In this document: positions 1 through 64,000 of the stretch, piece by piece
Numbering within the stretch: position 1 is the first letter of the stretch
Layout: the number at the start of each line of letters is the position of its first letter
Virus record (IMG/VR): IMGVR_UViG_2721755676_000001
DNA from: a virus
Lineage: Duplodnaviria > Heunggongvirae > Uroviricota > Caudoviricetes
Length of the DNA stretch: 64,000 bases
Direction: 5' to 3' (one strand)
Notes under the pieces: model-generated
The model's input: only the letters and a program-made list of their open reading frames with translations
Told to the model about the DNA's origin: nothing
Databases searched by the model: none
Translations under genes and position numbers: made by a program

Positions 1-155
1 GTGCCGCTCGAAAGGTTGGTGCGACGGTAATGGTGGCGACGACTCACGAAGACCTGAAGAACGCGCTGCGCCCGGATATGCAGATCACCAAGCACTACAA
101 AGAACGCGTGAAGGTGGAATATCACAATGGTAGTCATGATGAGGTCCATTCATGA
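1..155 (+). CDS. hypothetical protein, 3' fragment (5' end outside window)
   Basis: Frame open from window edge to TGA at 153-155; stop overlaps the next ATG (ATGA). Confidence 0.3.
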   Translation, partial: AARKVGATVMVATTHEDLKNALRPDMQITKHYKERVKVEYHNGSHDEVHS

Positions 156-1042
156 CGGACATCATCATTAAACGCTACCGCCCTGAAGAGTTCCCGCGTC
201 ATCTGGACTTTCTGGAGCGAATGACTGTTACAAAGGGAACTGTAGAGGACTGGCACGCTCTTAAGTCGCTTCACTACAAAACAGACGGCAAACCTTTCGC
301 GCCAACTTACTATCGCTGCGAACTTGATGACCGTCTGGTGGGCGTCGTGGTTATGGCTTACCCGAAACTACTGCTGGCACCTCGCCACCGCATGTTTCCT
401 AAGTTGAAACCAACCACTAATACCACCGTGGCTAACCAGTACTGGGGTCGGTACGTGAATAACAACTTTGCGGTGATCAGTCGCTCAGTTGTGGATACTC
501 AGTATCGTGGCGTAGGCGTCTCTTATCGAATGATTAACCTGGTTAGCAGGATGCATGACCGGCCAATCATTGAGATCCAGTCCTCGATGAGCAAATACAA
601 TCCCTTCGCCATGAAAGCAGGGTTTAAGTTCATCCGCCCTGAGCGACCGAAGAGCTATGAAAGTGCACTGCGTGTATTCCAGCGCCATTTCCGTTCCGAC
701 CCGGGTGATAACGAGGCGATCGTCAAAGAGTTGTTCGCAATGAGCGAGTCTCGTCGTCGCCGTGCACTGCGTGATCTGGTGGCGGACTACCACAAGAACA
801 GTTCCCTGGCAAAAGCTGGGCGGAATCGTGGCACGACGATTCAGGACATTGCCGACAGTCTGGTGGACGAGGCCAGCATTGTGAAGCTGCTCAAGGACAT
901 TCACAATCTGAGCTTTACGTCTCCGTTGTATGGTGTGTATCGAAACCCTGACTTTGGTCGTCGACTGCCTGACACGCTGCCACTGCTGGCATTCGACAAA
1001 CAACCTTTGGATAAACCGTTAGAAATTGCTTTGCCGGCATAA
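152..1042 (+). CDS. GNAT-fold acetyltransferase-like protein (putative)
   Basis: ORF with upstream GAGG; motif QYRGVGVSYRMINLV resembles GNAT motif A (Q/R-x-x-G-x-G/A); function otherwise unknown. Confidence 0.5.
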   Translation: MTDIIIKRYRPEEFPRHLDFLERMTVTKGTVEDWHALKSLHYKTDGKPFAPTYYRCELDDRLVGVVVMAYPKLLLAPRHRMFPKLKPTTNTTVANQYWGRYVNNNFAVISRSVVDTQYRGVGVSYRMINLVSRMHDRPIIEIQSSMSKYNPFAMKAGFKFIRPERPKSYESALRVFQRHFRSDPGDNEAIVKELFAMSESRRRRALRDLVADYHKNSSLAKAGRNRGTTIQDIADSLVDEASIVKLLKDIHNLSFTSPLYGVYRNPDFGRRLPDTLPLLAFDKQPLDKPLEIALPA

Positions 1043-1051
1043 GGATTTGCC

Positions 1052-1318
1052 ATGACGTTAACCGATAAACAAAAGGACATCATCAAAACGCTCAATCTCG
1101 GTTATGAGCGAGGTCATCTACTTGACCTGGACGAATTGCTTGAAGTTTTGCCGTACAAGACAACCAAGCAAAGTATCCAGTTCTCAATTCGCGCTCTGAT
1201 AAAAAAGGGGCTGGTGGAGAAAGGGCATACGCGCCAACGCAGTGACAATCGCTATCACCGCCGAACTCTTGGGTTAACCACTTTAGGTCGAGCCAAAGCG
1301 AAGTTACTGGTGATGTAA
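1052..1318 (+). CDS. hypothetical small basic protein
   Basis: ORF with AAGGA RBS 8 nt upstream; same strand as neighbours. Confidence 0.55.
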   Translation: MTLTDKQKDIIKTLNLGYERGHLLDLDELLEVLPYKTTKQSIQFSIRALIKKGLVEKGHTRQRSDNRYHRRTLGLTTLGRAKAKLLVM

Positions 1319-1342
1319 TCGGTCTGGGAGCTTATTTAAAGA

Positions 1343-1397
1343 CCTGCTTCTGTATATATAAATAATAAGTAACTTATTAAATATATACGGAAGCAGG
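1343..1397. repeat. 55-bp near-palindromic element, copy 1 (17-bp inverted arms CCTGCTTCTGTATATAT / ATATATACGGAAGCAGG around AT-rich core AATAAGTAACTTATT)
   Basis: Read directly; near-identical second copy at 34357-34409. Confidence 0.8.
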
Positions 1398-1513
1398 CTT
1401 CGTAAGACATGCCAGACCTAATTAAACACCCCAGAAAACAAGTTGGTTAGCAGATGCAGTAAACAAGTTGTTTTAGAGCGCATGGACGCGCTCTGTGTGT
1501 TTTAGAGGGATCT

Positions 1514-2146
1514 ATGACGGTCGAAAAAGACGAGGTAAAAACTCGCCTGACACCAGCGGAGTGGGCCGAAGCTGAAGCCAAATGGACGTCAGGCGAATAT
1601 ACACTCTCAAAGCTGGAGGAAGAGTACGGCATTCGTCGTGAAACACTCTCCAGACATTTCAAAAAGCGAGGATTAGAGAAAGGCGCGGACTCTGTTGGGA
1701 AGATGGTTCGTGAGTCTCTTAAATCTGACGCAGAGCTTCGCGCTAAAGCCCGTGCGGAAAAGATAGAAGAACGTCGTACACGTTATGACGGCTGGGCGTA
1801 TGCGTTGGGGCAGATGGTGATGGTCGAAGTCACTACGGCCAAACGTGAGGGTAAGCCTTTAGGGGCGATTGAGGATTCTCTCAAGAGCTTACAGAGAGCC
1901 AGTAATACCCTTGCAAAATGCTTTGAAGTTTCGTCCAAAGCATTGGGCATGGATCATGCGGAAAATGACGAGGAAGAAATTCCGAACCTGGTATTTGGTG
2001 AGCTTACGCCTTCCCAGGTGGCGAAATTACGTCAGGAAGACGACGAGCCTGAAATCATCGATGACGAATTGCTTGAGACGTTGGAAGAAGAAGCTCTAAG
2101 CGAATTTGATGCGACAGATGATGGAAGTGAAGGGGAGGACGAATAA
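1514..2146 (+). CDS. putative terminase small subunit
   Basis: Immediately upstream of and stop-start overlapping the large terminase; acidic C-terminus; GAGGGA RBS; assignment by synteny only. Confidence 0.45.
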   Translation: MTVEKDEVKTRLTPAEWAEAEAKWTSGEYTLSKLEEEYGIRRETLSRHFKKRGLEKGADSVGKMVRESLKSDAELRAKARAEKIEERRTRYDGWAYALGQMVMVEVTTAKREGKPLGAIEDSLKSLQRASNTLAKCFEVSSKALGMDHAENDEEEIPNLVFGELTPSQVAKLRQEDDEPEIIDDELLETLEEEALSEFDATDDGSEGEDE

Positions 2147-3402
2147 TGGCAATCCCGTCCTCGCTCAGTCTTGTGCAACTGCATTCTGGACAGATGAAAG
2201 TCTTCCAGTCTCCGCATCGATTTAAAGTTGTTTGTGCTGGTCGACGCTGGGGAAAATCCCGGTTGTCGATCTCCACTATTATTCGTGCGGCGGCAAAGGA
2301 AAAAAAGCAAAGGGTCTGGTATGTCGCTCCTACTTACCAGATGGCTCGCCAGATTTTGTGGGACGATCTACAGGAAGTTCTGCCTCGTAAGTGGGTTAGG
2401 AAAAAGAACGACACCACGATGACAATCGTGTTGAAGAACGGTTCGGAGATCGCCCTCAAAGGTGCTGATAAGCCTGACACTCTGCGCGGCGTAGCGTTGC
2501 ATTTTGTAGTGCTTGATGAATTTCAGGATATGAAGGCTGACACCTGGTACAAGGTGTTACGACCTACTCTTTCATCGACACGCGGCGGTGCACTGATCAT
2601 TGGTACGCCAAAAGGCTTCTCGGAATTTCACAAACTGTGGACTATAGGCCAGAACGTAGAGCTGCAAAGAAAGGGACAGTGGAAGAGCTGGCAGTTTGTA
2701 ACTGCCGATTCTCCGTTTGTGCCTACGGCGGAAATTGAAGCTGCTAAGAACGATATGGACCCGAAATCGTTCGCTCAGGAGTACCTGGCGAGCTTTGAGA
2801 ACATGTCCGGGCGCGTTTACTACCCGTTCGATCGTAACGTGCATGTAAAACTGCTTCAGTTCAACCCTCGGTTGCCTATATGGGTAGGGCAGGACTTCAA
2901 CATTGACCCGATGTCTTCCGTAATTTTGCAACCTCAGCCAAATGGTGAGCTATGGGCAATTGATGAATTGGTGCTCTTTTCCTCTAACACGGCAGAAGTT
3001 TGTGATGAGCTTGAGAGACGCTTCTGGCGCTGGAAATCACAGGTAACGGTATTTCCAGATCCGGCAGGTGCTTATCGCCAACATGCTCGTGGGGAGTCTG
3101 ACGTAGACATATTCAAAGAGAAGGGATTCTTACGTGTCGATTATTCGAAAAAGCACCCGCCAATTGCGGATCGTGTTAATGCTGTTAACCGAATGCTGAT
3201 GTCCGCATCTGGAGATATCCGGCTGTATATCGATCCGAAGTGCAAGCATTTGATTGATTCACTGGAAAAAGTCATCTACAAGCCTGGAACACGAGATATG
3301 GATAAGACAGGTGGCATTGAGCATAGTGCAGACGCATTGGGCTATCCAGTACATCGTAGGTATCCAGTCAAAAACCGTGTTATTCTTGGTGGTTCTCGAT
3401 AG
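2146..3402 (+). CDS. terminase large subunit
   Basis: Walker A-like VVCAGRRWGKS and Walker B-like VVLDEF near N-terminus, nuclease-like C-terminal half; position before portal. Confidence 0.85.
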   Translation: MAIPSSLSLVQLHSGQMKVFQSPHRFKVVCAGRRWGKSRLSISTIIRAAAKEKKQRVWYVAPTYQMARQILWDDLQEVLPRKWVRKKNDTTMTIVLKNGSEIALKGADKPDTLRGVALHFVVLDEFQDMKADTWYKVLRPTLSSTRGGALIIGTPKGFSEFHKLWTIGQNVELQRKGQWKSWQFVTADSPFVPTAEIEAAKNDMDPKSFAQEYLASFENMSGRVYYPFDRNVHVKLLQFNPRLPIWVGQDFNIDPMSSVILQPQPNGELWAIDELVLFSSNTAEVCDELERRFWRWKSQVTVFPDPAGAYRQHARGESDVDIFKEKGFLRVDYSKKHPPIADRVNAVNRMLMSASGDIRLYIDPKCKHLIDSLEKVIYKPGTRDMDKTGGIEHSADALGYPVHRRYPVKNRVILGGSR

Positions 3403-3417
3403 GTAAGTAATTATCTA
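3398..3417 (+). promoter_or_regulatory. junction motif GATAGGTAAGTAATTATCTA (TAAGTA family; stop codons in all three frames)
   Basis: Read directly; 14 of 20 bp identical to site at 6821-6840. Confidence 0.4.
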
Positions 3418-3428
3418 AGGTTATTCAA

Positions 3429-5003
3429 ATGGAATTGAACGACAAACAAATTAAGGATCTGGTGGCGCGACGCCACCCGGAATACGAAAAGAAAAAAGAA
3501 CATTGGGACTTCCTCGCCAGCACTTACGCTGGCGGGCGTGGTTGGTTTACAGACAATATCTTTCGTTACTTTAAAGAGGGAGATCAGGAGTTTAAGGAGC
3601 GTGTTGAGCGTGCCTATCGCTTCAACCACACTCGTGAGGTGGTAAACCTCATCAACAAATATCTCTTTAAAGAAGACATTCATAGAAATATCGAAGAGGC
3701 ACCAGAGCAGATCCGCAATTTCTGGAAACGTGCGACTCGCCAGAATGCCTCTATTGACTCATTTATGGCCGCCATTGATTTGCAGTCGTCTATTTACGGT
3801 CGCATATGGGTTGTTGTCGATAGCACGATGAGTGGTGATGTTGAGTCAGTAGCTGACGAGAAAAAGAAAGATGCTCGCGCCTACGCCTACTGGATTTCAC
3901 CTCAGCAAATGCTGGATGTGGCATGGGACGACGACGGGAATATGTTATGGGCGTTAATTGTGGAAGTCGCTCGCGATGACGCAGACCCTTTTACTTCTAC
4001 AGGTCAGGAATACCAACGTTATCGTCTGTGGACACAAAACGAGTGGTATCTGTTCCGTGAGGAAGTGAAGAAGGGGGCTGGTGGAGCAGGTCGTCGTCAG
4101 GCAAAAGTTATTTTAGAGGACAGCGGTGAGCATAATCTCGGCGTAGTTCCTGTGTTTCCTGTTGATTGTATTGGAGAAAGTGAATCACCGTATTTCAGCC
4201 CATCGTTGATCGATGATATCGCTTATCTTGATCGTGCGGTTGCAAACTATCTGTCAAACCTTGATGCCATTATTCAGGATCAGACATTTAGCCAGTTGGC
4301 TATACCGGTACAGTCGCTTTTACCTGGTGATGAAAACCACACTAAAGTGCTTGAAATGGGCACAAAGCGAGTCTTCACCTACGATTCTGAAGGTGGAAAC
4401 CAGCCGTTTTATCTGTCACCAGACCCGAAACAAGCTCAGATGATCATCACTACGATTAAGACGGTGATTAACGAAATCTACCATTCAGTTGGTGTAGCTG
4501 GTGAGCGAACGAAGCAGGACAACGCACAGGGAATCGATAATTCATCTGGTGCCGCAAAAATGTATGACTTCCAGCGTGTAAATAGCTTGCTTGTCACAAA
4601 AGCAGAGCGTCTGGAAAGGGCTGAACGCCAAATCATGCTACTGGTTGCGAAATGGATGGGGGTAGATCTGGACGAAGACCACTCTTTAATTGCGTATCCA
4701 GAAAGTTTCGATATTCGTGGCCTTACTGATGAATTTTCTGTTGCCGAGAAACTGTCATTACTTCAGGCACCGGACTCTGTACGTCGTCACCAGATGGAAA
4801 TGCTTATTGAGAAGATTTTCCCGAACATTACTGAGGCGATGAAAAAGGAATTTGATAAAGATCTCTTGAATTTTCCTCCAAAAAATGATCTAAATACCCT
4901 TGAAAATAAGTCAGTACTTACTTATGATCGTGGTGCAGCCCAAGAAAGCGGGCAAGATCAACCCCGAGGGAATGGGGACTCATCTACTCAAGAGAACGAG
5001 TGA
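3429..5003 (+). CDS. portal protein (putative)
   Basis: 524-aa ORF directly after large terminase, followed by scaffold and capsid; AAGG RBS. Confidence 0.7.
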   Translation: MELNDKQIKDLVARRHPEYEKKKEHWDFLASTYAGGRGWFTDNIFRYFKEGDQEFKERVERAYRFNHTREVVNLINKYLFKEDIHRNIEEAPEQIRNFWKRATRQNASIDSFMAAIDLQSSIYGRIWVVVDSTMSGDVESVADEKKKDARAYAYWISPQQMLDVAWDDDGNMLWALIVEVARDDADPFTSTGQEYQRYRLWTQNEWYLFREEVKKGAGGAGRRQAKVILEDSGEHNLGVVPVFPVDCIGESESPYFSPSLIDDIAYLDRAVANYLSNLDAIIQDQTFSQLAIPVQSLLPGDENHTKVLEMGTKRVFTYDSEGGNQPFYLSPDPKQAQMIITTIKTVINEIYHSVGVAGERTKQDNAQGIDNSSGAAKMYDFQRVNSLLVTKAERLERAERQIMLLVAKWMGVDLDEDHSLIAYPESFDIRGLTDEFSVAEKLSLLQAPDSVRRHQMEMLIEKIFPNITEAMKKEFDKDLLNFPPKNDLNTLENKSVLTYDRGAAQESGQDQPRGNGDSSTQENE

Positions 5004-5024
5004 TAAGTAACAAAAGGAATTTTT

Positions 5025-5912
5025 ATGAATCTGTGGCAAATGCTTTTGGCCCGTCGTGGTCTGATGGATGTCGCTGAAGCGCATGAGCGTGGAGGCGCTG
5101 GCGGTGTAGCTGCTGATAATGAGCAGAGCACACAAGATCCTGACAAACAGGGTGAACAAAAAGAGCAGCCGAAGGGCGATGACGAATACGCTGGGATGAC
5201 TCAGGAAGAGTTACTGGCCGAACTTCGTAAAACCAAGAAAGCTGGTGCTGAACTGCTGAAGGAGAACATGAAGCGCAAAGAGAAAGAGCGCACATTGGCC
5301 GATCAGCTTGCTCAGTACGGTGATATCGACCCGGCGCGTGCTCGCCAGCTTTTAGAAGCTGAACAGGCCGCAGAAAATGCACGTCGTGAGGCGGAGCAAG
5401 CTGAACTGGAGCGTCGTGGTGAGTTCGATGCTGTTAAAAAACAGATGATCGAAGCACACCAGGCAGAGCTGGCACAGCGTGACGAACGTTATACAGCACT
5501 GGAAAGTGAAAACGCATCACTGAAATCTCAATTAGTCGAGATGACCGTGGGCGCTTCCTTCAGTAACTCTCTCTTCCTACGTGACAAAGTTCTGATGACC
5601 CCGGCAAAAGCCCGCGTGATCTACGGTTCTCATTTTGAAGTGGGTGAAGACGGTAGCGTAGTGGGTTATGACAAACCGGCAGGTCATAAAGAACGAGCTG
5701 TTCTGGTTGACGGTGAAGGTAAGCCGTTGCCGTTTGAATCCGCGATTGAACGCATTGTGCGGGCAGATCCGGAAGCTGACGCATTGATGCGTAGCGAAGC
5801 CAAGCAGGGTGTAGGCTCACATTCCAAATCGACCTACACAATATCCCAACCGAAGAACAAGTCGACTATGGATAAGTTGGCCTCCGGTCTGGGGAAAATT
5901 GGACTTAAGTAA
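5025..5912 (+). CDS. scaffolding protein (putative)
   Basis: Highly charged Ala/Glu/Gln-rich coiled-coil-like sequence between portal and capsid genes. Confidence 0.55.
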   Translation: MNLWQMLLARRGLMDVAEAHERGGAGGVAADNEQSTQDPDKQGEQKEQPKGDDEYAGMTQEELLAELRKTKKAGAELLKENMKRKEKERTLADQLAQYGDIDPARARQLLEAEQAAENARREAEQAELERRGEFDAVKKQMIEAHQAELAQRDERYTALESENASLKSQLVEMTVGASFSNSLFLRDKVLMTPAKARVIYGSHFEVGEDGSVVGYDKPAGHKERAVLVDGEGKPLPFESAIERIVRADPEADALMRSEAKQGVGSHSKSTYTISQPKNKSTMDKLASGLGKIGLK

Positions 5913-5937
5913 CATCTAAATCAAAGGGAATTGATAG

Positions 5938-6813
5938 ATGCCATTACTGCGTGAAGAAGCTGAAAAGCTGTCTAACAACGAACTTGAACAGGGTGTGATC
6001 GAAACTATCATCGATCGCGATGACCTGTTTGCCATCCTGCCTTTTATGAAAATTAATTCAAAGGCATATCTGTACAACCGTGAAAAAACGCTGAGCGAAG
6101 CTACTTTCATTGATGTGAACGACACCATCACCGAAGGTGCAGCAACCTTCGAAGAGAAAGTTGCGAAGCTGCGCATTCTGGCTGGCGACGTTGACGTCGA
6201 CAAATTCCTGGCTACCACTATGGCTGATACCAACAACCAGCTGGCTATCCAGGTTCGTCAGAAAGTCAAAGGTCTGGCTCGTGCCTTCCGTCGCAATCTG
6301 ATTGTTGGCGACTCCACCACTAACAACAAAGCCTTCGACGGTATTCCGAAGCTGATGCATGACGATCAGAAGATCGACATCTCCGGCGCATCCATGACTT
6401 TCTCTATGTTCGACGAACTGGTCGACGCAGTTAAAGATCTGGGCGCAGACTGCATCATGATGCGTTCTGAGCATCTTCGCGCATATCGTGCGCTGCTGCG
6501 AACTGTAAACGTAGGCCCGTCCGAAATCATGATGGAAAACTTCGGTCGACCAATGCTGTGCCATAACGGCGTTCCGTTTATCGTAAACGACTTCATCCCG
6601 ACCGATGCTGGCAAAGCAAGCATCTACTGCCTGCATCTGTCAGAAGAGAACGGCGTTACTGGTCTGTATGGCGGCGACAACGCAGGTATCGTTGTTGAAA
6701 ACATTGGTACTGTACAGAACAAAGACGCAGTACGTACCCGTGTGAAGTGGTACTGCTCTCTGGCGAATAAGCACGATAAGGCTATCGCTGCACTGACCAA
6801 TGTAAAAATTTAA
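5938..6813 (+). CDS. major capsid protein (putative)
   Basis: 291-aa ORF after scaffold, followed by strong intrinsic terminator; synteny. Confidence 0.65.
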   Translation: MPLLREEAEKLSNNELEQGVIETIIDRDDLFAILPFMKINSKAYLYNREKTLSEATFIDVNDTITEGAATFEEKVAKLRILAGDVDVDKFLATTMADTNNQLAIQVRQKVKGLARAFRRNLIVGDSTTNNKAFDGIPKLMHDDQKIDISGASMTFSMFDELVDAVKDLGADCIMMRSEHLRAYRALLRTVNVGPSEIMMENFGRPMLCHNGVPFIVNDFIPTDAGKASIYCLHLSEENGVTGLYGGDNAGIVVENIGTVQNKDAVRTRVKWYCSLANKHDKAIAALTNVKI

Positions 6814-6820
6814 TCAGTGT

Positions 6821-6840
6821 GGTAGATAAGTAATTATCTA
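6821..6840 (+). promoter_or_regulatory. junction motif GGTAGATAAGTAATTATCTA (perfect dyad TAGATAA-GTAA-TTATCTA)
   Basis: Read directly; TAG/TAA/TAA in three frames. Confidence 0.4.
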
Positions 6841-6847
6841 TGTTTAA

Positions 6848-6873
6848 GGGTGGGCTATACGCCCACCCTTTTT
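6848..6873 (+). terminator. intrinsic terminator (GGGTGGGC-TATAC-GCCCACCC + TTTTT)
   Basis: 8-bp GC-rich stem, 5-nt loop, T-run; directly after capsid gene. Confidence 0.75.
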
Positions 6874-6886
6874 GTAGGAGCAAGAA

Positions 6887-7807
6887 ATGCCAGAACAAAA
6901 GATGAAGATTACGGAAGAGGCATTTTCGGATTTTACGGGGCATATGTGCCGCGCCGGATTTACCAATTCTATCTCCGATGAACCTTTAACCGAGCGGCAA
7001 CAAAGTCAGCTATCTGCTTGTTTGCAGGCGGTTCCCTTCTCCCAATCCGTAAACATAACTCCGGCTTCACCATCAGTTTTGGTTGGGAAAACTGTTCAAC
7101 TTAGTGCAGGTATTAGTATGGGTAAGAGTGCCAGTTCATTCACCTGGAAGTCAGCCAATGATCAAATTGCAACCGTTAACGGCACTGGATTAGTAACTGG
7201 CGTAGCCCCAGGCAAAGTAAAAATTACTGCAACTGATCAGGAAACCCAGCTTTCCGCTTCAGTGGAAGTCACCGTAAATCCGGTAGCCGTTCAATCCGTA
7301 ACGGTAACGCCAGAATCAACGTCTGTTGAGAAAGGGAAATCAGTCAGTCTGAAAGCGAATGTTCAGCCGTCAAATGCGACGAATAAGGCTGTTACCTGGT
7401 CTTCCAAAAATGAAGATAAGGCAACGGTAGACCAGAGCGGGAACGTAACTGGTGTAGAAGTTGGCACTGCGACGATTGAGATCGTTTCCCAAGATGGTAG
7501 CAAAAAGGCAACTGCAACGGTGGAAGTAACTGCGCCTGTTGTGGCTGTTACAGGCGTCGAAATCGACCCAAATAGCACAACCGTTGAGGCAAACAAAACT
7601 GTTCAGCTGACCGCAAATGTCGAGCCGGCAGGAGCCACAAATAAAACCGTTACTTGGGAATCCAAAAATACCGAGTTTGCAACGGTGGACAGCGAAACCG
7701 GTGTTGTAACTGGTGTTGCGGCTGGCACTGCCACAATCGAGGTTACTACCCAAGATGGTAGCCACAAAGCGACAGCGACCGTAGAGGTCACTGCCGCACA
7801 GGAATAA
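6887..7807 (+). CDS. Ig-like (Big_2-type) repeat protein, probable head decoration/fibre
   Basis: Three tandem ~90-aa repeats ending in TVTGV..GTATIEV, characteristic of bacterial Ig-like group 2 domains. Confidence 0.7.
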   Translation: MPEQKMKITEEAFSDFTGHMCRAGFTNSISDEPLTERQQSQLSACLQAVPFSQSVNITPASPSVLVGKTVQLSAGISMGKSASSFTWKSANDQIATVNGTGLVTGVAPGKVKITATDQETQLSASVEVTVNPVAVQSVTVTPESTSVEKGKSVSLKANVQPSNATNKAVTWSSKNEDKATVDQSGNVTGVEVGTATIEIVSQDGSKKATATVEVTAPVVAVTGVEIDPNSTTVEANKTVQLTANVEPAGATNKTVTWESKNTEFATVDSETGVVTGVAAGTATIEVTTQDGSHKATATVEVTAAQE

Positions 7808-7813
7808 CCGACA

Positions 7814-7835
7814 TTGGGCGGCGAAAGCCGCCCAA
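7814..7835 (+). other. stem-loop with GAAA tetraloop (TTGGGCGGC-GAAA-GCCGCCCAA), no T-run
   Basis: Read directly; between Ig-like gene and next RBS. Confidence 0.35.
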
Positions 7836-7851
7836 GAGGAGAGAAAGCGTT

Positions 7852-8286
7852 ATGAAACCAGCAAAAATTGTTTTATTAGAACCGCAATTTTCCGGTTATT
7901 CGGGAATGCTGTGCGGCGTTCAGTTCGAGAACGGGGTATCCGTAGCGGAGTTGCCTTTTATCGATCAGCAGAGGATTTGTGCTTCAATGCGAGCGTCAAC
8001 AGTAGAGGGCAAAAATGTCTCTCCGTCTGCCGCATACAGTGATCGTGGTGAATTGACAGCAGACCTGATTACCGAGCCAGCAGCGCCTGACATTGTGCCA
8101 ATGAAACGTGGAACACCAGATGAACCGGCCAAACAGATCCAGGCTTTCACACGAGAAGAGCTGGAGTCAATTGCAGACAACGAAGGTATTGCCGGTCTAC
8201 GAATTATTGGTAATCAGGTTGGTGTCAAAGCGAAAGGAATTGTCGAAATGATTGACGGCATCCTGAAAGCACAAGGCGGTGAGTAA
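7852..8286 (+). CDS. hypothetical head-associated protein
   Basis: ORF with GAGGAGAG RBS; stop-start overlap with next gene. Confidence 0.5.
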   Translation: MKPAKIVLLEPQFSGYSGMLCGVQFENGVSVAELPFIDQQRICASMRASTVEGKNVSPSAAYSDRGELTADLITEPAAPDIVPMKRGTPDEPAKQIQAFTREELESIADNEGIAGLRIIGNQVGVKAKGIVEMIDGILKAQGGE

Positions 8287-9119
8287 TGGCGCAGATCGAC
8301 TCGTATCGTAGCGGTGAAGCTGTTTCCCTTTCATTTGCCTTCAACGTGCTGGATATCGAATCTGCTACCTACACAGTAAAGGACAGCACCGGGGCTATTC
8401 TCGTTGATGGCGAGCCGCTAGAAATTACCAGCGGTCAAATGTCGATCCCGGTTGTCGTGTCGGCTGAATATAACCAGCTCTCTGAGAAAGAGCGAGATCT
8501 GCGGTACGTCATTGTGAAGGCTGTTGCATCGGGTCTGACGCATGAAGAGCGGCAAATGTATGTTCTGCTGAATAGTTTTGAACTGTCGATACCAGAACAG
8601 TCGTTTGCAACTGTCGCTGATGCTCAAATGCAGGCGATCGATATGCTGAATGGGGACACTTTGCTGTCGGATGGTGAAGGCTTAATGCGCAAGCGTCTCA
8701 TTGAGGCTACCAGACGAATTAAAACTTTACCGTTCTCAATCCGCAAAATTCTACGTATCGACTTTGACCGATACGATCGCTCTCAAAATATGCTGAATGT
8801 GTATGACATTCCGTGGGGAGCAGATGGAGCGTACCGGCATGATTTAGTCGATTGGGAAAAGATGACGCAGGAGAAGTTTGAAGAGTTCCCTGACTACTTC
8901 AAAGAAGCGTTGATGCTTGCCGTTGTCAACGAAGCGTGTGAGATCGCAAATGGCAATGATGTAGCCGCAGCACGAGAGGATGGCATTTTGTCAGAGTCCA
9001 TCGGTGAAACAACCAACATGTACCGTACCGGTAAAGCTGCAAACGTGCATGTGGCTCGTAGTACCTGGCGCTTGCTGGTCAGTTACATCAACAACCGTAT
9101 GATTGTTCGCCGTGCGTAA
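8286..9119 (+). CDS. hypothetical protein (head-tail connector region)
   Basis: ORF translationally coupled to upstream gene; synteny. Confidence 0.5.
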   Translation: MAQIDSYRSGEAVSLSFAFNVLDIESATYTVKDSTGAILVDGEPLEITSGQMSIPVVVSAEYNQLSEKERDLRYVIVKAVASGLTHEERQMYVLLNSFELSIPEQSFATVADAQMQAIDMLNGDTLLSDGEGLMRKRLIEATRRIKTLPFSIRKILRIDFDRYDRSQNMLNVYDIPWGADGAYRHDLVDWEKMTQEKFEEFPDYFKEALMLAVVNEACEIANGNDVAAAREDGILSESIGETTNMYRTGKAANVHVARSTWRLLVSYINNRMIVRRA

Positions 9120-9198
9120 CGCCAGTCGCATTATTTACTTTTGGTCGAAAGGTTTTTTGGCCAGTAATGAGAGCGACCGACAACAACAGGGAGAGAGC

Positions 9199-9543
9199 AT
9201 GAATATTTCATGGCAAACAGAAATTGCGATATACCGATTTGGCGCAAAGAATGTTTACGGCGAGGCGCAATTGCAATTCGTCAGGAAGACGAATGTCGGC
9301 GTGGTTAAGTTCGAACAGAGTAATGAGAAATCGTCAGTTCGTGCTGATAGCTCTGGTAGTCGTGGTAAGGCGAGCCTGGAACTGTTTGATGCTGTGTTAG
9401 TTGTCCCTTTGGAAGCGGCTGTACAACTTGATGATGTACTGATCCTTGAAGGTCAAAAATTAAAGGTGTCCAGTGTTCATCGCCGCTGGGGGCTACGAGG
9501 AAGACCAGGGCATCTTGAAGTGGGGGCGAATATATGGGTCTGA
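9199..9543 (+). CDS. hypothetical protein (start trimmed to ATG with GGGAGAG RBS)
   Basis: Track ORF 9103-9543 overlaps previous gene; internal ATG at 9199 has a strong SD. Confidence 0.45.
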   Translation: MNISWQTEIAIYRFGAKNVYGEAQLQFVRKTNVGVVKFEQSNEKSSVRADSSGSRGKASLELFDAVLVVPLEAAVQLDDVLILEGQKLKVSSVHRRWGLRGRPGHLEVGANIWV

Positions 9544-10007
9544 AATACGATGCGCATCAGTTCAAACGTGCGGGGAATAGACTCAATAACAGCCAGAAAG
9601 CATTTAAGCGATATCTTATTCGGGACATGGAAAAGCTGGCGCGTTTGGTTGAGCGTCTCAGCCGTGCAATGGCCCCGCTGGAAACCGGATCTCTGGAGAC
9701 AGCCATCTTTGCCAGGGTGATTAAAGAAGGTTATTCAGGGCTGCGCATTGAGCTTTCTGTGTCTGGAGCAAAACCACGTCAGGGGCATCCGGGCGTAGAA
9801 GTCGGTGACTATGCTAAGTACATGGAGCTGGGTAAATACCGACTCGGTTATCTTTCTCGAATGAAGAACGTGACAAACCCACCAATTGCCGGTGTTAAAC
9901 CTCGTGTTGGGCCACACTTTCTGGAAAGAGCGGTGGAAATTAGCGAGAAGCAGTTCTCAGAAGCGATTCTTGAGGCTGCCAGAAAAGCCGGTTTTACGAG
10001 AGGTTAA
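9534..10007 (+). CDS. hypothetical protein (possible tail completion protein)
   Basis: ORF in head-tail joining region; synteny only. Confidence 0.45.
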   Translation: MGLKYDAHQFKRAGNRLNNSQKAFKRYLIRDMEKLARLVERLSRAMAPLETGSLETAIFARVIKEGYSGLRIELSVSGAKPRQGHPGVEVGDYAKYMELGKYRLGYLSRMKNVTNPPIAGVKPRVGPHFLERAVEISEKQFSEAILEAARKAGFTRG

Positions 10008-10008
10008 T

Positions 10009-10392
10009 GTGTTTATTGAAGCGTTTGCAAGTTTGATGCAGAAGGCAAAGATTGGCACGGTCGGGACTGACATTTTCTGTCACTACTTGCCTGCCAATGT
10101 GAAATCTGGCGTCCTGCTTATTAACCCAAATACCGGTATCAGCATCGATCATGAGCTACAGGGCTTTTACCACGAATCATTCACAATAATTGTGCGTGGT
10201 TCGTCAATTACTACGACGGTTGAGAAAGCCAATAAAATCATTGAGATGTTTCCAGTAGAGGAAACGGAATCTGGTGGTGTTTATTTTCGACTGGTACGAC
10301 CGATGGCGATGCCAATCATTTATCCCAAAAATGATGGAGCATTAATAGAAGCAGGCATTCCTGTTGAATTTGCTGGCTATTTATTGAATTAG
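10009..10392 (+). CDS. hypothetical protein (possible tail terminator), GTG start
   Basis: In-frame GTG at 10009 preceded by GAGAGG; longer track ORF from 9886 would overlap previous gene by 120 nt. Confidence 0.4.
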   Translation: MFIEAFASLMQKAKIGTVGTDIFCHYLPANVKSGVLLINPNTGISIDHELQGFYHESFTIIVRGSSITTTVEKANKIIEMFPVEETESGGVYFRLVRPMAMPIIYPKNDGALIEAGIPVEFAGYLLN

Positions 10393-10466
10393 GTTAATCG
10401 GTAGGTATATACTTACTGTTAGCGCAATGAATGCGTAGAATTAACGGAAAAAGGAGTTTTCCATCA

Positions 10467-11213
10467 ATGTCTAATACCCATGTAAAAAACATCAAACTTG
10501 GTGCCTGTAAGGTGTCGTTTGGTGGTGTGGATTTGGGTTACACCAAAGGTGGTGTTCAGGTTGAAATCGCAACCGAAACGCTGAAAGTGACCGTAGACCA
10601 GCTGGGCCAGACCACGATCTCCGAGCTGATCCAGGGCCGTAACATCACCATTACTGCGCCGCTGGCTGAATCCGTGTTGAAAAACATGGTCGATCTGATG
10701 CCAGGTTCCACGCTGAGTTCTGGCGAAGATATCGTAACCATCACGTCTGCGCAGGGAGTGAACCTGATCGACGTTGCGAAAGAGTTGGTGCTGACCCCGC
10801 AGGATGCGACGGATTATGTTCTGACCATCCCTAAAGCAGCAACCGCGGGTAACTTCACCATGACCTACCAGTCTGACGACGTTCGCGTGTTCTCAGTTGA
10901 GTTTTCCGCTTACCCGGACGACGCTGGCGTGTTGGGGAAAATGAGCCTCCCAAAGCCGGTTGAGAGCGTCACGCTGACCCCGTCTTCACCGACCGTAAAA
11001 GTGGGCACTAAAGTTCAATTGAGCGCAACCTTCACCCCGGCCGATGCAACCAATAAGACTGGCGTGTGGAGCTCTGATGCGACTGATAAAGCGACCGTAG
11101 ATCAGAACGGACTGGTAACTGGTAAAGCTGTCGGTTCAGCCAATATCACCTTCACAACTAATGACGGTGCCAAGAAGGCGACCAAAGCCGTCTCTGTAAC
11201 TGCCGCAAGCTAA
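10467..11213 (+). CDS. major tail protein with C-terminal Ig-like domain (lambda gpV-like architecture)
   Basis: ATG at 10467 with AAGGAG 10 nt upstream; C-terminal Big_2-like segment; position before G/GT chaperones and tape measure. Confidence 0.7.
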   Translation: MSNTHVKNIKLGACKVSFGGVDLGYTKGGVQVEIATETLKVTVDQLGQTTISELIQGRNITITAPLAESVLKNMVDLMPGSTLSSGEDIVTITSAQGVNLIDVAKELVLTPQDATDYVLTIPKAATAGNFTMTYQSDDVRVFSVEFSAYPDDAGVLGKMSLPKPVESVTLTPSSPTVKVGTKVQLSATFTPADATNKTGVWSSDATDKATVDQNGLVTGKAVGSANITFTTNDGAKKATKAVSVTAAS

Positions 11214-11228
11214 ATTGTGATAACCCAA

Positions 11229-11248
11229 GAGGCCCATGGATGGGCCTC
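11229..11248 (+). other. stem-loop GAGGCCC-ATGGAT-GGGCCTC after major tail gene (no T-run)
   Basis: Read directly. Confidence 0.3.
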
Positions 11249-11274
11249 TGTATGAGTTTAAAAGGATTTAAACC

Positions 11275-11592
11275 ATGACCAAATTACTCGATCTCGACTC
11301 CATTCTGCCGCCGAAAAAAAGCATCAAATTTGGTGGCAAAGAATATCCCATCGTTGAAATGACCGTCGGCCTCTTTGTTTCCATCAAGCAGATGGAAGGC
11401 AAAGATCTCATGAACATGACTCCTGTTGAGCAAGTGACAGCTTATGCAGATCTGGTTCGTAAGGTTATCCCTTCAGTACCTGACGAAGTTCTTGAAAAAC
11501 TGACTGTTCCGCAACTCCAGCAGATCTTCACCTTCGCTATGGAAGTGATTGATGAAGAAAACGAAAAAGCGGCTGGCGAAGGGGCAAAGTAA
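11275..11592 (+). CDS. tail assembly chaperone (lambda gpG-like)
   Basis: 105-aa acidic ORF between major tail and tape measure genes; AAGGA RBS. Confidence 0.6.
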   Translation: MTKLLDLDSILPPKKSIKFGGKEYPIVEMTVGLFVSIKQMEGKDLMNMTPVEQVTAYADLVRKVIPSVPDEVLEKLTVPQLQQIFTFAMEVIDEENEKAAGEGAK

Positions 11593-11672
11593 TTTCCCGC
11601 GATGAATCCGGGACAAGGACCGTCTCAATAGATCTCGGATTCTATTTCAGTCGTGTAGTTGCTCACTACGCC

Positions 11673-11942
11673 GTGTCGCCATTAGAGCTACTGAACGTTC
11701 CTCTCACGATGTTCTGGATGCTCAGTCGCAATATAGACCGTCTGCGTGCGGAAGAGGATGTCCGCAACTTACAAGTCGCTCGTGCGTCCCAGGCGGATGG
11801 CGAGGCTGTGAAGGCGTTCATGGAGGGTTTGCAACTCAGGATTGGAAGACCAGTCGTAACAGATAAAGTCTACGATCCAAGCCAGGATAAGGCAGACCCT
11901 GACGCCAAAGAGCAACTGATGCAAATATTTGGCAGAGGATGA
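11673..11942 (+). CDS. tail assembly chaperone frameshift extension (gpT-like; frame open from 11556)
   Basis: ORF in the -1 frame relative to the G-like gene; -1 frame is open from 11556 and overlaps the G gene's last 36 nt; ends just inside tape measure start. Confidence 0.5.
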   Translation: MSPLELLNVPLTMFWMLSRNIDRLRAEEDVRNLQVARASQADGEAVKAFMEGLQLRIGRPVVTDKVYDPSQDKADPDAKEQLMQIFGRG

Positions 11943-11949
11943 CAAGGGA

Positions 11950-14900
11950 ATGTCACAAAACGTAGAGTTTATCCTGTCGCTGGAAGACAAACAGTTTACA
12001 GCGTCAATCGATCGTGCGGGGAAACTGCTTACTCGATTTGGTGAGCAGGTAACAAAGCCTGCTCAAAAAATCCAAACCTTTGAACGCTCTTTGGGTTCGG
12101 TCGCCCGTATCATTGGCGTTCTGGAAAGCAAGCTCGATTCTACGGCAGATAAACTACAGGATGTAGCTGCCGGTTTTGAGCTTGCTTCAGATGCTACGCG
12201 TAAAATGCGTGGCAACATCACCAGCCTCAATTCTGGTCTTAAAGCCCTGATTGAGCGCGTCGATACGACAACTTCTTCAGTAGATAAACTCACCGCGTCA
12301 TTACGTAAAGTGCAATCAGAGCTAAATGATTTCTCTGATTGGGCGACCTATGCAAGCAAAAGCGCAAGCCGCTTTGGTACGGAGGTCAAAGAAGCCTCTG
12401 CGTCCGTGAGTGGCATGAATACGCGCCTTAATACCACGACGAAGCGACTCAGTAATTGGGGTGTCACAACGAGTCAGGCTGCCGAGGGACTGAAAAAGGT
12501 TCGTGAGCAGATGGACGAAGTTATCGGACGTCAGCAACTGATTAGCAAGCCGGTACGCGTTCGTACATCTGGAAGTGGCGATGGTGGCAGCGGGCGGCGT
12601 AGCGGCTCTGGCCATAGCGATAAAAGTAACGAAGGAGGTATGTTCTCTGGCCTTCGTGGCAACATTTTCCTGCTTGGCGAGATCGGAGATGCAGCCAGAA
12701 CGGTTACTGACATCATGTTTGGGTGGCAGAAGCCTATTGTTGAAGCTGCGGCCGAAATGGAACGTATGCGGGTGATGCTTCGAGGGTTGAATAAGGAGAA
12801 GTCCAACCCGGGCCAGGCTGCCGCTGATGATATGAAGTACATCGTAGACATGGCTCAAAATGCGCCGTTCGCGATGCAGGCGTTAACAGATTCCTTCGTG
12901 AAGTTTCGTTCTGCTGGCTTAGATCCAACCGATGGCTCTCTGAAGGCGCTGGTGGACTCCGTTGCTCGTTTTGGTGGTGATAGTGAGCTGTTGAAACGTG
13001 CGGCTGTGGCCGTTCAGCAGATGTCCGGTAAGGGCGTCGTGTCAATGGAAGAGCTACGTCAGCAATTAGGTGAAGCCGTTCCTAACGCGATGCAGGCAAT
13101 GGCAGACGCCGCAGGCATCACTATGGGGGAACTGACTAAAGCCGTTGCCAGCGGTACGGTTGAGGCAAAACAGGCGTTGTCTCTGATGTTTGTTGGTCTG
13201 CGTGCGGAGAATGAGAACGCAGCGAAAGACATGATGCAAACCTACACAGGTGCGCTGGCGCAACTTCAGACGTCATTCACGTTATTTGCTGATCGGGTTG
13301 GTCAGGCCGGATATCTGGATTCTCTATCGAAGGGGATGAAAGAACTGGCTTCAATCATGAATAGCGCCGAAGGGATTTCGTTTGCCAATTCTTTAGGTTC
13401 GGGGTTAACAACGGCAATCGATGGGTTGCGTCAGCTTGCTCAATGGTTAGCAAAGAACCAAGAGCTGGTAATTAATCTCGGTAAGGTCGTGGCCGCGATG
13501 GTTGCGTTCAAACTGATGCGAGCATGGATCATGGGGGTAGTTGGCGCTGGGAGCCAGATGGTTAGCACCTTTGCCACGATGGCGACCGCCATACAGACTC
13601 CATTTAACCTCGGCGCTACAGCAGTAACTCGATTCAATCGTGCGGCACGTATGGGGCTGGCTCCGATCCCCTCTCTTATTTTCGCCATCCGTGGGGCGAT
13701 TACGGGGCTTAAAGGCGCTTTTGCTGGCCTGACTGCGTTTATTGCGGCGAATCCGATAGGTTTTGTTTTCACTGCTGCAATGACCGCTGTTGCTGGCTTA
13801 ATCACGTATATGACCATGCTTCGTAGCGAAACTTCAAAGGTCGTTGACGAGATTAGGAAAATACCAGAAGCGATGACGGCGGCTAAACGTGCACAGATGG
13901 CCGAGTATAAAGCGCGTCTTGAGCAACAAATCACGCAAAAGGAACAAGAGTTAAAATCTGGCGAAAAGGTGGTTTATGGGCCGGGTATGGCCGGAACTAC
14001 AGTAAAGATTAATCATGATGAACGTAAGCGAATAGAAAATGAGCTAAATGAACTTCGTAAGAAACGCGATAAAACCAATGAAACTATTGCCAGAGGGGAT
14101 TTGGCTGTAGCCAAACGTCTGGCAAAAGAGACGGCAGAATCCCAGATAGAGAAAATACTCGAAGAGAATAGAGACTTTGCGGCAACGTTCGTGAAAGCTC
14201 GTCAGGAGGCTCTGGAGAAAATCCAGAAAATCAAGGATGACGGTTCACTTTCGGATGACGAAAAGAACAAGCTATTGGCACCGTTACGTGAAACGGTAAA
14301 CAAAAGCTATCTGGAGCCTGCGCAAAAACTGGTTGATTCACTTTCTTCTCGTAAGAATGCGACCGAGAAGCAAATCGCGACTCTTAATGATCAGCTTGAA
14401 AAAGCGAAAAAGGAAGGAAATACCGAGCAGATTCAGAAACTGCAAGGAAGTATTCGTGGCTATCAGGAGCATTTGGAAGTCGTTGCTCAGGAACTGACTC
14501 AGGCAGAGTTTAAGAGGGATAACGCGGCCAAAAGTGGTAATGGCTTAGTGTCAATCAATGGAGATGTTCTGGGGTTAGGTACAACTGATAAAGCTGCTCA
14601 GAAGGCGCTGGCGCAATATATGCGAAACCAGATGGATTCTGCGACTTATCAGCGTACTTTGCCTGACGGCACTCCGATGATGGACTTCGAAGGTAAGCCG
14701 ATTATTGGGCCTAAACAACTCAAGACGCAGCTTAATTTGCAGAAAGCATCCAGCGCCAGCTCTCTGGAGAAAATGAGCGATGAAGAGCGTGCCGCAGCCA
14801 TTGCTGCACTAACTAAAGCTCGTGAACAGGATGCAGCAGCTGCCGAGAAAGCAGCCCAACGATCAGCTAACGCCTCGCAGCGTGCGGCCAAGAAGGAACA

Positions 14901-16506
14901 GGCAGCGCAACAGAAACTGGCAGCCGGATACCAGAAGGCTCTGGACAAAGCCGATCAGCTTATGGGGCAAATGGGTGAAAGCTCTAAGGCTACGGTATCG
15001 TTTGATCAGTCTCTTCGCGATACAACGAAATCGCTGACAGATTTGGCTAATGCGGTTCCTAACGAGTTCATCACTCAAGAGATGATCGACAAGGCGAAAA
15101 AACGTCTTGAAGACCTCAAAAATGCGACACCTGAATATCGCGAGATGTTTAATCGCCGCAATGTTGAGCAGATGATCTCCACTTGGGCACCGGAGGCGGA
15201 TTCCATTATTAGTGCTGGCTATACGCCGTCTCGCGAAGAGAAAGTTGCTGATTTCGAAGACACCTACAACCGCAATCTCAAAGCGTTGATAGAACTTCGT
15301 GATAAGGCGTCTGATCCTAAAGTTGTGGCGCTTTATACAAAGAAAATCAATCAACTGATTGCTGCTGGCAATACCGCGCTTATTAAAGAGACGGGGACTG
15401 CGACGCAGAAGTTGGCACTGGAATACGAAAACCTGGCAGAGCAGATCGAAAGCACCTGGACTGATTTGTTTAGTGGCTTAACTGATGTCCTGACTGATTT
15501 CGTTATTAACGGGAAGATGAGCTTCTCCAGCCTATCTCAGTCCATTTTGAAAGATATCACCAATATGGTCGTGAAGTCGCAGATCACGCTGCCTCTAATG
15601 AACATGTTGGGGATGGGAACCACCGCAGCTGGTAGTTCACAGAGTGGTAATTTGCTGACCGGGGTTGCTTCCGCCGTTGCCAATCAAGGGGTACGAATGG
15701 GCAACACTGTTAACGGCGACAAGTCGGTAGGAGAAGCCACGAAGGAGACGTCCAGTTCGGTAACTGGATTGGGGCAAACAACACAGCAGACCACCAGCGC
15801 AATTGGCACTGCAACAAATGCGATTGGTAGCTGGGTATCAGGGCTATTTGATAGCACTGAAGCCAAAGATGCCGAGACAAAAGCCGTGAAGGACTCCATC
15901 TTCTCGATGCAGAACCTCAGCTCTGTTACCGGCGCGCTGTCTGCCGCGTTTGCAATGCTTGGAGCTAATGCTTCCGGCTCTGGTAATAAGTGGTTGAGTT
16001 TTGGAGCAACGGTTGCATCTGGTCTTGTTTCAGCTTGGGCTGGCGGTGGTTTCGACAGCGTGACATCAAGCTCTGCTAAAACCGCAACCAGCAGTGTGGC
16101 TGACGGAACTAAAGGCATTCCTGCAATCCCGAAGTTTGCAAATGGAGGAATATTCGGAAAAGACGGCGTGATCCCGCTCCGTGCATACCAGAAAGGCGGT
16201 ATTGCTAACTCGCCTCAATTAGCGTTGTTTGGGGAAGGTTCTATGAATGAGGCGTATGTTCCATTGCCTGATGGCCGAACAATCCCTGTAACGCTCAGTA
16301 CCGATGGTATGAGTGGAGGCGGAAATGTTCTTTCTCCTGTATCAATTGAGATCAACGTCCATAGTGACGGTAGCACGACAGAATCCGGCGATACAGAAAG
16401 CATATGGAACAATGCCGCTCAACGGATGAAAGCAATCGCGCTTGAGACTATCGCTCAAGAGAAACGCCCTGGCGGATCACTCAACCCAAACACTCAACGT
16501 AACTAA
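11950..16506 (+). CDS. tail tape measure protein
   Basis: ~1500-aa mostly helical/coiled-coil protein after G/GT chaperones; ATG at 11950 (track ORF starts at TTG 11929). Confidence 0.85.
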   Translation: MSQNVEFILSLEDKQFTASIDRAGKLLTRFGEQVTKPAQKIQTFERSLGSVARIIGVLESKLDSTADKLQDVAAGFELASDATRKMRGNITSLNSGLKALIERVDTTTSSVDKLTASLRKVQSELNDFSDWATYASKSASRFGTEVKEASASVSGMNTRLNTTTKRLSNWGVTTSQAAEGLKKVREQMDEVIGRQQLISKPVRVRTSGSGDGGSGRRSGSGHSDKSNEGGMFSGLRGNIFLLGEIGDAARTVTDIMFGWQKPIVEAAAEMERMRVMLRGLNKEKSNPGQAAADDMKYIVDMAQNAPFAMQALTDSFVKFRSAGLDPTDGSLKALVDSVARFGGDSELLKRAAVAVQQMSGKGVVSMEELRQQLGEAVPNAMQAMADAAGITMGELTKAVASGTVEAKQALSLMFVGLRAENENAAKDMMQTYTGALAQLQTSFTLFADRVGQAGYLDSLSKGMKELASIMNSAEGISFANSLGSGLTTAIDGLRQLAQWLAKNQELVINLGKVVAAMVAFKLMRAWIMGVVGAGSQMVSTFATMATAIQTPFNLGATAVTRFNRAARMGLAPIPSLIFAIRGAITGLKGAFAGLTAFIAANPIGFVFTAAMTAVAGLITYMTMLRSETSKVVDEIRKIPEAMTAAKRAQMAEYKARLEQQITQKEQELKSGEKVVYGPGMAGTTVKINHDERKRIENELNELRKKRDKTNETIARGDLAVAKRLAKETAESQIEKILEENRDFAATFVKARQEALEKIQKIKDDGSLSDDEKNKLLAPLRETVNKSYLEPAQKLVDSLSSRKNATEKQIATLNDQLEKAKKEGNTEQIQKLQGSIRGYQEHLEVVAQELTQAEFKRDNAAKSGNGLVSINGDVLGLGTTDKAAQKALAQYMRNQMDSATYQRTLPDGTPMMDFEGKPIIGPKQLKTQLNLQKASSASSLEKMSDEERAAAIAALTKAREQDAAAAEKAAQRSANASQRAAKKEQAAQQKLAAGYQKALDKADQLMGQMGESSKATVSFDQSLRDTTKSLTDLANAVPNEFITQEMIDKAKKRLEDLKNATPEYREMFNRRNVEQMISTWAPEADSIISAGYTPSREEKVADFEDTYNRNLKALIELRDKASDPKVVALYTKKINQLIAAGNTALIKETGTATQKLALEYENLAEQIESTWTDLFSGLTDVLTDFVINGKMSFSSLSQSILKDITNMVVKSQITLPLMNMLGMGTTAAGSSQSGNLLTGVASAVANQGVRMGNTVNGDKSVGEATKETSSSVTGLGQTTQQTTSAIGTATNAIGSWVSGLFDSTEAKDAETKAVKDSIFSMQNLSSVTGALSAAFAMLGANASGSGNKWLSFGATVASGLVSAWAGGGFDSVTSSSAKTATSSVADGTKGIPAIPKFANGGIFGKDGVIPLRAYQKGGIANSPQLALFGEGSMNEAYVPLPDGRTIPVTLSTDGMSGGGNVLSPVSIEINVHSDGSTTESGDTESIWNNAAQRMKAIALETIAQEKRPGGSLNPNTQRN

Positions 16507-16511
16507 CTATC

Positions 16512-16533
16512 GACTGCCCCGACCGGGGCAGTC
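16512..16533 (+). other. stem-loop GACTGCCCC-GACC-GGGGCAGTC after tape measure gene (no T-run)
   Basis: Read directly. Confidence 0.3.
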
Positions 16534-16548
16534 TCACAAGGATGTGAG

Positions 16549-16884
16549 ATGGAAAGACAAACGTTTAATTGGTATCCAGATTACGAATCTGAAAAGAGCG
16601 TAAAACCGAATGTAACGGTACTTAATTTTGGTGATGACTACGAGCAGCGACAGGCTCAAGGTCTTAATCGTATTAAAGAAGAATGGTCGTTAACCTTTAC
16701 CAGGTCATACAACGAAATTAATGCAATCGATGATTTCCTGACTGAGCGATCAGGTGTTGAATCGTTCTATTGGGTTAATCCAAGAGGCAAGCAGATTGTA
16801 GTTGTATGTGACAGTCATACGGTCAAGCGATATCAGGGGTACTGTGTCTTAACTGCTACATTCAGACAAGTATTTGAGGCTTAA
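16549..16884 (+). CDS. minor tail protein (lambda gpM-like)
   Basis: 111-aa ORF first after tape measure, as in lambda M-L-K-I-J order. Confidence 0.7.
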   Translation: MERQTFNWYPDYESEKSVKPNVTVLNFGDDYEQRQAQGLNRIKEEWSLTFTRSYNEINAIDDFLTERSGVESFYWVNPRGKQIVVVCDSHTVKRYQGYCVLTATFRQVFEA

Positions 16885-16890
16885 GCATCT

Positions 16891-16913
16891 GGATAAGTAA
16901 GTACTAATTTACT
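16891..16913 (+). promoter_or_regulatory. junction motif GGATAAGTAAGTACTAATTTACT
   Basis: Read directly; TAA in all three frames. Confidence 0.4.
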
Positions 16914-16966
16914 ATCATTGTGGCGCTGACAGGATGTTAGCGCCTACTTATTTCAAGGATGAAACA

Positions 16967-17665
16967 ATGGGAATTAAAGCTGATATTCAGAGCTTATCTC
17001 CCTCTGCACTCATTGAGTTGTTCGTACTGGATATGTCGAACACAACTTCAGGGGGGAAGCTATTCTTCCACGCCGGAACAAACGAACTGATGCAACCGGT
17101 CGTCTGGCAAGGAGTGACATACGAGCCGTGGCCAATCAAAGCATCAGGCTTTGACAAAACTGGCCAGGGAACGTTGCCACGTCCAAAAATTCAGGTATCG
17201 AACTTTGCCGGAACCGTCTCTGCGGAAGTTCAGGCGAACGACGATCTTGTTGGCTGCCGCATTATTCGCAAGATGACGCTGGCTCGCTTCCTCGATGCCG
17301 TTAATTTTAAAGATGGTAATCCAACAGCAGATCCAAACCAACATTTCCCGGATGAAATGTGGTTTATCGAACAGAAAACGCTCGAAACTCATCAGGTTGT
17401 CGAGTTTGAGTTGTCCAGTGTGTTCGATTTGATGGGGGTGCAACTGCCGTATCGTCAGATCATTAAAAACACCTGCCCGTGGAAATACCGAGGGCCAGAA
17501 TGCGGCTATACCGGTCCATATTTCGACAAAAATAACCAGCAGACGTCTATGTCTGGTGCTGATTACTGCACAAAACGTTATGACGCCTGTAATGCGCGTC
17601 GGAATTATTTTGCCAACGGAGTGATCCATTTTGGCGGGTTTATTGGAGCTACGCGATATGGGTAA
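16967..17665 (+). CDS. minor tail protein (lambda gpL-like)
   Basis: Cys cluster CPWKYRGPECGY in C-terminal part, as in gpL-type proteins; ATG 16967 with AAGGA RBS. Confidence 0.75.
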   Translation: MGIKADIQSLSPSALIELFVLDMSNTTSGGKLFFHAGTNELMQPVVWQGVTYEPWPIKASGFDKTGQGTLPRPKIQVSNFAGTVSAEVQANDDLVGCRIIRKMTLARFLDAVNFKDGNPTADPNQHFPDEMWFIEQKTLETHQVVEFELSSVFDLMGVQLPYRQIIKNTCPWKYRGPECGYTGPYFDKNNQQTSMSGADYCTKRYDACNARRNYFANGVIHFGGFIGATRYG

Positions 17666-18455
17666 TAAAGCAATCCCTGAGCTTGGCTCTGATGTTATGC
17701 AGCAAATCTATCTCTGCGCCATAAATCGCTACCCTAATGAAGCGTGTGGCTTTCTGGTGAGAACTAATGGCGACAAATATCGCTTTATGGAAGCGCGAAA
17801 TGTTTCGGAGAACCCGCAGAACACTTTTGTAATGCACGTTGACGACATTATGGCGGCAGAGGATGCGGGTGATGTTATCGCAATCTGGCATTCACATACT
17901 GATGAATCAGCAGAAGCATCTGATGCCGATCGTGCAGGCTGTGAAGCGACGGAAGTTCCGTGGATGATTCTGGCTATTCGCAAGAATGTTGAGGGAGATG
18001 CCCCTTTCCATTTTAGCGAGATGAATGTGATCACACCTGATGGTTTCGAAATGCCATACCTGGGTAGACCGTATGTATTTGGCGTATTCGATTGCTGGAT
18101 GTTGTGTCGGGACTATTTGAAGCGTGAGTTTAACGTCGAACTAAACCCGAACGCACACCTGCATATTCCATCGTGGTACACCGGCGATAACGACATTCTC
18201 GATCAGAACTACCGTAACGAGGGATTGGTGCGTCTTGCGCCCGGAACAGAGCCTCAACGTGGGGACGTATTCTTTATCCAATACGGAAAAATGCCTGACC
18301 ACTGTGCGGTTTATATCGGCGATGGAATGATTCTTCATCACCAGATCGACCGCCTTAGTTGTCGTGCTTATTACGGCGGGATGTATCAGAAACATACGAC
18401 GCATCACTTGCGTCACAGAGACTTGCTCAAGGGAGATGAGACGTGTCTGAGTTAG
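17658..18455 (+). CDS. tail assembly protein (lambda gpK-like; JAB/MPN plus NlpC/P60-like)
   Basis: JAMM-like H-S-H-x7-S-x2-D (IWHSHTDESAEASDAD); ATG 17658 with GGAG RBS overlapping L stop. Confidence 0.75.
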   Translation: MGNKAIPELGSDVMQQIYLCAINRYPNEACGFLVRTNGDKYRFMEARNVSENPQNTFVMHVDDIMAAEDAGDVIAIWHSHTDESAEASDADRAGCEATEVPWMILAIRKNVEGDAPFHFSEMNVITPDGFEMPYLGRPYVFGVFDCWMLCRDYLKREFNVELNPNAHLHIPSWYTGDNDILDQNYRNEGLVRLAPGTEPQRGDVFFIQYGKMPDHCAVYIGDGMILHHQIDRLSCRAYYGGMYQKHTTHHLRHRDLLKGDETCLS

Positions 18456-19036
18456 TTCATGTGCAGCTTGGCGGCCCTATGGCCAAACATTTTGGCCGCC
18501 ACTGGCATCTAAAGGTGCGCAATACAAAACAGGCTCTGGATTTAATTGAGGCCAACAAGCCTGGGTTTAAAGCATGGATGAAGCGCAACATCAAAACCTA
18601 TGACAGATACCACATCCAGATCACCAATAAACAGGGCCACAAGTGGTCTGTGGACGAGAGTGAATATCAGATGATGGGGCAGTCTGACAACATAGCCAAA
18701 ATCCGCATTACCCCTGTTCCGCGAGGAAGCGGCGGTTCTGCTTTTGGGTGGTTTCAGACGGTAGTAGGAGCCGCTTTGTTGGTTGTATCGGCGGTAATGA
18801 TGCCCGCTCTTGCGCCTCTCGGTTTGTCACTGATGATGGGCGGTATAGCGCAAATCATATCTCCGCAAGCCACTAACGAAAGTGTGAGGCAGGCGGATAA
18901 CTCGAACTCTTATTACTTTGATGGACCTCAAAACACAACAAACCAGGGGAACCCTGTACAGCTTATCTATGGCGAGGAAATTTTAGTTGGCTCACAGGTC
19001 GTGAGTTCTTCTATCACCATCGACCAGCTTATGTAA
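18443..19036 (+). CDS. tail assembly protein (lambda gpI-like)
   Basis: GTG start with GGGAGA RBS; hydrophobic/Gly-rich C-terminus; position between K and J. Confidence 0.65.
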   Translation: MSELVHVQLGGPMAKHFGRHWHLKVRNTKQALDLIEANKPGFKAWMKRNIKTYDRYHIQITNKQGHKWSVDESEYQMMGQSDNIAKIRITPVPRGSGGSAFGWFQTVVGAALLVVSAVMMPALAPLGLSLMMGGIAQIISPQATNESVRQADNSNSYYFDGPQNTTNQGNPVQLIYGEEILVGSQVVSSSITIDQLM

Positions 19037-19047
19037 TCAAGGATTTT

Positions 19048-22000
19048 TTGGACATGGAACAGTTCAAGAAGAAAAAATTACCGCTTCTTATTGCCGGTGC
19101 TGGTGGCAAGAAAAGTAAAAGCTCCAGCCGTACCCCGGTTGAAGCTGATGATACTGTCAATTCTCGTGCTATGGCAGCCATCCTCGACCTTCTTGGCGAG
19201 GGGGTTATCGGTGGCCTGGTAAATGGCGCAAAGTCGATCTTCATCGACGATTTACCGATCTTGAATGAAGATGGCTCTTCCAACTTCAGCGGTATTACAT
19301 GGGATTTTCGTGACGGCTCACAAGACCAGACGCCAATGGCTGGTTTTGATTTTGTTGAAACGCCTAAGTCCGTAAATATTCAGCTTAAAAAAACACACGA
19401 CGTTACGGTTTCAATCGATAACGATGAAGCTGATCGCGTTCGTGTCATCATGAAATTCCCCTCTTTACGTAGCGTTGATAAAAGCTCTGGCGATACAAAT
19501 GGCACTACGGTGAAGTACAAATTCCAGATCGCCAACGCAGACGCAACATTTTCTGATGTAGTGGCAGAAGGTGAGAAAAGCGTTGATATCACGCTAACGG
19601 CAAAGAAAACCGGCGTGTATTACCGTAGCTATGAGCTGAAACTGCCTAAGCCTGGTCGTGCATACAAGGTTAGGGTGATTCGTCTTACAGATGATAATAG
19701 TAGCCAGTACCTCTACAACGACACATGGGTTGATTCCATCGGTGAGATTGTCGACACGCCAATGAACTACCCTAACTCTGCTCTTGTTGGCTTGAAGGTC
19801 AATTCAGAGCAGTTTGGTAGCACAATGCCTTCCCGTTCGTATTTGGTGCGCGGTATCAAAATCCGAGTACCGTCAAACTACAACGAATACACCAATACTT
19901 ATGTCGGCGTATGGGACGGTACTTTTAAGCTGTTGTCTTCTTCAAACCCTGCGTGGATTCTCTACGATTTGCTTACCAATACTCGGTATGGTCTTGGGCA
20001 ATTTGTGTCGGAATCCATGATTGACCTCGGCCAGCTCTACCAGATTGGTCGATATTGTGACGAGGAGGTCGATGATGGCTTTGGGGGTAAAGAGAAACGT
20101 TTTGCAATCAATACGCAGATCACTAGCCGACAGGATGCATACCGATTAATTCAGGATATTGCCGGTGCATTCCGCGGCATGGTGTTTTGGGCTGGTGGCA
20201 TGGTTAACATCATGCAGGATAGCCCATCAGATCCGGTAATGATGTTTACCAACTCCAACGTCAAAGATGGACTGTTTACCTATAAAGGTTCTGCGCGTAA
20301 AGATCGCCCATCCGTTGCGCTCGTAACCTACAACAACAAGGAGGACGGTTATAAGCAAAATATCGAGTACGTTGAAGATCAGGACGCAATGCGCCGTTAT
20401 GGTGAGCGTAAAACAGAAGTCGTAGCATTTGGATGTACAAGCCGAGGCCAGGCTCACCGAGTTGGTTTGTGGCTTTTGTATACCGCCAGAATGGAGTCGG
20501 ATGTAATTACATTTACTGCCGGCTTAGACGCCTCATTTCTGATGCCTGGTGAAACCGTTCTGATTCAGAACAAATATCGTGCAGGTAAACGTAACTCCGG
20601 TCGAATTGTGGAGTTTACCAAAAACAGCATCACTCTCGATGCGCCTGTGTCGTTAGCTAAAAGCGGCAGCTTTATTCGGATATTGAATCAGGAAGGCAAA
20701 ATCGTTGAACGCGATGTTCTTGAAACTGGCGAAAACATAACAAAGGTTACGTTTTCAAAAGCCCTGTCGTCAGCGGAAACGCCTGTTTTGAACGGTGTCT
20801 GGACAATTACAGAACCAGATCTCGAACCTATGCGCGTTCGCATCGTTAACATCGCACAGGGGGAAACGCCGGGTAGCTTTGACATCACCGCTGTTGAGAA
20901 CAATCCGTCTAAATATGAGGCAATCGACAATGGTGCAACGCTGATCCCGCAGAATACGACGGTATTGGACCCAACTTACTCCAAGCCATCTAATCTGCAA
21001 ATCACTGAAGGGACTTATCTCTCAAGCCCGGGCAACCTGTCAGTAAAACTGACTGCAACATGGGAAGGGAAGTCTCCAGAGTATTGGATCAGTTGGCGAC
21101 GTTCTGATGAAAACAATGTATCGAACTGGCAATCGGCGCGTGTAACCGAAGAGCAATACGAAATCGTTAATGTCGCGGAGAATGGACGCTACGACTTCCA
21201 GCTGTATGCGGTTTCATTCAACGGTAAAAAAACAGAGATTATCAGTACCGTTTATCAGGTGTTGGGCACAATGACACCGCCTGATGCCCCAACGTCATTA
21301 ACGGCCGTTGGAGACTATCGTAATGTGATACTGAATTGGGTTAATCCAGATTCGGTAGACCTTGATCACATTAATGTTTACGCATCCCAGACCAACAATC
21401 TGGATACGGCGAAACTGATCGCAGAGTCTGCAAGCACCACCTTTACACATGCTGGTCTTGGGGATAGCGAAACGTGGTATTACTGGGTTCGAGCATCGAA
21501 CAAGCGAGGTATGTTAAGCCCTCCGAACTCAAACTTGGGTACAGAGGCGACAACTCGCGATGTACTGTCGTTCCTGGCTGGCAAAATTACATCTTCCGAG
21601 CTTGGTCAGGCTCTGCTTGAGGACATCAACAGCAAAGCCTCTCAAGAAGCAGTTGACGAGTTAAATGAGCATATCAACCAGAGCGTCGAATCTTTAGAGG
21701 GGGCGGTAAACGACGTTAAGGAAGATATAGCTGAATTAGATAAGCAGTTCAGCGATAACCTCGCGGATTTTGAAATAAAATTCAACGAGCGTAGCGATGC
21801 TTTGGAGAACGCACAAACCGAGCTTAAAGGTGAGGTTTCGGCAACGATTGACAAGGTCAATGAAGCGTTTGAAAAAATTGATGCTACTGATGCTGCAATT
21901 GTTGAAATCGAAAACACCGTATCTGAACACGATAAAGCTCTCGCTAATACAGTCGAGGCAATAAAGGCTGCAAGAGATGAAGCGGCGGCTCTTATTGCTA

Positions 22001-23778
22001 AGGAAAGCGAGGCTCGTGTTGAAGGCGATGCTGCAAACGCTAAACAACTGGAAGTGTTGCAGTCAACGGTAGAGGAAAGCTCCGCTGCCGTTGAAGAAAT
22101 GAAAAAGACGGTTGCAGAGGTCGATCGTGCCAGTGCAGAACTGACTACGAACATTGAGGCGTTAGCCAAAACAAATATTGACCTGGCTCTTCGTCAAGAT
22201 GAAGACCAGCACAAGCAGATGGTCAATAACGCGAAGATCGCAACAACACAGAAAACCTTTGCTGATGATATGTCTGCAATGGCCACGAAGGTTGAGGAAA
22301 TTCGCGTAGAAATTGGCGAAGACATTAAGGCCAGTATTCTGGAAGAGTCCACCGCTCGTGCCGATGGCGATGAAGCGTTGGCAAAGCGTGTCACTCAGCT
22401 GCAATCTAAGTTTGAAGGAGATATCAGCGCGGCGATTAGTACAGAGCAGGAGGCTCGTACATCTGCCGATGAAGCTCTGACGACACAAATCACTCAGCTT
22501 GAGTCGAAAGTAAGCAACGATATCGTCGCAGCTATTAAGGAAGAGCAAGAAGCCCGAGCAACGGAAGATTCGGCTCTGGCAAGCCAGATCACCCAACTTC
22601 AGGCAAAGGTTGATGATGATATTTCTGCTGCAATACGTAGTGAGCAGGAGGCCCGAGCAAGCGGGGACTCTGCGTTAGCCAAACAAATAAACCAGCTTCA
22701 GTCAAAGGTTGACGGTGATATATCCGCTGCCATCACTCAGGAGCAGGAGGCCAGAGCAAGTGCTGACCAGGCGCTCTCACGAGAAATTAACAGCCTGCGA
22801 GCACAAACCGGAACTGATATTGCCGCAGCGGTTGCTGTAGAGACAAAAGCAAGGACTGATGCCGATAGTGCATTGTCTACCCAGATTACGTCTCTTACAG
22901 CAAAAGCTAATGATCTCAAGGCGTCTCTTGCCAGAGAAACAACGGCTCGTGCAGATGGTGATACCGCTTTAACAAAAGAGGTTTCAAGTTTAAAAGCACA
23001 GACAGCGAAAGATATTAGTGCGGCCGTTGCAGTTGAAACGCAGGCTCGAACTGATGCTGACTCGGCGTTGTCGTCTCAGATCACCAAGCTGACCTCTCAA
23101 TACAAAGAGGATATTAAAGCGGCTGTAGCAACCGAAACGAAAACACGTACAGAGCAAGATGCTGCATTGGCGACTCAAATCACAAACTTAGAGTCTCAAA
23201 CGGCAGCCAACATTTCCGCGGCGGTCACAACTGAAACGACAGCGAGAACGCAGGCAGATAATGCTCTGAGTGGGCGAATCGATACTCTGAAAGCAGAGGT
23301 GAATGGAAATACCGCGACAATTCAACAGCAGGCAACAGCTATTGCTGATACCAACAAAAAAGTGTCAACCGCGTGGACGTTGAAAATGGAGACTTCAACG
23401 AGCGGAGGGCAGAAGTATGTTGCCGGTATTGCGCTTGGTATTGACACCACTGGGCTATCTCAGTTTTTGGTTCAGGCGGACAGGTTTGGTTTGGTCAACT
23501 CTGTTAACGGGAAGATCACAACGCCATTTGTTATCGAAAACAGTATCGCCTATATGAATGGAGCGTATATCAAGGATGGCACAATCACCAATGCAAAAGT
23601 AGGCGATCTGCAATCTACCAATTTTGTTAGCGGTAGATCTGGATGGCGATTCGGCAAAAATGGAACGCTTGAGATCAACGGTAATAGCGGCGGCAATGGG
23701 CGATTGGTTATAAATGGTCAGCGGATTGACGTTTATGACGATAACAACGTCTTACGAGTAAGAATTGGCCGTCTGTGA
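19048..23778 (+). CDS. central tail fibre / host specificity protein (lambda gpJ-like)
   Basis: Recognisable gpJ-type blocks (YPNSALVGLKVNSEQFGS, VPSNYN, GVWDGTFK, FGCTSRGQAHRVGLWL, KYVAGIALGIDT..LSQFLV) recalled from lambda J. Confidence 0.9.
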   Translation: MDMEQFKKKKLPLLIAGAGGKKSKSSSRTPVEADDTVNSRAMAAILDLLGEGVIGGLVNGAKSIFIDDLPILNEDGSSNFSGITWDFRDGSQDQTPMAGFDFVETPKSVNIQLKKTHDVTVSIDNDEADRVRVIMKFPSLRSVDKSSGDTNGTTVKYKFQIANADATFSDVVAEGEKSVDITLTAKKTGVYYRSYELKLPKPGRAYKVRVIRLTDDNSSQYLYNDTWVDSIGEIVDTPMNYPNSALVGLKVNSEQFGSTMPSRSYLVRGIKIRVPSNYNEYTNTYVGVWDGTFKLLSSSNPAWILYDLLTNTRYGLGQFVSESMIDLGQLYQIGRYCDEEVDDGFGGKEKRFAINTQITSRQDAYRLIQDIAGAFRGMVFWAGGMVNIMQDSPSDPVMMFTNSNVKDGLFTYKGSARKDRPSVALVTYNNKEDGYKQNIEYVEDQDAMRRYGERKTEVVAFGCTSRGQAHRVGLWLLYTARMESDVITFTAGLDASFLMPGETVLIQNKYRAGKRNSGRIVEFTKNSITLDAPVSLAKSGSFIRILNQEGKIVERDVLETGENITKVTFSKALSSAETPVLNGVWTITEPDLEPMRVRIVNIAQGETPGSFDITAVENNPSKYEAIDNGATLIPQNTTVLDPTYSKPSNLQITEGTYLSSPGNLSVKLTATWEGKSPEYWISWRRSDENNVSNWQSARVTEEQYEIVNVAENGRYDFQLYAVSFNGKKTEIISTVYQVLGTMTPPDAPTSLTAVGDYRNVILNWVNPDSVDLDHINVYASQTNNLDTAKLIAESASTTFTHAGLGDSETWYYWVRASNKRGMLSPPNSNLGTEATTRDVLSFLAGKITSSELGQALLEDINSKASQEAVDELNEHINQSVESLEGAVNDVKEDIAELDKQFSDNLADFEIKFNERSDALENAQTELKGEVSATIDKVNEAFEKIDATDAAIVEIENTVSEHDKALANTVEAIKAARDEAAALIAKESEARVEGDAANAKQLEVLQSTVEESSAAVEEMKKTVAEVDRASAELTTNIEALAKTNIDLALRQDEDQHKQMVNNAKIATTQKTFADDMSAMATKVEEIRVEIGEDIKASILEESTARADGDEALAKRVTQLQSKFEGDISAAISTEQEARTSADEALTTQITQLESKVSNDIVAAIKEEQEARATEDSALASQITQLQAKVDDDISAAIRSEQEARASGDSALAKQINQLQSKVDGDISAAITQEQEARASADQALSREINSLRAQTGTDIAAAVAVETKARTDADSALSTQITSLTAKANDLKASLARETTARADGDTALTKEVSSLKAQTAKDISAAVAVETQARTDADSALSSQITKLTSQYKEDIKAAVATETKTRTEQDAALATQITNLESQTAANISAAVTTETTARTQADNALSGRIDTLKAEVNGNTATIQQQATAIADTNKKVSTAWTLKMETSTSGGQKYVAGIALGIDTTGLSQFLVQADRFGLVNSVNGKITTPFVIENSIAYMNGAYIKDGTITNAKVGDLQSTNFVSGRSGWRFGKNGTLEINGNSGGNGRLVINGQRIDVYDDNNVLRVRIGRL
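22342..23305 (+). repeat. ~10 tandem 99-bp (33-aa) coding repeats inside the gpJ-like gene (unit ~ EQEARAsADsALstQItqLqsKvddDISAAI)
   Basis: Periodic protein sequence read from translation. Confidence 0.8.
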
Positions 23779-23807
23779 TGGTGGAAAAAAAATTTTATAT
23801 CGGTAAA

Positions 23808-23831
23808 AATAGGTAAGTATCTACTTAATAG
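23808..23831 (+). promoter_or_regulatory. junction motif AATAGGTAAGTATCTACTTAATAG
   Basis: Read directly; upstream of side tail fibre gene. Confidence 0.35.
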
Positions 23832-23871
23832 CGGGCAAGGATAGCCCGCCAAATCAAGGAGCATATTCAAC

Positions 23872-26800
23872 ATGTGGTACAGGGAAGGTACTATCACATT
23901 TACACAGGGCAGCAATACTCTGGTTGGGGCAGGGACAGCCTGGAACGTAACAGCTAATGGTGTGTTGCCGGGGATGATCGTCATTGGCCCCGACAATAAG
24001 CTGTATGAGATCAAGCGCGTAACCAGTGATACGAACATTGTTCTCTCAGAACCTTATACCGGCGAAACTCAGTCTGAAGTTCCGTGCCGAATCATTACGA
24101 CCTATGAAGGCGACTTAACACAGTTTAGCGCGCGCTTTACTGCGCTAATGTCGCGTATGTCGGCTGATTCCAAGTCCATACGCAGTTGGTTGACTGCGCT
24201 GGATGAGGTGACAATCGAGCGTGAAGACGGTACAGAAGTGACCGTTAAGCCGCTAATGCAGATCGCCAACGAGCACAACGAAAACGTTGAGTGGTATAAA
24301 AATAACACTGACGCGATTGATGCTGCTGGCGACAAAGCTCGTGAGGCGGCGGCCAGTGCTGCCGCAGCAGCAAAAAGCGCCAATGCCGCTGGAGAAAAAG
24401 CCTCTCAAGCGTCTCAAAGTGCATCCGCTGCGGCATCCTCACAAAGTGCCGCAAGTGCGAGTGCAACTGCTGCGAAAAAATCTGAAACGAATGCTGCAGC
24501 GTCACAAAAATCTGCAGCCACTTCTGCATCCACCGCGACCACGAAGGCGTCAGAAGCTGCCACCTCAGCCCGGGATGCGGCGGCCTCAAAAGAGGCAGCG
24601 AAATCATCAGAAACGAACGCATCCTCAAGCGCCAGTAGTGCCGCTTCCTCGGCAACGGCGGCAGGAAATTCCGCGAAGGCGGCAAAAACGTCCGAGACGA
24701 ACGCCAGGTCTTCTGAAACGGCAGCGGGACAGAGCGCCTCAGCTGCGGCAGGCTCAAAAACAGCGGCTGCGTCGTCTGCCAGTGCCGCGTCAACAAGTGC
24801 CGGGCAGGCCTCAGCCAGTGCCACCGCCGCCGGAAAATCGGCAGAAAGTGCCGCATCGTCTGCTTCAACAGCCACAACGAAGGCTGGCGAAGCCACTGAA
24901 CAGGCCAGCGCAGCAGCGAGGTCTGCTTCCGCAGCGAAGACATCCGAAACGAACGCGAAAGCGTCGGAAACCAGCGCAGAATCCTCAAAAACGGCTGCCG
25001 CATCGTCCGCCAGTTCGGCGGCGTCATCGGCATCATCGGCGTCTGCTTCAAAAGATGAGGCGACCAGACAGGCGTCAGCAGCGAAGGGCAGCGCCACGAC
25101 GGCATCCACGAAAGCAACAGAGGCGGCAGGCAGTGCGACGGCAGCATCTCAGAGCAAAACTGCTGCTGAATCCGCTGCGACTCGTGCGGAAGCTGCTGCT
25201 GATCGTGCTGAAGAGATTGCCGGTGCAGTTGCGATGGAAGACGCAAGCCTTACAACTAAAGGTGTTGTGAAACTTAGCAGTGCTGTCGACAGCACCAGTG
25301 AATCGCTGGCCGCAACGCCAAAAGCAGTTAAAGCAGCCAATGACAATGCGAATAGCAGGGTGCCATCTAACCGAAAAGTTAACGGTAAAGCACTGACTGC
25401 GGATATCAAATTAACGCCGAAAGATATTGGTACTTTAAATTCAGTAACGATGTCTTTCTCTGGCGGGGCAGGGTGGTTCAAACTGGCTACGGTTACCATG
25501 CCACAAGCGAGTTCCATCGTTTACATCGCATTGATTGGTGGCGCTGGTTACAACGTCGGCTCCCCACATCAGGCAGGCATTTCAGAACTGGTTCTACGAG
25601 CAGGCAATGGAAACCCCAAAGGGATTACAGGTGCTTTGTGGAAGCGTACAGCTGTCGGATTAACGAATTTCGCCTGGATCAACACATCCGGCGATACATA
25701 TGATATTTACGTTGAGATTGGCAATTATGCGACTCGTGTAAATATCCATTGGGATTGTACTGCAAATGCGACAGTTTCTATTTATACCTCGCCAACATAT
25801 TCAGCGAGTAAGCCTTCCAGCGTTACCGATGGTGTTGTTTATACGATGTATAGCACACATCAGAAACCGACGCCGTTAGATATTGGAGCACTGCCAACAA
25901 CCGGAGGAACAGTTTCAGGTCCGTTGTCTGTTACAGGTGGATTAACTGGTTCATTGAATGGTAATGCAAGTACAGCCACGAAATTGCAGACGGCAAGATC
26001 TATCGGTGGAGTTGTTTTCGACGGTTCTGCAAATATTAACCTTCCAGGTGTAAACACTACGGGTAATCAGAACACCACTGGTAATGCTGCAACTGCTACA
26101 AAACTTCAGACTGCAAGAAAAATATCCGGTGTTCCATTTGATGGTTCTACTGATATCACTTTAACCGCTGCGCATGTTGCCGCTTTCGCAAGAAGGGCAA
26201 CAGGGTCATATGCGGATGCTGATGGTGGCGTGCCGTGGAATGCTGAATCTGGTGCTTACAATGTAACTAGAACAGGCGACAGTTATATTCTTGCCAACTT
26301 TTATACCGGTGTAGGTAGTTGCCGGACCCTGCAGATGAAGGCGCATTACAGAAATGGAGGTCTGTTCTACCGTTCCTCAAGAGATGGCTATGGTTTTGAA
26401 AGTGGTTGGGAGCAGGTTTACACGACTGGATTTATGCCTCAGCCGGCTGATATAAACGCGCCAACCGCTGCCGCTGGATGGTTAAATAGTGGTAACGGAA
26501 CGGCATTTACGACTGCTCAATTTATAACTTGGCTAAATAATCAGGGGGCATTTACAAACAAACATTGGATCGCACGGTGCTCATGGGCTTACGCCAACAA
26601 TAATTATATAGACGACACTGGTTGCGGTAGGATCGATCTATCTGGTTCCGTGATTGAGGTGTTTAGTAATAAGGCAACAAGCCACTACACTATTCGTGTT
26701 ACAACGACAACAACATCGGGTCATGGTGGTGTTAACAATGCGGAATTTATTTATGTGTACAATGGAAGTGATTATGCACCAGGCTGGCGTCGTTCTTATA

Positions 26801-28170
26801 ACACTAGAAACAAACCAACAGCTTCTGATGTAGGAGCATTATCGCTTTCTGGAGGAGCGTTAACTGGCGGATTAACTGCTGCTGGCGAGATTATTTCAAA
26901 ATCGGCGAATGGTCTGCGCATTGCCTACGGAAACTACGGATTCTTTATCCGAAACGATGGTTCAAGCACATACTTCATGTTGACCGATTCGGGTAACAGC
27001 CTGGGAACCTATAATAGTTTAAGGCCGCTTATCATTAACAATGCCAATGGTGCTGTTAGGATCGGTAATGGACTCAATGTTACTGGCGGCATCAATGGTA
27101 GTTTGAACGGTAATGCTTCAACAGCTACGAAGTTGCAAACAGCGAGAAACATCAATGGTGTTAAGTTTGATGGTTCAGGCGATATCAACATTAATACATT
27201 GGTATCTCGTGGCCGAGTTACGGCGTTAAGCGGCTCTACTCAAGGCACTGCTGGCATTCAAATGTATGAGGCGTACAACAATAGCTACCCGACCACGTAT
27301 GGCAACGTATTGCACATGAAAGGTGCGAGTGCTGCTGGTGAGGGCGAGTTGCTTATTGGCTGGAGTGGTACGAGCGGTGCACATGCGCCAGTTTTCATTC
27401 GCTCACGAAGAGATAACACAGGTGCAGCATGGTCAGCGTGGGCGCAGGTATATACCGCTAAGGATTCAATCCCTGGTGTGAATACAACTGGTAATCAGAA
27501 CACTACTGGTAATGCCGCAACCGCCACAAAATTGCAGACAGCAAGGAAAATTGCTGGTGTGGCGTTTGATGGCTCTGCCGATATAACTTTGACTGCGGCT
27601 AACCTTAATGCTTACACGAAAACAGAGGTAGCAAACCTTCTAAGCTCCTATGCAAGCAGATCATCACTGACAGGCTATAGTGGCAACCTGGATATTGTTG
27701 CTGAAACACTGGTTGTCAAATCAGGCGGTAGTGGAGGGTTTGCTATATGGGATATTGGCACAACTACTAGCGGTGCCAATATGTACATTGATCCAAACCC
27801 AGGTATCAATACAGTTTGGCGTTCAACGTCTTCAAGGCGCTATAAAAAGGATATTGAAACATTACAAGATCGATATGCTGATGAACTTTTGTCATTAAGA
27901 CCTGTTTGGTATCGTTCAATTTGTCGAGGTGACCGAAAGGATTGGGGGTATTACGGCCTTATTGCTGAAGAGGTTGGTGAGATTGCCCCGCAATATGTCC
28001 ATTGGCGTGAACCAACAAATAATGATTCTCCAGAAGATATTTCCTCAAATGGTATGGTCGCTGAAGGAGTGATGTATGAGCGTTTGGTTGTACCACTCAT
28101 TCATCATATTCAGCAATTGACCAAAAGGGTTGAGGAGCTTGAAACGAAGTTAAATTCACCTAAAGAATAA
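23872..28170 (+). CDS. side tail fibre protein (Stf-like) with C-terminal intramolecular chaperone (peptidase S74-like) domain
   Basis: Long Ala/Ser/Thr-rich segment (ASEAATSARDAAASKEAAKSSETNASSSA...) as in lambdoid Stf; repeated NTTGNQNTTGNAATATKLQTARKI modules; C-terminal SSRRYKKDIETL..GYYGLIAEEV; AAGGAG RBS. Confidence 0.85.
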   Translation: MWYREGTITFTQGSNTLVGAGTAWNVTANGVLPGMIVIGPDNKLYEIKRVTSDTNIVLSEPYTGETQSEVPCRIITTYEGDLTQFSARFTALMSRMSADSKSIRSWLTALDEVTIEREDGTEVTVKPLMQIANEHNENVEWYKNNTDAIDAAGDKAREAAASAAAAAKSANAAGEKASQASQSASAAASSQSAASASATAAKKSETNAAASQKSAATSASTATTKASEAATSARDAAASKEAAKSSETNASSSASSAASSATAAGNSAKAAKTSETNARSSETAAGQSASAAAGSKTAAASSASAASTSAGQASASATAAGKSAESAASSASTATTKAGEATEQASAAARSASAAKTSETNAKASETSAESSKTAAASSASSAASSASSASASKDEATRQASAAKGSATTASTKATEAAGSATAASQSKTAAESAATRAEAAADRAEEIAGAVAMEDASLTTKGVVKLSSAVDSTSESLAATPKAVKAANDNANSRVPSNRKVNGKALTADIKLTPKDIGTLNSVTMSFSGGAGWFKLATVTMPQASSIVYIALIGGAGYNVGSPHQAGISELVLRAGNGNPKGITGALWKRTAVGLTNFAWINTSGDTYDIYVEIGNYATRVNIHWDCTANATVSIYTSPTYSASKPSSVTDGVVYTMYSTHQKPTPLDIGALPTTGGTVSGPLSVTGGLTGSLNGNASTATKLQTARSIGGVVFDGSANINLPGVNTTGNQNTTGNAATATKLQTARKISGVPFDGSTDITLTAAHVAAFARRATGSYADADGGVPWNAESGAYNVTRTGDSYILANFYTGVGSCRTLQMKAHYRNGGLFYRSSRDGYGFESGWEQVYTTGFMPQPADINAPTAAAGWLNSGNGTAFTTAQFITWLNNQGAFTNKHWIARCSWAYANNNYIDDTGCGRIDLSGSVIEVFSNKATSHYTIRVTTTTTSGHGGVNNAEFIYVYNGSDYAPGWRRSYNTRNKPTASDVGALSLSGGALTGGLTAAGEIISKSANGLRIAYGNYGFFIRNDGSSTYFMLTDSGNSLGTYNSLRPLIINNANGAVRIGNGLNVTGGINGSLNGNASTATKLQTARNINGVKFDGSGDININTLVSRGRVTALSGSTQGTAGIQMYEAYNNSYPTTYGNVLHMKGASAAGEGELLIGWSGTSGAHAPVFIRSRRDNTGAAWSAWAQVYTAKDSIPGVNTTGNQNTTGNAATATKLQTARKIAGVAFDGSADITLTAANLNAYTKTEVANLLSSYASRSSLTGYSGNLDIVAETLVVKSGGSGGFAIWDIGTTTSGANMYIDPNPGINTVWRSTSSRRYKKDIETLQDRYADELLSLRPVWYRSICRGDRKDWGYYGLIAEEVGEIAPQYVHWREPTNNDSPEDISSNGMVAEGVMYERLVVPLIHHIQQLTKRVEELETKLNSPKE

Positions 28171-28182
28171 ACAACTTCAATC

Positions 28183-28205
28183 GGGGCTGGAGCTAAACCA
28201 GCCCC
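28183..28205 (+). other. stem-loop GGGGCTGG-AGCTAAA-CCAGCCCC after tail fibre gene (no T-run)
   Basis: Read directly. Confidence 0.3.
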
Positions 28206-28230
28206 TGCTTAAAAGTATAAGGATATATTT

Positions 28231-28485
28231 ATGAGCTATGGTGCACAGGTTTGGTCGCCATCAAGACAGGAGATGGTCAATGCGTTGGCCCCTGTTTATT
28301 ACCTCGATTATTTTACTCCCTCTGGTTCAGGAAGTAGAACATATGAGGTTGAGGCGGGATTGGGAATCGACTATTACATAATGGACGTAACCAATGGAAA
28401 GTACACAAGTCTTACGGTTTCTGGAAATACCATTTCGTGGTCTGGAGCTAGTGGTAATTTAAACATATTGGTTTTTCAAAAATAA
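28231..28485 (+). CDS. hypothetical protein (AT-rich cargo gene)
   Basis: ORF with AAGGA RBS; visibly lower GC than flanking structural genes. Confidence 0.5.
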   Translation: MSYGAQVWSPSRQEMVNALAPVYYLDYFTPSGSGSRTYEVEAGLGIDYYIMDVTNGKYTSLTVSGNTISWSGASGNLNILVFQK

Positions 28486-29093
28486 TGTACGGAAGCAAGA
28501 TATATCGATCTGACGGGAAGGTCTGGATGTCTCCTTCTTTGTCTCCTATCGTTTTTCAGAGAAAGCAGGTTGTTTCTTTGTCCGGCGGGACAGAGTTTAA
28601 CACCAAAATATCTCCAGATCGTTCACCGATTATTTTTGTTGCCTATTCGAAAGCTGTTTCATTAATAGCCAACAGAATAGTGCGTAACAACCAGGTGATT
28701 TACAGTTTCGGAGGTCGGGGTAGCGACTCTAGTGCCACGATATACGTATTTTCGAAAGGTATAGCCAAAAAAGAAACTTGGGGCATGAGTTTTTTCAATG
28801 CACAAGGGGGGGAAATCTATAATACGGCAAATATCCCACTTTCATTTACCTTTCTTAATAATACGGAGTGGAACAGCTCTGGAGGGCATGTTTTTGATTA
28901 CCCTCCAGCGATAATCCCAACATATGCGAATGTGTTCGCTGTTCCAGTACCGGGCGGAGCCATGACAATGGTTTATGGATATGCGGCGTATGGAAATACT
29001 GTTAGCTCGATATTCGTAAACCAACTTAATGGCGGCCATAGTTTTAGCGTAAATGGCAGAGTACCGGTAATAAATAGAAATCTGTATAACTGA
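28485..29093 (+). CDS. hypothetical protein (AT-rich cargo gene)
   Basis: ORF start overlaps upstream stop (TAATG). Confidence 0.5.
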   Translation: MYGSKIYRSDGKVWMSPSLSPIVFQRKQVVSLSGGTEFNTKISPDRSPIIFVAYSKAVSLIANRIVRNNQVIYSFGGRGSDSSATIYVFSKGIAKKETWGMSFFNAQGGEIYNTANIPLSFTFLNNTEWNSSGGHVFDYPPAIIPTYANVFAVPVPGGAMTMVYGYAAYGNTVSSIFVNQLNGGHSFSVNGRVPVINRNLYN

Positions 29094-29100
29094 TGAGTAA

Positions 29101-29334
29101 ATGATGAAAAGATTATTTCTAACAATAGCTGTTGTTCTCTCTCTTACTGGCTGCCAGAAATTGCCGACACCTATATGTTATGGTGAAGCTATCATTGGTG
29201 GACAGGAGACAGTCATACCCATATATGCTGTTAAAAAAGTGAACGACTATACCTTATACAAAGCGGGTAGCATCTATAACTGGCGATGGGTTGGAGTAGG
29301 TGCTTTCTCATCAATCGGTTGCAATGCTGAATGA
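29101..29334 (+). CDS. small lipoprotein (candidate Cor/Llp-like superinfection-exclusion protein)
   Basis: Signal peptide with lipobox LSLTGC; 77 aa; located directly after tail fibre genes. Confidence 0.5.
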   Translation: MMKRLFLTIAVVLSLTGCQKLPTPICYGEAIIGGQETVIPIYAVKKVNDYTLYKAGSIYNWRWVGVGAFSSIGCNAE

Positions 29335-29354
29335 TAGGTAAGTACACACCTACA
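29334..29354 (+). promoter_or_regulatory. junction motif GATAGGTAAGTACACACCTAC
   Basis: Read directly; ~50 nt upstream of lysis cassette. Confidence 0.35.
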
Positions 29355-29403
29355 ACAAAAGGGTGAAATGTGATATAAATCCGCCATCCCGATTTGACTT
29401 TTC

Positions 29404-29739
29404 ATGGAGGAAAACATGTCGAACGAGATGGCGGGCGTTACAACAGAGCAAGTTGAGCGTATTGCCGCGATCGTTGCTCGGGAGGTTGTTGGCAAATTAG
29501 GTAAAGAGCTACGTGAAGAAATTGGCCAGGAGGTCAATGATCAGCTGAAAACCTACTTTGGTGATATGACCCCGGCGCAACATAGTATTCAACACTCCAA
29601 TCTGGACAAACTCCTTAACCGGTTAGATTCCATCTCAAGTGGGTTCTTTGGCGGCATTGTTTCTAAAATAACGTCGTTCATTATTACCGCACTGCTTTTG
29701 GGGTTAGCCGCGTATGGCGTAAAAAGTGGACTGCAATAA
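29404..29739 (+). CDS. membrane protein, putative holin (single C-terminal TM helix)
   Basis: GGAGG RBS; hydrophobic ITSFIITALLLGLAAYGV; first gene of lysis-like cassette; assignment by position. Confidence 0.4.
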   Translation: MEENMSNEMAGVTTEQVERIAAIVAREVVGKLGKELREEIGQEVNDQLKTYFGDMTPAQHSIQHSNLDKLLNRLDSISSGFFGGIVSKITSFIITALLLGLAAYGVKSGLQ

Positions 29740-29752
29740 CAGGAGATCAAGG

Positions 29753-30445
29753 ATGAAGACTCCGAGAGGCATTCGTAATAATAACCCCGGTAATCTTGAT
29801 AAAGGATCACCGTGGCAAGGTCTGGTTGCGAATCCAGACGAACCGCGCTTTTGCACGTTTAAAGACCCTGTTTGGGGGATTCGTGCGCTGGCGGTGACTC
29901 TAATTACCTACCACGATAAACGTCGCGCAAAAGACGGCTCAAGTATCGATACCATTCGTGAAGTTATTGAACGCTGGGCACCGCCGAATGAAAACAATAC
30001 TGACGCCTACATTAATGAGGTGTCTAAAGCCGTTGGTGTAACCGCAGACATGATCATCGATCTGCATGATTACGACATCCTTCGACCTTTGGTTGAGGCA
30101 ATCATTCGCCACGAGAATGGCCGAGGCCCGCTAAAAACGCTGAACACCTGGTATGCGGCAGAAGTTATTGAGGAAGGTCTGCGTCGAGCTGGCGTTGTTA
30201 AGCCGGTGAAAACCGTGAAGGCTGTTCCTGTAACTAAAGAAACCGCAGGCGCAACTGTTACAGCAGGTATTGGTCTGGCGCAGCTGGCCGATGTTATGCC
30301 GCAGGTTTCCGCTGCTATGGATAAAGCACAAGGTCATATCTCTAGCGGGGATACAGTACGCATCATCTTCGGTATTGCCACTATTGTTGTGGCAGGATTC
30401 ATTGCCTGGTCGCAGGTAAGAAAACACCAGAAAGGGATGGTCTAA
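29753..30445 (+). CDS. putative endolysin / cell-wall-active protein with C-terminal membrane anchor (family not recognised)
   Basis: ATG 29753 with CAGGAG RBS; conserved-looking N-terminal GIRNNNPGNL block; C-terminal TM IIFGIATIVVAGFIAW; sits between holin-like and spanin genes. Confidence 0.4.
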   Translation: MKTPRGIRNNNPGNLDKGSPWQGLVANPDEPRFCTFKDPVWGIRALAVTLITYHDKRRAKDGSSIDTIREVIERWAPPNENNTDAYINEVSKAVGVTADMIIDLHDYDILRPLVEAIIRHENGRGPLKTLNTWYAAEVIEEGLRRAGVVKPVKTVKAVPVTKETAGATVTAGIGLAQLADVMPQVSAAMDKAQGHISSGDTVRIIFGIATIVVAGFIAWSQVRKHQKGMV

Positions 30446-30446
30446 T

Positions 30447-30698
30447 ATGCTAGGCAGCCTGATGACAAAGCTAAAAGTTGCTTTGATTACGCTGGCTGCC
30501 GTTCTTTTCGTTCTGGTCGGCGCTTACACGATGGGCGGAAATGCGGCGCGACGAGCAATGGAAGAGAAGGCAAAACAGGAAGACAGGAAACGACTTCAAA
30601 GCACAGTGGATGTCAAAAATGAAACGGTTAATGAAGTGCGGCAAAAAGATGCCTCTGGTGTTCATCGCGAGCTGTTTGATAAATGGGTGCGTGATTAA
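30447..30698 (+). CDS. i-spanin (Rz-like), N-terminal TM plus charged helical periplasmic part
   Basis: N-terminal TM VALITLAAVLFVLVGAY followed by charged region; o-spanin-like lipoprotein ORF overlaps in another frame. Confidence 0.6.
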   Translation: MLGSLMTKLKVALITLAAVLFVLVGAYTMGGNAARRAMEEKAKQEDRKRLQSTVDVKNETVNEVRQKDASGVHRELFDKWVRD

Positions 30699-30846
30699 GA
30701 CGCAGGCTCCAGGCGTGCTATTCTGCGATGCTGCAAATCCTATCTATGTGAGTAGAGAGGATTTTATGACTGAGGAAACGGAGCGACAGTTGCTTATCCA
30801 CAATACGATAGGTGAAAGGCTGTGTGAGTGGGGGCACCTGAACTGA
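30619..30846 (+). CDS. o-spanin (Rz1-like lipoprotein), overlapped architecture
   Basis: Starts inside i-spanin in the +1 frame and extends beyond it; MKRLMKCGKKMPLVFIASCLINGC has signal peptide and lipobox-like NGC; start codon uncertain (30610/30619/30631). Confidence 0.45.
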   Translation: MKRLMKCGKKMPLVFIASCLINGCVIKTQAPGVLFCDAANPIYVSREDFMTEETERQLLIHNTIGERLCEWGHLN

Positions 30847-31070
30847 GTCGATGATTGATGAGTGGTCTCAGTTTACCTTTTATCCTAAAGATGGCATCTT
30901 CACTCATATACACGCCTGTTCACTCAAGCTCATGTTGAATCATTTAGTAATTTGATGTAGATTTATTAGGCATCCACGTAAGTGGGCACATACAGGCTAC
31001 GCATCCTCGTAGCCTTCAACCCCGAGAGGGGTGCCGCAATGACACTTGTGTTAACGGCTAAGGTGGATAT

Positions 31071-31490
31071 ATGCTAAATTATCATGACAATACGCGTTCT
31101 ATGCAGACGATCCGCACCAATACTGCGGTCATCGACAGCTTTCCTATGCGTATTCACAACAGTGAAGACGCAGTAGAAGTGCGACGTATGTTGTGCCGTG
31201 AATCAGCTAACCGCCAGCACTTCATCGTCACTTTTAAGAGCGATGTGGCGCGTGCCGAAAAGATCTCTAATTCTACGTCACTGGTTAAACCGTTGGCCGA
31301 GGTTGTCGCTAACGGTAAACGAACCTCTTTTGTTTTAGATGTTGCTGAACAATATCCTGACTTGAAGTGTTTAGATCGTGATATTTCTTCACGAATCAAA
31401 CAAGTTGTAGAGTCTTTTATGAAGAAATTCTGTAAAATCGATGATATGGAACCATCAACGGCACAGAATACTTCATGGCACCATCTCTAA
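31071..31490 (+). CDS. hypothetical protein (first gene of two-gene cargo operon)
   Basis: AAGGTGGA RBS; preceded by 220-bp AT-rich non-coding region. Confidence 0.5.
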   Translation: MLNYHDNTRSMQTIRTNTAVIDSFPMRIHNSEDAVEVRRMLCRESANRQHFIVTFKSDVARAEKISNSTSLVKPLAEVVANGKRTSFVLDVAEQYPDLKCLDRDISSRIKQVVESFMKKFCKIDDMEPSTAQNTSWHHL

Positions 31491-32248
31491 TTGGTCAGGC
31501 GAACAGATTAATCCCTGAAATAGAAGACTACAGCAAGGTCTTGTCTGAAATGCCGAGAGCGACGAGAATTATCGCTCTCGGTGAGTTCTATTTTATCTCC
31601 CGAGGTTTCGATCTAATTCGATTTACCGAATACGAGCTTGTTGATTCGGCCTATGAACGCTGTATTGTTGGCGAGTGTCTTGAGTCATGTGATCCTGATT
31701 ACCAAGAGCAGGAAGTTAAGCGACTCAAACGTGCTGGTTACACACCTCTTGAGATAGGAGCAGAAATTGAATCCTACAAGTTGCATGTGGGGCAGCCAGT
31801 CCAAACAGTCTTCCGCGTGGCCTACTGCGAGTTTCCAATCAAGGATAAATCTGGAGTAAAAGTCAGCGCCAAGCAGATTAGAGGGGTTTTTACTCATGCT
31901 GATTATATGGGATTAGGCATCGCAAGTTTTGCTTACCTTTATCTCGTAGATAAGTATCAGTACTTGGTTTGCGATACGTTACAGACGGTAAAAGGCGCAA
32001 CTCTTTGGGCTGTGAGTATGCGCAAACATGGACTGGTCGAAATTTACGATACGAAGAACGAAAATTTTATAGAGGAATTGGGTGAGGATGCCTGTGGCGT
32101 AAGTGGTTTTATTCCGTGGGATATCGGTAAGTCTGACGGAGGCCAGATGCGAAGACGTGAAGAGTGGGGGACTAATAAAATCAATCTCACCCCAGGTGCT
32201 TGTACTCATATAGTGAACATTCTGACTAAACGATCTATGAATCAATAA
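31475..32248 (+). CDS. hypothetical protein, possible GNAT-like fold
   Basis: Overlaps upstream gene by 16 nt; segment IRGVFTHADYMGLGIASFAYLYLV weakly GNAT-like; followed by intrinsic terminator. Confidence 0.45.
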   Translation: MAPSLIGQANRLIPEIEDYSKVLSEMPRATRIIALGEFYFISRGFDLIRFTEYELVDSAYERCIVGECLESCDPDYQEQEVKRLKRAGYTPLEIGAEIESYKLHVGQPVQTVFRVAYCEFPIKDKSGVKVSAKQIRGVFTHADYMGLGIASFAYLYLVDKYQYLVCDTLQTVKGATLWAVSMRKHGLVEIYDTKNENFIEELGEDACGVSGFIPWDIGKSDGGQMRRREEWGTNKINLTPGACTHIVNILTKRSMNQ

Positions 32249-32249
32249 A

Positions 32250-32269
32250 CCCGCTACGGCGGGTTTTTT
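32250..32269 (+). terminator. intrinsic terminator (CCCGC-TACG-GCGGG + TTTTTT)
   Basis: GC stem plus 6-T run immediately after stop at 32248. Confidence 0.7.
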
Positions 32270-32397
32270 GTTATTAAGCCCCCCCTATGTACCTATCATT
32301 AAACCTTTACACCGCAGCCGTAGGCATTTAGGCTATATCACATATAAGAAAACAAGTTGTTTCAGACGATAATTATATACGCAAAGGGAACTCTCCA

Positions 32398-33066
32398 ATG
32401 ACCAAGATCTTTGTGGTTGGCGGCACAAAGGGCGGGCCTGGCAAATCCACCGTTGCCCAGCAAATTGCCGTTTGCCTGAAAGTCAAAAAGAAGAAGAAGG
32501 TTTATATTACCGATATAGATATTCAGCGCACGACAACGAGCTGGTGTGAAGACCGTCGACAGAACGAAGACCTTGAGCTGATTCCTTTTGCATACGTTCA
32601 GGATGACATCATTAAGCACCTAAAATCGCTTCAGGGTAGAGCTGAGTTTGTAGTGGTAGATGCTGGTGGCTTCGACTCCGAAATTCAGCGACAAGCGATG
32701 CTGATGGCTGACGTTATCATTATCCCGCTGCGTCCTAAGCGTCGTGATTTGAAATCTTTACGTGACATCGATCCTATTATCGACAATGTTCGCAATGTAA
32801 ACGATAAAGTGAAGGTCCGCGCGGTCATGAACCAGTGCCCGGCTTTGCCATCACAAGTGTCTCGCATTCTGGCGGCTAAAGAGATTGTTGAGACGTTTGG
32901 AATCGAGTCTGCGCCAGTCAATCTATATAACCGCAACGTCTATGATGATGCGGAAGAGTCTGGTCGTTCTATCTTTGAAATGACCGGTAGCGAGCGCGAC
33001 AAAAAGGCGGAAGCCGAGTTTGAAGAATTTGTAGATTATCTGTTGAGTCTGGAGGAAGAAGAATAA
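32398..33066 (+). CDS. ParA/MinD-family partition ATPase (small type Ib-like)
   Basis: Deviant Walker A GGTKGGPGKST at N-terminus; 222 aa without N-terminal HTH; AAAGGGA RBS. Confidence 0.8.
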   Translation: MTKIFVVGGTKGGPGKSTVAQQIAVCLKVKKKKKVYITDIDIQRTTTSWCEDRRQNEDLELIPFAYVQDDIIKHLKSLQGRAEFVVVDAGGFDSEIQRQAMLMADVIIIPLRPKRRDLKSLRDIDPIIDNVRNVNDKVKVRAVMNQCPALPSQVSRILAAKEIVETFGIESAPVNLYNRNVYDDAEESGRSIFEMTGSERDKKAEAEFEEFVDYLLSLEEEE

Positions 33067-33425
33067 TGTCCATGAAAATGGGTGACCTAGCAAAGCGCAA
33101 AGAGCCTGATGCACCGGCTAAGAACACAACTCCTTTGCGCCAACCAGTCAGACCACAGGGACGCCCGACTCGTGGCAAAGAGAAAATTAAAAGCCGCACA
33201 ATGTCACTGGAGGACGAATACTTCGAACTGCTGGAGATGATGAAGTTCATCCCTCGCTTCGAGAAGTTCACTCGTTCTGACGTGATTCGAGCAGCCATTT
33301 TCCATCTGGCAGAGAAGTCACCGCAGGAAATCGAGGACATCGTGAAATTGAATGAGGCGATCACCGCTGCCGATGTCACGATGCGTACCGATGAAATCAA
33401 ACGAGAGTTGATGAAGAAAGGTTAA
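33066..33425 (+). CDS. small ParA partner protein (putative ParG/ParB-like centromere-binding protein)
   Basis: 119-aa basic protein translationally coupled (TAATG) to the ParA-like gene; role inferred from synteny. Confidence 0.45.
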   Translation: MSMKMGDLAKRKEPDAPAKNTTPLRQPVRPQGRPTRGKEKIKSRTMSLEDEYFELLEMMKFIPRFEKFTRSDVIRAAIFHLAEKSPQEIEDIVKLNEAITAADVTMRTDEIKRELMKKG

Positions 33426-33430
33426 AAATC

Positions 33431-33461
33431 ATGCATTGGCGCGTACATTGCGCCAATGCAT
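33431..33461. terminator. 12-bp perfect stem-loop (ATGCATTGGCGC-GTACATT-GCGCCAATGCAT) between convergent genes; possible bidirectional terminator
   Basis: Read directly; no strong T-run. Confidence 0.45.
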
Positions 33462-33477
33462 AACTACAGTGTCAGCT

Positions 33478-34245
33478 TTATGCCGCGCTAACACTATGTT
33501 CAGTCCTAACCACCCCAACCTTCACAAAAGGGCTACCGTAGCTTGGTGGCTTCTTGATTAATTTGCCTACATACAGTTTTCTAATATGCTCATCGGCTAT
33601 TCTGCCAACAAATTCATAACGTTTTGTGTCGGGGCCAAGAGCTATATCCCTTGTAAAGTACTGCTGAGAACCGGCTTTGACCCAGCATTCAATCTGATAA
33701 ACTTCCATTATCAGCCCACCATATGTAGCGTAGGCATATTTGAGATTCTCGTCTCTTGGAACCTTTGCCCATACGCCACGCGTAGCTTCATATAATGCCA
33801 GAGCGGACATTCCTGACTTGTAGGTGCTGTTTAGCAGGAAGGCAAGACCGGCGTGCTCAGGAGCAATTTCAGTTTCCTCTTGCAGCACTAAGTGATGGTA
33901 GGCGTCCAGTGATATTCTGCCCATCATGGAACCACTTCCTCGTACCTTATTCGTAAGCTCTCCGACCCCCATAAGGTCGATGCATGTCGCCTCAACAAGT
34001 TTGGCTGTGGTTTCATCCATACCATGACGAAGTATATCTATGCCTAATTTTTTATTAGCCAAAAGTTCTTTGATCCGCATGGATTTGGGAGAGTCATCGG
34101 GATACTTGATGTGATCGAGACAACGAGTCGATTTGCCTTTTCCTATGTAAAACGGTCTTTTCATCTTGTCTTCTGTATCATAGAGACAGTAAACATAGTA
34201 TTTAGCCTTATCCAATGATCTCGCGTATACCGATAAATCGTCCAT
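33478..34245 (-). CDS. GIY-YIG domain endonuclease (homing-endonuclease-like)
   Basis: N-terminal YYVYCLYD...PFYIGKGK matches GIY-x10-YIG; lone minus-strand gene among plus-strand genes. Confidence 0.75.
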   Translation of the reverse strand: MDDLSVYARSLDKAKYYVYCLYDTEDKMKRPFYIGKGKSTRCLDHIKYPDDSPKSMRIKELLANKKLGIDILRHGMDETTAKLVEATCIDLMGVGELTNKVRGSGSMMGRISLDAYHHLVLQEETEIAPEHAGLAFLLNSTYKSGMSALALYEATRGVWAKVPRDENLKYAYATYGGLIMEVYQIECWVKAGSQQYFTRDIALGPDTKRYEFVGRIADEHIRKLYVGKLIKKPPSYGSPFVKVGVVRTEHSVSAA

Positions 34246-34356
34246 TATTGCATCTCTTTGCTACTGACTAATGCGTTCTATTTTACACATAAGTTTTTAA
34301 TCAATTTAACAGGCTCAAAGTGTAGAGCTTCTGGGCGTCTAAGACGACAAGTTATG

Positions 34357-34409
34357 CCTGCTTCTGTATATAAATAATAAGTAACTTATTAAATATATAC
34401 GGAAGCAGG
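34357..34409. repeat. 53-bp near-palindromic element, copy 2 (identical to 1343-1397 except one TA unit)
   Basis: Read directly; lies in divergent intergenic region before replication module. Confidence 0.8.
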
Positions 34410-34492
34410 TCTTTTAAAAGACACCACCAGAACAACTCCCTTCCGTTTCCACTTCCAAAAACTGCCACCAGTCGCTATCATCCGCTCATTGT

Positions 34493-34510
34493 GATAAGTA
34501 AGTAACTACC
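34493..34510 (+). promoter_or_regulatory. junction motif GATAAGTAAGTAACTACC
   Basis: Read directly; TAA in three frames; 16 nt upstream of ATG 34526. Confidence 0.4.
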
Positions 34511-34525
34511 AACTAGGTGAGCCAC

Positions 34526-35266
34526 ATGAGCCAAATCTTTTTCGATACCATCGACAACGACCAGTACGACTTCATGACAGAGTGGAATACCGCTGTTATG
34601 GACAAGTGGGTCGCTGAAAACATTGGTTTGTCGCGCTGTAAAGACGAGGCTGAACTCTTCGAGACGAAGTGGTTTGATTACCGCGACATGCATCCTCTCA
34701 TGGCCACCTGTCTTTTTACGGAGGCATACAAACGTCAGTACTCAAATATCATGCTGACGCACGGTCGCGAACACTTTGAAACAGCTCCGTTCACCACCGG
34801 GTTAAAACGCCTGCCTTATCAGGAGTTGTCGACTGCCAATAAAACGTCGCTATGGAAAGCACGCCAGTTTGCGGATCGCTATTGCTGCTCATACGACTAC
34901 TTTATCTCCACCGTTCTTTCCGCAGCTGCACGACGGCTGTGGGACAAGCTGCCGCGCCCACAGCATTTATGGCAGCCAGAACTGATTGAGATATTTGAAG
35001 AGAAATTAGCCAGACGCGCAACAACCCGTCTGGATGACTCTCTGGTTAGCTTTAAGCATATGGGAGACATGCAGTTCAACCCGATTCAGGAAAGCTATTT
35101 TGAGTGGATTCTGGAGCGTTTGCGCACCATCCCTCGCAGCAAGCGCATACGCGCAATTTTCTCCGCTATCTGGCTAATGGAAATCGTTCCAGAGCGCCTT
35201 ATTTCCGCCCACTTTCCAGAAGAACTGGAAGAAGCACGGCGGTTTATTGATCCCCTATCTAATTAA
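34526..35266 (+). CDS. hypothetical protein (first gene of replication module)
   Basis: ATG 34526 with AGGTGA 5 nt upstream (track ORF begins at GTG 34517). Confidence 0.55.
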   Translation: MSQIFFDTIDNDQYDFMTEWNTAVMDKWVAENIGLSRCKDEAELFETKWFDYRDMHPLMATCLFTEAYKRQYSNIMLTHGREHFETAPFTTGLKRLPYQELSTANKTSLWKARQFADRYCCSYDYFISTVLSAAARRLWDKLPRPQHLWQPELIEIFEEKLARRATTRLDDSLVSFKHMGDMQFNPIQESYFEWILERLRTIPRSKRIRAIFSAIWLMEIVPERLISAHFPEELEEARRFIDPLSN

Positions 35267-35309
35267 CTAATACTAGAAAACAATTTGTTTAAAAAACAAA
35301 GGAAAGCAC

Positions 35310-36650
35310 ATGACCGAACTTTGCCATACAGGACGCGGGCTGTCCGAAGAGTTTGATGAAGATTTCCAGAACAGACTGACGGCATATTTTTGTCGTGATC
35401 ACGAGTTTCTTACTCGTGCGGGAGATCTGGTTGTGCCTAGCCAATTTGCCAATGCGGCCAATGCCATATTGGTTAATATGGTTTCGGGCTATTACCGTAT
35501 GTACAAGAGCGCGCCCTCTTCATCTGCAATTCTGGATATGCTTAAGCGTGCGAAACGCGATAAGACTATCCGTGAGGAACTATTCGCCGATGTTGTTGCT
35601 GCGTTTAAGCGCATTCTTGCAGAAAAATTGTCCGATACCTCGTACATGGTTGACCAGGTATCAACCTTCGCAAAAAGTGTAGCGTTTGATGATGCTCTGA
35701 TTAAGGCTGCTGAACTGAAAGAGAAAGGCGACTTTCACGGGGCGATGGCAATCATGGCCAAGGTTCAGCAGATTGGATCGAACGAAGCGACCGGAATCTA
35801 TGACTACTACACCTCCGCAAGTGAGCGATTGAAAGCGCGTGAATATGAGGCTTCAGAGGAGTATGTACCAAACAGTATTACAACTGGACTCCCTCTTCTC
35901 GATAGGTTGCTGTACCAAAAAGGCTGGGCAAAGCGCGAAATGGTGCTCTTCATGGGGTTCGCTAAATCCGGTAAATCGACCGCAATGGGTGAGTTTTCCA
36001 TAAACGCAACACTTGCTGGCTACAATGTTCTGTATCTCTCGCTGGAGGTTCACACCACCATTTTATCCGACCGTTTTGATGCAAGATTGTCGGAGACGGA
36101 AATGTCCAAGCTGGTGGAACGGCGCGATGAGGTTCATCGTAAGTTGGCAGAGTTGGGAGCCACGAAGGGGATTGGTAGTTTGTGGGTGGTTGAGCGTCCG
36201 TCAGGAAGTATGTCACCGGCAGATCTGGACCGTATGCTTAACAGCATGAAAGCCAATGGCATGGTGCCTGACATGGTTGTTGTCGACTACGCAGATTTGA
36301 TGCGTGCCAGTTATGATCTTCGTGATGATCGCGCCAACATTCGTAGTATCTACACCGATTTACGTGCTCTTTATGACAAGCATAACGTTGCTGGGATCAC
36401 GGCATCGCAGACAAACCGTGAAGGTGGCGCGTCAGAAGTTGCCACAATGATGCACGCTGCCGACAACATCGAAAAAGTACGTATTGCTGACCTGGTAATA
36501 ACGATCAACAAAACCGAAGAAGAAGAAGCGAAAGGAGAGGCTCGTCTCTACTTTGCTGGTTCACGTAACCAGCAGGGAGGGATCAGCATTCGCGTTAAAC
36601 AAAACCTCGAACAAATGCGCTTCATTGAGCGAATCTTAGACGTTACCTAA
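35310..36650 (+). CDS. replicative DNA helicase (DnaB-like)
   Basis: Walker A MGFAKSGKST and Walker B VVVDYADLM in C-terminal RecA-like domain; AAAGGAAAG RBS. Confidence 0.8.
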   Translation: MTELCHTGRGLSEEFDEDFQNRLTAYFCRDHEFLTRAGDLVVPSQFANAANAILVNMVSGYYRMYKSAPSSSAILDMLKRAKRDKTIREELFADVVAAFKRILAEKLSDTSYMVDQVSTFAKSVAFDDALIKAAELKEKGDFHGAMAIMAKVQQIGSNEATGIYDYYTSASERLKAREYEASEEYVPNSITTGLPLLDRLLYQKGWAKREMVLFMGFAKSGKSTAMGEFSINATLAGYNVLYLSLEVHTTILSDRFDARLSETEMSKLVERRDEVHRKLAELGATKGIGSLWVVERPSGSMSPADLDRMLNSMKANGMVPDMVVVDYADLMRASYDLRDDRANIRSIYTDLRALYDKHNVAGITASQTNREGGASEVATMMHAADNIEKVRIADLVITINKTEEEEAKGEARLYFAGSRNQQGGISIRVKQNLEQMRFIERILDVT

Positions 36651-36655
36651 AAAAT

Positions 36656-36680
36656 AAGCGTGGAGAACACCTCCACGCTT
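36656..36680 (+). other. 10-bp stem-loop (AAGCGTGGAG-AACAC-CTCCACGCTT) right after helicase stop
   Basis: Read directly; contains the GTG that the ORF track uses as primase start. Confidence 0.4.
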
Positions 36681-36731
36681 GATTCATTGGTGAAACAACT
36701 TTTCTTTTGCCAAACCACAAAAGAAAAACAC

Positions 36732-37913
36732 ATGAGCCTTTATGTTATATCAACATTTAGGTTGGTCACAATATTGCCTGTTAAAAGTGGAATTATCGTG
36801 AGCGAGCTGAAAGAGCTAATTACCGAATTAGATTTTGAACAATGGTTGGATACTGAAGGTATCGTTTATCGACGTGGAGGCGTGAGTACTCGCGGTCGTG
36901 AAGTGAATATCAAGGAGTGTCCGGTATGTGGCAGCTCCAACTGGAAGGTATATTTCAATCTGACCAGTGGCGTCGGTAAATGCTTCGCTGGTGATCATCC
37001 CGAAGAGATTCAGTTCAATAAGCTGGTCTTCCTCAAGCACTACAGCGGCAAATCACGACGACAGTTCGAGGAATATGTGCAGAACGCCCTTCTTTCCCAG
37101 GGGTGGGCACCAAAGAAAGAAGAGCTAGTGCTTGCAAGCACAGTCGAGTTAGAGGGGCCAGTTGCACTCCCTCGTCATTACGAGCTTCCTATAGATGGCC
37201 GTCTTCCAGACTATCTGGTTGAACGAAACATATCGCCTGAAATGGCAAAGTATTTTGACCTACGATACTGCGTCGAAGGCAAGTACGCCTATGTAGATCC
37301 GTATACAGATCAGGTTAAAGGACAGATATTCGATATGCGAATACTGATACCGGTTTACGATCTGGATGGGGTAATGAAGACATTTCAGGGACGAGACATT
37401 ACCGGTACAGCAGAACGCCGCTACCTCTTTCCTATGCAACTTCCAGCTTCAGGTAAGTTTCTCTACAACGGCCATAATGCAGTCGGCAAACAGACTGTAG
37501 TTGTCTGTGAGGGGGCGTTCGATGTTATGGGGGTTAAACGAGCTATTTTTGACGAAGAAACATTACGTGATTACGTGGAACCAATAGGAACGTTCGGGAT
37601 GCATCTATCTGGTAACACCACTCAGGATGCAGAAGATCAGTTAGGCGCGTTCCTGACGCTCAAGGCGCGTGGGTTACGTAATGTGATCATGATGTGGGAT
37701 AGTGAAAAGCAAGCTATACGCAACACTATGGCCGCAGCCAGGCGACTGACCAGTATCGGTCTTAATGTCAAAGTTGCGTGTTTGGGTGAGGAAGGACTCG
37801 ACCCGGGCGGTGCAACGCCAGAACAAATTATCAAAGCCTATTATCGGGCAAAACCGTATACCAAACAGTTGGAGTTGCAAAGCAAGGTTTTGGGCATTAA
37901 GGCTCTATCATAA
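36732..37913 (+). CDS. DNA primase (zinc-finger plus TOPRIM)
   Basis: Zn-ribbon CPVCGSSNWKV...GKCFAGDH; TOPRIM-like VVVCEGAFDVMG and MMWDSEKQA; start uncertain (36732 ATG or 36798 GTG). Confidence 0.7.
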   Translation: MSLYVISTFRLVTILPVKSGIIVSELKELITELDFEQWLDTEGIVYRRGGVSTRGREVNIKECPVCGSSNWKVYFNLTSGVGKCFAGDHPEEIQFNKLVFLKHYSGKSRRQFEEYVQNALLSQGWAPKKEELVLASTVELEGPVALPRHYELPIDGRLPDYLVERNISPEMAKYFDLRYCVEGKYAYVDPYTDQVKGQIFDMRILIPVYDLDGVMKTFQGRDITGTAERRYLFPMQLPASGKFLYNGHNAVGKQTVVVCEGAFDVMGVKRAIFDEETLRDYVEPIGTFGMHLSGNTTQDAEDQLGAFLTLKARGLRNVIMMWDSEKQAIRNTMAAARRLTSIGLNVKVACLGEEGLDPGGATPEQIIKAYYRAKPYTKQLELQSKVLGIKALS

Positions 37914-37927
37914 CAATCACCTTTAAA

Positions 37928-37949
37928 ATAAGTAGATGATTACTTATCT
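37928..37949 (+). promoter_or_regulatory. dyad motif AATAAGTAGATGATTACTTATC (ATAAGTA / TACTTAT arms)
   Basis: Read directly; upstream of 37989 gene. Confidence 0.35.
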
Positions 37950-37988
37950 TTCTGTGAGAATACTTTCATCTGTTAGCTAGGAGTTGGT

Positions 37989-38771
37989 ATGAAAGACGAA
38001 ATTCAGAAATTAGCCTGCGACATCATTGATAAAACTGGTTTAGAAATCAGCGAGAGCAATCGGCTAGACATCATTGAAAAAGCCGTAAAAACAGCAATGG
38101 ATCATATCGCCACTCGTTTGGTCGAGATCCCGCTACCGGGGCTACCTTATCTGAAGGTTAAGTTACACGTATGGGGTGAACCTTCTTGTGCACGGCGTTC
38201 TGCATTAGTTGTTTTTATTAGCAAAGAAAACCCGATCAGTCTTAAAGTGCAGGTTGGGGCATGGATGGATGGCAAAGTGATCTACACAAATACCGTTTTT
38301 TGTGCGTCAAATGACAGTATTATTGAAGAGGCTATTCAAGAATCACTTCTAACTATGCATAGCTTATTTTTGCTGGAAGACAAGCAAAACTACGAAGAGT
38401 ACTTGCGGTCGATAAAAGGTGAGAGAACATTGTCACTTAAAGCCGATTTCGTTACCCCGACAAACCTGTTGGAAGTCTTGCTTAATAAAGGGGCTAATGA
38501 TGCCGTAAATGTAATCAGAGAGAGTGAGTATGCGTCTCTTTGCGACATGTGCAAAAGCCAGTTGGATCTGGTGCATATCGTTATTGATGCTGGGAAGGCA
38601 TGTGATGGCGTAATGGCGGAGTTTGCTGGGAAGATGGTCAGGATTGCTAACGAATTACCGATGATAGAGCAAGAGGCTAAATCATACGCCACCAATCATG
38701 TCACAGAGCTTCTTGTCCCCTATCGCTTAGAAAGCGATCAGCGCAAGATGATTAGCTGGGGAAGTTGGTAA
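37989..38771 (+). CDS. hypothetical protein
   Basis: ORF with AGGAG RBS. Confidence 0.55.
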   Translation: MKDEIQKLACDIIDKTGLEISESNRLDIIEKAVKTAMDHIATRLVEIPLPGLPYLKVKLHVWGEPSCARRSALVVFISKENPISLKVQVGAWMDGKVIYTNTVFCASNDSIIEEAIQESLLTMHSLFLLEDKQNYEEYLRSIKGERTLSLKADFVTPTNLLEVLLNKGANDAVNVIRESEYASLCDMCKSQLDLVHIVIDAGKACDGVMAEFAGKMVRIANELPMIEQEAKSYATNHVTELLVPYRLESDQRKMISWGSW

Positions 38772-38826
38772 GCTCTCAGTGTGTCGTTTTTTACGCAAAT
38801 AATGATAGGTAAGCACAAGATTATTT

Positions 38827-39309
38827 TTGGCGGTAATTGTGAAAGCTGATTTGTCAAAAATCCCCTCTATTTCAGGAAATAATGGTTATTCACTTCGTTG
38901 TGAGGAAGTAAAGATAAACGGTGAGTCGGCATATTGCAGCTACTCCGTTTGCCAGCACACCATTCTTGCCTTCAAAGAAAACCGTCTTCCTCGAACTTCA
39001 TTCCAGTCGTGCGCAACCGCTATCAAAGCAGGCAAATGCAAGGCGTTAAAAATGATGGTTGAAGAGATTCGTAAAGGAGAATCTCTGTATTTCGAAGATA
39101 TGACCGCGCTCATTAAGGAGGTTGAAGAACGGAATAAACAAGCCAGAACTTTAAAACGAAAACGTGACAGTGTAACGATTAATAGCATGGTTAAGAAGAG
39201 CACCACATCACAAACAGCGATCACTGACGTGTATGCGGCGTTGCTTGAAGAAACAACAAAAGAAACACATGAGCAAATCGATCAACATATGGAGGTAAAA
39301 CAACAATGA
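38827..39309 (+). CDS. hypothetical Cys-containing protein (start uncertain, TTG/GTG)
   Basis: ORF with no in-frame ATG near 5' end; stop overlaps ligase start. Confidence 0.4.
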   Translation: MAVIVKADLSKIPSISGNNGYSLRCEEVKINGESAYCSYSVCQHTILAFKENRLPRTSFQSCATAIKAGKCKALKMMVEEIRKGESLYFEDMTALIKEVEERNKQARTLKRKRDSVTINSMVKKSTTSQTAITDVYAALLEETTKETHEQIDQHMEVKQQ

Positions 39310-40628
39310 AAAAGTTGATCGCACTTAAGCATAAGCTGGACGAAATGAAAGCTATGGGAACCAATGCAAAAAAAGAGGCATTGGCCAACATGGATGACTT
39401 TGAACAAAGCATGGTTTCATTGATGCTCAACCCTTTCATCCGTTTTGGGGTAAAGAAATACAAAGTGGCAGAGCCGCTTAGTGAGTCCATCCCAAGTGAC
39501 GAAAAAGCCATTGATGTACTGAATAAGCTGGCCTCTCGCGAGCTAACGGGGAACGCAGCAATAGCAGCTGTTGAGTCTATCGTGGCGTCAATGTGCGCCG
39601 ATGGGCAGGACGTGTTCCGTCGTTTCCTCTTAAAAGACCCGAAAGCAGGTGTTGGGATTAGCCTATGCAACAAGGTTTTTGAAAATCCCATTCCGAAATT
39701 CGAGGTGCAGCTGGCGTCAACGTATAAAGAAAAAGGCGACAAATACCCCTTCAAGCCAAATCCTAAAGCAAAATGGCCGATGATTGGCAGTCTTAAGCTC
39801 GATGGTTTGCGAGTAATTTGCGAGGTTATTGTTGACGAGGAAGAGGTTAACTTCCTTTCTCGTACTGGTAATCCAATCACGTCTCTCGATCACCTAAAGC
39901 CAGCCATGCTCGAATTAGGCAAACTTTCAGGCCACAAACACATCTTCTTCGATGGCGAAGGAACTGCCGGTTCATTTAACCAGTCCGTATCTGCATTGCG
40001 CAAAAAGAACGTGCAGGCAATTGGCGCTATTTATCATATTTTCGACTTCTTCCTACCGGAATGGCGAGCACAGGCTAAATCCAAAGAGTATGCAAAGACA
40101 GGTATGAAGCTGAAAGAGCGCCTGGCTATGCTGGTGGCGTTGTTCAAAAACGATCGCAGTGAAGGCTACACACAAGACATTCACCTGCATCCGTTCTATA
40201 TCATCCATAGCCACGAAGACTTCATCGAACGCTTCATGAAACGCCTGGACGATAACGAAGAAGGGGAGATGGGCAAAGATCCGAACTCTGTTTACGAGTT
40301 TAAACGTACCCGCAGCTGGTGGAAGTTAAAAGACGAAGATTCAGAAGATGGTGAAATTATCGACTTTGAGCCGGGCGATCCGGACTCTGGTTTTGCCAAC
40401 ACGCTTGGAAAAATTGTTATTCGCCTTGAAAACGGTGTGATTGTTCGTGCGAGCGGCATTAAGCATAAATATCTGGACGAGATCTGGAACAACAAAGAGA
40501 AGTACCGTGGTCGTATTGTCGAGGTTCATTGTCACGAGAAAACACCTGATGGCAGCTTACGCCACCCACGACTGAAATGGCCGCGTTGCTTACGCGATAC
40601 CGAAGATCGAATCGGAGATAAAGAATGA
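39306..40628 (+). CDS. ATP-dependent DNA ligase
   Basis: Adenylation motif KLDGLR (KxDGxR); size ~440 aa; GGAGG RBS. Confidence 0.7.
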   Translation: MKKLIALKHKLDEMKAMGTNAKKEALANMDDFEQSMVSLMLNPFIRFGVKKYKVAEPLSESIPSDEKAIDVLNKLASRELTGNAAIAAVESIVASMCADGQDVFRRFLLKDPKAGVGISLCNKVFENPIPKFEVQLASTYKEKGDKYPFKPNPKAKWPMIGSLKLDGLRVICEVIVDEEEVNFLSRTGNPITSLDHLKPAMLELGKLSGHKHIFFDGEGTAGSFNQSVSALRKKNVQAIGAIYHIFDFFLPEWRAQAKSKEYAKTGMKLKERLAMLVALFKNDRSEGYTQDIHLHPFYIIHSHEDFIERFMKRLDDNEEGEMGKDPNSVYEFKRTRSWWKLKDEDSEDGEIIDFEPGDPDSGFANTLGKIVIRLENGVIVRASGIKHKYLDEIWNNKEKYRGRIVEVHCHEKTPDGSLRHPRLKWPRCLRDTEDRIGDKE

Positions 40629-40840
40629 TCGTATTAAGTAAAAGGGAGAAAGAAACGCTTCATGAAATCAGTAAGTGGCCGGAGTTCCCTGAGTACTGGA
40701 AGCCTAAAACGCGAGCTAAGTTAGAGCGTTTAGGGTTGGTTGCAAACGTTTCTGAAACGTGGTGCTCGGCCAACTACCAGTTAACTGATAAAGGGAAAGT
40801 ATTGCTACAGCAATTAGTAGAATCAGGAGTGTTAAAATGA
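40625..40840 (+). CDS. hypothetical small protein
   Basis: Translationally coupled (ATGA overlaps) with ligase and next gene. Confidence 0.5.
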   Translation: MIVLSKREKETLHEISKWPEFPEYWKPKTRAKLERLGLVANVSETWCSANYQLTDKGKVLLQQLVESGVLK

Positions 40841-40989
40841 TTCCATACATCTCATTAGCTTTTATGGGTGGCTTCCTTATCGGCTTCGGCATCTGTCGTG
40901 ATTTAATTAAGCAGGAACTTAAAACCAAAACACTGTGCATCGGAAAGCGTGTGTATCGGGTAGTTCATGAAACAAAGGTTAGAAAATGA
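40837..40989 (+). CDS. small membrane protein (50 aa; not in ORF track)
   Basis: ATG 40837 overlaps upstream stop, stop overlaps next ATG at 40986; hydrophobic LAFMGGFLIGFGI. Confidence 0.4.
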   Translation: MIPYISLAFMGGFLIGFGICRDLIKQELKTKTLCIGKRVYRVVHETKVRK

Positions 40990-41276
40990 GCAATTTAACT
41001 TCTTGGGACTGGTGGTTGGCCACCTATTTCTTAGCGGCCGGAGTCGCATTCGCCTTTTACGTAGGTCAGTTAGTCGTAAAACTGCTGCTGATTAAATTTG
41101 CCAGTCATAAACGTATCGATGATGGTCTGTGGCGTCTTGGCACCCTGGTGGAAACTCGCTACGGGCAACTTAAGGAGAACGAAACCATTACTATCCAAGC
41201 GAAACGGTTCACTGCCACCATCACAAGAACACCTAGTCGTAGAGTGGCATTGATCAAAAAAGTCACAACCGAATAA
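40986..41276 (+). CDS. small membrane protein
   Basis: N-terminal TM WWLATYFLAAGVAFAFYVGQLVV; coupled to upstream ORF. Confidence 0.5.
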   Translation: MSNLTSWDWWLATYFLAAGVAFAFYVGQLVVKLLLIKFASHKRIDDGLWRLGTLVETRYGQLKENETITIQAKRFTATITRTPSRRVALIKKVTTE

Positions 41277-41285
41277 AAACATATT

Positions 41286-41313
41286 GATAAGTATTTACTT
41301 ACTTATCTTTTAT
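41286..41313 (+). terminator. stem-loop GATAAGTA-TTTACT-TACTTATC followed by TTTTAT (weak terminator; also a TAAGTA-family site)
   Basis: Read directly. Confidence 0.4.
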
Positions 41314-42054
41314 GTATAAGATGACTTTGTTTTCGTTGAGACGCGACTGTTTGAACTTAAATACAAGTGCAAACGAAGAAGTCTATCTGGCAGTAGCCTA
41401 ATAAGCCAAACACCAGCGAGGTCAGTTTCCAGCCTCGTTACCGAAATGGGACACACTGAGCGAGTGTGATTGCAGAACGCAGGAGGGAACATGAATGTTC
41501 CCTCCGATGAAGTAACAGAATGGGCGGTTGGTATATTTTCAACTCCATATGACTCCCGGATTCTTAGCCACTGACCGCCCATCCTGTTACGTCATTTTGT
41601 TCAATTATGTCGTTTATACTGGGTTAAAAAGCGGCGACGTAGCCCGGCTGGTATGGTTAGCCAGCACACAACGTTGAGGCCATTACATTTTTATCAATTC
41701 TAAGGTTCTATTCACAGAGATACCGGCGAGCGTTGATATGTAACATGTTGGGCAAACATTCAATCGGAGTAGTGGCCTCAACGTTGTGAAGACAGGATTG
41801 TTGTGTAGGTTTAACCACTGTTGCCATTGGTGCCTGTTTTCACAACAAATGATTCCATACATCACATTGTATAAATTACAAAGTAGGTGCTGTCCTCAGA
41901 AACATCATCTACTTAAAGATTTTGCCTTCTACTATTGAGCGAAGTCGAAAGCGTCTGGCACTAACGAAAAGTGCAAGTAGCGGTGCGTTTCCTGGCAGAA
42001 ACTAAACCGTTGCGATTGGCACTGTTGAGTAATAAATACTGGCAGTGCTGAATT

Positions 42055-42126
42055 GATGGTGTAGCTCAGCGGTAGAGCAGTTGGCTGTTAACCAACTGGT
42101 CGGTGGTTCGAATCCACCCACCATCG
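42055..42126 (+). tRNA. tRNA-Asn (anticodon GTT)
   Basis: Cloverleaf folded by hand: acceptor GATGGTG/CACCATC, anticodon loop CTGTTAA, T-arm GGTGG-TTCGAAT-CCACC, discriminator G then CCA. Confidence 0.85.
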
Positions 42127-42134
42127 CCAATTTA

Positions 42135-42218
42135 GGGGAGTTAGTCCGTAGGGGCAGCGGAGTAGACTGTAAATCTACTGTCATGGCGACTCGGGTGGTT
42201 CGACTCCATCACTCCCCA
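42135..42218 (+). tRNA. tRNA-Tyr (anticodon GTA), long variable arm
   Basis: Acceptor GGGGAGT/ACTCCCC, anticodon stem GTAGA/TCTAC with loop CTGTAAA, long variable arm, TTCGACT T-loop, CCA encoded. Confidence 0.8.
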
Positions 42219-42225
42219 CCAAATT

Positions 42226-42298
42226 GCCGGTTTAGCTCAGTTGGTAGAGCGCCTGCCTTGTAAGCAGGATGTCAGCGGTTCGAGTCCGCTAACCGGCA
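42226..42298 (+). tRNA. tRNA-Thr (anticodon TGT)
   Basis: Acceptor GCCGGTT/AACCGGC, D-arm GCTC-AGTTGGTA-GAGC, anticodon loop CTTGTAA, T-arm AGCGG-TTCGAGT-CCGCT, CCA encoded. Confidence 0.85.
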
Positions 42299-42525
42299 CC
42301 AATACAACGATAAGATCATTACGGTTAATCGTCGTTCATGTGCACAATGACTGGTCGAAAGGTAGTGATCTTACCGTTGTGGTGGATTCGCAGACTGATG
42401 CGATAGCTTTCTTGGATGTTAGGGAAATGCGGCCGCAAATCTTCCCTTTCGCGAGCGGTGATCGTCCGTAGTCCTAATTGGCTGCACCGTATGCCGGAGA
42501 TTCAGTACCGGCCACCACAACGGCC

Positions 42526-42609
42526 GGAGAGTAGGGAGCATGGTGCTCAAGCGGTCTTGAAAACCGTCCCATTGCGCAAGCGATGATGGTTCGATTCCAT
42601 TACTCTCCG
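42526..42609 (+). tRNA. tRNA-Ser (anticodon TGA), long variable arm
   Basis: Acceptor GGAGAGT/ACTCTCC, anticodon loop CTTGAAA, long variable arm, T-loop TTCGATT, discriminator G, CCA encoded. Confidence 0.7.
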
Positions 42610-42789
42610 CCAGACACAGCGTTGAGCGGTTTGGCCTTTTAATCACCCAGATTAAGACTCCGCTAACATAAACCAGACCGCTCAACGCTGTGATAGACAA
42701 TTACGGCAGACGTTCTTAACCATAGCTTGCTAACATCCTAGCAACACTTTTTTCAGCGCAAAATTCAAAGGGGCTTCGGCCCCTTTTTG

Positions 42790-43686
42790 TTAATGATTAT
42801 CTAGGTATGCTATTAACTCATTTTTAATGATAAGTGAATATTCTAAAATCTCACCTAGTAAATATTCTGCTTTTTTAAAATGCCAACCCATATAGCCTAA
42901 TTTTTCTGAAGGTCCTTCTAACAACATTATAATATCGCTGTCTTTCTCTTTGGCAATGTATTGTCTTATTTCTATCTCAAAATTATTTCTTGTCTTCCCA
43001 CTTATTGATGATTCATCCAAAACTTTAGTTATAAACTTTTCCGTGTCGATGAACTTTCCTGCATTATGCACAATTGTATGTCTTAGCAGCTCAATTAAAG
43101 TGATCTCGAAACGATAGTTTTTACCTATCTTGTTATTTATTTCTACGTCTCTAAAATTGGGTAACTTTCTTCTAAATACTTTCAGGATTTTTTTTGGTGC
43201 TTTATTATTTCTTTTTATCGCATTGTAGTAGGTTTCCATGTCTCCATTTTGTTCGATCTGAACATTTTTAAATTCACTAGGTTGCCAAAAATGGTCATGA
43301 ATACTCACTGTATGGGCATATATTTTCTTAATATAGTCTTCAAACAATTCATATGCTTCGGTTATAACCCATTGATACTGTTTATTTTTTAACACTTCAC
43401 ATAACTTTATCTTCTCTGAAAGATCTGTTCTAGTATGCCCAATTCCAAATGTTGAACCTGTATATGGATTTGAGCATGTATGGTTTGCTAACGTTGTCCC
43501 GCATGTTAATGGGAAAGTATTATTAGCATCTAGATTTTGTACGTTTTCAAGTGTATGCTTAAATCGCTTTATGTTGTCTTTCGTTGTAACATTTATATGA
43601 CCTAACAAGTCACAACGTAAAATTATTTCATTTCTTAAATCAGTGAATATTTTTTCGACAAAAGAACCTGATGGGTTTTCAATCAT
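42790..43686 (-). CDS. hypothetical AT-rich protein with HEPN-like R-x4-H motif (candidate abortive-infection/defence protein)
   Basis: 298-aa minus-strand ORF, Lys/Asn/Ile-rich, AGAGG RBS; motif RHTIVH; directly flanks tRNA cluster. Confidence 0.5.
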   Translation of the reverse strand: MIENPSGSFVEKIFTDLRNEIILRCDLLGHINVTTKDNIKRFKHTLENVQNLDANNTFPLTCGTTLANHTCSNPYTGSTFGIGHTRTDLSEKIKLCEVLKNKQYQWVITEAYELFEDYIKKIYAHTVSIHDHFWQPSEFKNVQIEQNGDMETYYNAIKRNNKAPKKILKVFRRKLPNFRDVEINNKIGKNYRFEITLIELLRHTIVHNAGKFIDTEKFITKVLDESSISGKTRNNFEIEIRQYIAKEKDSDIIMLLEGPSEKLGYMGWHFKKAEYLLGEILEYSLIIKNELIAYLDNH

Positions 43687-43861
43687 CTAAACCTCTACGA
43701 AAATCTTACCTATAAGACAGTCCTTAATGTAATCTGTTTTCTCCACTACTTCAAATTACCTCACAATCTATTGATAGGTGACTACCTACTTACATACAAA
43801 GTTGATTTATAGTATAGTCCCTCTGTTGCGTATTAGTATTTTAAAAGGCATCTGTTAAGTT

Positions 43862-44107
43862 ATGACGATCACTATCTACGGACGAGATAACTGCTCATAC
43901 TGCAAACGTGCGGTCGAGCTGGCGAAGCAACTAAAGGGACATGGCTACGGTGATTATAAGTACATCGACATCACCACTGCCGGTATCGATAAGGAAAAAC
44001 TTAGCGAAATTGTTGGAAAACCGGTAGAGACTATCCCCCAGGTGCTGATCGATGGCCAGCCGATTGGCGGATACACAGAGATGGCATCTTTCGTAAGTTT
44101 CTTATAA
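43862..44107 (+). CDS. glutaredoxin (NrdH/Grx-like)
   Basis: 81 aa with CSYC active site near N-terminus and glutaredoxin-like C-terminal GG motif. Confidence 0.8.
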   Translation: MTITIYGRDNCSYCKRAVELAKQLKGHGYGDYKYIDITTAGIDKEKLSEIVGKPVETIPQVLIDGQPIGGYTEMASFVSFL

Positions 44108-44144
44108 GTAAAGGCCACATCTTTGTATATATAGTACATATAAC

Positions 44145-44170
44145 AAAAAAGGCCCATGTGGGCCTTTTTC
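44145..44170. terminator. bidirectional intrinsic terminator (AAAAAA-GGCCC-ATGT-GGGCC-TTTTT)
   Basis: GC stem flanked by A-run and T-run between convergent genes. Confidence 0.65.
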
Positions 44171-44198
44171 ATAACTTCTAGCTAATCACTACAGAGGC

Positions 44199-44335
44199 TT
44201 AAAGACCACTTCACCCTTGCGTTCAGCTTCAGCTTTAGCAGTCATGAATCGTTTGATCATTTCGACTTTGCTAGCATGGATAGTTTTAAAATCAATCTTC
44301 CCTTTGTTTTGGGTAGTGTTGTGTTCGTATCGCAT
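44199..44335 (-). CDS. hypothetical small protein (45 aa; not in ORF track)
   Basis: Minus-strand ORF ATG 44335 to TAA 44199, overlapping the 3' end of the upstream minus-strand gene by 44 nt. Confidence 0.25.
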
Positions 44336-44846
44336 AGGAAGCTCCGTCATTTAAATAAGTTAGGCCACGCTCTTGTGTAAATCTCTTCACATATCTCTTG
44401 TATGTGGCCATCAGTTCTTCGCGTTCTGCCGCAAAGAATAAAATCTGTATGCCTTCATTGTCGGCAACTTTGAGCATTAAGTCAACTAAAGTACCGTAAA
44501 GGTATTGAAGTTCACCTAAAGTAAGATTAAAAGACCCTTCGGGTTTGGCAAATACGTTAATTGGCTCTTCCGCTCCAAGAGCAGCATTCTGGAGCTGTTC
44601 TTGCTGCCTGTCAAGTTGAATCATGTCCACAAAACTAACGACAGATACACACAACCCATAAACATCAGCACCTAACATATTATGCATAGTTTCTGCGGCA
44701 ACAGGATCTAAAGAAGGAGGGCAAAAGACTAAACGGTATCTAGCCTTACGAGCTTCATTGCCAGAGAAAACAAAGTCTATATCTAAATATGACAGATCAC
44801 CCGGCAATGAAGCCAAACCAGGTGTAACCAACTTATGCAAGTGCAT
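44292..44846 (-). CDS. hypothetical protein
   Basis: 184-aa minus-strand ORF divergent from the recombinase gene. Confidence 0.5.
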   Translation of the reverse strand: MHLHKLVTPGLASLPGDLSYLDIDFVFSGNEARKARYRLVFCPPSLDPVAAETMHNMLGADVYGLCVSVVSFVDMIQLDRQQEQLQNAALGAEEPINVFAKPEGSFNLTLGELQYLYGTLVDLMLKVADNEGIQILFFAAEREELMATYKRYVKRFTQERGLTYLNDGASYAIRTQHYPKQRED

Positions 44847-44985
44847 CTGTCTCGAATCCCTCTTTATTAGTATAAGTTGTCTTATTGTACCCTACCAAAC
44901 GTTTATATGCATTGTTATGTATTATTTTGATTTTCAATATTACCTCCTAGAACGAAGGGTAGATTTCAAAAAACGCATCCTTAAT

Positions 44986-45012
44986 GATTCCATACCTACT
45001 ATGTATGGAATC
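44986..45012. repeat. perfect 10-bp inverted repeat GATTCCATAC-N7-GTATGGAATC in recombinase upstream region
   Basis: Read directly. Confidence 0.7.
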
Positions 45013-45113
45013 ATTAGTGAAAATGAGTTACTTTTACTCTTGATCCTATAAGAATCTATGCCTAATATACTGTTTACTTATACAGTGAATCGGCGTAACT
45101 CGGTGATTGTCAT

Positions 45114-46217
45114 ATGAAAAATAGCTTTGACAGAGCACGCGCTGCGGAGAACACCTCAAAAGAGGCGATAGAGTATCTCGAAAGAGCATCTCAAATGCAG
45201 GCCGTTATGATCTCCCAGGTCAGCAATGACATGAGATTCTCGGACGCATTCATGTTATTCACTCGCTTATCTCTGCTGATAACCAGACGTCGGCCAGAGA
45301 TCGCTGTTCATTGTATTTTGATACATGTTTTGCCGCACATTGCCGATGTAAAAGTAAGTGACATTAATAGGTTCATGGTGAACCAACTGGTCAACCCACT
45401 AATACTGGATGGCAAAATTGTTATGGGCCGCCGCGTTTTCTCTCTGATGAAGCAGTTCCTTAGCTGGTGCGCCTTCCAGGGGATGATAGACGTGTCACCG
45501 TTAAACGATATGTCACTAAACAAAGTTGCCGGTGGCGCAAAGCCCACACCTCGCGAGCGGAAGCTGACCGACGCAGAGGTATGGGTGTTCTGGAATATAT
45601 GGGACTACTTCAATGTGTGCGCTGGTACAAAATGGGCGGCCAGGCTGTGTCTTGTATCCGCAAGACGACCTGACGAAGTACTGCGGGCTAAAAAAAGTGA
45701 GTTCAATCTTAAGCGTGGGGTTTGGAATCAAGGCAAGAGGAACAAATCTGCCCGTGAGCATTCTCTGCCTTTAAGCTCATTAATGCGCACTTGTATTGAA
45801 GAGTTGTTCGAATATGGTAAAGACAGCCAGTGGCTCGTGCCTTCGAATAAAAAAATCGGGAAAGACCTTCCTATGTCTAAAGTGGCAATAGCCCAGGCAT
45901 TACGTCGTATTCTGGAACGACCAGAACTGATGGAGCTTGAGCCATTTACACCCCGAGACTTGCGCCGTACTGCGCGTAGTTACTTCCCAGCATTAGGCAT
46001 AAGCCAGGAGGTATCACGCAAAATCATGAACCACAGTCTTGAGGGGATAGATCGAGTCTACGACCGGCACGATTATATGGACGAGATGCGAGACGCCTTA
46101 GAAAGTTTCTCGACGTACATCGCATCAATCGTAGAGCAACCGGATTTAGACGAAATTGACCACAAATTCAAGGGAGATCGTCTATCAACAGAGCTTATTC
46201 GTGTAAATTTTTCATAG
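45114..46217 (+). CDS. tyrosine recombinase / integrase family protein
   Basis: C-terminal catalytic-region pattern TPRDLRRTARS...IMNHSLEGIDRVYDRHDY (R, H, Y positions); upstream Arg ARRPDEV; GGTGA RBS. Confidence 0.65.
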   Translation: MKNSFDRARAAENTSKEAIEYLERASQMQAVMISQVSNDMRFSDAFMLFTRLSLLITRRRPEIAVHCILIHVLPHIADVKVSDINRFMVNQLVNPLILDGKIVMGRRVFSLMKQFLSWCAFQGMIDVSPLNDMSLNKVAGGAKPTPRERKLTDAEVWVFWNIWDYFNVCAGTKWAARLCLVSARRPDEVLRAKKSEFNLKRGVWNQGKRNKSAREHSLPLSSLMRTCIEELFEYGKDSQWLVPSNKKIGKDLPMSKVAIAQALRRILERPELMELEPFTPRDLRRTARSYFPALGISQEVSRKIMNHSLEGIDRVYDRHDYMDEMRDALESFSTYIASIVEQPDLDEIDHKFKGDRLSTELIRVNFS

Positions 46218-46598
46218 AGACTTTATGGCCTCAACAACCTTTTGTGATGCGCCTTTCTCTTTACCGAATCGCTCGTTATATGCAGCAAGAACCTGTTTTT
46301 CGTCCTCGTTAAGAGGAGCGGTGCCTTCTTTGTATAAAAATGCTGCGAGTTCAGGTTGGCGTTCTTCCAGCACCATCATCATAAGACGACTTGGCTCAAT
46401 ACCCAGCGCCAGCGCCAACGGACGAACCTTATCGATAGGCAAAGGAATTTTGCCACTTTTAATTAAAGAAAGGTTGTTGGCATTTTTATAACCAATAAGT
46501 CTGGCTATTTGGGCCTGACTCATAGGTGAGGATTCAATCAGCCCTGCGATAAAAGCAGCATAGCGACTTTCTATAAATTCAATCTTGTTGTCAGACAT
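46212..46598 (-). CDS. XRE-family helix-turn-helix transcriptional regulator (putative repressor)
   Basis: HTH-like MSQAQIARLIGYKNANNLSLIKSGK; convergent with recombinase gene; AAAGG RBS. Confidence 0.7.
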   Translation of the reverse strand: MSDNKIEFIESRYAAFIAGLIESSPMSQAQIARLIGYKNANNLSLIKSGKIPLPIDKVRPLALALGIEPSRLMMMVLEERQPELAAFLYKEGTAPLNEDEKQVLAAYNERFGKEKGASQKVVEAIKSL

Positions 46599-46626
46599 TG
46601 TTACAACCTTTGCGCGTTCAATTCTC

Positions 46627-46640
46627 TCTGGTAAGTGCTT
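46627..46640. promoter_or_regulatory. perfect 14-bp palindrome GGTAAGTGCTTACC (candidate operator) upstream of the XRE regulator gene
   Basis: Read directly; 29 nt upstream of the regulator start codon; shares GTAAGT half-site with the genome-wide motif. Confidence 0.5.
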
Positions 46641-46848
46641 ACCGATATTACATCAAAGGTTAGGGTTGTAAAGCTATTATCATTTTTTCGATAGGCACTT
46701 AAAAGACCGGTTAAAGGCCATTGCACGGAGAAAAATTAGCCCAAAACAGGTAAGAAAATTAACTTGCATATGATATGAATGTATTCAGTATTGATATAAA
46801 TTTTAGTAGTATTCCTTACCATAGTATAAGTTAGAATGGATTGATTGA

Positions 46849-47061
46849 ATGAACACCACTATTTCCAGCCTAATCGCTCTTGAGATCGGACACGTACAGA
46901 AATTAGCTGATGAGTGTGTAGCTGACATCCTCACCGATCTACCGAATGAGCAGATTCAGGTTGGTGTGAATGACACAACTGGCTTTATATTCGAACTTAA
47001 CAACAAACGCTTCACGCTTCTCAATATCGGCTCCGGGTCTTTAGCCGTCAGAATCTGTTAA
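46849..47061 (+). CDS. hypothetical small protein divergent from the repressor (Cro-like position)
   Basis: 70-aa ORF preceded by TATAAGTTAG; followed by stem-loop at 47074-47106. Confidence 0.35.
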   Translation: MNTTISSLIALEIGHVQKLADECVADILTDLPNEQIQVGVNDTTGFIFELNNKRFTLLNIGSGSLAVRIC

Positions 47062-47159
47062 CCCCTCTTCTCCCTGCGCGAATGGCTTAGTTCCCTGTTC
47101 GCGCAGTGCTACATTAAACACACTAGTAAATAATTTGTTTTCATAACAAAGGATTAGCC

Positions 47160-49268
47160 ATGTCTAAAAAACGTTCCATCAAAGAGGTTCAGGACTTCCG
47201 TGACAGTGTAAAACGAGTAGTCGCTCTCCTTTCAGGTAAAAACATCCCTGTTGCAGAACGAGGGGACGACGCTTATGTACGCTATAACGATGATGGAGAG
47301 CCAATTCTCGTAAACATCCCATCAATCCCGGATAACGCAACACCGGCATTGATGAATGCTGTGCGCGGATTTCTCGATCATGAGGTTGCTCACATTTTGT
47401 TTACCGATATTCGTGTGTCCAACAAAATGAGAGAAAAAGGACGCGTTCCTTCCTGGTCGCTATGGAATGCCTTAGAAGACGTGTTCATCGAGCGAAAAAT
47501 GGGTCAGGTCTTTAACGGAACAAGACGTAATCTGATGGCAACTCAGCGCCTTATAATCGAAAAAGTCTTTAAACCAAAGGCTTCAGAGGCTATTGCTTAT
47601 TGTGGCAAAGATCAGCGCGCGCTTTTTCTAAACTTCTTTCTCTGTCCGGTTGTAAGAGCCTGGGATGGCCAAGCACCGTTCGTAGATTTCATGGATGAAC
47701 ATTGGCCTGTCATTGAGAAACCAATTTCATTATTAAAAGAACATGGTATCGATGTGGCCGTGCGTAACATGTCTTGCACCGAGGATTGTGTAAAGGTGGC
47801 TGCGACCATAGCTAAGATCCTCAAAGACACTGAAAGTGAAAGCAAAGGTAAGGAGTCAGCTCCGGGAAAAACTTCCGATCCTTCAGACGCTGACCAGACG
47901 GATGCCTCTGGAGAAAACAATGAAGACAACGAAGATCATGAGACTCCCTCAGTGTTAGATAATCACAAATCTATCAAATCAGAATCACATAGTAAGTACA
48001 AACATGATAATAACGACAGTGATGATTCAGATAATTCTGAATCATCAGAAACAATATTCGATGATACAGAAAATGATAAAGAGGTATCAGATTCTGATGC
48101 TTCTGATAACGCGGCGTCAGAATCATTAACCGCTGACCACGAAAAAAGAAAAACGACAGAAGACGGCTCTTCAGATATCCCAACTCCGTCAAAAATGAGT
48201 CTGGAAGAGGCTTTAGAGGAGCTGGATAGCATAGAAGATGAAGTCGGAGGCATGACAGAAGATGCTCTATCCGAAACGATTAAAAGCGAGTTAACAGAAA
48301 GCTCGAAAAGCGAATACAGGCCATACAATCGCTCATACGACTTCATCGGCTCGATTGATCAGGCAGAAGCCCATATCAAACGGCTTATTAAAACATTCTC
48401 CGATATTGATTTGGGAGGATATCCAATCAGCCGCTATCGCATCGTTCCTGAAGGCAACCAGCTCTTCGACAAATATATTGAAAAGCATCTTTCGTCAGGT
48501 GTTTCGTCGACGCTGGCAAAAGACCTGGAGCGAGCAATAGCAAGCAGAAACAGAGTTCAGTTTATACCGGGCCAGCGTCGGGGGCGCATTCATGGTTCTA
48601 GTATCTACAGATTAGCAATGAATGATGCTCGCGTGTTTCGTAAAAAAGAAGAATCTAAAGCCGTTAACGCCTGTGTTCAACAAGTGATTGATTTATCAGG
48701 TTCAATGAGTGGTATAACGATTAAACTGGCTCTTGCAAGTGCATATACCATCGCCGATGCCCTTGATCGAATAAATGTTCCCAACATTATCACCGGCTTC
48801 ACTACATTTGGTAGTCATATGGCGGCAGGAGAACTTAAGGCTGTCAAGTATGAGTTCTCTCGCTTTGAATCTTTAATGCTACCTATCATCAAAAATTGGA
48901 ATGAAAAGGTAAATTCTCGCGAAGTTCGCTCACGTATGGGGTGCGTAGGCTACACATTCCCACTTCTTAATAACGTGGATGGTGAAAGCATAGCCAGCCT
49001 TGCATCGTTATTTTCCGGTCGCATGGAGGACAGGAAGATCATGCTTGTTCTGAGTGATGGCGCGCCGTGGGCTGTTGGGAGAGGTTTTGACGCTCATTTG
49101 CGTTCAGTTGCGAAGCAAATTGAAACGCAGACTGATATTGATTTGATGGCAATTGGCATCATGACTGACGCACCGGAGAAATTTTACTCAAATCATGCCC
49201 TGGTAACGAGCGTTGATAGTCTTGGTTCATCTGTAGTTACTGAACTATCTCGTATCATTTTAAAGTGA
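47160..49268 (+). CDS. CobT-like protein with C-terminal von Willebrand A domain
   Basis: MIDAS motif VIDLSGSMSG in C-terminal domain; long acidic Asp/Ser/Glu-rich linker; paired with downstream AAA+ ATPase. Confidence 0.7.
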   Translation: MSKKRSIKEVQDFRDSVKRVVALLSGKNIPVAERGDDAYVRYNDDGEPILVNIPSIPDNATPALMNAVRGFLDHEVAHILFTDIRVSNKMREKGRVPSWSLWNALEDVFIERKMGQVFNGTRRNLMATQRLIIEKVFKPKASEAIAYCGKDQRALFLNFFLCPVVRAWDGQAPFVDFMDEHWPVIEKPISLLKEHGIDVAVRNMSCTEDCVKVAATIAKILKDTESESKGKESAPGKTSDPSDADQTDASGENNEDNEDHETPSVLDNHKSIKSESHSKYKHDNNDSDDSDNSESSETIFDDTENDKEVSDSDASDNAASESLTADHEKRKTTEDGSSDIPTPSKMSLEEALEELDSIEDEVGGMTEDALSETIKSELTESSKSEYRPYNRSYDFIGSIDQAEAHIKRLIKTFSDIDLGGYPISRYRIVPEGNQLFDKYIEKHLSSGVSSTLAKDLERAIASRNRVQFIPGQRRGRIHGSSIYRLAMNDARVFRKKEESKAVNACVQQVIDLSGSMSGITIKLALASAYTIADALDRINVPNIITGFTTFGSHMAAGELKAVKYEFSRFESLMLPIIKNWNEKVNSREVRSRMGCVGYTFPLLNNVDGESIASLASLFSGRMEDRKIMLVLSDGAPWAVGRGFDAHLRSVAKQIETQTDIDLMAIGIMTDAPEKFYSNHALVTSVDSLGSSVVTELSRIILK

Positions 49269-49363
49269 ACAAAACAGCCTTTACGATAAGTAACCACTTA
49301 CGATATATAATGATATATTTATATAAGAAGTTGAACGCTCATTAGAGAACAAAGGAAAAACGC

Positions 49364-50599
49364 ATGACGACTACTGCACTGCAAAATGAAAAAAATCCTT
49401 CTGATTACCTTGTTTGCAAGTGGTGCGGCAAATCATTTCACTATTTTAAGTCCCATGTAGCCAATGGTAATTGCGAGGGCATTCCTGAGTCAGTAAAAGA
49501 TGCCGATCCTGACACCGTACTGAAAATGTACACAACGCAGTTTCCAGATGAACCAACGCTATCGAAAAAGGCACTTGATGCAATTCAAGCTAAACGTGCC
49601 GAGCAAAAAAGCGAAATGGCCAAATCTTCTGGCTTGACCAGTAGCCCTGGCTACACAGGCACAGTTGAGTACAAGACAGATCTGGTCGCAGCTCACGAAC
49701 TGCTAAACGTAACAGTGGAAGAACTCGGAACAAAACGTGGGACGCCGCTCATGGTTAGCGTCAACGTCAATACGCCGTATCCAGAGTTCGTTCCCGAAGT
49801 GAAGAAAGGCTACGTATATGGCGACTTCGAACTGATCAAAGATATTTTCATGATGCTTGAACTTGGCATACCTGGCTATTTGTGGGGTCATGCAGGAACA
49901 GGCAAATCGTCATTGCCTACACAGCTATGTGCTTTGCTCAATCGTCCGTTGATCCGTGCCCAACATACAGCATCAATGGAAGAGGCACATGTTACGGGGC
50001 AAATTCTGGCGCGTGATGGCTCTACGTATTTCGAACCTGGCTTGCTTGCGCTCGCAATGAAGCATGGCTGGGTTTACCTCGCGGATGAATACGACTTTGC
50101 GTTTCCACAAATTCTTGGCGTGTATCAGCCAGTGCTGGAAGGTGAAGCGTTGGTCATCAAAGAGGCAACTCCAGAATGGCGTCGCATTACTCCGCATGAA
50201 CGGTTTGCTTTCATTGGCACTGGCAACACGAACGGATCTGGTGATGAAACCGGCTTGTACCAGGGTACAAACATCCAGAACGCCGCGAACTTTTCGCGTT
50301 TTGGCATCGTTTCGAATGTGAAATACATGAGCAAAGACGCAGAGATCAACATGTTGACAAATGCAGGCATCGTGGATGAATACGCTGAAAAGATGGTTAA
50401 GTTTGCCGGTATCGTTCGCGATGGATACGAAGAACACCTCATTAGTCAGCCAATTGGCCCTCGTGAACTTTTGTTGTCGGCCAAGATTGGAATGATGCGA
50501 GGCGACTTTGTGACAGGTATTGAGCGTTCTTTCATTAACAAACTCCCTTCAGCTTCTGCACAAGCGGCTCGTGAAGTTGTTCAAAAAATATTTGGTTAA
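49364..50599 (+). CDS. CobS/MoxR-like AAA+ ATPase
   Basis: Walker A GHAGTGKSS, Walker B VYLADEYD; AAAGGAAA RBS. Confidence 0.75.
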   Translation: MTTTALQNEKNPSDYLVCKWCGKSFHYFKSHVANGNCEGIPESVKDADPDTVLKMYTTQFPDEPTLSKKALDAIQAKRAEQKSEMAKSSGLTSSPGYTGTVEYKTDLVAAHELLNVTVEELGTKRGTPLMVSVNVNTPYPEFVPEVKKGYVYGDFELIKDIFMMLELGIPGYLWGHAGTGKSSLPTQLCALLNRPLIRAQHTASMEEAHVTGQILARDGSTYFEPGLLALAMKHGWVYLADEYDFAFPQILGVYQPVLEGEALVIKEATPEWRRITPHERFAFIGTGNTNGSGDETGLYQGTNIQNAANFSRFGIVSNVKYMSKDAEINMLTNAGIVDEYAEKMVKFAGIVRDGYEEHLISQPIGPRELLLSAKIGMMRGDFVTGIERSFINKLPSASAQAAREVVQKIFG

Positions 50600-50601
50600 T
50601 C

Positions 50602-50805
50602 GTGCGTAAAGGATGTTTCGGCTCTCTTATCGCTGCTTCTGAAACTGGTAAGGCTTGTCTGGTGTGTCCAGACAAGCCCGATTGTCACCAATCAGCAAAA
50701 GAAGTTGCGATTTCGATGCATGGGAAGTTCGTAGGCTTCCCCAATGACAAAATCAAAAAAACCAGAAAGGTAAAAACACATGAAGGCACTGATGGTTCGA
50801 ACTGA
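50602..50805 (+). CDS. hypothetical small Cys-rich protein
   Basis: 67-aa ORF with C-x13-C-x2-C-x5-C pattern; overlaps polymerase start. Confidence 0.35.
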   Translation: MRKGCFGSLIAASETGKACLVCPDKPDCHQSAKEVAISMHGKFVGFPNDKIKKTRKVKTHEGTDGSN

Positions 50806-53800
50806 CTTCTCACTTGGGGAGTCGGCTCTAAAAGCAGAAAACGCGGTGAAGATTGCCAGAGAAGCTGGCTACACCGCTGTAATTTCAGCAGATAGCATGA
50901 ATATTGCGAGCGTTATTCCACTACAACGTGCCGCTGGTGACGACATGGCGGTTATTTGTGGTGTGAAACTAAACATTGTTGATGATCCCACATACGAGCA
51001 CCGGGCTAAACTTGCTAAAGAATCTATGAGATGTATGGAATCATTAGAGCGAGGACGTAACTACTCGTTTACCGCTCTAATTAAAAATGAGAAAGGATAT
51101 CGCGACATCTGCGAACTAATGACGGCGGCCAACACACGAGAACAGTTCTACTTTGTACCGCGTCTCTCGCTCGAACAGTTGGTTTCTACATATGCCAAAG
51201 GCAACATCATCCTGCTTACTTCCGACATCGGTAGCGTGTTCCAACGCAACGATTTTGCAAAAATCATAAGCACACTGATTACAGCGGGTGGAAAAGACAA
51301 CTTCTATAGTGTGGTTTATCCGCACCCTACCCCATTCTACGACCAGATTAACGTCCGGGCGATGAAAGTCGCCAGCGCATTGAAAATAGAGCCAGTGGCG
51401 TTCTATCCCGCTTATTACGAATCGATCGACGATGCAGACATTAAAGACATTGCGCACATGGTTACGAACAACATCAAAATCGACCAGCCGCATCGTCTGC
51501 GTATCCCCCACCAGCGAGATAACGCCGTCAATGGTCGCCGCCATCTCCTTGAGGCGCTTAAAGCCTTCTCCGTTCGCATGGATGTGCCGGTAACAGCTGC
51601 AATGGCCTCAACAACGCAGGATACCATTATCGATGCCTGCACATGGCGCTGGCATGAATTGCCGCCAGCACTGCCAAAGATGGCAGACGACGAGCCTGCA
51701 ACGCTGATGAAACTGGCTGTTGCAGGGCTGCGTAAACGTCTTACCACAAAAGAGTTTGGCTACACACCACCTGCTTCTGAGAACAGGGTTTATGTTGAGC
51801 GGCTAAAGTACGAAATGGACACGCTGACTCGCCTGGGATTCTGTGGTTACTTCCTGATGGTGCGCGATCTGATGAATCATAGTTGTGAAACTGGCATTCC
51901 CGTTGGGCCTGGTCGTGGTTCCTCTGCCGGTTCTCTGGTGGCGTGGTGCATAGGCATAACCAACGTCGACCCAATCCGTCACGGTCTTCTGTTTGAGCGT
52001 TTCATCAACCCTGAGCGTCTCGACTTGCCGGATGCGGACTTGGACTTCAGCCAGGCACGTCGCCATGAGGTGATCGAGTATCTGAATGAACGCTACGGCG
52101 AAGATTACGTTGCAGGCATTCCGAACTTCACCTACCTGGGCGCAGCCTCTGCACTACGTGACACCGCTCGTATTTATGGTGTGGAGTCCGCAGATATGGC
52201 GGTATCAAAAGAGCTGAAGAACGTCGAGGATGATAGCCTTCCATTGGAAGAGCTGCGCGAACAACTGGCAAGTCTCGACAAATACGCAACAAAATATCCT
52301 GATGCATTCAATGCAGCCTGCAAGTTACAAAGTCTTATGCGTGGCTTTGGTAGACATGCGGCAGGGATGATCGTAGCAGGTGTTCCTCTGACAGAACGTA
52401 CACCGGTTGAACGCCGTGGTGACGCGCGTTGTATCGCATTTGACAAGCGTTACTGCGAGGCTATGGGCCTAATTAAACTGGACGTACTTGGTCTGGCAAC
52501 TCTCGATTTGCTCGATAGTGCAAAACGCTACATAAAAGAGAACACAGGTGAAGATATCAATCTTGATGCCATTTCTCTTGAAGATCGCAAGGTGCTGGAT
52601 GGTTTTGCTGCTGGGTACACTCAAGGTGTTTTCCAGCTTGAATCAGGCCCAATGCGCAAGCTGCTTAAAGATTTAGGTGGTGGAATTGAGCCAATGAGCT
52701 TTAAAACGGTTGTTGCTACGACTGCGCTCTTCCGGCCGGGGCCAATTCAGTCAGGCATGTTGGATGACTATGTTTCTGTAGCCAAAGGCTTTATGACGCC
52801 GGAATCATTACACCCCGTTCTTGATGAACTTACCGCAGAAACAAATGGCGTGATTCTCTATCAGGAACAGACGATGAACGCGACTCGATTGCTTGCTGGC
52901 TTCACAATGGCTGAAGCTGACGGCGTTCGTAAAGCGATCGGCAAAAAAGACATGGAAAAAATGAAGAGCATGGGCGAGAAGTTCATCGTTCAGGCTCAAG
53001 CTGGCTGGATAGACGTTGAGCTGGAAGATGGCACTACACAGCGCATTCACCGTGCGGAACATTTTAAATGCGAAGACGGAACTCTGAAAACTGTCGAAGA
53101 GGCACTTGAGTACGGCGCAAAACTACCTATAAACGCAGTACGCGTTACAGCGTCACATCCAGGGCTATCAGAGATGAAAGCGAAGGAGATCTGGACCGCA
53201 TTCGAAAAGAATGGTGCCTACCAGTTCAACAAATCACACTCTGTTGCTTACTCCTTAATCAGTTATCAATCTATGTGGTTGAAAACTCATTATCCCGCGG
53301 AGTTCTTCGCTGCTGCTCTCACTATTCTTGGCGAAGATAAACACCAGGGGCTGGTTAAAGATGCGCTGACCTATGGTATTCGCGTATTGCCACCAGACGT
53401 TAACGTGTCATCTAACCGAATCGAGATCCGCACGCTTGAAGATGGCAGCCAGGTGCTGTATGCGCCCTTCTCTGCTGTGAAAGGGTGTTCTGAGAATGGC
53501 TGCCAAGCCATCATGAGAGCGCGAGAAAAAGTTGGCGGCAAATTCGAGTCACTGGCGCAATTCGAAGAAGCTGTCGAGAAACGTGCCTGTAATAGTCGAG
53601 TGCGCGAATCGCTGCAAAAAGTAGGGGCGTTTGCATCCATCGAGCCAGGCAGTCTGCCAGCAACTGATCCAGAGCGCCTACGCGACCAGGCTGAATTGAT
53701 GGGAAACCTTGTCATAGATGCAGTTAAAGCCTCACGTCCGTTTGAGATGAACCCCAAACGTTCGGCTGAAATTAACGTACTCATGACGCGGATGGCGGCT

Positions 53801-54298
53801 GAAATGGGCTTAGGTGATGAACTAATCCGCCCCAGCATTGGTATTAAGCCGAAAATCATGATCATTCTGGACAATGCGAACGGCAATGATGCTCGAACCG
53901 GTTACTTTATGGAGAACGGATACGACGACTTTAAGGCCAAGCTATTGACGGCTGGAGATTTACGCATGGGCGATCTCTATGTCACAGGTGTTTGCAAGAA
54001 GGTTAAAGACAAAGAAAAAGACTACACCAAAGACGAGATCGGCCAGTTCACCGACTTTATGCGTGAAGAGATCAATCTGGTGCGTCCGACCTATGTGCTG
54101 ACGTGTGGCAGCCGGGCAACTTCATTGTTTAACAACAAAAACAAGCCATCCGATTTGGTCGGCAGGAAGGAGTATCTTCCAGACCTTGACGTTACTGTCT
54201 TTTACGGGTTTAACCCCAACATTCTTTACTTCAGACCTGAAGAGGGAGAACGACTAGAAGCGATATTAGCCGACGTAGCAGAAACCATTAAGACGTGA
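50780..54298 (+). CDS. DNA polymerase III alpha subunit-like (DnaE-type) replicative polymerase
   Basis: N-terminal PHP-like domain; block GYFLMVRDLMNHSCETGIPVGPGRGSSAGSLVAWCIGITNVDP...LLFERFINPER closely matches the conserved DnaE polymerase core. Confidence 0.9.
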   Translation: MKALMVRTDFSLGESALKAENAVKIAREAGYTAVISADSMNIASVIPLQRAAGDDMAVICGVKLNIVDDPTYEHRAKLAKESMRCMESLERGRNYSFTALIKNEKGYRDICELMTAANTREQFYFVPRLSLEQLVSTYAKGNIILLTSDIGSVFQRNDFAKIISTLITAGGKDNFYSVVYPHPTPFYDQINVRAMKVASALKIEPVAFYPAYYESIDDADIKDIAHMVTNNIKIDQPHRLRIPHQRDNAVNGRRHLLEALKAFSVRMDVPVTAAMASTTQDTIIDACTWRWHELPPALPKMADDEPATLMKLAVAGLRKRLTTKEFGYTPPASENRVYVERLKYEMDTLTRLGFCGYFLMVRDLMNHSCETGIPVGPGRGSSAGSLVAWCIGITNVDPIRHGLLFERFINPERLDLPDADLDFSQARRHEVIEYLNERYGEDYVAGIPNFTYLGAASALRDTARIYGVESADMAVSKELKNVEDDSLPLEELREQLASLDKYATKYPDAFNAACKLQSLMRGFGRHAAGMIVAGVPLTERTPVERRGDARCIAFDKRYCEAMGLIKLDVLGLATLDLLDSAKRYIKENTGEDINLDAISLEDRKVLDGFAAGYTQGVFQLESGPMRKLLKDLGGGIEPMSFKTVVATTALFRPGPIQSGMLDDYVSVAKGFMTPESLHPVLDELTAETNGVILYQEQTMNATRLLAGFTMAEADGVRKAIGKKDMEKMKSMGEKFIVQAQAGWIDVELEDGTTQRIHRAEHFKCEDGTLKTVEEALEYGAKLPINAVRVTASHPGLSEMKAKEIWTAFEKNGAYQFNKSHSVAYSLISYQSMWLKTHYPAEFFAAALTILGEDKHQGLVKDALTYGIRVLPPDVNVSSNRIEIRTLEDGSQVLYAPFSAVKGCSENGCQAIMRAREKVGGKFESLAQFEEAVEKRACNSRVRESLQKVGAFASIEPGSLPATDPERLRDQAELMGNLVIDAVKASRPFEMNPKRSAEINVLMTRMAAEMGLGDELIRPSIGIKPKIMIILDNANGNDARTGYFMENGYDDFKAKLLTAGDLRMGDLYVTGVCKKVKDKEKDYTKDEIGQFTDFMREEINLVRPTYVLTCGSRATSLFNNKNKPSDLVGRKEYLPDLDVTVFYGFNPNILYFRPEEGERLEAILADVAETIKT

Positions 54299-54423
54299 TC
54301 CCATAAACATGGCCTCTATGGCCATGTTTTCTCTTATCCCCTCATATCCCCTATCCTCGAACTCCTTGCCTTATCATCACAATGATATAATCAATATAAG
54401 ATGATAAGTAAAAAGGAAAGCAC

Positions 54424-54855
54424 ATGATCACCGATATTTACGAGAAAATAATGTCTGATCTCGAGTTTGACCGAGACAATCTGGAGGAAGTCTGGCGTAG
54501 ACAACCCCGCCTTTTAATGGAGTATGGCTCAAAACTCGCTCATGCAGAAAGAAGTGTCGCAGAGGCAAAACTTAACCTTGAAGCTGTTGAAGCAAAGCTA
54601 TACGACACAGAGCGTAAGAACTTGAGTATGAACGGCATTAAGTTCAACGAATCTGTACTGGACGCTAAGGTTAAAACAAACCCACAGTATCTGTCTAAAA
54701 GGCAGAAGTTGGATGAAGCACGGCACATCGCAGACATATACAAACATGCTGTCGCCGCCTTTTCGCATCGCCGAGACATGATCGTTCAGGCGTCAAAGAT
54801 GGCCATCGTTGAATTAGAGCGATTAGGCTCTGAACGCTTTATTACTCCCCGTTGA
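54424..54855 (+). CDS. hypothetical helical protein (speculatively a recombination mediator)
   Basis: 143-aa ORF with AAAGGAAAG RBS; no secure motif. Confidence 0.45.
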   Translation: MITDIYEKIMSDLEFDRDNLEEVWRRQPRLLMEYGSKLAHAERSVAEAKLNLEAVEAKLYDTERKNLSMNGIKFNESVLDAKVKTNPQYLSKRQKLDEARHIADIYKHAVAAFSHRRDMIVQASKMAIVELERLGSERFITPR

Positions 54856-54860
54856 TTTTT

Positions 54861-54889
54861 GATAGATAATAAGTAAGTACTGATCTATC
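54861..54889 (+). promoter_or_regulatory. dyad motif GATAGATAATAAGTAAGTACTGATCTATC
   Basis: Read directly; 7-bp inverted arms GATAGAT/ATCTATC around TAAGTAAGTA core. Confidence 0.4.
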
Positions 54890-54972
54890 ATTTAACAGCT
54901 CGAAAGAGCCACGAATGAACGAAAGCCCAACGCGCATAGCGCCATCGGCCAAATCACAACAAGGAGAAACAC

Positions 54973-56001
54973 ATGTCTAAGACATTACTTGATTTGCTTA
55001 ACAAAACTCGTGAAGACATTGCCGCCAAACGTGGTAACAACGTTGATCTGACTCGCTTAAAAGACGGCGTCAACTATATCCGCATCTTCCCGAATAAAGA
55101 CGACCCAAACGGTAAGTTCTTCCAGACTTTCGGTATGCACTACGTTAAGTATCAGAACGAGGAAGGTAAAGAAGCAACCAACGCTTATATTTGTGAGCAA
55201 CATACTCACGGTCGCGCTTGTCAGCTATGCGAAATGGTGATGGAAGGTCGCGCTCGTCACAAGGGTAACAAAGCAATGGAAGAACGCATCGGTCAAATGC
55301 GTGCCACTCCTCGCTACCTGGTCAACGGCATTCTTTCTGCTCGTGAGGATTTCGCAGATGCTGAGAAATGCCAGTTAATCGAGCTGCCGTCTACTGTATT
55401 CGATGATATCTGCAAAGCAATCACCGAAGACATCGCTGATGATATCGGCAATCCACTGAGCAAAGAGGAAGGCTACGCATTCCTGATTAAACGTACTGGC
55501 TCTGGTCGCGATACCAAATATGACGTCTCGCCTAAGCGTAAAGTCTACAAAGGCGATATCGAAGATAAATTCTGGAATACCCAGCATGATCTGATCGCAT
55601 ACGCAAATCAGGCTGATGAAACTCGTCTTCTGTCGACAGTTCGCACTATGGGTCGTCTGATTGGCATCGCTGCACCAACTGCCGCAGCATCTGCACCAGC
55701 AATTTCCTCAACCGCGAAAACATCGGCTGCGGCACTACCTGGATTTGGCTCTGTCACTGGTCATACGGAGGGTGCGACGGCTGTAGCTACCGCTCATACC
55801 CCAGCTTCTGAACCAACCAGTCTGGTTGATGAAGAAATCCTCCGTGCCGTTGAAACTGAATTTAAACCAGAAGCAAGTTCCGCTGCCGTTGCAGTATCAG
55901 TCAAAGAGTCTGAAGCAGTCGCAGCGACATCTGTAGCAGCCGCATCTGCGACGGAAGATGAAGGTCTGGATGACCTACTGAGAGAGCTGGACTCTCTGTA
56001 A
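54973..56001 (+). CDS. putative single-stranded DNA-binding protein (gp32-like zinc-binding type)
   Basis: Cys/His cluster CEQHTHGRACQLCEM; acidic C-terminal tail EDEGLDDLLRELDSL; position in replication module. Confidence 0.5.
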   Translation: MSKTLLDLLNKTREDIAAKRGNNVDLTRLKDGVNYIRIFPNKDDPNGKFFQTFGMHYVKYQNEEGKEATNAYICEQHTHGRACQLCEMVMEGRARHKGNKAMEERIGQMRATPRYLVNGILSAREDFADAEKCQLIELPSTVFDDICKAITEDIADDIGNPLSKEEGYAFLIKRTGSGRDTKYDVSPKRKVYKGDIEDKFWNTQHDLIAYANQADETRLLSTVRTMGRLIGIAAPTAAASAPAISSTAKTSAAALPGFGSVTGHTEGATAVATAHTPASEPTSLVDEEILRAVETEFKPEASSAAVAVSVKESEAVAATSVAAASATEDEGLDDLLRELDSL

Positions 56002-56017
56002 TCCCATTACGTGACCA

Positions 56018-56046
56018 GTAAGGCGTCTACGGACGCCTTACTTTTT
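56018..56046 (+). terminator. intrinsic terminator (GTAAGGCGTC-TACG-GACGCCTTAC + TTTTT)
   Basis: 10-bp stem plus T-run directly after SSB-like gene. Confidence 0.75.
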
Positions 56047-56061
56047 GGAAGGAATGTACCG

Positions 56062-57006
56062 GTGAATTATCTCTTCGTAGATGGCAATAGCCTGGGTTAT
56101 TACCACCAACAATCTGACAAATTGCACAACGGCGAAATGGAAGTACAGGCTGCTTTCGGCTTTGTTAAGAACGTCCGTCGTTATGCCTCCATCCTCCATG
56201 CCCGACCTATGATTCTTTGGGATGGATTTAGTGACAAGCGTCGCGACTTTTACCCGGACTACAAAGCAAATCGCGACGACGATCCTGATATGAAAAAGAT
56301 GAAGGAAGGCTTTGCTATCCAGAAGCCATACATCCTCAAAATGATGACCGCGCTTGGAGTTACCCAACTCATTGCAAAAGATGCAGAAGCGGATGATCTG
56401 GCCGGGCTGCTGGTATCCCGCATGGCAGCGCAGCCAACCGTTGAACACATCTATCTGTTAACAGGCGATAGCGACTGGCTTCAGTTAGTTCGCGAAAACG
56501 TAAGCTGGGTAAGCCTGCGTGAAGACGCCAAAAACAAGCAGGTTAATTTTGAGCAATTTGCGGAGCTGACAGGATTCGCTACTCCTCGCGCATTTTTGGA
56601 AGCAAAAGCATTACAAGGCGATAAATCGGACAACATTAGCGGTGTTGGTGGCATTGGTGCTGGCGGTGCGAAAGAGCTGCTGCATGAATGGGGAAGTGTC
56701 GCAACGATGGTACGCGGCATCAACGACGGCTCAATCGTGGTTGACAAAGGACGCCATAAGACCGCCTTCAACAAACTAGCGAAGAATGCCTTCAACGAGA
56801 AAACAGGCTGTCGAATGCTCGAAGCGTTCAAGAGAAACATCACGCTAATGAACCTGATTGAGACGAAGTTTCCGCCTACCGAAATCGAAACAATCAAAGG
56901 CAATCGTGACGTGAAAGCATTCGAGCAACTGTGCTACGAGCTGAATTTCCGTTCGTTCCTTGAAGACCTTGAAGTGTTTGTTCTTCCATTCGAAAGGTAT
57001 TGCTAA
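56062..57006 (+). CDS. 5'-3' exonuclease / flap endonuclease (Pol I N-terminal domain-like)
   Basis: N-terminal LFVDGNSLGYY and H3TH-like GDKSDNISGVGGIGAGGAKELL; GTG 56062 with GGAAGGA RBS (track ORF start at 56011 lies inside the terminator). Confidence 0.75.
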   Translation: MNYLFVDGNSLGYYHQQSDKLHNGEMEVQAAFGFVKNVRRYASILHARPMILWDGFSDKRRDFYPDYKANRDDDPDMKKMKEGFAIQKPYILKMMTALGVTQLIAKDAEADDLAGLLVSRMAAQPTVEHIYLLTGDSDWLQLVRENVSWVSLREDAKNKQVNFEQFAELTGFATPRAFLEAKALQGDKSDNISGVGGIGAGGAKELLHEWGSVATMVRGINDGSIVVDKGRHKTAFNKLAKNAFNEKTGCRMLEAFKRNITLMNLIETKFPPTEIETIKGNRDVKAFEQLCYELNFRSFLEDLEVFVLPFERYC

Positions 57007-57272
57007 TGCTTAAATCGATTATCAATGGCGCTACAACCACCCCTGCCCAACTGGCAAAAGAGATTGTCTTTTATCACGGTGAGTACGCTGTCATCGCACT
57101 GCCGTCAATTCTAGGCGCTGCCGGAATGAAAGCGACAGATCGCGAGTTTGGATTAGTCAGCGAGCAGGTCGTAAAAATCCTCGCTCGTGTATCCAGACTC
57201 CTTAACCACGATGCGATTGTATTCGACGAATCCGCCGCTTTAAAACGAATCAACGAAACAAAAGGAGCCTGA
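57006..57272 (+). CDS. hypothetical small protein
   Basis: ATG overlapping upstream stop (TAATG); AAGG RBS. Confidence 0.45.
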   Translation: MLKSIINGATTTPAQLAKEIVFYHGEYAVIALPSILGAAGMKATDREFGLVSEQVVKILARVSRLLNHDAIVFDESAALKRINETKGA

Positions 57273-57274
57273 TC

Positions 57275-58348
57275 ATGGCAAAAGGAAAATCCGCACTGGC
57301 ACTTGCTCTGAAAAAGAAAATCGGTAGCAACGACGAAATTCAGAAAGTAACTCATTGGATTGATACAGGCTTTCCACCGTTAAACAAAGCTATTTCTGGT
57401 CGTTACGATGGCGGCTTCCCATGTGGTCGTATCGTCGAAGTATTCGGTCCTCCAAGTGCAGGGAAAACGTTCCTTGCAACAGCAGCGATGATCTCCGCTC
57501 AAAAACAAGATGGTCTGGCGGTATTCCTCGATCATGAAAACAGTTTTGACGTTGGCCTGGCTGTAGCCAATGGCCTGAACGCAGATGAGGATGACGGTCA
57601 GTGGGTCTACAAACAGCCGGATACCTTCGAAGACTCCGTAGAGCTGATCGGCACAATCCTCAAGCTGGTGCGCGACGAAGAGCTTATTCCGGAAACAGCC
57701 CCTATCTGCATCGTAGCCGACTCTCTGGCGTCGATGGTTCCGAACTCGAAGGCTGAGAAGTTCGACAAGATGGCAGAAGGCACTGCGAAGGACAAAGATC
57801 AGCTGAACATGAACGACAACACGGCGCTGGCGCGCGCGACAAGTGCGAACTTCCCTACTCTGGCGCTTTGGGCGCGTAAGTACAACGCGTGCATCATCTT
57901 CTTGAACCAGGTGCGTACCAAAATTGGTGTGATGTTTGGCGATCCGACTACGTCTCCGGGTGGCGACTCTCCGAAGTTCTACGCGTCGGTGCGCATCCGT
58001 CTGGGTGCATCCGTCATGAAGGATGGCAAAGAGAAGATCGGACAGGACGTTGGCGCCGAGTGCATTAAAAACAAAGTCGCGCCTCCGTTTGGCAAATGCT
58101 CATGGAAATTCTACTTCGACCCGACTCGCGGGCTGGACGTCGTCGAGTCTCTGGTTGAATACATGCTGGAGGAAGGATACCTGCCCAAGAGCGCCAGCGG
58201 GCGTGTGGAAATTGGCGAGAAGAAATACACCAAATCACAGATCGTCGAGATGTACCGGGAGAAGCCATTAGCTGAAATCATTGCTGCGTTACAGGCAATA
58301 GATGACAGGCGCGAGAAGACATCACCGACAGATGAATTAGAAGATTAA
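57275..58348 (+). CDS. RecA-family recombinase (RecA/UvsX-like)
   Basis: Walker A GPPSAGKT, Walker B ICIVADSLAS, RecA-like FLNQVR block; AAAAGGAG RBS. Confidence 0.85.
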   Translation: MAKGKSALALALKKKIGSNDEIQKVTHWIDTGFPPLNKAISGRYDGGFPCGRIVEVFGPPSAGKTFLATAAMISAQKQDGLAVFLDHENSFDVGLAVANGLNADEDDGQWVYKQPDTFEDSVELIGTILKLVRDEELIPETAPICIVADSLASMVPNSKAEKFDKMAEGTAKDKDQLNMNDNTALARATSANFPTLALWARKYNACIIFLNQVRTKIGVMFGDPTTSPGGDSPKFYASVRIRLGASVMKDGKEKIGQDVGAECIKNKVAPPFGKCSWKFYFDPTRGLDVVESLVEYMLEEGYLPKSASGRVEIGEKKYTKSQIVEMYREKPLAEIIAALQAIDDRREKTSPTDELED

Positions 58349-58353
58349 TTTTC

Positions 58354-58378
58354 AGGCGTCCGAATGGACGCCTTTATA
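58354..58378 (+). terminator. putative terminator (AGGCGTCC-GAAT-GGACGCCT + TTATATCTT)
   Basis: 8-bp stem, weak U-tract. Confidence 0.5.
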
Positions 58379-58438
58379 TCTTGAAAATATATAAGCACTT
58401 ACTTTTCATCTACATACAATAGCCACATAGGAAAACAC

Positions 58439-58639
58439 ATGATCAAACTCTATCTGATGGCAGTGGCTACAGGTATATCTGTAGTTTTCATCTACTGTTT
58501 GCTGGTTCCGTCGCTGATCTCGGCTAAAAGCGATATTGCCGTAATGCTTGGAATCATTGTTGCTTTTGGCGCTCCTGTTATCGGCTTTAATGTTGGTCGT
58601 AACTTTCTGAAGTCACTAATTAATTCGAAGGGGAAGTAA
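58439..58639 (+). CDS. small two-TM membrane protein
   Basis: 66 aa with two hydrophobic segments; AGGAAAA RBS. Confidence 0.45.
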   Translation: MIKLYLMAVATGISVVFIYCLLVPSLISAKSDIAVMLGIIVAFGAPVIGFNVGRNFLKSLINSKGK

Positions 58640-58642
58640 GTA

Positions 58643-58834
58643 ATGAAGAAAGGTTTACTGGCAGTGATCGTGGCTGCTGTTTGCACAATGGGTCTTACAG
58701 GCTGCGATCGTGTTGAGCCTGGGTACGTTGGCATCAAAGTAAACAAATTGGGTGAAGACAAAGGTATCGGTGAAGTTGTCGGCGTTGGCCGTCAGTGGAC
58801 TGGTCTGAATACCGAGCTGTACACCTCTCTTTAA
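58643..58834 (+). CDS. small lipoprotein (short or truncated)
   Basis: Signal peptide with lipobox LTGC; only 63 aa; GGGGAAG RBS. Confidence 0.45.
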   Translation: MKKGLLAVIVAAVCTMGLTGCDRVEPGYVGIKVNKLGEDKGIGEVVGVGRQWTGLNTELYTSL

Positions 58835-58847
58835 GTCATCTTAAATG

Positions 58848-58895
58848 ACTCTGAGGTGTCTGTTAAACCTGTGGCGATTCAGTCTATTAAACCTG
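58848..58895. repeat. tandem direct repeat, 2 x 24 bp (GTCTGTTAAACCTGTGGCGATTCA / GTCTATTAAACCTGTGGCGATTCA)
   Basis: Read directly; one mismatch between units. Confidence 0.85.
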
Positions 58896-59066
58896 TGGCG
58901 ATTCACTTTATGGTGTCATAAACTTAAATCTAGCGCCGGGTAGAACAAGTTAATCGAACGATGTAGCGGCCATTTAGGCGTTACAGAAAGAACAGAATTT
59001 TAAATTTATAGTGAAGCCGTTGCAGCAACTTTGTGGGGTGCAACCAACACTGAACAGGAAAAGAAA

Positions 59067-61496
59067 ATGGATCATAGTGTACATAACAAGCTCATCTCAT
59101 TTATATGGAACATTGCCGACGACTGTTTACGTGATGTGTACGTTCGCGGTAAGTACCGCGATGTGATTTTACCTATGGTGGTATTACGACGTTTAGATAC
59201 GTTACTTGAACCCACCAAAGAAGCCGTGCTTGAAGAGGTCAAGTTCCAAAAAGAAGAGATGCAAGCCACGGAGCTTGATGATGAACCATTGAAGGCGGCT
59301 AGTGGTTATGTTTTTTACAATACATCTAAATGGACCCTGAAATCCCTGTTCAACACCGCAACGAATAACCAACAGATATTACTCGCCAACTTTGAAGAGT
59401 ACCTGCTTGGCTTTAGCGATAATGTTAAAGAAATCATTGAATGCTTTAACCTCAAGTCGCAAATTCGTCACATGGCCTCAAAGCAAGTCCTTCTTGATGT
59501 CGTCGAAAAGTTTGTTTCCCCTTACATCAACTTAACTCATGAAACGATCGAAGACCCAGATGGCAACAAGATGCCAGCCCTTACTAACCTGGGTATGGGG
59601 TACGTGTTCGAAGAGTTGATCCGTAAGTTCAACGAGGAGAATAACGAAGAAGCCGGTGAGCACTTTACACCTAGGGAAGTGATTGAGCTGATGACACACT
59701 TGGTTTTTGACCCAGTGAAAGAGCAGCTACCATTGACCATGACCGTTTACGACCCTGCGTGTGGTAGCGGTGGTATGCTCACTGAATCTCAAAACTTCAT
59801 TGAAGAGAAATACCCGAACGACAGCCGAGATATTTACCTTTACGGCAAAGAGATCAATGACGAGACCTACGCGATTTGTAAATCGGACATGATGATCAAA
59901 GGTAACAACCCTGAGAACATCAAGGTAGGCTCAACCTTGTCTACCGACGAGTTTGCGGCTTCTCGCTTTGACTTTATGTTGTCTAACCCGCCATACGGTA
60001 AGAGTTGGGCGTCTGAACAGAAGTACATTAAAGACGGCAGCGATGTGATTGACCCGCGTTTTAAGGTTAGCCTGAAAGACTATTGGGGAAATCTCGAAGT
60101 GGTGGATGCCACGCCACGTTCGAGTGATGGCCAGCTGCTTTTCTTAATGGAGATGGTCAACAAGATGAAAGATCCGAGCGTAAGTCCATTAGGCAGCCGG
60201 ATTGCCTCTGTTCATAACGGCTCATCGCTCTTTACCGGTGATGCGGGCGGTGGCGAAAGTAATATTCGTCGCTTCATCATTGAAAACGACATGCTAGATG
60301 CCATCGTTCAGTTACCTAATAACCTGTTCTATAACACTGGCATTACCACTTACATTTGGGTGTTGAACAACAATAAACCTGAGGCGCGTAAAGGTAAGGT
60401 GCAATTAATTGATGCCAGCTTGCTCTACCGTAAGTTGCGCAAGAACTTAGGTAACAAAAACTGCGAATTTGCGCCTGAGCACATCACGGAAATTACCGAT
60501 ACTTACCTCGCGTGTAAGGATGTTGAAAGAGCACTGGATGCAAACAATGATCCTGTTGGCATCGCCAGTAAGGTATTCAGCAATGACGATTTTGGCTACT
60601 ACAAAGTCACTATCGAGCGCCCAGATCGCCGCAAAGCCAAGTTTACTCAAGATGCCATAGCCCCACTGCGTTTTGATAAGCAACTTAGTGAAGTGATGGA
60701 GTACGTGTACGCAGAGCACGGCGAACGTGTTTACGAAAAAACTGGCTACGGGTCAGATCAGAAAAAGAGCTTCTTAAAATCCATCGAGAAAGACATTCTT
60801 TCTTGGTGTGAAGATAACGACATCAGTCTCAATGCTAAGGCTAAGGCCAAACTGCTTGATGTGAAACACTGGCTGGCGCTAAAAGCATTGCTTGAAACTG
60901 CACAAACGCTGATGGCTGACATCGGTAGCATTGAATTTGATGACTTCAATAGCTTTAAAACCCAAGTTGATAAATCGCTAAAAGCCCATGCTATTAAGCT
61001 TTCAGCACCTGAGAAAAATGCCATTCTTCACGCGGTGAGCTGGTATGACGAAACCGCCAAGAAAGTGGTTAAAAAGGTAGTTAAATTAACGGGTGATAAA
61101 TTAAACGACCTGCTGGAGCGCTATGAGTGTGAAGTCGCTGACTTGCCAGATTTTGGTTATTACCCCGTTCCTTCAGCAGAAGGCGGTAAAAAAGGCGAGT
61201 ATATCACTTACGAGACCAATTCAGACCTGCGAGATACAGAATCTGTTCCATTAAAGCAAAGCATTTACCAGTACTTCCTAGATGAAGTGAAGCCTCATGT
61301 CGATGAAGCATGGATAAACCTAGATACGGTAAAAATTGGCTATGAAATCAGCTTCAATAAGTATTTCTACCGTCATAAACCGCTGCGTAGTTTAGAAGAG
61401 GTTGCAACCGACATCATCAACCTAGAACAAAAAGCCGAAGGTCTCATTGCGCAGATATTGGGTGTTAAAGTGGCGGAAGCTCAGGGAGAAGCGTAA
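59067..61496 (+). CDS. hsdM: Type I restriction-modification system methyltransferase subunit (HsdM), long form
   Basis: N6-adenine methyltransferase motif IV NPPYG (MLSNPPYGKSW) and SAM-binding region DPACGSGGML; followed by HsdS; ATG 59067 with AGGAAAAG RBS. Confidence 0.85.
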   Translation: MDHSVHNKLISFIWNIADDCLRDVYVRGKYRDVILPMVVLRRLDTLLEPTKEAVLEEVKFQKEEMQATELDDEPLKAASGYVFYNTSKWTLKSLFNTATNNQQILLANFEEYLLGFSDNVKEIIECFNLKSQIRHMASKQVLLDVVEKFVSPYINLTHETIEDPDGNKMPALTNLGMGYVFEELIRKFNEENNEEAGEHFTPREVIELMTHLVFDPVKEQLPLTMTVYDPACGSGGMLTESQNFIEEKYPNDSRDIYLYGKEINDETYAICKSDMMIKGNNPENIKVGSTLSTDEFAASRFDFMLSNPPYGKSWASEQKYIKDGSDVIDPRFKVSLKDYWGNLEVVDATPRSSDGQLLFLMEMVNKMKDPSVSPLGSRIASVHNGSSLFTGDAGGGESNIRRFIIENDMLDAIVQLPNNLFYNTGITTYIWVLNNNKPEARKGKVQLIDASLLYRKLRKNLGNKNCEFAPEHITEITDTYLACKDVERALDANNDPVGIASKVFSNDDFGYYKVTIERPDRRKAKFTQDAIAPLRFDKQLSEVMEYVYAEHGERVYEKTGYGSDQKKSFLKSIEKDILSWCEDNDISLNAKAKAKLLDVKHWLALKALLETAQTLMADIGSIEFDDFNSFKTQVDKSLKAHAIKLSAPEKNAILHAVSWYDETAKKVVKKVVKLTGDKLNDLLERYECEVADLPDFGYYPVPSAEGGKKGEYITYETNSDLRDTESVPLKQSIYQYFLDEVKPHVDEAWINLDTVKIGYEISFNKYFYRHKPLRSLEEVATDIINLEQKAEGLIAQILGVKVAEAQGEA

Positions 61497-62818
61497 TGGA
61501 GCGTTTAGCATTGATGCCGAAATATGAGGATTATGTAGATTCTGGAGTTGAATGGTTAGGGGATTTACCGAGCCATTGGGACGCAGTAAAAATGAAGTTT
61601 CTTTTCAAAGATACGTCGATGAAAAACAAGCCTAACGAAACTTTATTATCTGTTACACAAAGTCAAGGTGTTGTTCCCAGAGAGTGGGTAGAAAACAGAA
61701 TGGTTATGCCATCTGGCAATCTAGAAAGCTTCAAGTTCATTGCAAAAGGTGACTTTGCTATAAGCCTTCGTTCCTTTGAAGGTGGTTTGGAGTATTGTCA
61801 TCATGATGGAATCATAAGCCCTGCTTATACGGTGTTAAAAACTAAGAAAGATTATCTACTTGCAGGATATTACAAATATTTGTTTAAAAGTCAGACTTTT
61901 ATTTCAGAGTTACAAACATCGATTGTAGGGATTCGTGAAGGAAAAAACATCAGTTATGAGGAGTTGCAATATTCACTTCTTCCTATTCCGGCTGAAGAAG
62001 AACAAACCCGTATCGCCAACTTCCTCGACAAGAAAACCGCTCTAATCGACGAAGCGATTTCGATCAAAGAGCAGCAAATTAGCCTGCTGAAAGAGCGTAA
62101 GCAGATCATCATCCAACAGGCGGTGACCCAAGGGCTTGATCCCAATGTGCCAATGAAAGACTCCGGTGTGGATTGGATTGGTAAGATTCCAGCGCATTGG
62201 GACGTTAAGAGGTTAAAATATCTTGGTAAATCGATCATTGGGTTAACTTATTCGCCAAATGATTTAAGTGATGAAAAAGGCGGAACTCTAGTTGCGCGAT
62301 CATCAAACTTATACGAAGGGAAGTTTAAGTATGGTGAAAAGGAAAATGTTTATATCAATTGCTTTATTCCTGAGCACTTAAAGCTTAAAAAAGGTGATAT
62401 TTTGATATGCTCCAGGAATGGAAGTCGAGACCTAATTGGCAAGTGTGCATTTGTATCTGACGCTGATGAGGGAAACAGCTTCGGGGCCTTTACTACGGTA
62501 TTCAGATCTAAACACAATGAGTATTTATTTTGCATTCTAAATAGTGATGTTTTCAAAATGTTATCAGGGACATTTCTTACATCAACAATTAATCAGCTTA
62601 CAGTGGGGAATCTTAATAGCATTTTTGTGCCTTTCCCCCCTTCTAAAAATGAACGAGATGGAATTATTACGTACATTAACAGATTAAATGGTGATGTTGA
62701 GCGAGCTATAGAGTATCAAAAAATAAAAATCGAAAAGCTTAAAGAATATAAAACCACCCTGATCAACAGCGCCGTGACAGGAAAAATCAAGATCACCCCA
62801 GAAATGGTTGAGCAATAG
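61496..62818 (+). CDS. hsdS: Type I restriction-modification system specificity subunit (HsdS)
   Basis: Two target-recognition-domain halves separated by conserved helical spacers (EEQTRIANFLDKKTALID and NERDGIITYINRLNGDVE); coupled to hsdM (TAATG). Confidence 0.85.
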   Translation: MERLALMPKYEDYVDSGVEWLGDLPSHWDAVKMKFLFKDTSMKNKPNETLLSVTQSQGVVPREWVENRMVMPSGNLESFKFIAKGDFAISLRSFEGGLEYCHHDGIISPAYTVLKTKKDYLLAGYYKYLFKSQTFISELQTSIVGIREGKNISYEELQYSLLPIPAEEEQTRIANFLDKKTALIDEAISIKEQQISLLKERKQIIIQQAVTQGLDPNVPMKDSGVDWIGKIPAHWDVKRLKYLGKSIIGLTYSPNDLSDEKGGTLVARSSNLYEGKFKYGEKENVYINCFIPEHLKLKKGDILICSRNGSRDLIGKCAFVSDADEGNSFGAFTTVFRSKHNEYLFCILNSDVFKMLSGTFLTSTINQLTVGNLNSIFVPFPPSKNERDGIITYINRLNGDVERAIEYQKIKIEKLKEYKTTLINSAVTGKIKITPEMVEQ

Positions 62819-62827
62819 GAAGCGAAT

Positions 62828-63991
62828 ATGTTCACGGTAAATCATCAGACCAACAGGATTAGTCCGGTTAAGACGAAGAGATTCAGTGAGTTGGGCTTTA
62901 CTGAGCGCAAAAATCTTCAGGAATGGTTGGCACACGAGCCTTCCGCACTGGGTGAAGAGCTGCTGATTATTCAAAAAGAGTTCGATGGCTTTGATGACAC
63001 CCGTGAACGCTTAGATTTACTGGCACTGGATAAAGATGGCAACTTGGTCATTATTGAAAACAAGCTGGACGACAGTGGCCGCGATGTGGTGTGGCAGGCG
63101 CTTAAATATGCCTCCTACTGCGCAAGTTTAACCAAAGCGCAAATCGTTGAAATTTACCAGCAGTACTTAGACCGCTATGAGCCTGTAACAGGAGAGGTTG
63201 ACTTGTTTAATACCCCTGCAAGTGCCTCTGCTAGAATATGTGAGTTTTTGGATGCGCCCGATCTCGATGAGTTAAAGCTCAACCTGGGTAACAGCCAGCG
63301 CATTATGTTAGTTGCGGCAAACTTTCGCAAAGAAGTGACCAGCACCGCGCTGTGGTTATTGGGTCAAGGCATTAGCATTGCCTGCTTCAAAATCACGCCT
63401 TATTCACTGGGTGAACAGCTACTGATTAATATTGACCAGATCATTCCAACGCCAGAAGCGAAAGAGTTGATGATCGGCATTAATGCCAAGGAAGCGGAAG
63501 AAAAAACCACCGAAGTGGTACTAAAAAACCGCCATACCGTGCGTCGCGAGTACTGGGAGCGTGCCTTAGAGGCGTTTCAGAAAAGCTCTTGCCAACTCTA
63601 TAACAACATTAGCCCAAGCAAAGATCATTGGTTATCAGCAGGCTCAGGGCTAAGTGGATGTCCGTATAACCTGATATTTCTGCAAAAAGAGCTTCGAGTA
63701 GAGCTTTGGATCAGCCGTGGGGTTACCGAAGAGAATAAATACCTTTTTGATTTGTTGAGTCAGTCCAAACAAGACATTGAGCATACTTTTGGTGCAGAAC
63801 TTGAGTGGATGAGGCTGGATGAGAAGAAATCTTGCCGTATCCAGTTTTCGACCAAAGCTGACGGGTTTAACAAAGAGACTTGGCCCCAAGCGGTTGCGTG
63901 GCACTTAGAGCAGATGACAAAGTTAGAAAAAGCCTTAAAAGGACCGCTGCAAAAAGCGGCTGAGGCAATGAAACAGAAGAATTTTGATTAA
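62828..63991 (+). CDS. hypothetical protein with PD-(D/E)xK nuclease-like N-terminal motif, embedded in R-M locus
   Basis: Motif LDLLALDKDGNLVIIENK resembles D...E-x-K restriction-endonuclease-fold signature; AGGAAG RBS; sits where accessory genes often lie between hsdS and hsdR. Confidence 0.45.
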   Translation: MFTVNHQTNRISPVKTKRFSELGFTERKNLQEWLAHEPSALGEELLIIQKEFDGFDDTRERLDLLALDKDGNLVIIENKLDDSGRDVVWQALKYASYCASLTKAQIVEIYQQYLDRYEPVTGEVDLFNTPASASARICEFLDAPDLDELKLNLGNSQRIMLVAANFRKEVTSTALWLLGQGISIACFKITPYSLGEQLLINIDQIIPTPEAKELMIGINAKEAEEKTTEVVLKNRHTVRREYWERALEAFQKSSCQLYNNISPSKDHWLSAGSGLSGCPYNLIFLQKELRVELWISRGVTEENKYLFDLLSQSKQDIEHTFGAELEWMRLDEKKSCRIQFSTKADGFNKETWPQAVAWHLEQMTKLEKALKGPLQKAAEAMKQKNFD

Positions 63992-64000
63992 GGGAACTTA

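Follow-up and report, generated by a model that had tools for sequence, protein, structure and literature searches.

The HEPN superfamily is defined by two alpha-hairpins, frequently with an insert between helices 2 and 3, and by an Rx4-6H motif placed where helix 3 ends and running into the next loop; a polar residue (N, D or H) follows the arginine and, often, an acidic residue is conserved near the motif in helix 2, in many cases as E-x3-[KR] (PMC3710099). Within this superfamily, HepS from the Gifsy-1 prophage is a single-gene abortive-infection protein acting with no partner (PDB 9oik), which forms a tetramer that stays inactive until a phage tail-tip protein switches it on, whereupon it cuts tRNAs in their anticodon loops; sequence homology to HepS and a stand-alone protein of <250 aa are the criteria for belonging to its family (PMC13043305).

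Besides HepS, the HepT/DUF86 proteins (PF01934) are the toxins of type VII HEPN-MNT systems (PDB 7ae2, 5yep, 8xdj), which exhibit an RX4HXY motif and have an adjacent MntA nucleotidyltransferase antitoxin. The lactococcal-type single-protein HEPN Abi comprise AbiD/AbiF (Abi_2), AbiJ, AbiU2 and AbiV, as well as the C-terminal HEPN of AbiA (PDB 8oz7). In Vibrio cholerae, Esos is a validated single-gene defence protein encoded by an integron cassette, with a HEPN-like domain only and linked to growth arrest or cell death.

The gene considered here encodes a 298-aa protein and lies in a window of 64,000 nucleotides (IMG/VR record IMGVR_UViG_2721755676_000001), that is the whole stretch of DNA that was analysed. 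With slightly better than even confidence, its product is interpreted as a stand-alone HEPN-superfamily ribonuclease, representing a hitherto unnamed family carried as defence cargo by phage-plasmids.

A cargo gene in a swappable slot of SSU5-like phage-plasmids

The gene region is 100% identical to the Escherichia coli plasmid NZ_CP015915.1, with phages Cyrano and CMS-2020a as close relatives; elements of the NZ_CP015915.1 type are SSU5/pHCM2-like phage-plasmids with DNA ligase, integrase, repressor and related genes. The features of the locus are as follows, in window coordinates.

42526..42612, plus strand: tRNA-Ser(UGA), last of the backbone tRNA cluster (42055-42612) and left neighbour
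42767..42786, no strand assigned: palindromic GC-rich hairpin AAAGGGGCTTCGGCCCCTTT with A/T runs on its flanks, at the left edge of the conserved backbone (terminator scan and sequence)
42790..43861, no strand assigned: swappable cargo module (slot) of SSU5-like phage-plasmids, from the terminator hairpin to the grxA start codon (blastn breakpoints against loci L001 and L012-L014)
42790..43686, minus strand: CDS of 298 aa with an ATG start, stand-alone HEPN-like protein of an unnamed family (PHROG 35492)
43057..43092, minus strand: codons for E199-x2-R202-H203-T-I-V-H207-x2-G210, putative catalytic R-x4-H at the C-terminal end of core helix 3 (191-208) (alignment and DSSP)
43336..43389, minus strand: codons for K100-N-K-Q-Y-Q-W...E110-A-Y-E113...E116-D117, family signature in core helix 2 (89-129) (alignment)
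43687..43861, minus strand: 175-bp upstream region travelling with the gene inside the module, with an RBS-like AGAGG at 43692-43696
43862..44107, plus strand: GrxA-family glutaredoxin, right backbone neighbour, divergently transcribed (RefSeq annotation of identical plasmids)

The first-pass annotation of this DNA had described an AT-rich, Lys/Asn/Ile-rich gene of the minus strand unlike its neighbours and located at a cargo insertion point between a tRNA cluster and a glutaredoxin gene, a description that held in all respects. The GC content of the gene is 0.31 (GC3 of 0.26) vs. 0.466 for the whole window and 0.41-0.51 for the flanks, and the protein contains 10.7% I, 9.7% K and 8.4% N, with K, N, I, Y and F together amounting to 38% vs. 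21-31% in neighbouring proteins. The four-tRNA cluster (Asn, Tyr, Thr, Ser) is indeed on the left and the GrxA-family gene on the right. All alleles keep a GC content of about 30%, and the dN/dS of 0.27-0.38 among alleles of 57-97% identity points to a genuine gene subject to purifying selection, the protein being functional but fairly fast-evolving.

As regards the insertion point, backbone homology with the four sister plasmids ends at 42787-42789 and picks up again exactly at the ATG of grxA (43862), as determined by blastn. These sharp breakpoints delimit a module of 1,072 bp, which consists of the 298-aa gene and its 175-bp upstream region, where the RBS-like AGAGG stands 6 nt ahead of the ATG and a promoter scan returned nothing confident or above shuffle expectation. 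Judging from its sequence, the hairpin at 42767..42786 is probably a bidirectional terminator closing both the tRNA transcript on the plus strand and the transcript of the 298-aa gene on the minus strand.

Across SSU5-like plasmids, the slot holds four different cargos, among which the 298-aa gene. Another is a 116-aa PF13876 (N4 Gp49 / Sf6 gp66) gene; the possibility that the "Gp49 family protein" found in the slot would be a HigB-like toxin was considered and rejected, the protein belonging to PF13876, for which function is unassigned. A 406-aa protein occupies the slot in L013 (2349-3569; NZ_OZ392443.1), with no Pfam or PADLOC match, and in L014 (4840-6899; NZ_OZ501614.1) an AbiGi-family gene (PADLOC 5e-47, Pfam 1.7e-24) is followed by a 403-aa gene matched by no AbiGii or other PADLOC model. 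Both the 406-aa cargo and the AbiGi and 403-aa pair are further unannotated candidates for defence functions. Among the 213 E. coli genomes carrying the locus, 29 (14%) possess the 298-aa family, the alleles forming one group with a nucleotide identity of at least 93% and another at about 75%, and homologs 38-40% identical are present in the same neighbourhood of Klebsiella and Citrobacter SSU5-like plasmids. The gene is thus a mobile cargo of a slot in an SSU5-like E. coli phage-plasmid, and on sequence grounds it appears to be independently transcribed and the slot to be one where defence genes are swapped.

A second variable slot extends from grxA to the integrase gene (44108-45113 in the window), where it holds a 184-aa ORF (44292-44846, minus strand) with no Pfam or PADLOC match. 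The corresponding slot contains a 202-aa gene and a YafO-family toxin gene in L015, L061 and L062, is empty in L012 and also carries a colicin E1-family immunity gene in a Klebsiella plasmid. Further along the window (47160-49268), a 702-aa protein has at its centre a long stretch of low complexity rich in Asp, Ser and Glu; its homolog in phage Cyrano is annotated as dimethylbenzimidazole phosphoribosyltransferase, a label that looks doubtful from the sequence.

The tRNA array of the backbone is itself polymorphic. In a comparison of window 42055-42612 with L001, L059 and L012-L015, it reads Asn-Tyr-Thr-Ser in the window and most relatives and Asn-Thr-Ser in phage Cyrano and pECAZ155_2; near the gene, Klebsiella and Citrobacter relatives have just Asn, with or without Ser. 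Co-variation of the gene with tRNA-Tyr, as would suit an anticodon nuclease accompanied by a resistant tRNA, was rejected: tRNA-Tyr is missing from pECAZ155_2, which carries the gene, and conversely three plasmids with tRNA-Tyr lack the gene. Of 37 loci outside the SSU5 backbone, 30 are free of any tRNA within 10 kb, and in the remaining seven the tRNAs are chromosomal and unrelated. The adjacency to tRNA genes is a property of the SSU5 backbone and not a functional link to the 298-aa gene.

Conserved signatures and predicted fold

A profile search returned 223 family clusters at 90% identity and an exhaustive search 398 representatives at 50% identity, nearly all members being single-domain proteins of about 290 aa devoid of Pfam domains. 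Just nine columns, namely Y104, Q105, W106, E113, R202, H203, V206, H207 and G210, are invariant in an alignment of 115 sequences that are about 25-30% identical. These columns fall in the helix 2 signature KNKQYQW-L-x-EAYE-x-FED, where conservation reaches at least 90% for N101, K102, Q103, E110, A111 and Y112, and in the helix 3 signature E-x2-RH-x-IVH-x2-G, where E199 is kept in 103 of the 115 sequences. Conservation per column peaks in these two helices (2.78 bits for helix 2, 3.00 bits for helix 3) and is lowest in the N-terminal helix 1 (1.55 bits).

The R-x4-6-H match RHTIVH (residues 202-207), on which a HEPN-like reading of the protein had initially been based, is present, but taken as a bare match it is no better than chance: R-x4-6-H occurs in 74% of composition-preserving shuffles of the 298-aa protein and R-[NDH]-x3-5-H in 19%, and a second match within the protein, R24-H30, is devoid of conservation. 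The match acquires meaning only from the invariance of R202, H203, V206, H207 and G210 across the homologs (115/115).

The AlphaFold2 model obtained with the 115-sequence alignment has a pLDDT of 91.3 and a pTM of 0.88. According to DSSP, it comprises a helix (6-55), a beta-hairpin (64-88), a second helix (89-129), short helices (130-190), a third helix (191-208), two helices plus a beta-hairpin (215-253) and a last helix (272-297). Set against the definition of the HEPN superfamily, the predicted model displays a four-helix all-alpha core made of two alpha-hairpins in an up-and-down bundle, an insert between helices 2 and 3 (residues 130-190, i.e. 60 residues of short helices), R202-x4-H207 within the final one and a half turns of helix 191-208 followed by the invariant G210, and a polar residue after the arginine (H203 in 115/115). 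In helix 2, acidic residues are conserved (E113 in 115/115, E110 in 108/115 and E116 in 100/115), without the E-x3-[KR] spacing being kept, position 120 being mostly E. Both the fold as predicted and the place where the motif sits agree with HEPN, and the structure check that had been called for upon first reading came out favourably as regards topology and motif position, but Foldseek searches of the model against PDB and BFVD gave no significant match.

Comparison with described families

The protein had been considered not placeable in any named family, a view that the searches corroborate. Its sole full-length match is PHROG 35492 (E 1.2e-107, residues 1-298 on profile positions 1-302), which has no annotated function. 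No credible match was obtained in Pfam or NCBIfam, and none of the 5,027 models of PADLOC-DB v2.0.0 matched at E<=10; likewise, Pfam HEPN families and PADLOC models gave no convincing match among the 115 family members. Weak matches to Csn2 PADLOC models in 10 of these 115 members (best E 8.6e-5), absent for the window protein, are probably a compositional effect of Lys/Glu/Ile-rich helices. Searches of PDB sequences, including one with the family profile at E<=10, returned no HEPN chain, and a weak, recurrent local similarity to a helical region of flavin-dependent halogenases was observed for the family.

With respect to HepT, a HepT/DUF86 HEPN toxin (PF01934, RNAIIHDY) is encoded in Oceanospirillum linum (L025:7256-7714), 2.3 kb upstream of a family member and adjoining a tRNA-Val gene; a simple motif scan found no MNT-like neighbour. 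From this protein, confirmed against solved HEPN toxins, a reference profile of 47 sequences was built, HepT being the one HEPN reference family compared in this way. With full-length as well as insert-deleted constructs, hhalign gave a probability below 1%, i.e. null level and no better than reversed controls; the best local alignment sets RH-x-IVH on RN-A-IIH and has no statistical weight. What speaks for HEPN membership is accordingly fold and motif position, the tests of sequence-profile homology being at null level. Besides, the 298-aa family has N, G, R or A at position 209, in place of the Tyr with which the HepT motif RX4HXY ends, and the gene has no adjacent MNT or conserved partner, unlike HepT with its MntA. 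The protein is about twice the size of HepT, has no PF01934 match and falls outside HepT/DUF86.

HepS may be taken, by analogy, as the closest working model for the 298-aa protein. Nonetheless, it shares no detectable sequence similarity with it and was not returned by the family-profile search of PDB sequences at E<=10. In contrast to HepS (218 aa), the 298-aa protein is above the size limit of the HepS family and lies outside it on both criteria. It additionally contains the 50-residue N-terminal helix, the beta-hairpin between helices 1 and 2, the insert of 60 residues that separates helices 2 and 3 and, ahead of helix 4, a helix/beta insert, as well as its own KNKQYQW/EAYE signature.

The lactococcal-type HEPN Abi, which the 298-aa protein would resemble in its way of working, differ from the 298-aa family in architecture and signature motifs, and no convincing PADLOC or Pfam Abi match was obtained with the query or the 115 members. 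As for Esos, which was compared by description only, the likeness is that the 298-aa family, too, is found in a Vibrio, V. furnissii, as an integron cassette of one gene; since no V. cholerae member was seen among the 43 species-representative loci or the named matches, Esos and this family are probably different.

Distribution and genomic neighbourhood

The family is rare and patchy, with 43 loci in 185,579 species representatives distributed over Gamma-, Beta- and Alphaproteobacteria, Campylobacterota, Bacteroidota, Spirochaetota, Nitrospirota and others, and it is found in 13 of 2.9 million viral contigs. Many members reside in chromosomal islands, and one in an integron, with no phage genes around. 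The latter, from V. furnissii, is a single-gene cassette between two attC sites of the chromosome-2 superintegron. The region itself (L003:1-16912) is recognisable as a superintegron from its small same-strand genes split by attC-type repeats of about 125 nt (TAACAAAGCGTT...CGGCGTTA), and cassettes near the homolog carry SHOCT, DJ-1/PfpI, MazG, DUF4238 and acetyltransferase genes.

Several homologs are accompanied by defence genes. In Burkholderia pseudomallei, the homolog shares its island, bounded by an integrase gene, with Shedu SduA (3e-152), a CTD10/MC6/DUF2326 system and a HigBA-like pair; in Undibacterium, it is found with ArdA, a type IV restriction-like HNH protein, a relaxase and Kiwa KwaA/B; on a metagenomic contig, it stands beside a GAP1/DO-GTPase/GASH/GAAD conflict system and an integrase gene; and in V. 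crassostreae, it follows a HEC-04/AbiLi-like ATPase gene. At 30 further loci, the 113 nearest ORFs match 159 PADLOC models, including MADS, PDC-S15, Lamassu LmuB, PARIS AriA, AbiLi, PD-T7-1, type IIG and type I R-M and a CBASS cyclase. Control ORFs more than 7 kb from family members match 30 models, including Kiwa KwaA and NucC; as these distant ORFs still carry matches to defence models, the control is imperfect and the enrichment is not cleanly quantified.

All-against-all BLAST of the neighbours at 40 loci revealed no conserved partner gene beyond closely related genomes, and the family protein is accordingly stand-alone. Homologous ORFs of about 185 aa stand directly upstream on the same strand in a metagenomic contig (L010:9424-9990, 10 bp away) and in Variovorax fucosicus (L035:9134-9685), and they may represent either a clade-specific partner or synteny by descent.

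Defence islands, the integron cassette and a hotspot shared with AbiGi provide a context favourable to the defence or abortive-infection role that the first-pass annotation had suggested, but the motif match offered in its support is by itself expected by chance. Overall, that earlier reading of a HEPN-like protein and candidate Abi or defence cargo is supported, though by evidence other than that first offered for it.

Proposed function and alternative explanations

The gene is a credible candidate for a single-gene anti-phage system acting by abortive infection. We infer a ribonuclease activity, its latency, a trigger, an RNA target, an abortive outcome and a catalytic role for R202 and H207, in the following manner. 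The lysogen would make the protein in a catalytically latent form, probably an oligomer in which the paired R-x4-H sites are apart or occluded, as in other HEPN enzymes. Infection by a competing phage would bring the trigger, be it a phage protein or an infection-induced change, upon which a composite site formed by R202 and H207, and aided by H203 and by E113, Y104 and Q105 of helix 2, would cut RNA (tRNA, mRNA or rRNA) without metal and leave a 2',3'-cyclic phosphate. Translation would then halt and the infection would abort, whereby clonal carriers of the phage-plasmid would be protected.

A ribonuclease could also serve the phage-plasmid itself, in its own lytic programme or in counter-defence, for instance by degrading host tRNA or mRNA with phage tRNAs replacing the losses. 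The gene is phage-borne and directly beside a tRNA cluster, the family extends to 13 viral contigs, and phage tRNAs can compensate for tRNA cleavage. Such a role is nevertheless very improbable, considering that tRNA content does not co-vary with the gene, that most loci outside the SSU5 backbone (30/37) have no tRNA within 10 kb, that most E. coli genomes with the locus lack the gene, that it is a separate unit transcribed against the flanking phage genes, and that many members sit in chromosomal islands or the integron with no phage genes nearby. Stabilisation of the phage-plasmid by post-segregational killing is another prospect, with the protein as the toxin of a toxin-antitoxin or addiction module whose antitoxin would be a small RNA, a tiny ORF or encoded elsewhere. 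HEPN proteins are common as toxins of such modules (HepT/MntA), the element is a low-copy plasmid, a YafO-family toxin gene occupies the neighbouring slot of sister plasmids and HepT is encoded 2.3 kb from the family member of O. linum. Yet the 1,072-bp module contains no adjacent partner ORF, no credible small ORF and no tandem repeats resembling a type III antitoxin, a survey of 40 loci showed no conserved neighbour, the V. furnissii cassette, bounded by two attC sites, contains the homolog and no other gene, and only 14% of the E. coli genomes with the locus have the gene, so that it is not part of the maintenance backbone; on these grounds, we regard a toxin-antitoxin function as quite unlikely.

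It may be argued as well that the protein is helical without being a ribonuclease, either as a HEPN-like domain with a binding or regulatory role and no catalysis, such as those of MtlR and the nucleotidyltransferase-associated HEPN, or as an unrelated helical bundle whose conserved Arg and His would have another role, for instance in binding a ligand or DNA. The empty Foldseek searches (PDB, BFVD), the null-level profile-profile score against HepT and the weak recurrent similarity to the helical region of flavin-dependent halogenases would all suit this explanation, as would the fact that the strongest signature, KNKQYQW in helix 2, has to our knowledge no counterpart in described HEPN families. 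What makes it unlikely is the invariance in 115/115 sequences of the arginine, the following polar residue and the histidine, whereas non-catalytic HEPN domains characteristically lose the motif (PMC3710099), together with a context of defence islands and mobile elements that fits an effector. Each of these three alternatives is less well supported than a stand-alone HEPN ribonuclease acting in defence.

Taking the stand-alone HEPN ribonuclease one step further, the family could constitute an unrecognised HEPN clade combining sensor and effector in one protein, a proposition that we advance tentatively and rate just short of an even chance. The variable N-terminal helix of 50 residues, along with the beta-hairpin and insert, would sense a phage component and the site formed by KNKQYQW/EAYE and RH-x-IVH would cut a specific RNA, the whole serving as a plug-in module across phage-plasmids, integrons, defence islands and phyla.

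Concluding remarks

As stand-alone HEPN Abi are already established with HepS, AbiD/F/J/U2/V and Esos, the principle of HEPN defence is left unchanged. The protein would represent an unnamed, family-level lineage of the HEPN superfamily, combining its own architecture and signature with a familiar functional role. If this reading is true, an unnamed family of about 400 clusters without any Pfam or PADLOC model would join the single-gene HEPN abortive-infection effectors. The family is native to phage-plasmids of E. coli and Klebsiella often found in clinical isolates, and it would then offer a new, compact and experimentally tractable abortive-infection system native to E. coli. SSU5-like phage-plasmids would moreover possess a precisely bounded defence slot, from the terminator hairpin to the grxA start codon, which could be mined for further systems, and one small effector would be exchanged among phage-plasmids, integron cassettes and chromosomal islands.

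Follow-up and report, generated by a model that had tools for sequence, protein, structure and literature searches.

Tyrosine recombinases that lack an arm-binding domain and are encoded beside a single palindromic site, such as Cre/loxP of the phage-plasmid P1, Dre/rox, Vika/vox and XerH/difH, offer one parallel to the locus described here. They share with it inverted arms of 12–14 bp, a short asymmetric spacer, the lifestyle of a plasmid-prophage and, by analogy, an expected role in resolution or circularisation. By protein family, the closest relatives are the P4-type (CP4-57-like) integrases, which have in common with the present recombinase the domains PF22022 and PF00589, a C-terminal VYDRHDY containing the catalytic tyrosine and a putative 7-bp crossover. 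An overlap of 7 bp is typical of lambda- and P4-type integrases, and the spacer of the palindrome reported below is also 7 bp long. Integron recombinase promoters carry a LexA box, and the integron platform (intI, attI and the LexA-controlled Pint) resembles our locus in this box as well as in having a recombinase gene that diverges from variable cargo, with the site in between. Finally, the morons and defence hotspots at the integrase-proximal ends of lambdoid and P2-like prophages are, like the cassette discussed here, self-contained, patchily distributed, adjacent to an integrase, provided with their own terminator and strongly transcribed in the lysogen.

The window, i.e., the whole stretch of 64,000 nt that was analysed, is 97.6% identical to Escherichia phage Cyrano with 98% of the query covered, and by its sequence it is an SSU5-like phage-plasmid of E. 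coli, an element that combines a temperate phage and a plasmid of about 108 kb. Cyrano is induced by ciprofloxacin (PMC9928086) and encodes several toxin-antitoxin pairs. In a pangenome study, the resistance-gene insertions of SSU5-like phage-plasmids were assigned to a single locus, with PhoH and a DNA ligase among its listed neighbours (PMC9600943); the genes for both proteins flank the studied region in the window. This region is an accessory-cargo slot together with a recombination and control region of the phage-plasmid, and a search of Rfam for known RNAs returned only tRNAs. The reading that we consider best, with a probability of about 0.6 for the whole, is that the cargo cassette is a moron, that the palindrome to its right is the core site of the adjacent recombinase (Int) and that the int gene is controlled by LexA.

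The slot is best seen by comparison with relatives in which it is nearly empty. When the window was aligned by blastn to two such loci (L032 and L054), homology broke within the 3′ end of the glutaredoxin gene, at position 44085, and restarted at 44965, which delimits a variable cargo segment of 879 bp (44086–44964) that replaces 83 bp of the "empty" allele. The distance from the glutaredoxin gene to the palindrome is 83–86 bp in 27 related loci and takes many values between 790 and 2372 bp in the rest, and other occupants of the slot include the known defence gene PD-T7-5 (E = 1.4e-100), a YafO-type toxin pair and a HEPN/Toprim protein. No second site was found at the far end of the cargo, and copies of the palindrome arm with at most one mismatch occur only in the palindrome itself, at three fixed isolated positions and at one position inside int, none of which bounds the cargo. 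Judged from this distribution, cargo insertion does not go through the palindrome. In lineages whose Int is 84–86% identical, the cassette shows about 77% nucleotide identity and is continuous with its flanks, from which it does not differ in divergence; this points to vertical inheritance and not to repeated capture.

In the window, the slot is occupied by two genes on the minus strand that, from their conservation as a pair, form a single two-gene cassette. Gene A (44292–44846) encodes a protein of 184 aa, predicted to be cytoplasmic and of alpha/beta structure. Gene B is listed as an open reading frame of 53 aa (44189–44350), of which the second ATG (44335) is the more probable start and gives a product of 48 aa, the length used by gene callers for all homologues; this product is basic and probably helical, and its gene overlaps gene A by 44–59 nt. 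Between the glutaredoxin gene and the cassette lies a bidirectional intrinsic terminator (44146–44169), a perfect 11-nt inverted repeat (AAAAAGGCCCA/TGGGCCTTTTT) with a GC-rich stem and A/T runs on either side, whose RNA hairpins with U runs have folding energies of −15.1 kcal/mol on one strand and −17.5 kcal/mol on the other (z scores near −4.2 to −4.3). A candidate sigma-70 promoter of the cassette (TTGGTA-18-TATACT, 44869–44898, minus strand) was proposed by a consensus scan alone and is weak, with 9 of 12 matches. The preliminary description of this DNA had correctly recognized the 184-aa reading frame, a bidirectional terminator and a hotspot for accessory cargo next to the recombinase gene, the last now borne out by the varying gap lengths, the defence and toxin occupants and the published insertion locus (PMC9600943). 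It had also reported an overlapping reading frame of 45 aa, in a region taken to begin at 44199: the overlap with the 3′ end of gene A stands, the size should read 48 or 53 aa, and the frame in fact ends at 44189.

Homologues of gene A are rare and scattered. Full-length relatives are 46–99% identical, and every one examined, in Xenorhabdus, Yersinia, lambdoid prophages and Buttiauxella, is followed by a small homologous overlapping reading frame. Outside phage-plasmids, the cassette is found beside the integrase of lambdoid prophages and in small chromosomal islets. Besides Cyrano and the window, 5 of about 100 related IMG/VR loci have it, whereas most relatives, including the 27 with an empty slot, do not; among 5426 complete E. 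coli genomes it occurs in eight, each time on a plasmid of 108–112 kb. An exhaustive HMMER search with the 184-aa protein against 1.84 billion representatives retrieved just 15 relatives, none of them informative, and in a tblastn search of 50,697 phage records Cyrano was the sole match.

No other gene of the Cyrano prophage is transcribed as strongly in the adherent-invasive E. coli LF82 as CYRAN_43, the Cyrano orthologue of gene A, which is 723-fold above the prophage background, with log2 fpkm of 11.5–14.9 across all ten samples as compared with 3.6–6.8 for the adjoining glutaredoxin gene (PMC9928086, Table 1 and S1 Table). This transcript level suggests that the cassette has a promoter of its own. 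The very high read count could also reflect a stable RNA rather than the mRNA. With its own terminator, its patchy occurrence and its strong transcription in the lysogen, this self-contained unit behaves as a moron.

Scans of both cassette proteins against Pfam, NCBIfam, PADLOC and PHROGs gave no functional assignment: no toxin or antitoxin domain was detected by the family scans, no PADLOC 2.0 defence model was reached at E up to 1, and PDB sequence and profile searches yielded no match, the 184-aa profile having none at E up to 10. Gene B matches phrog_2140 (3.8e-14) and, weakly, DUF5486 (PF17588; 20.6 bits for a gathering cut-off of 27), an assignment that is precomputed for two of its homologues (81–85% identity); a literature search on DUF5486 found no paper. 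For the model of the 184-aa protein, Foldseek returned nothing significant. Its weak matches to the GNAT (acyl-CoA N-acyltransferase) fold do not exceed TM 0.37 and are accompanied by non-enzymatic proteins with a similar sandwich. Unlike GNAT proteins, it has no match to this family in Pfam or NCBIfam and lacks the pyrophosphate-binding loop motif: read from the sequence, the segment after strand 4 is VDMIQLDRQQ, without glycines, in place of the acetyl-CoA loop Q/R-x-x-G-x-G/A. The homology and structure searches proposed in the preliminary description have thus delivered homologues (46–99%), and neither a family nor a significant fold. Homology to four other integrase-proximal slot proteins is not claimed (profile-profile probability of 32% over 48 C-terminal columns). 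The cassette differs from known prophage morons and defence hotspots in that it matches no described defence, toxin-antitoxin or conversion family; by analogy with the other slot occupants, its role is most likely a function of benefit to the lysogen, of the defence or toxin-antitoxin kind, and a more speculative possibility is that the 184-aa/48-aa pair forms an undescribed anti-phage defence or exclusion system.

To the right of the slot, int (45114–46217, plus strand) encodes a tyrosine recombinase of 367 aa. Membership in the superfamily is indicated by the PF00589 match (2.9e-10), which accompanies PF22022, and by the conserved C-terminal catalytic residues: in 41 aligned homologues, R185, K211, R284/R285 and Y316 are invariant, and R281 (at the first His position) and H307 nearly so. 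A PDB sequence search gave no match at E up to 1. The structural model (pLDDT 85) matches residues 75–356 of lambda Int in Foldseek (E = 2e-7, TMt 0.74) and Cre more weakly (E = 2e-2), its structural neighbours being lambda Int, Tn1549 Int, IntI and Xer. The nearest solved folds are those of integrative recombinases (lambda Int, Tn1549 Int and IntI) and not that of Cre, which speaks against a Cre-like model. The clade of Int (360–380 aa) has only PF22022 and PF00589; PF13356 appears only in relatives of 400–460 aa with 26–34% identity, and the NCBIfam model PRK09692 aligns to Int from model position 137 onward. On these domain matches, Int is a relative of P4-type integrases without the N-terminal arm-binding domain (PF13356/DUF4102). 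It further departs from them in that searches revealed neither arm-type sites nor an excisionase nor a chromosomal attB. Int may act in a Cre-like manner without being a relative of Cre.

Between the slot and int lies a 14-7-14 palindrome, TAATGATTCCATAC-CTACTAT-GTATGGAATCATTA (44982–45016), which exceeds in length every other perfect short-loop inverted repeat of the window. Its arms (44982–44995 and 45003–45016) are perfect over 14 bp, a length reached in 0 of 30 dinucleotide shuffles of the window, and are separated by an asymmetric 7-bp spacer. It has the Cre/lox-type architecture (arms of 11–15 bp, an asymmetric spacer of 6–8 bp and a nearby recombinase gene) and lies 97 bp upstream of int in the window. 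The same arrangement recurs in about 115 related elements, at 45–150 bp upstream of the recombinase gene; in the IMG/VR loci in which int was detected, with Int identities of 59–100%, the gene starts 44–101 bp to the right of the palindrome in 100 of 100. The exact 12-7-12 version was found on 101 IMG/VR contigs and in seven species genomes, always beside int. In a scan of 185,579 species with one representative genome each, exact arms were present on just seven plasmid-sized contigs, and 251 of 5426 complete E. coli genomes have the site, all on plasmids and none on the chromosome. The same arms are found on a 108-kb contig of Yersinia pestis, which we take to be plasmid pMT1.

The arms fall into two classes, ATGATTCCATAC accompanying Int proteins of 57–100% identity and (A/G)TGACTCCAGAC those of 44–50%. 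In 10 of 11 loci of the latter group, a 12-7-12 palindrome stands at this position, and its two arms differ symmetrically from the first class in two bases, RTGACTCCAGAC replacing ATGATTCCATAC; across the sequences compared, the arms thus co-vary with the recombinase. The palindrome also remains beside int in Chimaeribacter elements without a homologue of the HTH repressor, and it accompanies int on an Erwinia plasmid devoid of both the HTH gene and the phage backbone. At 8–10 bp to the left of the palindrome, the TTCAAAAAAC motif (44965–44974) is probably an accessory element of the site, TTCA(N0-3)AAAAC being conserved at the same distance in most of the types of cargo (left flank) shown, with either class of arm. 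Full-text literature searches for the arm sequence returned only unrelated papers, and it is absent from the paper on the discovery of Cre-type recombinases (PMC10250229). The preliminary description had seen a perfect 10-bp inverted repeat at 44986–45012 next to a recombinase gene and proposed it as a candidate core site. The gene is indeed that of a tyrosine recombinase and the repeat exists, with arms of 14 bp rather than 10, and the proposal itself has gained from the position beside int, the co-varying arms and the persistence without repressor or backbone. From this pattern, the palindrome is very probably the core site at which the neighbouring tyrosine recombinase acts.

If the pair works in the manner of Cre/loxP, each arm of the palindrome would be bound by one Int monomer, with strand exchange taking place across the 7-bp spacer. 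Such a site would most likely serve to resolve plasmid multimers, and it might also circularise incoming phage DNA, as Cre/loxP does in P1. The pair nevertheless differs from Cre/loxP in its spacer of 7 bp instead of 8, and would therefore be missed by pipelines that demand an 8-bp spacer (PMC10250229). It differs as well in the P4/lambda-type integrase descent of a protein that matches lambda Int far better than Cre and, from Cre/lox-type pairs in general, in a LexA box on the promoter, arm copies at kilobase distances and the flanking TTCAAAAAAC motif.

A candidate int promoter was read from the sequence as TTGATC (45040–45045) and TAATAT (45063–45068) with a 17-nt spacer (45040–45068, plus strand). 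It scored below the threshold of the consensus scanner, and almost every lineage whose Int is at least 82% identical retains the two hexamers. A LexA (SOS) box, TACTGTTTACTTATACAGTG (45068–45087), shares one base with the −10 hexamer and covers the expected transcription start; its core TACTGT-N8-ACAG (45068–45085) is the sole CTGT-N8-ACAG in the window. Among lineages with Int of at least 82% identity, CTGT and ACAG are conserved around a variable N8 in almost all, the exceptions being three loci with a G or C variant and one degenerate locus (L048), and the box is missing in the group with 57–61% Int identity. The divergent region had been credited with several TAAGTA-type sites; it has one exact TAAGTA (45075–45080, minus strand), which is the variable middle of the LexA box, and the enrichment of this hexamer (46 observed for 21.7 expected) extends over the whole window and is not specific to the divergent region. 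The conserved box suggests that the recombinase is probably under SOS control. Its position in the int promoter predicts that DNA damage would raise the synthesis of recombinase. In published data, the log2 value of int increases from 5.6 in LB to 10.3 at the 6-h time point in macrophages (PMC9928086), which is consistent with SOS control and not specific to it because other Cyrano genes rise too. LexA control would be unusual for a multimer-resolution system and so hints at another role.

The arm also recurs singly at three places, all oriented towards int. One copy (AATGATTCCATACATC, 40836–40851, plus strand) overlaps the start codon of a 50-aa reading frame, a second (41848–41863, plus strand) is intergenic, about 190 bp upstream of a tRNA cluster, and a third (51030–51045, minus strand) lies inside the gene for the DNA polymerase III alpha subunit, on the opposite strand. 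These half-sites are thus 3–4 kb from the palindrome on one side and 6 kb on the other. The first keeps its position and orientation in every lineage that has it, with frozen synonymous sites, and in all lineages the third is 6.05–6.34 kb away from the palindrome, its C-M-E-S codons being frozen. Three distant half-sites fit no simple Cre/lox-type system. A replication terminus or Ter-like fork trap was rejected, as there is no GC-skew switch near 45 kb, RepA is just about 20 kb away in Cyrano and the motif does not look like the Tus Ter consensus. Scars of site-specific insertion were rejected because the bases that follow the arms, each read in its own orientation, form no shared one-strand spacer, and no second degenerate arm is present. 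The 71-aa regulator encoded upstream was discarded as an arm binder, its gene being absent from several lineages with identical arms. It is distinctly unlikely, in our view, that recombinase, palindrome, TTCAAAAAAC motif and half-sites make up a single higher-order system, triggered by SOS, in place of a plain site for resolving multimers. One possibility for such a system would be a damage-induced nucleoprotein domain that reprograms about 10 kb of lysogeny and replication genes, a switch that might be aided by transcription of int antisense into the convergent repressor gene.

A perfect palindrome could also be an operator or a hairpin, which counts against the core-site model. P1 C1 operators are asymmetric and scattered and sometimes occur as palindromic pairs, and on this model a phage regulator (the 128-aa HTH protein, whose gene lies just downstream of int, or a different repressor) would bind the palindrome and the isolated arms as its operators, with the palindrome acting as a two-faced operator over divergent promoters and not as a recombination site. 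Single copies of a 15-nt arm at three conserved places within 10 kb are indeed more regulon-like than lox-like, and the HTH gene is adjacent and expressed 10-fold above background in the lysogen. Yet the arms stay identical while the HTH protein falls to 43–57% identity, persist in Chimaeribacter where no HTH homologue was found downstream of int, and accompany int on the Erwinia plasmid that has neither this gene nor the phage backbone. Moreover, the palindrome is not over the int promoter but 24 bp upstream of its −35 hexamer, one isolated arm is inside a coding region on the opposite strand, and arms of 12–14 bp around an asymmetric 7-bp spacer are typical of tyrosine recombinase sites, all of which makes operators quite improbable. 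A nucleic-acid hairpin acting as a terminator or insulator, which would halt leftward transcription before the cargo slot (such as transcripts that read through from the repressor gene and cross int in antisense), is very improbable as the main function. In minus-strand RNA the arms do pair as a stem of 14 bp, with further pairing in the flanks and UUUUUUG behind it (−22.1 kcal/mol, z −5.6), and the corresponding T run, the TTCAAAAAAC motif, is kept in most lineages. The arms, however, are conserved as exact sequence without compensatory change over Int identities of 57–100%, single arms also occur at places that allow no hairpin, the stem is AT-rich, and a U run placed 8–10 nt from the perfect stem is non-canonical for an intrinsic terminator. 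A hairpin role could coexist with a recombination site.

The resemblance to integrons raises another explanation, in which an SOS-induced recombinase captures circular cargo at the palindrome and thereby makes the slot variable. Recombinase gene and cargo diverge from an intervening site as in an integron platform, the recombinase promoter has a LexA box, the slot is highly variable and IntI is among the structural neighbours of Int. In contrast to integrons, neither a second arm nor an attC-like repeat delimits any of the cargo, the cargo has its own promoters and terminators, and its boundaries lie outside the core site, the break of the empty allele at 44965 being about 19 bp outside the 12-mer arm and the other break inside the glutaredoxin gene; with the vertical descent indicated for the cassette in the lineages with 84–86% Int identity, capture at the palindrome is hardly credible. 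That the palindrome is an attP by which the recombinase integrates the phage-plasmid into the bacterial chromosome would suit the P4-type lineage of Int and its resemblance to lambda Int, and we hold it to be extremely improbable. All 251 carriers among the 5426 E. coli genomes are plasmid-borne with no chromosomal site match, and the species scan placed exact arms only on the seven plasmid-sized contigs, although a degenerate attB in other hosts would escape such a scan. Int also lacks the arm-binding domain used by its integrative relatives, no excisionase gene was recognised in the region, and SSU5-like elements are reported to be exclusively extrachromosomal (PMC9600943). As for the cassette, it could be a toxin-antitoxin pair for plasmid addiction and not a defence or conversion module, given its two small, overlapping, co-directional genes, the YafO toxin pair among the other occupants of the slot, the GNAT-fold toxins TacT, KacT and AtaT among the weak structural matches and the several toxin-antitoxin pairs of Cyrano. 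This is unlikely, as no toxin or antitoxin family is matched, the acetyl-CoA motif is missing and the structural matches stay below TM 0.4. In GNAT/RHH pairs the small antitoxin gene comes first, an order that, together with the gene sizes, is unlike that of the cassette, and we would expect so strong and condition-constant a transcription to be unusual for an autorepressed toxin-antitoxin operon.

The reading of the palindrome as the core site of Int provides the cargo slot with a fixed right-hand border. It also adds a candidate recombinase/site pair with a 7-bp spacer, of a kind missed by searches restricted to 8 bp, and its two natural classes of arm specificity are on offer for genome engineering. 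SSU5-like phage-plasmids are common in Enterobacteriaceae, with resistance and defence genes placed in a single plastic locus, and identifying the target of their recombinase would make the maintenance of these large plasmids accessible to tests.

The region from 43800 to 46700 aligns with Escherichia phage Cyrano (OV696614) at 97.6% identity across 98% of its length. Cyrano is the SSU5-like phage-plasmid pLF82 of the adherent-invasive E. coli LF82 (PMC9928086), and a 110-kb E. coli plasmid matches the cargo segment at 100% identity. On the plus strand, a DNA ligase gene (39306-40628), small ORFs (40625-41276), a tRNA cluster (42055-42612) and a glutaredoxin gene (43862-44107) precede the region under study, which carries features on both strands (44189-45113). 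It is followed by the tyrosine recombinase gene int (45114-46217, plus strand), a gene for a 128-aa HTH protein (46212-46598, minus strand), a putative repressor according to the Cyrano annotation, and genes for CobT-like, CobS-like and DNA polymerase III alpha proteins (47160-54298, plus strand). A tRNA-Tyr of the window is unannotated in Cyrano (tRNA positions 42135-42221 and 42526-42612), and tRNA-Ser(tga) scores 46.6 bits, just below the Rfam tRNA-Sec threshold of 47. A 298-aa ORF (42790-43686, minus strand; phrog_35492, no Pfam match) sits between the tRNA cluster and the glutaredoxin gene; Cyrano and other close relatives have a different sequence at its position, which makes it a second variable slot.

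The preliminary description had reported a perfect 10-bp inverted repeat upstream of int and proposed it as a candidate core site. The repeat exists, its perfect arms being in reality 14 bp long (44982-44995 and 45003-45016) around the 7-bp spacer CTACTAT, and no other perfect short-loop inverted repeat in the window is as long; arms of at least 14 bp arose in 0 of 30 shuffles. Comparison supports its candidacy, as the palindrome accompanies int. When the exact arms were searched for with the 7-bp spacer left free, 101 viral contigs were retrieved; int was detectable in 100 loci and in every one of them starts to the right of the site, at a distance of 96-101 bp, or of 44-46 bp in the group of 59-61% identity. 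The palindrome also occurs in genomes of 7 species, always on plasmid-sized contigs, including Kluyvera, Buttiauxella, Chimaeribacter and a 108-kb Yersinia pestis contig. It stays with int in Chimaeribacter, where no homologue of the HTH gene was detectable, and on an Erwinia plasmid without any phage backbone. Int homologues of 44-50% identity, found in Xenorhabdus, Providencia, Erwinia and eight more viral contigs, have in the same place a 12-7-12 palindrome with (A/G)TGACTCCAGAC arms, i.e., two substitutions mirrored in both arms, and an Int homologue of 40-50% identity is adjacent at 10 of 11 TGACTCCAGAC-type loci. These comparisons indicate that the palindrome belongs to the recombinase. 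Elsewhere in the window, a second perfect 12-7-12 palindrome, ATGCATTGGCGC-GTACATT-GCGCCAATGCAT (33431-33461), lies between two convergent ORFs; it may represent a protein site or else a hairpin that resembles a terminator but has no T run.

Int keeps the catalytic residues and lacks the arm-binding domain found in its P4-type relatives, and its predicted model (pLDDT 85) fits lambda Int residues 75-356. Taken together, a two-domain recombinase, inverted arms of 12-14 bp and a 7-bp spacer correspond in anatomy to a simple core site. Since the element persists outside the chromosome as a multicopy plasmid prophage (Cyrano is present at 5.5 copies per cell in LF82; PMC9928086), we infer with moderate confidence that multimer resolution or circularisation, the role of Cre/loxP in P1, is the most economical function that this pair would perform. 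The spacer is found in both orientations between otherwise identical flanks, as CTACTAT or ATAGTAG and as CTATTAA or TTAATAG (window 44996-45002; related loci L002, at about 5017-5023, L046, L048, and L116), and two such reverse-complemented pairs imply that flips occurred more than once. A flip is neutral for a resolution site with symmetric arms. It could originate from template switching in the hairpin or from recombination in the "wrong" alignment, the latter being conceivable because the spacer is nearly palindromic, of the form xTAyTAz. Both arm classes retain, 8-10 bp to the left of the palindrome, a TTCA(N0-3)AAAAC motif, represented in the window by TTCAAAAAAC (44965-44974). This motif is conserved across most cargo types as well as the distant arm class and may serve as an accessory or bending element. 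In many lineages, a similar CAAAA(A)C follows closely on the right side of the palindrome.

Between the palindrome and int lies a candidate int promoter (TTGATC at 45040-45045, 17 nt, TAATAT at 45063-45068), whose -10 hexamer adjoins a LexA box, TACTGTTTACTTATACAG, at 45068-45085 (TACTGT-N8-ACAGT to 45087), the sole CTGT-N8-ACAG within the window. The "several TAAGTA-type sites" formerly attributed to the divergent region reduce to a single exact TAAGTA (45075-45080), forming the centre of this box. Across the whole window, the hexamer occurs 46 times against 21.7 expected, about a twofold excess that no shuffle reached, frequently as overlapping TAAGTAAGTA pairs (e.g., 4915, 16894, 34495, 41296, and 54870). 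Among lineages with Int of at least 82% identity, nearly all loci retain the LexA half-sites and differ in the eight central bases, the exceptions being three loci with a G or C variant and one degenerate locus; the box is absent from the group with Int of 57-61% identity. Kept half-sites with a free middle are what a functional SOS box should show, and the box predicts SOS control of the recombinase. Ciprofloxacin induces Cyrano (PMC9928086), and expression of int increases roughly 26-fold in macrophages at 6 h, although other Cyrano genes rise as well (PMC9928086 S1 Table). A housekeeping resolution system would not be expected to be under SOS control, which is one reason why confidence in the resolution function is only moderate. 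The convergent int (plus strand) and 128-aa HTH gene (minus strand) overlap by 6 bp at their 3' ends (46212-46217); SOS-driven transcription of int would run antisense into the putative repressor gene and, as an idea only, might aid induction. A second strong LexA box, TACTGTATGTGTATACAGTA (34278-34301 in the related contig L122, 89277-89300 in Cyrano), lies directly upstream of a gene annotated in Cyrano as LexA-like S24 peptidase.

The strongest rival to a core site is a set of dispersed operators, as for C1 of P1, a reading favored by isolated copies of the arm. Three exact copies of the 12-nt arm plus ATC occur at 40836-40851 (plus strand), 41848-41863 (plus strand) and 51030-51045 (minus strand), and as many 16-mer matches as observed arose in 0 of 100 shuffles. 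They are found at the same places, all facing int, in every ATGATTCCATAC-class lineage covering those positions, two on the left about 1.0 kb apart and one 6.05-6.34 kb to the right within the polymerase gene, with synonymous positions frozen in the start of a 50-aa ORF (MIPYI) and in the polymerase gene (CMES). Neither the rest of the window nor the other 50 kb of Cyrano that were examined contained a further copy, and the TGACTCCAGAC class has none. However, the candidate regulators do not track the arms: in lineages with unchanged arms, the HTH protein falls to 43-57% identity and a 71-aa upstream regulator is missing. An arm-like sequence inside int (45720-45731, minus strand), TTGATTCCAAAC in the window and TTGATTCCATAC with one mismatch in Klebsiella and the 84-88% lineages, always about 735 bp from the palindrome and encoding VWNQ, may be a coincidence or a fourth weak site. 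The palindrome might possibly act in addition as a minus-strand terminator, but this would leave the exact sequence conservation and the single arms unaccounted for. Chromosomal integration through the palindrome is contradicted by the E. coli carriers, all 251 of which have a single copy, on a plasmid and never in the chromosome.

Integron-like capture of cargo at the palindrome, a further alternative, can be judged from the interval between glutaredoxin gene and palindrome. The suggestion that recombinase-adjacent regions are hotspots for accessory cargo was borne out there, since length and occupants of this slot differ among related loci. From the glutaredoxin stop codon to the palindrome, it measures 83-86 bp in 27 related loci and elsewhere takes many lengths from 790 to 2372 bp, further loci having larger, unrelated inserts. 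Among its occupants are the validated defence gene PD-T7-5 (E 1.4e-100), a YafO-type toxin pair, a 448-aa HEPN/Toprim protein and fimbrial usher fragments (PD-T7-5, HEPN/Toprim and YafO-type occupants: loci L034, at -2314 to -1264 relative to its palindrome, L005, and L014). In several lineages, unrelated minus-strand proteins of 157-190 aa directly adjoin the palindrome; at the C terminus they faintly resemble the 184-aa protein of the window (hhalign probability 32%). Compared with the empty allele, the window insert spans 44086-44964, its left break falling within the end of the glutaredoxin gene and its right break about 19 bp outside the palindrome arm, and no second arm copy bounds any cargo. 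These observations contradict integron-like capture: cargo is exchanged by ordinary recombination between the conserved flanks and not inserted through the palindrome. A pangenome study had already placed the resistance genes of SSU5-like phage-plasmids together in a single locus, and PhoH and DNA ligase are among its listed neighbours (PMC9600943).

In the window, the slot holds a minus-strand cassette, of which the 184-aa ORF (44292-44846) was confirmed exactly as first described, as was the terminator (44146-44169), a GC-rich hairpin with U runs on both strands. The overlapping small ORF is also present, its size of 45 aa and left end at 44199 being slightly off: it spans 44189-44350 (53 aa), and its homologues are called in 9 of 9 clusters as 48-aa proteins from the second methionine (window 44335), which is preceded by GGAG. 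The 184-aa protein has 29 full-length homologue clusters (46-99% identity), confined to Enterobacterales (Escherichia, Enterobacter, Salmonella, Pantoea, Yersinia, and Xenorhabdus), and it shows the conservation pattern of a protein; few additional relatives emerged when 1.84 billion representatives were searched exhaustively. A homologous small ORF with the same overlap follows it in every context opened, comprising a Xenorhabdus chromosomal islet next to pckA, a Yersinia islet next to tmcA, the integrase-proximal end of lambdoid prophages and further SSU5-like lineages. The cassette is a real, portable two-gene unit. It is rare, being found in 5 of about 100 related IMG/VR loci, not counting Cyrano and the window, and in 8 of 5426 complete E. 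coli genomes, each time on a 108-112 kb plasmid. In lineages with Int 84-86% identical, cassette and flanks alike match the window at about 77% identity throughout, and this equal divergence argues for an old resident of the slot rather than a recent capture.

Neither cassette protein has a Pfam match above threshold or any match in NCBIfam or PADLOC, and their PHROG families are of "unknown function". The Cyrano orthologue of the 184-aa gene, CYRAN_43, is listed as a moron expressed 723-fold over prophage background in LF82 RNA-seq (PMC9928086 Table 1), with log2 fpkm of 11.5-14.9 in 10/10 samples against 3.6-6.8 for the adjacent glutaredoxin gene (PMC9928086 S1 Table); a stable RNA may contribute to this signal. 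The searchable literature yielded no description of the cassette or of the palindrome site. The former is an uncharacterised moron in an already known plastic locus, and int with its palindrome an uncharacterised recombinase/core-site pair of simple type. Nothing is yet categorically new in either, but the cassette's very high expression, the SOS box and the frozen half-sites make bench work worthwhile.

Follow-up and report, generated by a model that had tools for sequence, protein, structure and literature searches.

A tyrosine recombinase with arginine at the box II histidine position and its candidate lox-like site in an SSU5/pLF82-type phage-plasmid

Introduction

Cre of the phage-plasmid P1, like relatives such as Dre/rox, is a simple two-domain tyrosine recombinase without an accessory arm domain, and its site loxP is a single short sequence beside the gene, with inverted arms and an asymmetric spacer of 8 bp. 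Cre/loxP also has an auxiliary cyclisation role in P1. TnpI of Tn4430 is another simple tyrosine recombinase; its binding motif is found in the inverted-repeat core of the IRS and again as extra single motifs, which are accessory sites beside the core, within about 100 bp. In integrons, the primary site attI lies immediately upstream of the integrase gene intI, variable cargo adjoins it, and intI is known to be under LexA control. The tyrosine-recombinase fold also occurs in the phage-encoded repressors YopR (SPbeta) and SroF (phi3T), of which YopR, with 3 of 7 catalytic residues left and both Arg and both His lost, did not recombine DNA in vitro. Integrases of the P4/SXT type (IntSXT; PF13356, PF22022 and PF00589) use a tRNA-linked attP and insert their elements chromosomally beside tRNA or conserved genes, and their arm-binding domain PF13356 has been described as essential for mobile-element function (PMC8138268). 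For phage-plasmids, a requirement to resolve dimers is expected, which P1 satisfies with Cre (PMC7969092).

Here we describe a recombinase gene and its surroundings in a window of 64,000 nucleotides (the whole stretch of DNA that was analysed). An earlier note had read the gene as a tyrosine recombinase for integration or dimer resolution, in which the conserved His of box II is replaced within TPRDLRRT, and had asked whether it was divergent but active or whether the fold assignment needed confirmation.

Results

Family and fold of the recombinase

45114–46217, plus strand: tyrosine recombinase gene, 367 aa; core-binding and catalytic domains, without an arm-binding domain

The product of this ORF, which includes FTPRDLRRTARS and MNHSLEGIDRVYDRHDY, is a genuine tyrosine recombinase, as the earlier note had proposed, and belongs to an SSU5/pLF82-type phage-plasmid. 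It scored 40.6 bits (E 2.9e-10) with the Phage_integrase profile PF00589, for which the cutoff is 27.1, and matched PHROG 1 'integrase' at E 4.8e-47; its AlphaFold model (pLDDT 89.7, pTM 0.82) has the two-domain core-binding and catalytic fold, with a helical N-terminus. The best Foldseek match of the model was lambda Int (1z1b; E 6e-7, TM 0.61), which settles the doubt about the fold; further matches were Tn1549 Int, XerH, the distant IntI (2a3v; 13% identity), Cre and the repressor SroF (9rgl). The similarity to Cre is at the level of the fold only (Foldseek E 1e-2 to 1e-1, TM ~0.5, 10–12% identity). No PDB chain was matched in a single-sequence search, so that a profile was needed, and NCBIfam holds no specific model (best 33.9 bits against a cutoff of 434).

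The nearest relatives by sequence are P4/SXT-type integrases (24–31% identity), with which the protein shares the xDLRRT context of box II and the PF22022 central-domain signature, sub-threshold in the query (22.8 bits against a cutoff of 27) and recorded for many clade members. Unlike them, however, it gave no match to the arm-binding domain PF13356 (DUF4102) in a profile search. Clade proteins of ~365 aa begin at the core-binding domain, whereas outgroup proteins of ~400 aa or more carry PF13356; the arm-binding domain seen in the P4/SXT-type relatives has thus been lost in the clade.

Catalytic residues and the box II arginine

Catalytic set of the recombinase: R185, E188, K211, R281 (at the box II His position), R284, H307 and Y316

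We mapped these residues by aligning the family profile to lambda Int (PDB 5j0n/1z1b; E 8e-12). R185, K211, R284, H307 and Y316 fell on lambda R212, K235, R311, H333 and Y342, so the Tyr, Arg-I, Lys and Arg-II of the superfamily are all present, and the Arg, His and Tyr that had been expected from the sequence were found in place. In the last stretch 'nhalegidrvY' aligned on lambda 'GHKSDTMASQY', with H307 on His333 and Y316 on Tyr342, which makes the first Tyr of YDRHDY (Y316) the nucleophile. In box II, 'FtprDLRRT' aligned on lambda 'PTFHELR', placing R281 on His308 (Cre His289) and R284 on Arg311. The replacement of the box II His is therefore real: the motif was not shifted in the alignment, and no canonical His reappeared.

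Arg281 was present in 106/106 aligned clade sequences, which consequently lack the His of the RKHRH pentad; among the 148 nearest outgroup representatives, His fills this position in 142, and none of 147 full-length ones has Arg there. Because the Arg is invariant in the clade and its codon varies synonymously between lineages (CGA, CGC or CGT), it is not a sequencing accident. The remaining catalytic columns of the clade are invariant (R185 and E188, 110/110 each; K211, 108/108; R284, 106/106; Y316, 105/105) or nearly so (H307, 102/106), and the gene is under strong purifying selection, with a dN/dS of 0.05–0.08 and dS near saturation.

Arg281 could in principle disable catalysis, given that only five substitutions of the equivalent Cre residue abolish recombination and H289R is among them (PMC2943603). 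Family-wide, the position is His in 87.3%, Tyr in 6.8% and Gln in ~1% (PMC2943603); the box II His is the least conserved member of the pentad, and Arg281 thus does not exclude membership of the superfamily. A divergent but active enzyme is the better-supported branch, because the rest of the catalytic set shows little or no variation, the dN/dS is low and a co-evolving cognate site lies beside every copy. Arg281 would then stand in for the general acid/base His, probably within an active centre remodelled by the clade-specific changes R184, D187, D313 and R302, which may be compensatory. At the His/Trp position, the protein has His where Cre has Trp.

A 35-bp candidate site upstream of the gene

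44982–45016, no strand assigned: candidate recombination core site, 35 bp; inverted repeat, 97 bp upstream of the recombinase ATG
44982–44995: left arm TAATGATTCCATAC, 14 bp
44996–45002: asymmetric 7-bp spacer CTACTAT
45003–45016: right arm GTATGGAATCATTA, 14 bp
45040–45068, plus strand: sigma-70-like promoter candidate for the recombinase, read from the sequence (TTGATC at 45040–45045, 17-nt spacer, TAATAT at 45063–45068)

A motif-free scan returned the same architecture as the top palindrome upstream of the gene in 65 of 72 loci, and with one arm mismatch allowed the site was found in 70/70 non-redundant loci from ~15 genera of Enterobacterales. The two arms vary symmetrically, being TGATTCCATAC in class A and TGACTCCAGAC in class B, and the spacers, of which the non-redundant loci have 13 classes, occur in either orientation. 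Each replicon has one full site, as does the whole 108-kb Cyrano element. The arrangement is therefore that of a Cre/lox-type site (single, short, with inverted arms and an asymmetric spacer, beside the gene), although the spacer is 7 bp instead of the 8 bp of loxP. The predicted crossover lies within this site. The promoter candidate that follows it is conserved in five lineages; with 8 of 12 consensus positions it falls below the threshold of a simple scan, which leaves it unlisted.

No gene other than the recombinase accompanies the site in every case. The neighbours change between element types: Pantoea has a TonB receptor/PagP or H-NS there, whereas SSU5-type elements have phage genes. 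We considered the palindrome as an operator of the neighbouring HTH protein and rejected this, since megaplasmid loci retain the site without the HTH gene. The 35-bp lox-like target has apparently not been described before: the literature on the pMT1/pFra/pHCM2 integrase and on multimer resolution in phage-plasmids gave no account of the site or its function, and the arm sequences, looked for in full texts, matched unrelated primers only, though an earlier description is possible.

A proposed model of multimer resolution

We consider it probable that gene and site form a Cre/lox-like module, in which an active simple recombinase keeps the phage-plasmid monomeric and is unlikely to integrate it into the chromosome. 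Specifically, we infer catalysis, resolution as the main role and SOS control. An arm-domain-bearing integrase of the P4/SXT type would have been repurposed as a plasmid-maintenance enzyme, with the core-binding and catalytic domains only. Two monomers would occupy the inverted 11–14-bp arms of the single 35-bp site; in a plasmid dimer, the two directly repeated sites would synapse, and strand exchange over the 7-bp spacer, via a Y316 phosphotyrosine intermediate, would turn multimers of the ~108-kb phage-plasmid into monomers, in the manner of Cre/loxP in P1. If the two sites belonged to different replicons, the same reaction would lead to replicon fusion and exchange of flanks. In the Cyrano element this is the only site-specific recombinase, and RepA, ParA and ParB are present.

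Conserved half-sites

40836–40855, plus strand: orphan half-site AATGATTCCATACATCTCAT, where one small ORF stops and another starts
41848–41867, plus strand: orphan half-site AATGATTCCATACATCACAT, in non-coding DNA ~190 bp upstream of a tRNA cluster
51026–51045, minus strand: orphan half-site AATGATTCCATACATCTCAT, antisense in the dnaE-like ORF 50780–54298, codons 83–88
45720–45729, minus strand: degenerate half-site GATTCCAAAC, inside the recombinase gene over the V-W-N-Q codons, one mismatch

The half-site 20-mer occurs three times in the window against 0 expected. At 40836, one recombinase arm is followed by ATC, with no partner arm; syntenic copies in Salmonella, Klebsiella and Y. pestis share an invariant island of 15 nt between diverged flanks. 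The half-site at 41848 is conserved in Salmonella and two Klebsiella lineages and absent from Y. pestis, in which the caf1 operon takes the place of this region, and in one replicon (L077) it reads GTGATTCCATACATC, the same as the arm variant of that replicon itself. At 51026, 16 nt are invariant in four lineages, five consecutive third-codon positions included, while the flanking codons are wobble-variable. For the half-site within the recombinase gene, Salmonella, both Klebsiella lineages, Y. pestis and Kluyvera carry an exact GATTCCATACATC over the corresponding codons; it could be a chance product of the coding sequence. A search with a 10-mer and one mismatch allowed found 7 half-sites against 3.5 expected, which alone is not significant, and we drew significance from exact and extended matches. 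Degenerate partner arms beside the half-sites were rejected after manual comparison (0–3 of 13 positions matching), and Rfam returned only tRNAs between 40000 and 47500. The recurrence of the motif in the core and as single copies recalls Tn4430; here, however, the single arms lie 0.7–6 kb away and some are in coding sequence.

A role in resolution leaves these conserved half-sites, one of them inside dnaE, unexplained. Single arms conserved over ~10 kb, including dnaE and the recombinase gene itself, would suit a domesticated DNA-binding regulator, a repressor or architectural protein that uses the palindrome and half-sites in a way comparable to YopR and SroF after the change from His to Arg had killed catalysis. 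The inactivity of Cre H289R, the presence of SroF among the fold matches, the half-site that follows its replicon's arm variant and the position of the palindrome just upstream of the recombinase's own promoter agree with such a protein, yet we find it quite unlikely. In contrast to the degenerate centre of YopR, 6 of 7 residues are invariant or nearly so here in more than 100 sequences, and the nucleophile Tyr and both Arg would be superfluous for a pure binder. Moreover, homologs on megaplasmids have retained the full site and the catalytic set but have no orphan half-sites, which are therefore dispensable for the ancestral conserved function, and the Y. pestis synteny breakpoint at the site (see below) points to actual exchange of strands. 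The protein may also regulate besides recombining.

Synteny around the site

To the left of the site gene content differs by lineage, whereas the right side (promoter, recombinase, HTH, cobT, cobS and dnaE) is conserved. When Y. pestis is compared with the Salmonella or E. coli elements, homology restarts exactly at the left arm, and the caf1 F1-capsule operon comes within 3 nt of it. In E. coli, Salmonella and Klebsiella, conservation already sets in ~15–20 bp before the left arm, which leaves the Y. pestis junction as the only one that lies precisely at the site. Recombination between replicons at the site, as in the resolution model, would explain this break.

The same lineage-specific left flank, with caf1 at its edge in Y. 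pestis and a LexA-like box in the recombinase promoter as for integron integrases, could instead reflect an integron-like platform, with capture or swapping of DNA beside the site under stress as the main selected function and the left side variable as a result. This is distinctly improbable. The variable segments have no second full or hybrid site as a boundary, and a half-site as the left end of the caf1 replacement was not supported, that end lying ~48 bp before the nearest one; in the other three lineages, conservation extends past the arm. No attC-like repeats were noticed when the variable left region was compared between lineages, no cassette array was recognized, and the site is a symmetric duplex palindrome. 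A resolvase that now and then recombines two plasmids would, in addition, be expected to swap flanks as a side effect.

A LexA-like box in the recombinase promoter

45068–45087, no strand assigned: LexA (SOS) box-like palindrome TACTGTTTACTTATACAGTG, abutting the −10 element

The core of this palindrome (45070–45085) is the sole CTGT-N8-ACAG in the window; it resembles a LexA box, to which LexA may bind. In 8 of the 9 SSU5-type loci it keeps a constant distance of +54 to +56 from the site, and the remaining 61 loci (58 of the class-B megaplasmid type and 3 class-A loci of Chimaeribacter) lack it. Judging by this element, the recombinase is probably SOS-regulated in SSU5-type elements, where its expression appears to be LexA-repressed.

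A box of this type implies low expression in unstressed lysogens, an awkward fit for a housekeeping resolvase. An SOS-box-like operator specific to the phage-plasmid lineage would suit an enzyme of the infection cycle, one that circularizes incoming terminally redundant DNA or processes concatemers and is SOS-induced together with the prophage; the analogy to Cre/loxP and the production of virions by the element (PMC9928086) point the same way. We nevertheless hold this to be very unlikely as the core function, since non-phage megaplasmids of Pantoea, Rahnella and Erwinia conserve the module just as well and lack the LexA-like box, which indicates a function generic to plasmids.

Distribution

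Among 5,426 complete E. coli genomes, 251 carry the recombinase gene and 251 the site. All 253 places of the gene were on plasmids and none was chromosomal; the same held for all 502 places of the site, in a blastn search that a weak chromosomal attB sharing only short core identity would escape. PLSDB contains 1,080 plasmids with a homolog, 988 of them non-mobilizable, and homologs also reside on 300–550-kb Pantoea plasmids that are not phages. For one close homolog (P0006), 3 of 16 carrying contigs were 0.2–1 Mb long, and a query for one of 896 kb gave back only plasmid-sized places (~106 kb).

A canonical integrase that uses an attB to place the phage-plasmid in the host chromosome is thus highly improbable, despite the P4/SXT-type relatives, the database label 'site-specific integrase' and the three large contigs: the counts largely refute it for E. 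coli, the arm-binding domain that defines mobile-element integrases and is needed by them (PMC8138268) is absent, neither an excisionase nor arm-type sites turned up, the palindromic, symmetric site differs from a tRNA-linked attP, and homologs occupy non-phage plasmids. Of the two functions offered in the earlier note, dimer resolution is consequently much better supported than integration.

Discussion

The recombinase would work like Cre from outside the Cre lineage, the two sharing a fold and a site architecture. A more detailed version of events, in which Arg-based chemistry is active and buttressed by the acidic D187 and D313, monomers take on a second task outside recombination in SSU5-type phage-plasmids by binding the half-sites in and around replication genes (dnaE, the tRNA operon and the recombinase gene), and Y. 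pestis pMT1/pFra gained caf1 through recombination at the full site, is unlikely to be right in all its parts at once.

If active, as we suppose, the clade provides a natural exception to the rule from Cre that Arg in place of the box II His abolishes recombination, and it offers a system for asking how the general acid/base role is rewired. The candidate pair of recombinase and site, with 35 bp, a 7-bp spacer and two natural arm specificities, is a potential orthogonal tool of the Cre/lox kind. The module is also a persistent core gene of a very common family, present in ~4.6% of complete E. coli genomes and including Klebsiella phage-plasmids, S. Typhi pHCM2-type plasmids and Y. pestis pMT1/pFra. 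Knowledge of the site and its likely role corrects the misleading 'integrase' label by which such elements are classed as integrative prophages, and the site marks a synteny breakpoint beside clinical cargo, namely the F1 capsule operon of Y. pestis and toxin-antitoxin genes in Klebsiella.

Arginine replaces the box II histidine of a tyrosine recombinase

The earlier note placed a tyrosine recombinase gene at 45114..46217; both the reading frame (+ strand, 367 aa, with FTPRDLRRTARS and MNHSLEGIDRVYDRHDY in its product) and the family assignment were confirmed. The protein scores 40.6 bits against PF00589 (Phage_integrase), above the Pfam threshold of 27.1, and matches PHROG 1 ('integrase') at E 4.8e-47; with the P4-type central domain PF22022 it stays slightly under the threshold (22.8 versus 27). 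A single-sequence search of PDB chains gave no match; a profile built from 29 homologs matched lambda integrase at E 8e-12. Based on an alignment of 109 sequences, the AlphaFold model has high confidence (pLDDT 89.7, pTM 0.82), and the structures closest to it are those of lambda Int, Tn1549 Int, XerH, IntI and Cre. We regard the predicted fold as secure. A separate match to phrog_17497 ('unknown function', E 2.5e-60) covers only the C-terminal 130 residues (224-353; window 45783-46172), and this family is an annotation artefact from fragmentary gene calls.

Profile alignment to lambda Int equates R185, K211, R284, H307 and Y316 with lambda R212, K235, R311, H333 and Y342. R281 falls on lambda His308 (Cre His289). 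A shifted motif alignment with canonical residues was rejected, since the profile alignment restores no histidine, and the box II histidine of the family pentad is indeed an arginine, as had been proposed.

Arg281 is shared by a clade of close relatives, in which it occupies the box II column in 106/106 sequences (alignment of the clade and its nearest neighbours). The other catalytic columns are R185 (110/110), E188 (110/110), K211 (108/108), R284 (106/106) and Y316 (105/105), with His at H307 in 102 of 106 and Gln in four. The four Gln-bearing proteins (P0016, P0019 and two others, ~60% identity) also have Arg at box II, that is, two pentad departures within one protein. When 1.84 billion representatives were searched exhaustively with a profile, the clade proved isolated, forming two clusters at 567 and 518 bits, with the next matches, ~400-aa integrases with N-terminal extensions, at ≤202 bits. 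Among the 148 nearest outgroup representatives (P4/SXT-type integrases) the column holds His in 142, Ala, Lys and Arg in one each and gaps in three; the sole Arg belongs to a 104-aa fragment resembling a clade member. A metagenomic protein, P0120 (431 aa, 28% identical, with the PF13356 arm domain), also carries PRDLRRT, so the His-to-Arg change is not strictly exclusive to the arm-less clade.

[quoted passage not shown] The Arg281 codon is CGA, CGC or CGT depending on the lineage, and gene-wide dN/dS is 0.05-0.08 (dS being near saturation); these synonymous differences and low ratios indicate that Arg281 is under selection. Near the active-site motifs, R184 and D187 (box I), R302 and D313 (three residues N-terminal of the nucleophile) are fixed only in the clade, where box I reads A-R-R-P-D-E versus G-Q-R-x-G-E in the outgroup. 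We propose that these four residues are compensatory changes for Arg281.

PF13356/DUF4102, the arm-binding domain by which the IntSXT subgroup is defined, has been described as indispensable to the function of mobile elements (PMC8138268). It is absent from all clade members while their nearest relatives have it, and on this domain pattern the clade is best described as a secondarily simplified recombinase.

A candidate core site upstream of the recombinase gene

Three features precede the gene:

44982-45016, candidate core site, TAATGATTCCATAC-CTACTAT-GTATGGAATCATTA, 97 bp upstream of the ATG
45040-45068, promoter candidate TTGATC-N17-TAATAT, between the site and the ATG, conserved in five lineages
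45068-87, LexA-box-like TACTGTTTACTTATACAGTG with a CTGT-N8-ACAG core, directly after TAATAT

The site consists of two perfect 14-bp inverted arms and an asymmetric 7-bp spacer. The comparison drew on 64 loci of GTDB genomes and 7 of annotated plasmids (~15 genera); in each, the sequence upstream of the gene was scanned for its best palindrome with perfect arms (spacer 3-11). This motif-free scan returned a 7-bp-spacer site of the same family in 65/72 loci; the other seven are six complete genes, whose site has one arm mismatch, and a gene fragment. The site is present in 70/70 non-redundant loci, with perfectly symmetric 11-nt arms in 64. Arms of class TGATTCCATAC occur in SSU5-type elements (the pLF82/Cyrano phage-plasmid lineage) and Chimaeribacter, those of class TGACTCCAGAC in Pantoea, Rahnella, Erwinia, Xenorhabdus, Photorhabdus, Morganella, Hafnia and Ewingella. 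Between classes the two arms change in step; in one locus (L030) one arm is intermediate. The spacer is variable (13 orientation-independent classes), and both orientations to the gene are seen: 29 loci, for instance, have TTAATAG, and 15 have the reverse complement, CTATTAA. Conserved arms that vary symmetrically around a variable asymmetric centre are what characterises the core site of a tyrosine recombinase.

No gene other than the recombinase accompanies the site in every locus; the neighbours on Pantoea plasmids and phage-plasmids are wholly different, so the adjacent HTH protein is ruled out as its binding partner. That HTH gene (46212-46598, − strand, 128 aa) converges on the recombinase gene with a 6-nt overlap. 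It has a weak HTH_19 match, is a 'putative repressor' in the phage Cyrano, and is kept beside the recombinase in SSU5-type elements and absent from megaplasmid loci (class-B homologs, for instance on large Pantoea plasmids).

The LexA-like core, which occurs once in the window, fits the LexA-box layout, with ~16/20 positions agreeing with the consensus. Of the 9 SSU5-type loci, 8 have the box at a constant offset; the remaining 61 loci lack it. SOS-repressed expression of the recombinase, in the phage-plasmid lineage only, is a reasonable reading.

Orphan half-sites

Three more copies of one arm plus ATC, each lacking a partner arm, and a fourth, shorter one lie in the window:

40836-40855, + strand, half-site (A/G)TGATTCCATACATC
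41848-41867, + strand, half-site (A/G)TGATTCCATACATC, non-coding, pre-tRNA
51026-51045, − strand, half-site (A/G)TGATTCCATACATC, antisense in dnaE
45720-45729, − strand, fourth half-site, antisense in the recombinase gene over V-W-N-Q codons

By chance no 20-mer and about 0.008 exact 12-mers are expected. Salmonella, Klebsiella and Y. pestis carry syntenic copies, each a 14-16-nt invariant island with diverged flanks. In dnaE five consecutive third-codon positions are preserved, and the non-coding copy follows the arm variant of its own replicon (GTGATT in locus L077). The fourth matches exactly in relatives; in the window it carries a single mismatch. Megaplasmid loci have no half-site within 3 kb either side of the gene. 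The half-sites suggest an additional DNA-binding role specific to phage-plasmids.

Replicons and a breakpoint at the site

The region matches Escherichia phage Cyrano (OV696614) at 98% identity; there the recombinase is CYRAN_44, 'Integrase'. Cyrano is pLF82, an SSU5-like phage-plasmid of AIEC strain LF82 with ~5.5 copies per cell (PMC9928086). Its 108 kb encode RepA, ParA and ParB, exactly one full site and this recombinase as sole site-specific recombinase, the annotated 'RuvC resolvase' being a junction nuclease. Tyrosine recombinases are among the persistent SSU5 genes listed by Pfeifer et al. (PMC7969092). In PLSDB a homolog is found on 1,080 plasmids (Klebsiella 385, Escherichia 251, Enterobacter 96, Pantoea 75, Yersinia 63, Salmonella 54), of which 988 are predicted non-mobilizable. 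The Yersinia plasmids are pMT1/pFra-sized; 300-550-kb non-phage Pantoea plasmids carry homologs at ~47% identity.

Right of the site, one order (promoter, recombinase, convergent HTH gene, small ORF, cobT-like, cobS-like, dnaE) is shared by E. coli, Salmonella, Klebsiella and Y. pestis; to its left, gene content differs among them. In pairwise blastn of Y. pestis with Salmonella or E. coli, homology resumes at 8870/8871, exactly where the left arm begins. The remaining pairs regain homology 12-15 bp ahead of that position, so shared sequence begins ~15-20 bp left of the arm. The Y. pestis variable slot is the entire caf1R-caf1M-caf1A-caf1 F1-capsule operon, ending ≤3 nt from the site arm. At its left end, ~48 bp before the pre-tRNA half-site, there is no recombinase motif. 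Since the right end lies at the arm and the left end off any such motif, the pattern is more consistent with a single site-specific crossover and a separate second event than with the insertion of a cassette. In the Y. pestis plasmid NZ_CP009702.1 (locus L078, 3099-8870) the operon stands in place of the tRNA/phoH/grx block of window ~41800-44981, a replacement seen on pMT1/pFra-type plasmids of Y. pestis.

This flank has further features:

41667-41685 with 41770-41788, 19-bp long-range stem, variable loop of ~85 nt, upstream of the tRNA cluster
41647-41652/41660-41665, accompanying hairpin
42055-42612, tRNA genes Asn-GTT, Tyr-GTA, Thr-TGT and Ser-TGA (three in Cyrano, without Tyr)
42790-43686, − strand, ORF of 298 aa
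44146-44169, perfect 11-bp GC-containing palindrome AAAAAGGCCCA..TGGGCCTTTTT, between the glutaredoxin gene and a convergent small ORF

The stem is conserved in four lineages (2 compensatory pairs, consensus energy -42.6 kcal/mol), has no match in Rfam and may be part of a structured RNA or act as a terminator or processing element; Y. pestis synteny stops right after it. The 298-aa ORF is probably recently acquired cargo, given its local GC of 0.34 versus ~0.46 elsewhere, the lack of a Pfam match and its absence from the otherwise 98%-identical Cyrano. The palindrome looks like a bidirectional terminator.

Discussion

We lean towards the recombinase and its site forming a Cre/lox-like module that resolves multimers. 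Each arm would be bound by a recombinase monomer, the pair of sites on a plasmid dimer would synapse, and strand exchange across the 7-bp spacer via Y316 would resolve the multimer; occasional inter-replicon events would leave a breakpoint at the site. The module would work like Cre/loxP, although its recombinase is of another lineage (10-12% identity).

Alongside resolution, an integron-like capture function or a role in lytic-cycle cyclisation could exist, and a dual role in recombination and regulation is possible. A purely regulatory, catalytically dead protein is unlikely because 6 of 7 catalytic residues are strictly retained; the recombinase-fold repressor YopR, by contrast, keeps 3/7 and shows no recombination in vitro. 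By descent the recombinase belongs to the P4/SXT-type integrases, yet their defining arm domain and chromosomal integration are both missing. Integration is essentially excluded for E. coli, where the gene, found in 251 of 5,426 complete genomes, occupies 253 places, all plasmid and none chromosomal, and blastn with the 43-nt site region (E up to 10) hit 251 genomes, the same count as the gene, with no site on a chromosome.

Databases already label the gene an integrase; we found neither the site nor the Arg substitution nor the function of the recombinase described in the searchable literature, an earlier description still being possible. Rather than a new category of system, the proposed multimer-resolution module would be a testable one, with some biochemical surprise and potential as a tool.

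Follow-up and report, generated by a model that had tools for sequence, protein, structure and literature searches.

Which DNA site in front of a phage-plasmid's repressor-like gene governs its expression, which protein occupies that site, and could the same protein act elsewhere on the genome? These questions are raised by a 250-bp region in a 64,000-nucleotide stretch of Caudoviricetes DNA (hereafter the window), in which an initial annotation had seen an immunity operator set. Phage-plasmids of the SSU5/pHCM2/pMT1/pKpn type are common in Escherichia, Klebsiella, Salmonella, Enterobacter and Yersinia, some of them with resistance genes, and our search of the accessible literature turned up no account of how they choose between lysis and lysogeny. 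The locus offers three testable handles: a conserved putative operator on the repressor promoter, a genome-wide palindrome that may define the regulator's regulon, and a LexA box through which ciprofloxacin might induce these elements although no repressor is cleaved.

The locus and its regulator

Sequence identity at the locus is 99.4% with "Escherichia phage CMS-2020a" and 97.5% with phage Cyrano (pLF82), and positions 46212-47061 match two E. coli plasmids at 100%. A related regulator gene was found in about 785 PLSDB plasmids from Klebsiella, Escherichia, Enterobacter, Yersinia (pMT1), Salmonella (pHCM2) and Citrobacter. These identities and relatives identify the window, by sequence, as an Escherichia phage-plasmid of the SSU5/pHCM2/pMT1 type (SSU5 supergroup). 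The genes around the spacer follow the order integrase (+), HTH regulator (-), 250-bp spacer, 70-aa ORF (+), CobT-like, CobS-like AAA ATPase and DnaE. The divergent region reported earlier, between a minus-strand HTH regulator and a small plus-strand ORF, is present as described:

45114..46217, plus strand: tyrosine recombinase ("integrase") gene, converging on the regulator gene and overlapping its 3' end by 6 bp
46212..46598, minus strand: 128-aa HTH regulator with a predicted XRE fold, orthologue of CYRAN_45 "putative repressor"
46599-46848: divergent spacer of 250 bp between the regulator and the 70-aa ORF
46849..47061, plus strand: 70-aa ORF, phrog_2627 "unknown", kept across the family and deleted in phage SSU5

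The regulator had been called XRE-type from the sequence alone. Its Pfam HTH matches fell below the curated thresholds required for an HTH_3-type assignment (HTH_19, 18.9 bits for a cut-off of 30.2; HTH_37, 16.4 for a cut-off of 27), and a sequence search against solved structures returned nothing significant; the match to phrog_8 "transcriptional regulator" reached 6.6e-12. Foldseek searches with its AlphaFold model (pLDDT 80) retrieved C.AhdI, C.BclI, 434, P22 c2 and HigA, with target TM values of 0.7-0.8 and an rmsd of 1.5-3.4 over 60-77 columns, at E-values of only 1e-2 to 1e-1. The matched region comprises the first 60-75 residues and has the five-helix HTH arrangement. According to the predicted structure, the N-terminal part of the regulator is an XRE/Cro-CI type HTH fold, and the earlier designation stands on the fold match to C.AhdI, 434 and P22 c2. 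No Peptidase_S24 (self-cleavage) domain was found by Pfam in the 128-aa protein. The segment GYKNxNNLSLIKSGK, which corresponds to the recognition helix, is nearly invariant among regulator homologues, and homologues of at least 55% identity lie almost exclusively on contigs of about 105-116 kb.

CYRAN_45, the near-identical Cyrano orthologue, bears the annotation "putative repressor". In the LF82 lysogen its expression exceeds the prophage background 10-fold, and ciprofloxacin induces Cyrano 39-fold (PMC9928086). Two other Cyrano proteins were considered as master repressor and set aside. CYRAN_114 (L018, 780-1301), the second regulator annotated on Cyrano's minority strand ("transcriptional regulator"), is a FljA-like repressor of phase-1 flagellin (Pfam, 1e-80), possibly a host-modulating cargo gene. 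CYRAN_98 is an S24-only protein preceded by a second LexA box of Cyrano, at 89277.

The inverted repeat on the regulator promoter

The repeat at 46630-46643 consists of two perfect 6-bp arms around a TG centre that is not self-complementary. It had been described as a perfect 14-bp palindrome lying 29 nt upstream of the regulator start codon. Because its reverse complement is GGTAAGCACTTACC, it is instead an imperfect 14-mer with an asymmetric centre, and the distance to the ATG is 31 nt (46599-46629). A true perfect 14-mer, GGTAAGTACTTACC, occupies the same place in the Klebsiella lineage, and the exact sequence GTAAGNNCTTAC occurs in the window only once, as this repeat. Taken alone, a 6+2+6 repeat is within chance for an AT-rich spacer: inverted repeats with 6-bp arms appeared in 65% of dinucleotide shuffles of the divergent region when spacers of 0-12 nt were allowed, and in 37% with spacers of 0-4 nt. 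Chance was ruled out by conservation, not by statistics; the repeat is a genuine site because it is conserved, and the sequence by itself proves nothing.

We aligned the spacers of 11 lineages, including window/Cyrano, PhiR41_1, pHCM2, pMT1, Enterobacter, Buttiauxella, a second E. coli type, Klebsiella and Kluyvera. Two conserved blocks emerged, the second at 46775-46813 and the first composed of the regulator promoter and the repeat:

46630..46643, no strand assigned: inverted repeat GGTAAG-TG-CTTACC, putative operator; 12 of 14 columns invariant in the 11 lineages
46645..46650, minus strand: -10 hexamer TAATAT of the regulator promoter, from the promoter scan; 7 of 7 columns (46644-46650) invariant
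46667..46672, minus strand: -35 hexamer TTTACA of the same promoter, with a 16-nt spacer, from the promoter scan; 6 of 6 columns invariant
46637..46639, minus strand: predicted regulator transcription start, placed at the usual 7-nt distance after the -10
46607..46610, minus strand: Shine-Dalgarno-like AAGG, 8 nt before the regulator ATG, read from the sequence

The invariance of these elements contrasts with the mid-spacer, where 4 of 74 columns are invariant. Among the lineages the repeat varies in two ways only: those of the pHCM2-type have T for its final C, and Klebsiella has TA for TG at its centre. The -35, the -10 and the repeat are invariant or nearly so even though the regulators of the 11 lineages are just 57-70% identical. 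Furthermore, the 71-nt block alone retrieved 782 plasmids, all at 80% identity or more; with the regulator gene, spacer and small ORF taken together, 592 of 785 plasmids fell in the 60-80% identity band. A scan of species-representative genomes yielded four loci, every one with the same putative operator. Judging from these comparisons, the repeat is under very strong purifying selection, part of which could be explained by constraint on the promoter or the initially transcribed region.

TTTACA-16-TAATAT, on the minus strand, was the sole promoter found by the scan, and the repeat follows directly after its -10. Given the predicted start, the repeat would extend over the regulator's own sigma-70 promoter from about -5 to about +9, the arrangement of a dyad site abutting the -10 of a negatively autoregulated repressor promoter. 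Since the repeat lies there, the best reading is negative autoregulation by the regulator: a dimer bound to this one site, directly after the -10 and over the predicted start, would block RNA polymerase and cap repressor synthesis. Autoregulation is favoured because the promoter and repeat are invariant though the regulators diverge and the mid-spacer is unconserved, because the arms persist around a variable centre (TG or TA), and by the near-invariant recognition-helix segment, the XRE fold and the expression of the Cyrano orthologue in the lysogen. The full proposal, that the repeat is the single autoregulatory operator of an XRE-fold repressor whose specificity is common to a dispersed palindrome family, seems to us about equally likely to be right or wrong.

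The immunity operator set proposed earlier would be lambda-like, with three sites controlling both divergent promoters, and it drew on further GTAAG/CTTAC half-sites in the spacer. Such pentamers do occur four times in the 250 bp, versus 0.52 expected (P ~0.002). The two extra ones and the second conserved block are located as follows:

46750..46754, plus strand: extra half-site GTAAG; not conserved outside the window/Cyrano lineage
46775..46813, plus strand: second conserved block, from the spacer alignments; mean column identity 0.86; holds no copy of the repeat
46792-46800, plus strand: extended -10-like TGATATAAA, within the second conserved block
46804-46812, plus strand: invariant TAGTAGTAT, within the second conserved block
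46815..46819, plus strand: extra half-site CTTAC; not conserved outside the window/Cyrano lineage

The half-sites at 46750 and 46815 do exist, but they are unpaired; their columns differ even in the closest other Escherichia lineage, and beyond Escherichia both are missing. The second block is likely, from its motifs, the promoter of the small ORF/cobT-cobS-dnaE operon, and the search for a copy of the repeat in this block, some 160 bp away, found none. The operator set is not supported, because one conserved site exists, on the regulator's own promoter, where a lambda-type switch has several operators common to two divergent promoters. Against such a switch also stand the lack of an S24 domain in the regulator and the 70-aa ORF, which has no HTH match in Pfam or PHROGs and no Pfam match at all, so that no Cro-like partner is evident; a homologue search with this ORF returned close homologues alone. 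We regard lambda-like control of both promoters as extremely improbable.

The dispersed palindrome family

The initial annotation had also tied a genome-wide TAAGTA motif to the regulator. This hexamer occurs 46 times in the window (plus strand 30, minus strand 16), where 30 would be expected, but it is absent from 46599-46848. Because the literal TAAGTA is missing from the spacer, the link to the genome-wide motif runs through GGTAAGT, and in this form the sequence-level connection survives.

The motif family itself is real. On the plus strand of Cyrano, 32 of 50 RRTAAGT sites lie in noncoding DNA, which makes up 13% of the genome, as do 26 of 30 ATARGTA sites. TAAGTAA is the top noncoding 7-mer in Cyrano and joint top in pHCM2, with ATAAGTA close behind in both, and GGTAAGNNCTTACC with up to 2 mismatches has 7 and 8 noncoding sites in the two genomes versus about 0.5 expected. 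The partner half-site of ATARGTA peaks at a 6-nt gap, and the unified 20-bp palindrome, ATARGTA-N6-TACYTAT, has 19-24 noncoding copies per genome versus about 1 expected. Intergenic copies in the window lie at 3399, 6822, 23809, 29334, 34494, 37928, 41287, 43774, 54869 and 58387 (all 20-bp sites), with a further one at 49287. Many copies begin inside or just after the upstream stop codon and end beside the next ribosome-binding site; gaTAGgTAAgTAa at such palindrome starts provides stops in three frames. The half-sites resemble the NarL heptamer, TACYYMT, in a different arrangement. Two AT-rich segments of about 60 nt, 87% identical (1355-1414 and 34367-34426), were also observed in the window; each holds a long palindrome, CTGCTTCTGTATATA...TATATACGGAAGCAG, with centre TAAGTAACTTA, and one of the segments precedes the small terminase gene.

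At the regulator promoter, the repeat matches the 14-bp core perfectly but lacks the outer ATA/TAT of the dispersed copies. Since the repeat is the core of a palindrome with about 20 intergenic copies, the regulator probably controls a regulon scattered over the genome and not a local switch in three parts. The missing ATA/TAT flanks speak against this reading. Not every palindrome is a promoter: we found no constant -35/-10 arrangement near the copies, and for some the following ATG is less than 15 nt away.

Alternatively, the repeat might be a hairpin punctuation element, acting like the other intergenic copies in RNA or single-stranded DNA with no dedicated repressor, and its conservation might derive from the overlapping promoter. 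Most dispersed copies can be folded as stem-loops with tetraloops, many abut the upstream stop codon, those close to an ATG are not all promoters, and the central TG/CA flips between orthologous sites. However, the hairpin at 46630-46643 is weak (-4.5 kcal/mol, z -1.3), the regulator mRNA would begin inside the repeat, and an Rfam search of 44800-47300 with E up to 1 gave no match. Strand-specific folding was rejected, with no asymmetry among 44 dispersed copies: the plus strand folds better at 25 and the minus strand at 19 (p 0.23), and G.T versus A.C mismatches, counted by hand, were 9 versus 4, a difference that is not significant. Among orthologous sites, the outer bases of the stem are fixed and the six in the centre vary with no preservation of complementarity, as would be expected of a duplex DNA site for a dimeric protein. 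A hairpin element is, in our view, very unlikely.

Which protein binds the family was approached through distant relatives. In phage SSU5, integrase, regulator and small ORF are all missing: at L022, 42525-42761, the block from the tRNA cluster to cobT is lost, including also the Gp49-family and glutaredoxin genes, which fits a dispensable lysogeny module. That SSU5 is without exactly the integrase-regulator-small ORF module favours autoregulation. SSU5 nevertheless retains palindromes, three of them perfect cores, and the persistence of perfect copies without the regulator counts against it. The SSU5 flanks are nearly identical to those of pHCM2, indicating that the deletion is recent, so this phage does not decide the binder.

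A pCAV-like Klebsiella plasmid carries a syntenic regulator of 47% identity, also convergent with its integrase. The palindrome of this plasmid takes the form ATAAGTAA-N4-TTACTTAT, and immediately before the regulator there are two motif-like copies. In an Acinetobacter phage-plasmid (CP116441, L028-L030), the syntenic regulator is 38% identical, weaker motif copies occur in its spacer, and a very clean 22-24-bp palindrome, TATTAGTAAGCGCTTACTAATA, has 27 noncoding copies. The retention of a syntenic regulator with motif-like copies upstream in both groups favours autoregulation. The base before GTAAG at the regulator promoter (G, A, A) matches the consensus of each group, which is suggestive of a link between regulator and motif in a comparison of three points only. 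In CP116441, moreover, the gene for a sigma-70 family factor is located between those for the CobS-like protein and DnaE. In pHCM2 (L019-L021, 401-2209 in reverse-complement coordinates), repA is flanked by eight noncoding copies of (c)TACAGTGG, probably iterons.

Alternatively, another phage-plasmid protein, ParB/KorB-like or a lytic-phase regulator, may bind the repeat and the dispersed palindromes, and would then shut off the repressor promoter or silence transcription at the locus. The SSU5, pCAV and Acinetobacter groups all have two conserved ParB_N proteins, as does phage SSU5 itself, and a palindrome lies just upstream of parB in three groups; both observations weigh against autoregulation, and the number of intergenic palindromes per genome and the sites retained by SSU5 likewise suit such a protein. 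On the other hand, the fixed place of the repeat on the regulator's own start is the classic autoregulatory arrangement, and the regulator is the sole HTH protein kept in syntenic position across all groups. We consider a binder other than the regulator, the main rival to autoregulation, somewhat unlikely.

Possible SOS input and comparison with known systems

On the integrase side of the locus, two elements precede the gene:

45068..45087, plus strand: LexA-box-like TACTGTTTACTTATACAGTG, 26 nt before the integrase ATG; sole CTGT-N8-ACAG in the window
45040-45068, plus strand: weak promoter-like TTGATC-17-TAATAT abutting the LexA-box-like site; 8/12 match, below the scan threshold

The CTGT-N8-ACAG core (45070-45085) lies 28 nt before the integrase ATG and is single in the 64 kb. 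The site has the sequence of a LexA (SOS) box and is intact in 10 of 12 lineages. Through such a box, the SOS response might bring about induction with no need to cleave the repressor. We looked for a terminator separating the integrase from the repressor promoter, and the sole terminator-like hairpin found (46438-46454) was dismissed as not conserved. With convergent, overlapping genes and no conserved hairpin between them, SOS-driven integrase transcription could run antisense through the regulator gene and its promoter, a step that we infer from the layout.

Combined with the palindromes, this route suggests a more ambitious possibility, in which the regulator would be a global silencer acting via some 20 palindromes and self-limited at the core copy on its own promoter. 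The dispersed sites would serve as roadblocks or operators in intergenic gaps, and the copy at the regulator's own start would be weaker. Induction would proceed without repressor cleavage, through the LexA-controlled integrase promoter instead, whose transcript would run antisense through the repressor gene and promoter and into the cobT-cobS-dnaE operon. We judge this combined scheme unlikely.

Other features were observed near the integrase. A lox-like site, AATGATTCCATAC-N7-GTATGGAATCATT (44983-45015), lies upstream of the tyrosine recombinase gene; its 13-bp arms hardly differ among 12 lineages, with a change at the outermost position in one of them, and its 7-bp spacer is variable. From its sequence, it is a candidate target for dimer resolution or circularisation. 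Positions 44292-44846 (minus strand) encode a 184-aa protein, phrog_28788, with function unassigned and a promoter-like site at 44898-44869; its Cyrano orthologue, CYRAN_43, is expressed 723-fold above the prophage background in the lysogen (PMC9928086).

The single autoregulatory operator finds its closest likeness in 434, P22 c2 and lambda cI (OR3 at PRM), which share with this locus an XRE-fold HTH protein and a 14-bp dyad that has conserved outer bases and a variable centre and overlaps the repressor's own promoter. Unlike in those systems, there is one site here rather than a tripartite operator common to two back-to-back promoters, and the locus has neither an S24 cleavage domain nor an evident Cro-like partner. 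Restriction-modification C proteins, which are small, bind as dimers to palindromic boxes at the promoters of their own genes, and C.AhdI and C.BclI are among the best structural matches to the regulator's HTH core. The regulator differs from them by an additional C-terminal helical half of about 60 aa, the sequence similarity is not significant, and no restriction-modification genes are present here.

The dispersed sites recall P1 C1 operators and the "stoperators" of mycobacteriophage L5 gp71, reportedly described by Brown et al. in 1997, in that many intergenic motif copies are accompanied by one at a repressor-linked promoter. As with stoperators, many copies lie in short intergenic gaps; unlike the L5 sites, which are asymmetric and in one orientation, those found here are palindromic, with an orientation bias of half-sites in Cyrano (26 versus 10) and none in pHCM2 (16 versus 17). 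In RK2, KorB/ParB acts with palindromic OB sites dispersed on the plasmid. A palindrome with a dozen or more dispersed copies is common to both cases, and the ParB_N proteins encoded here are candidate binders.

The putative SOS input without a cleavable repressor resembles convergent-promoter interference in coliphages 186 and P2 and the LexA-controlled antirepressor of N15 (cited in PMC11652158); the likeness lies in a LexA box on a promoter converging on the repressor gene. A difference is that about 1.55 kb, including the entire integrase gene, separates the two promoters of this locus, and interference over this distance would be conjectural. Compared with the single operator, the ideas of dispersed sites and of LexA-controlled convergence appear to be the more novel readings of this locus.
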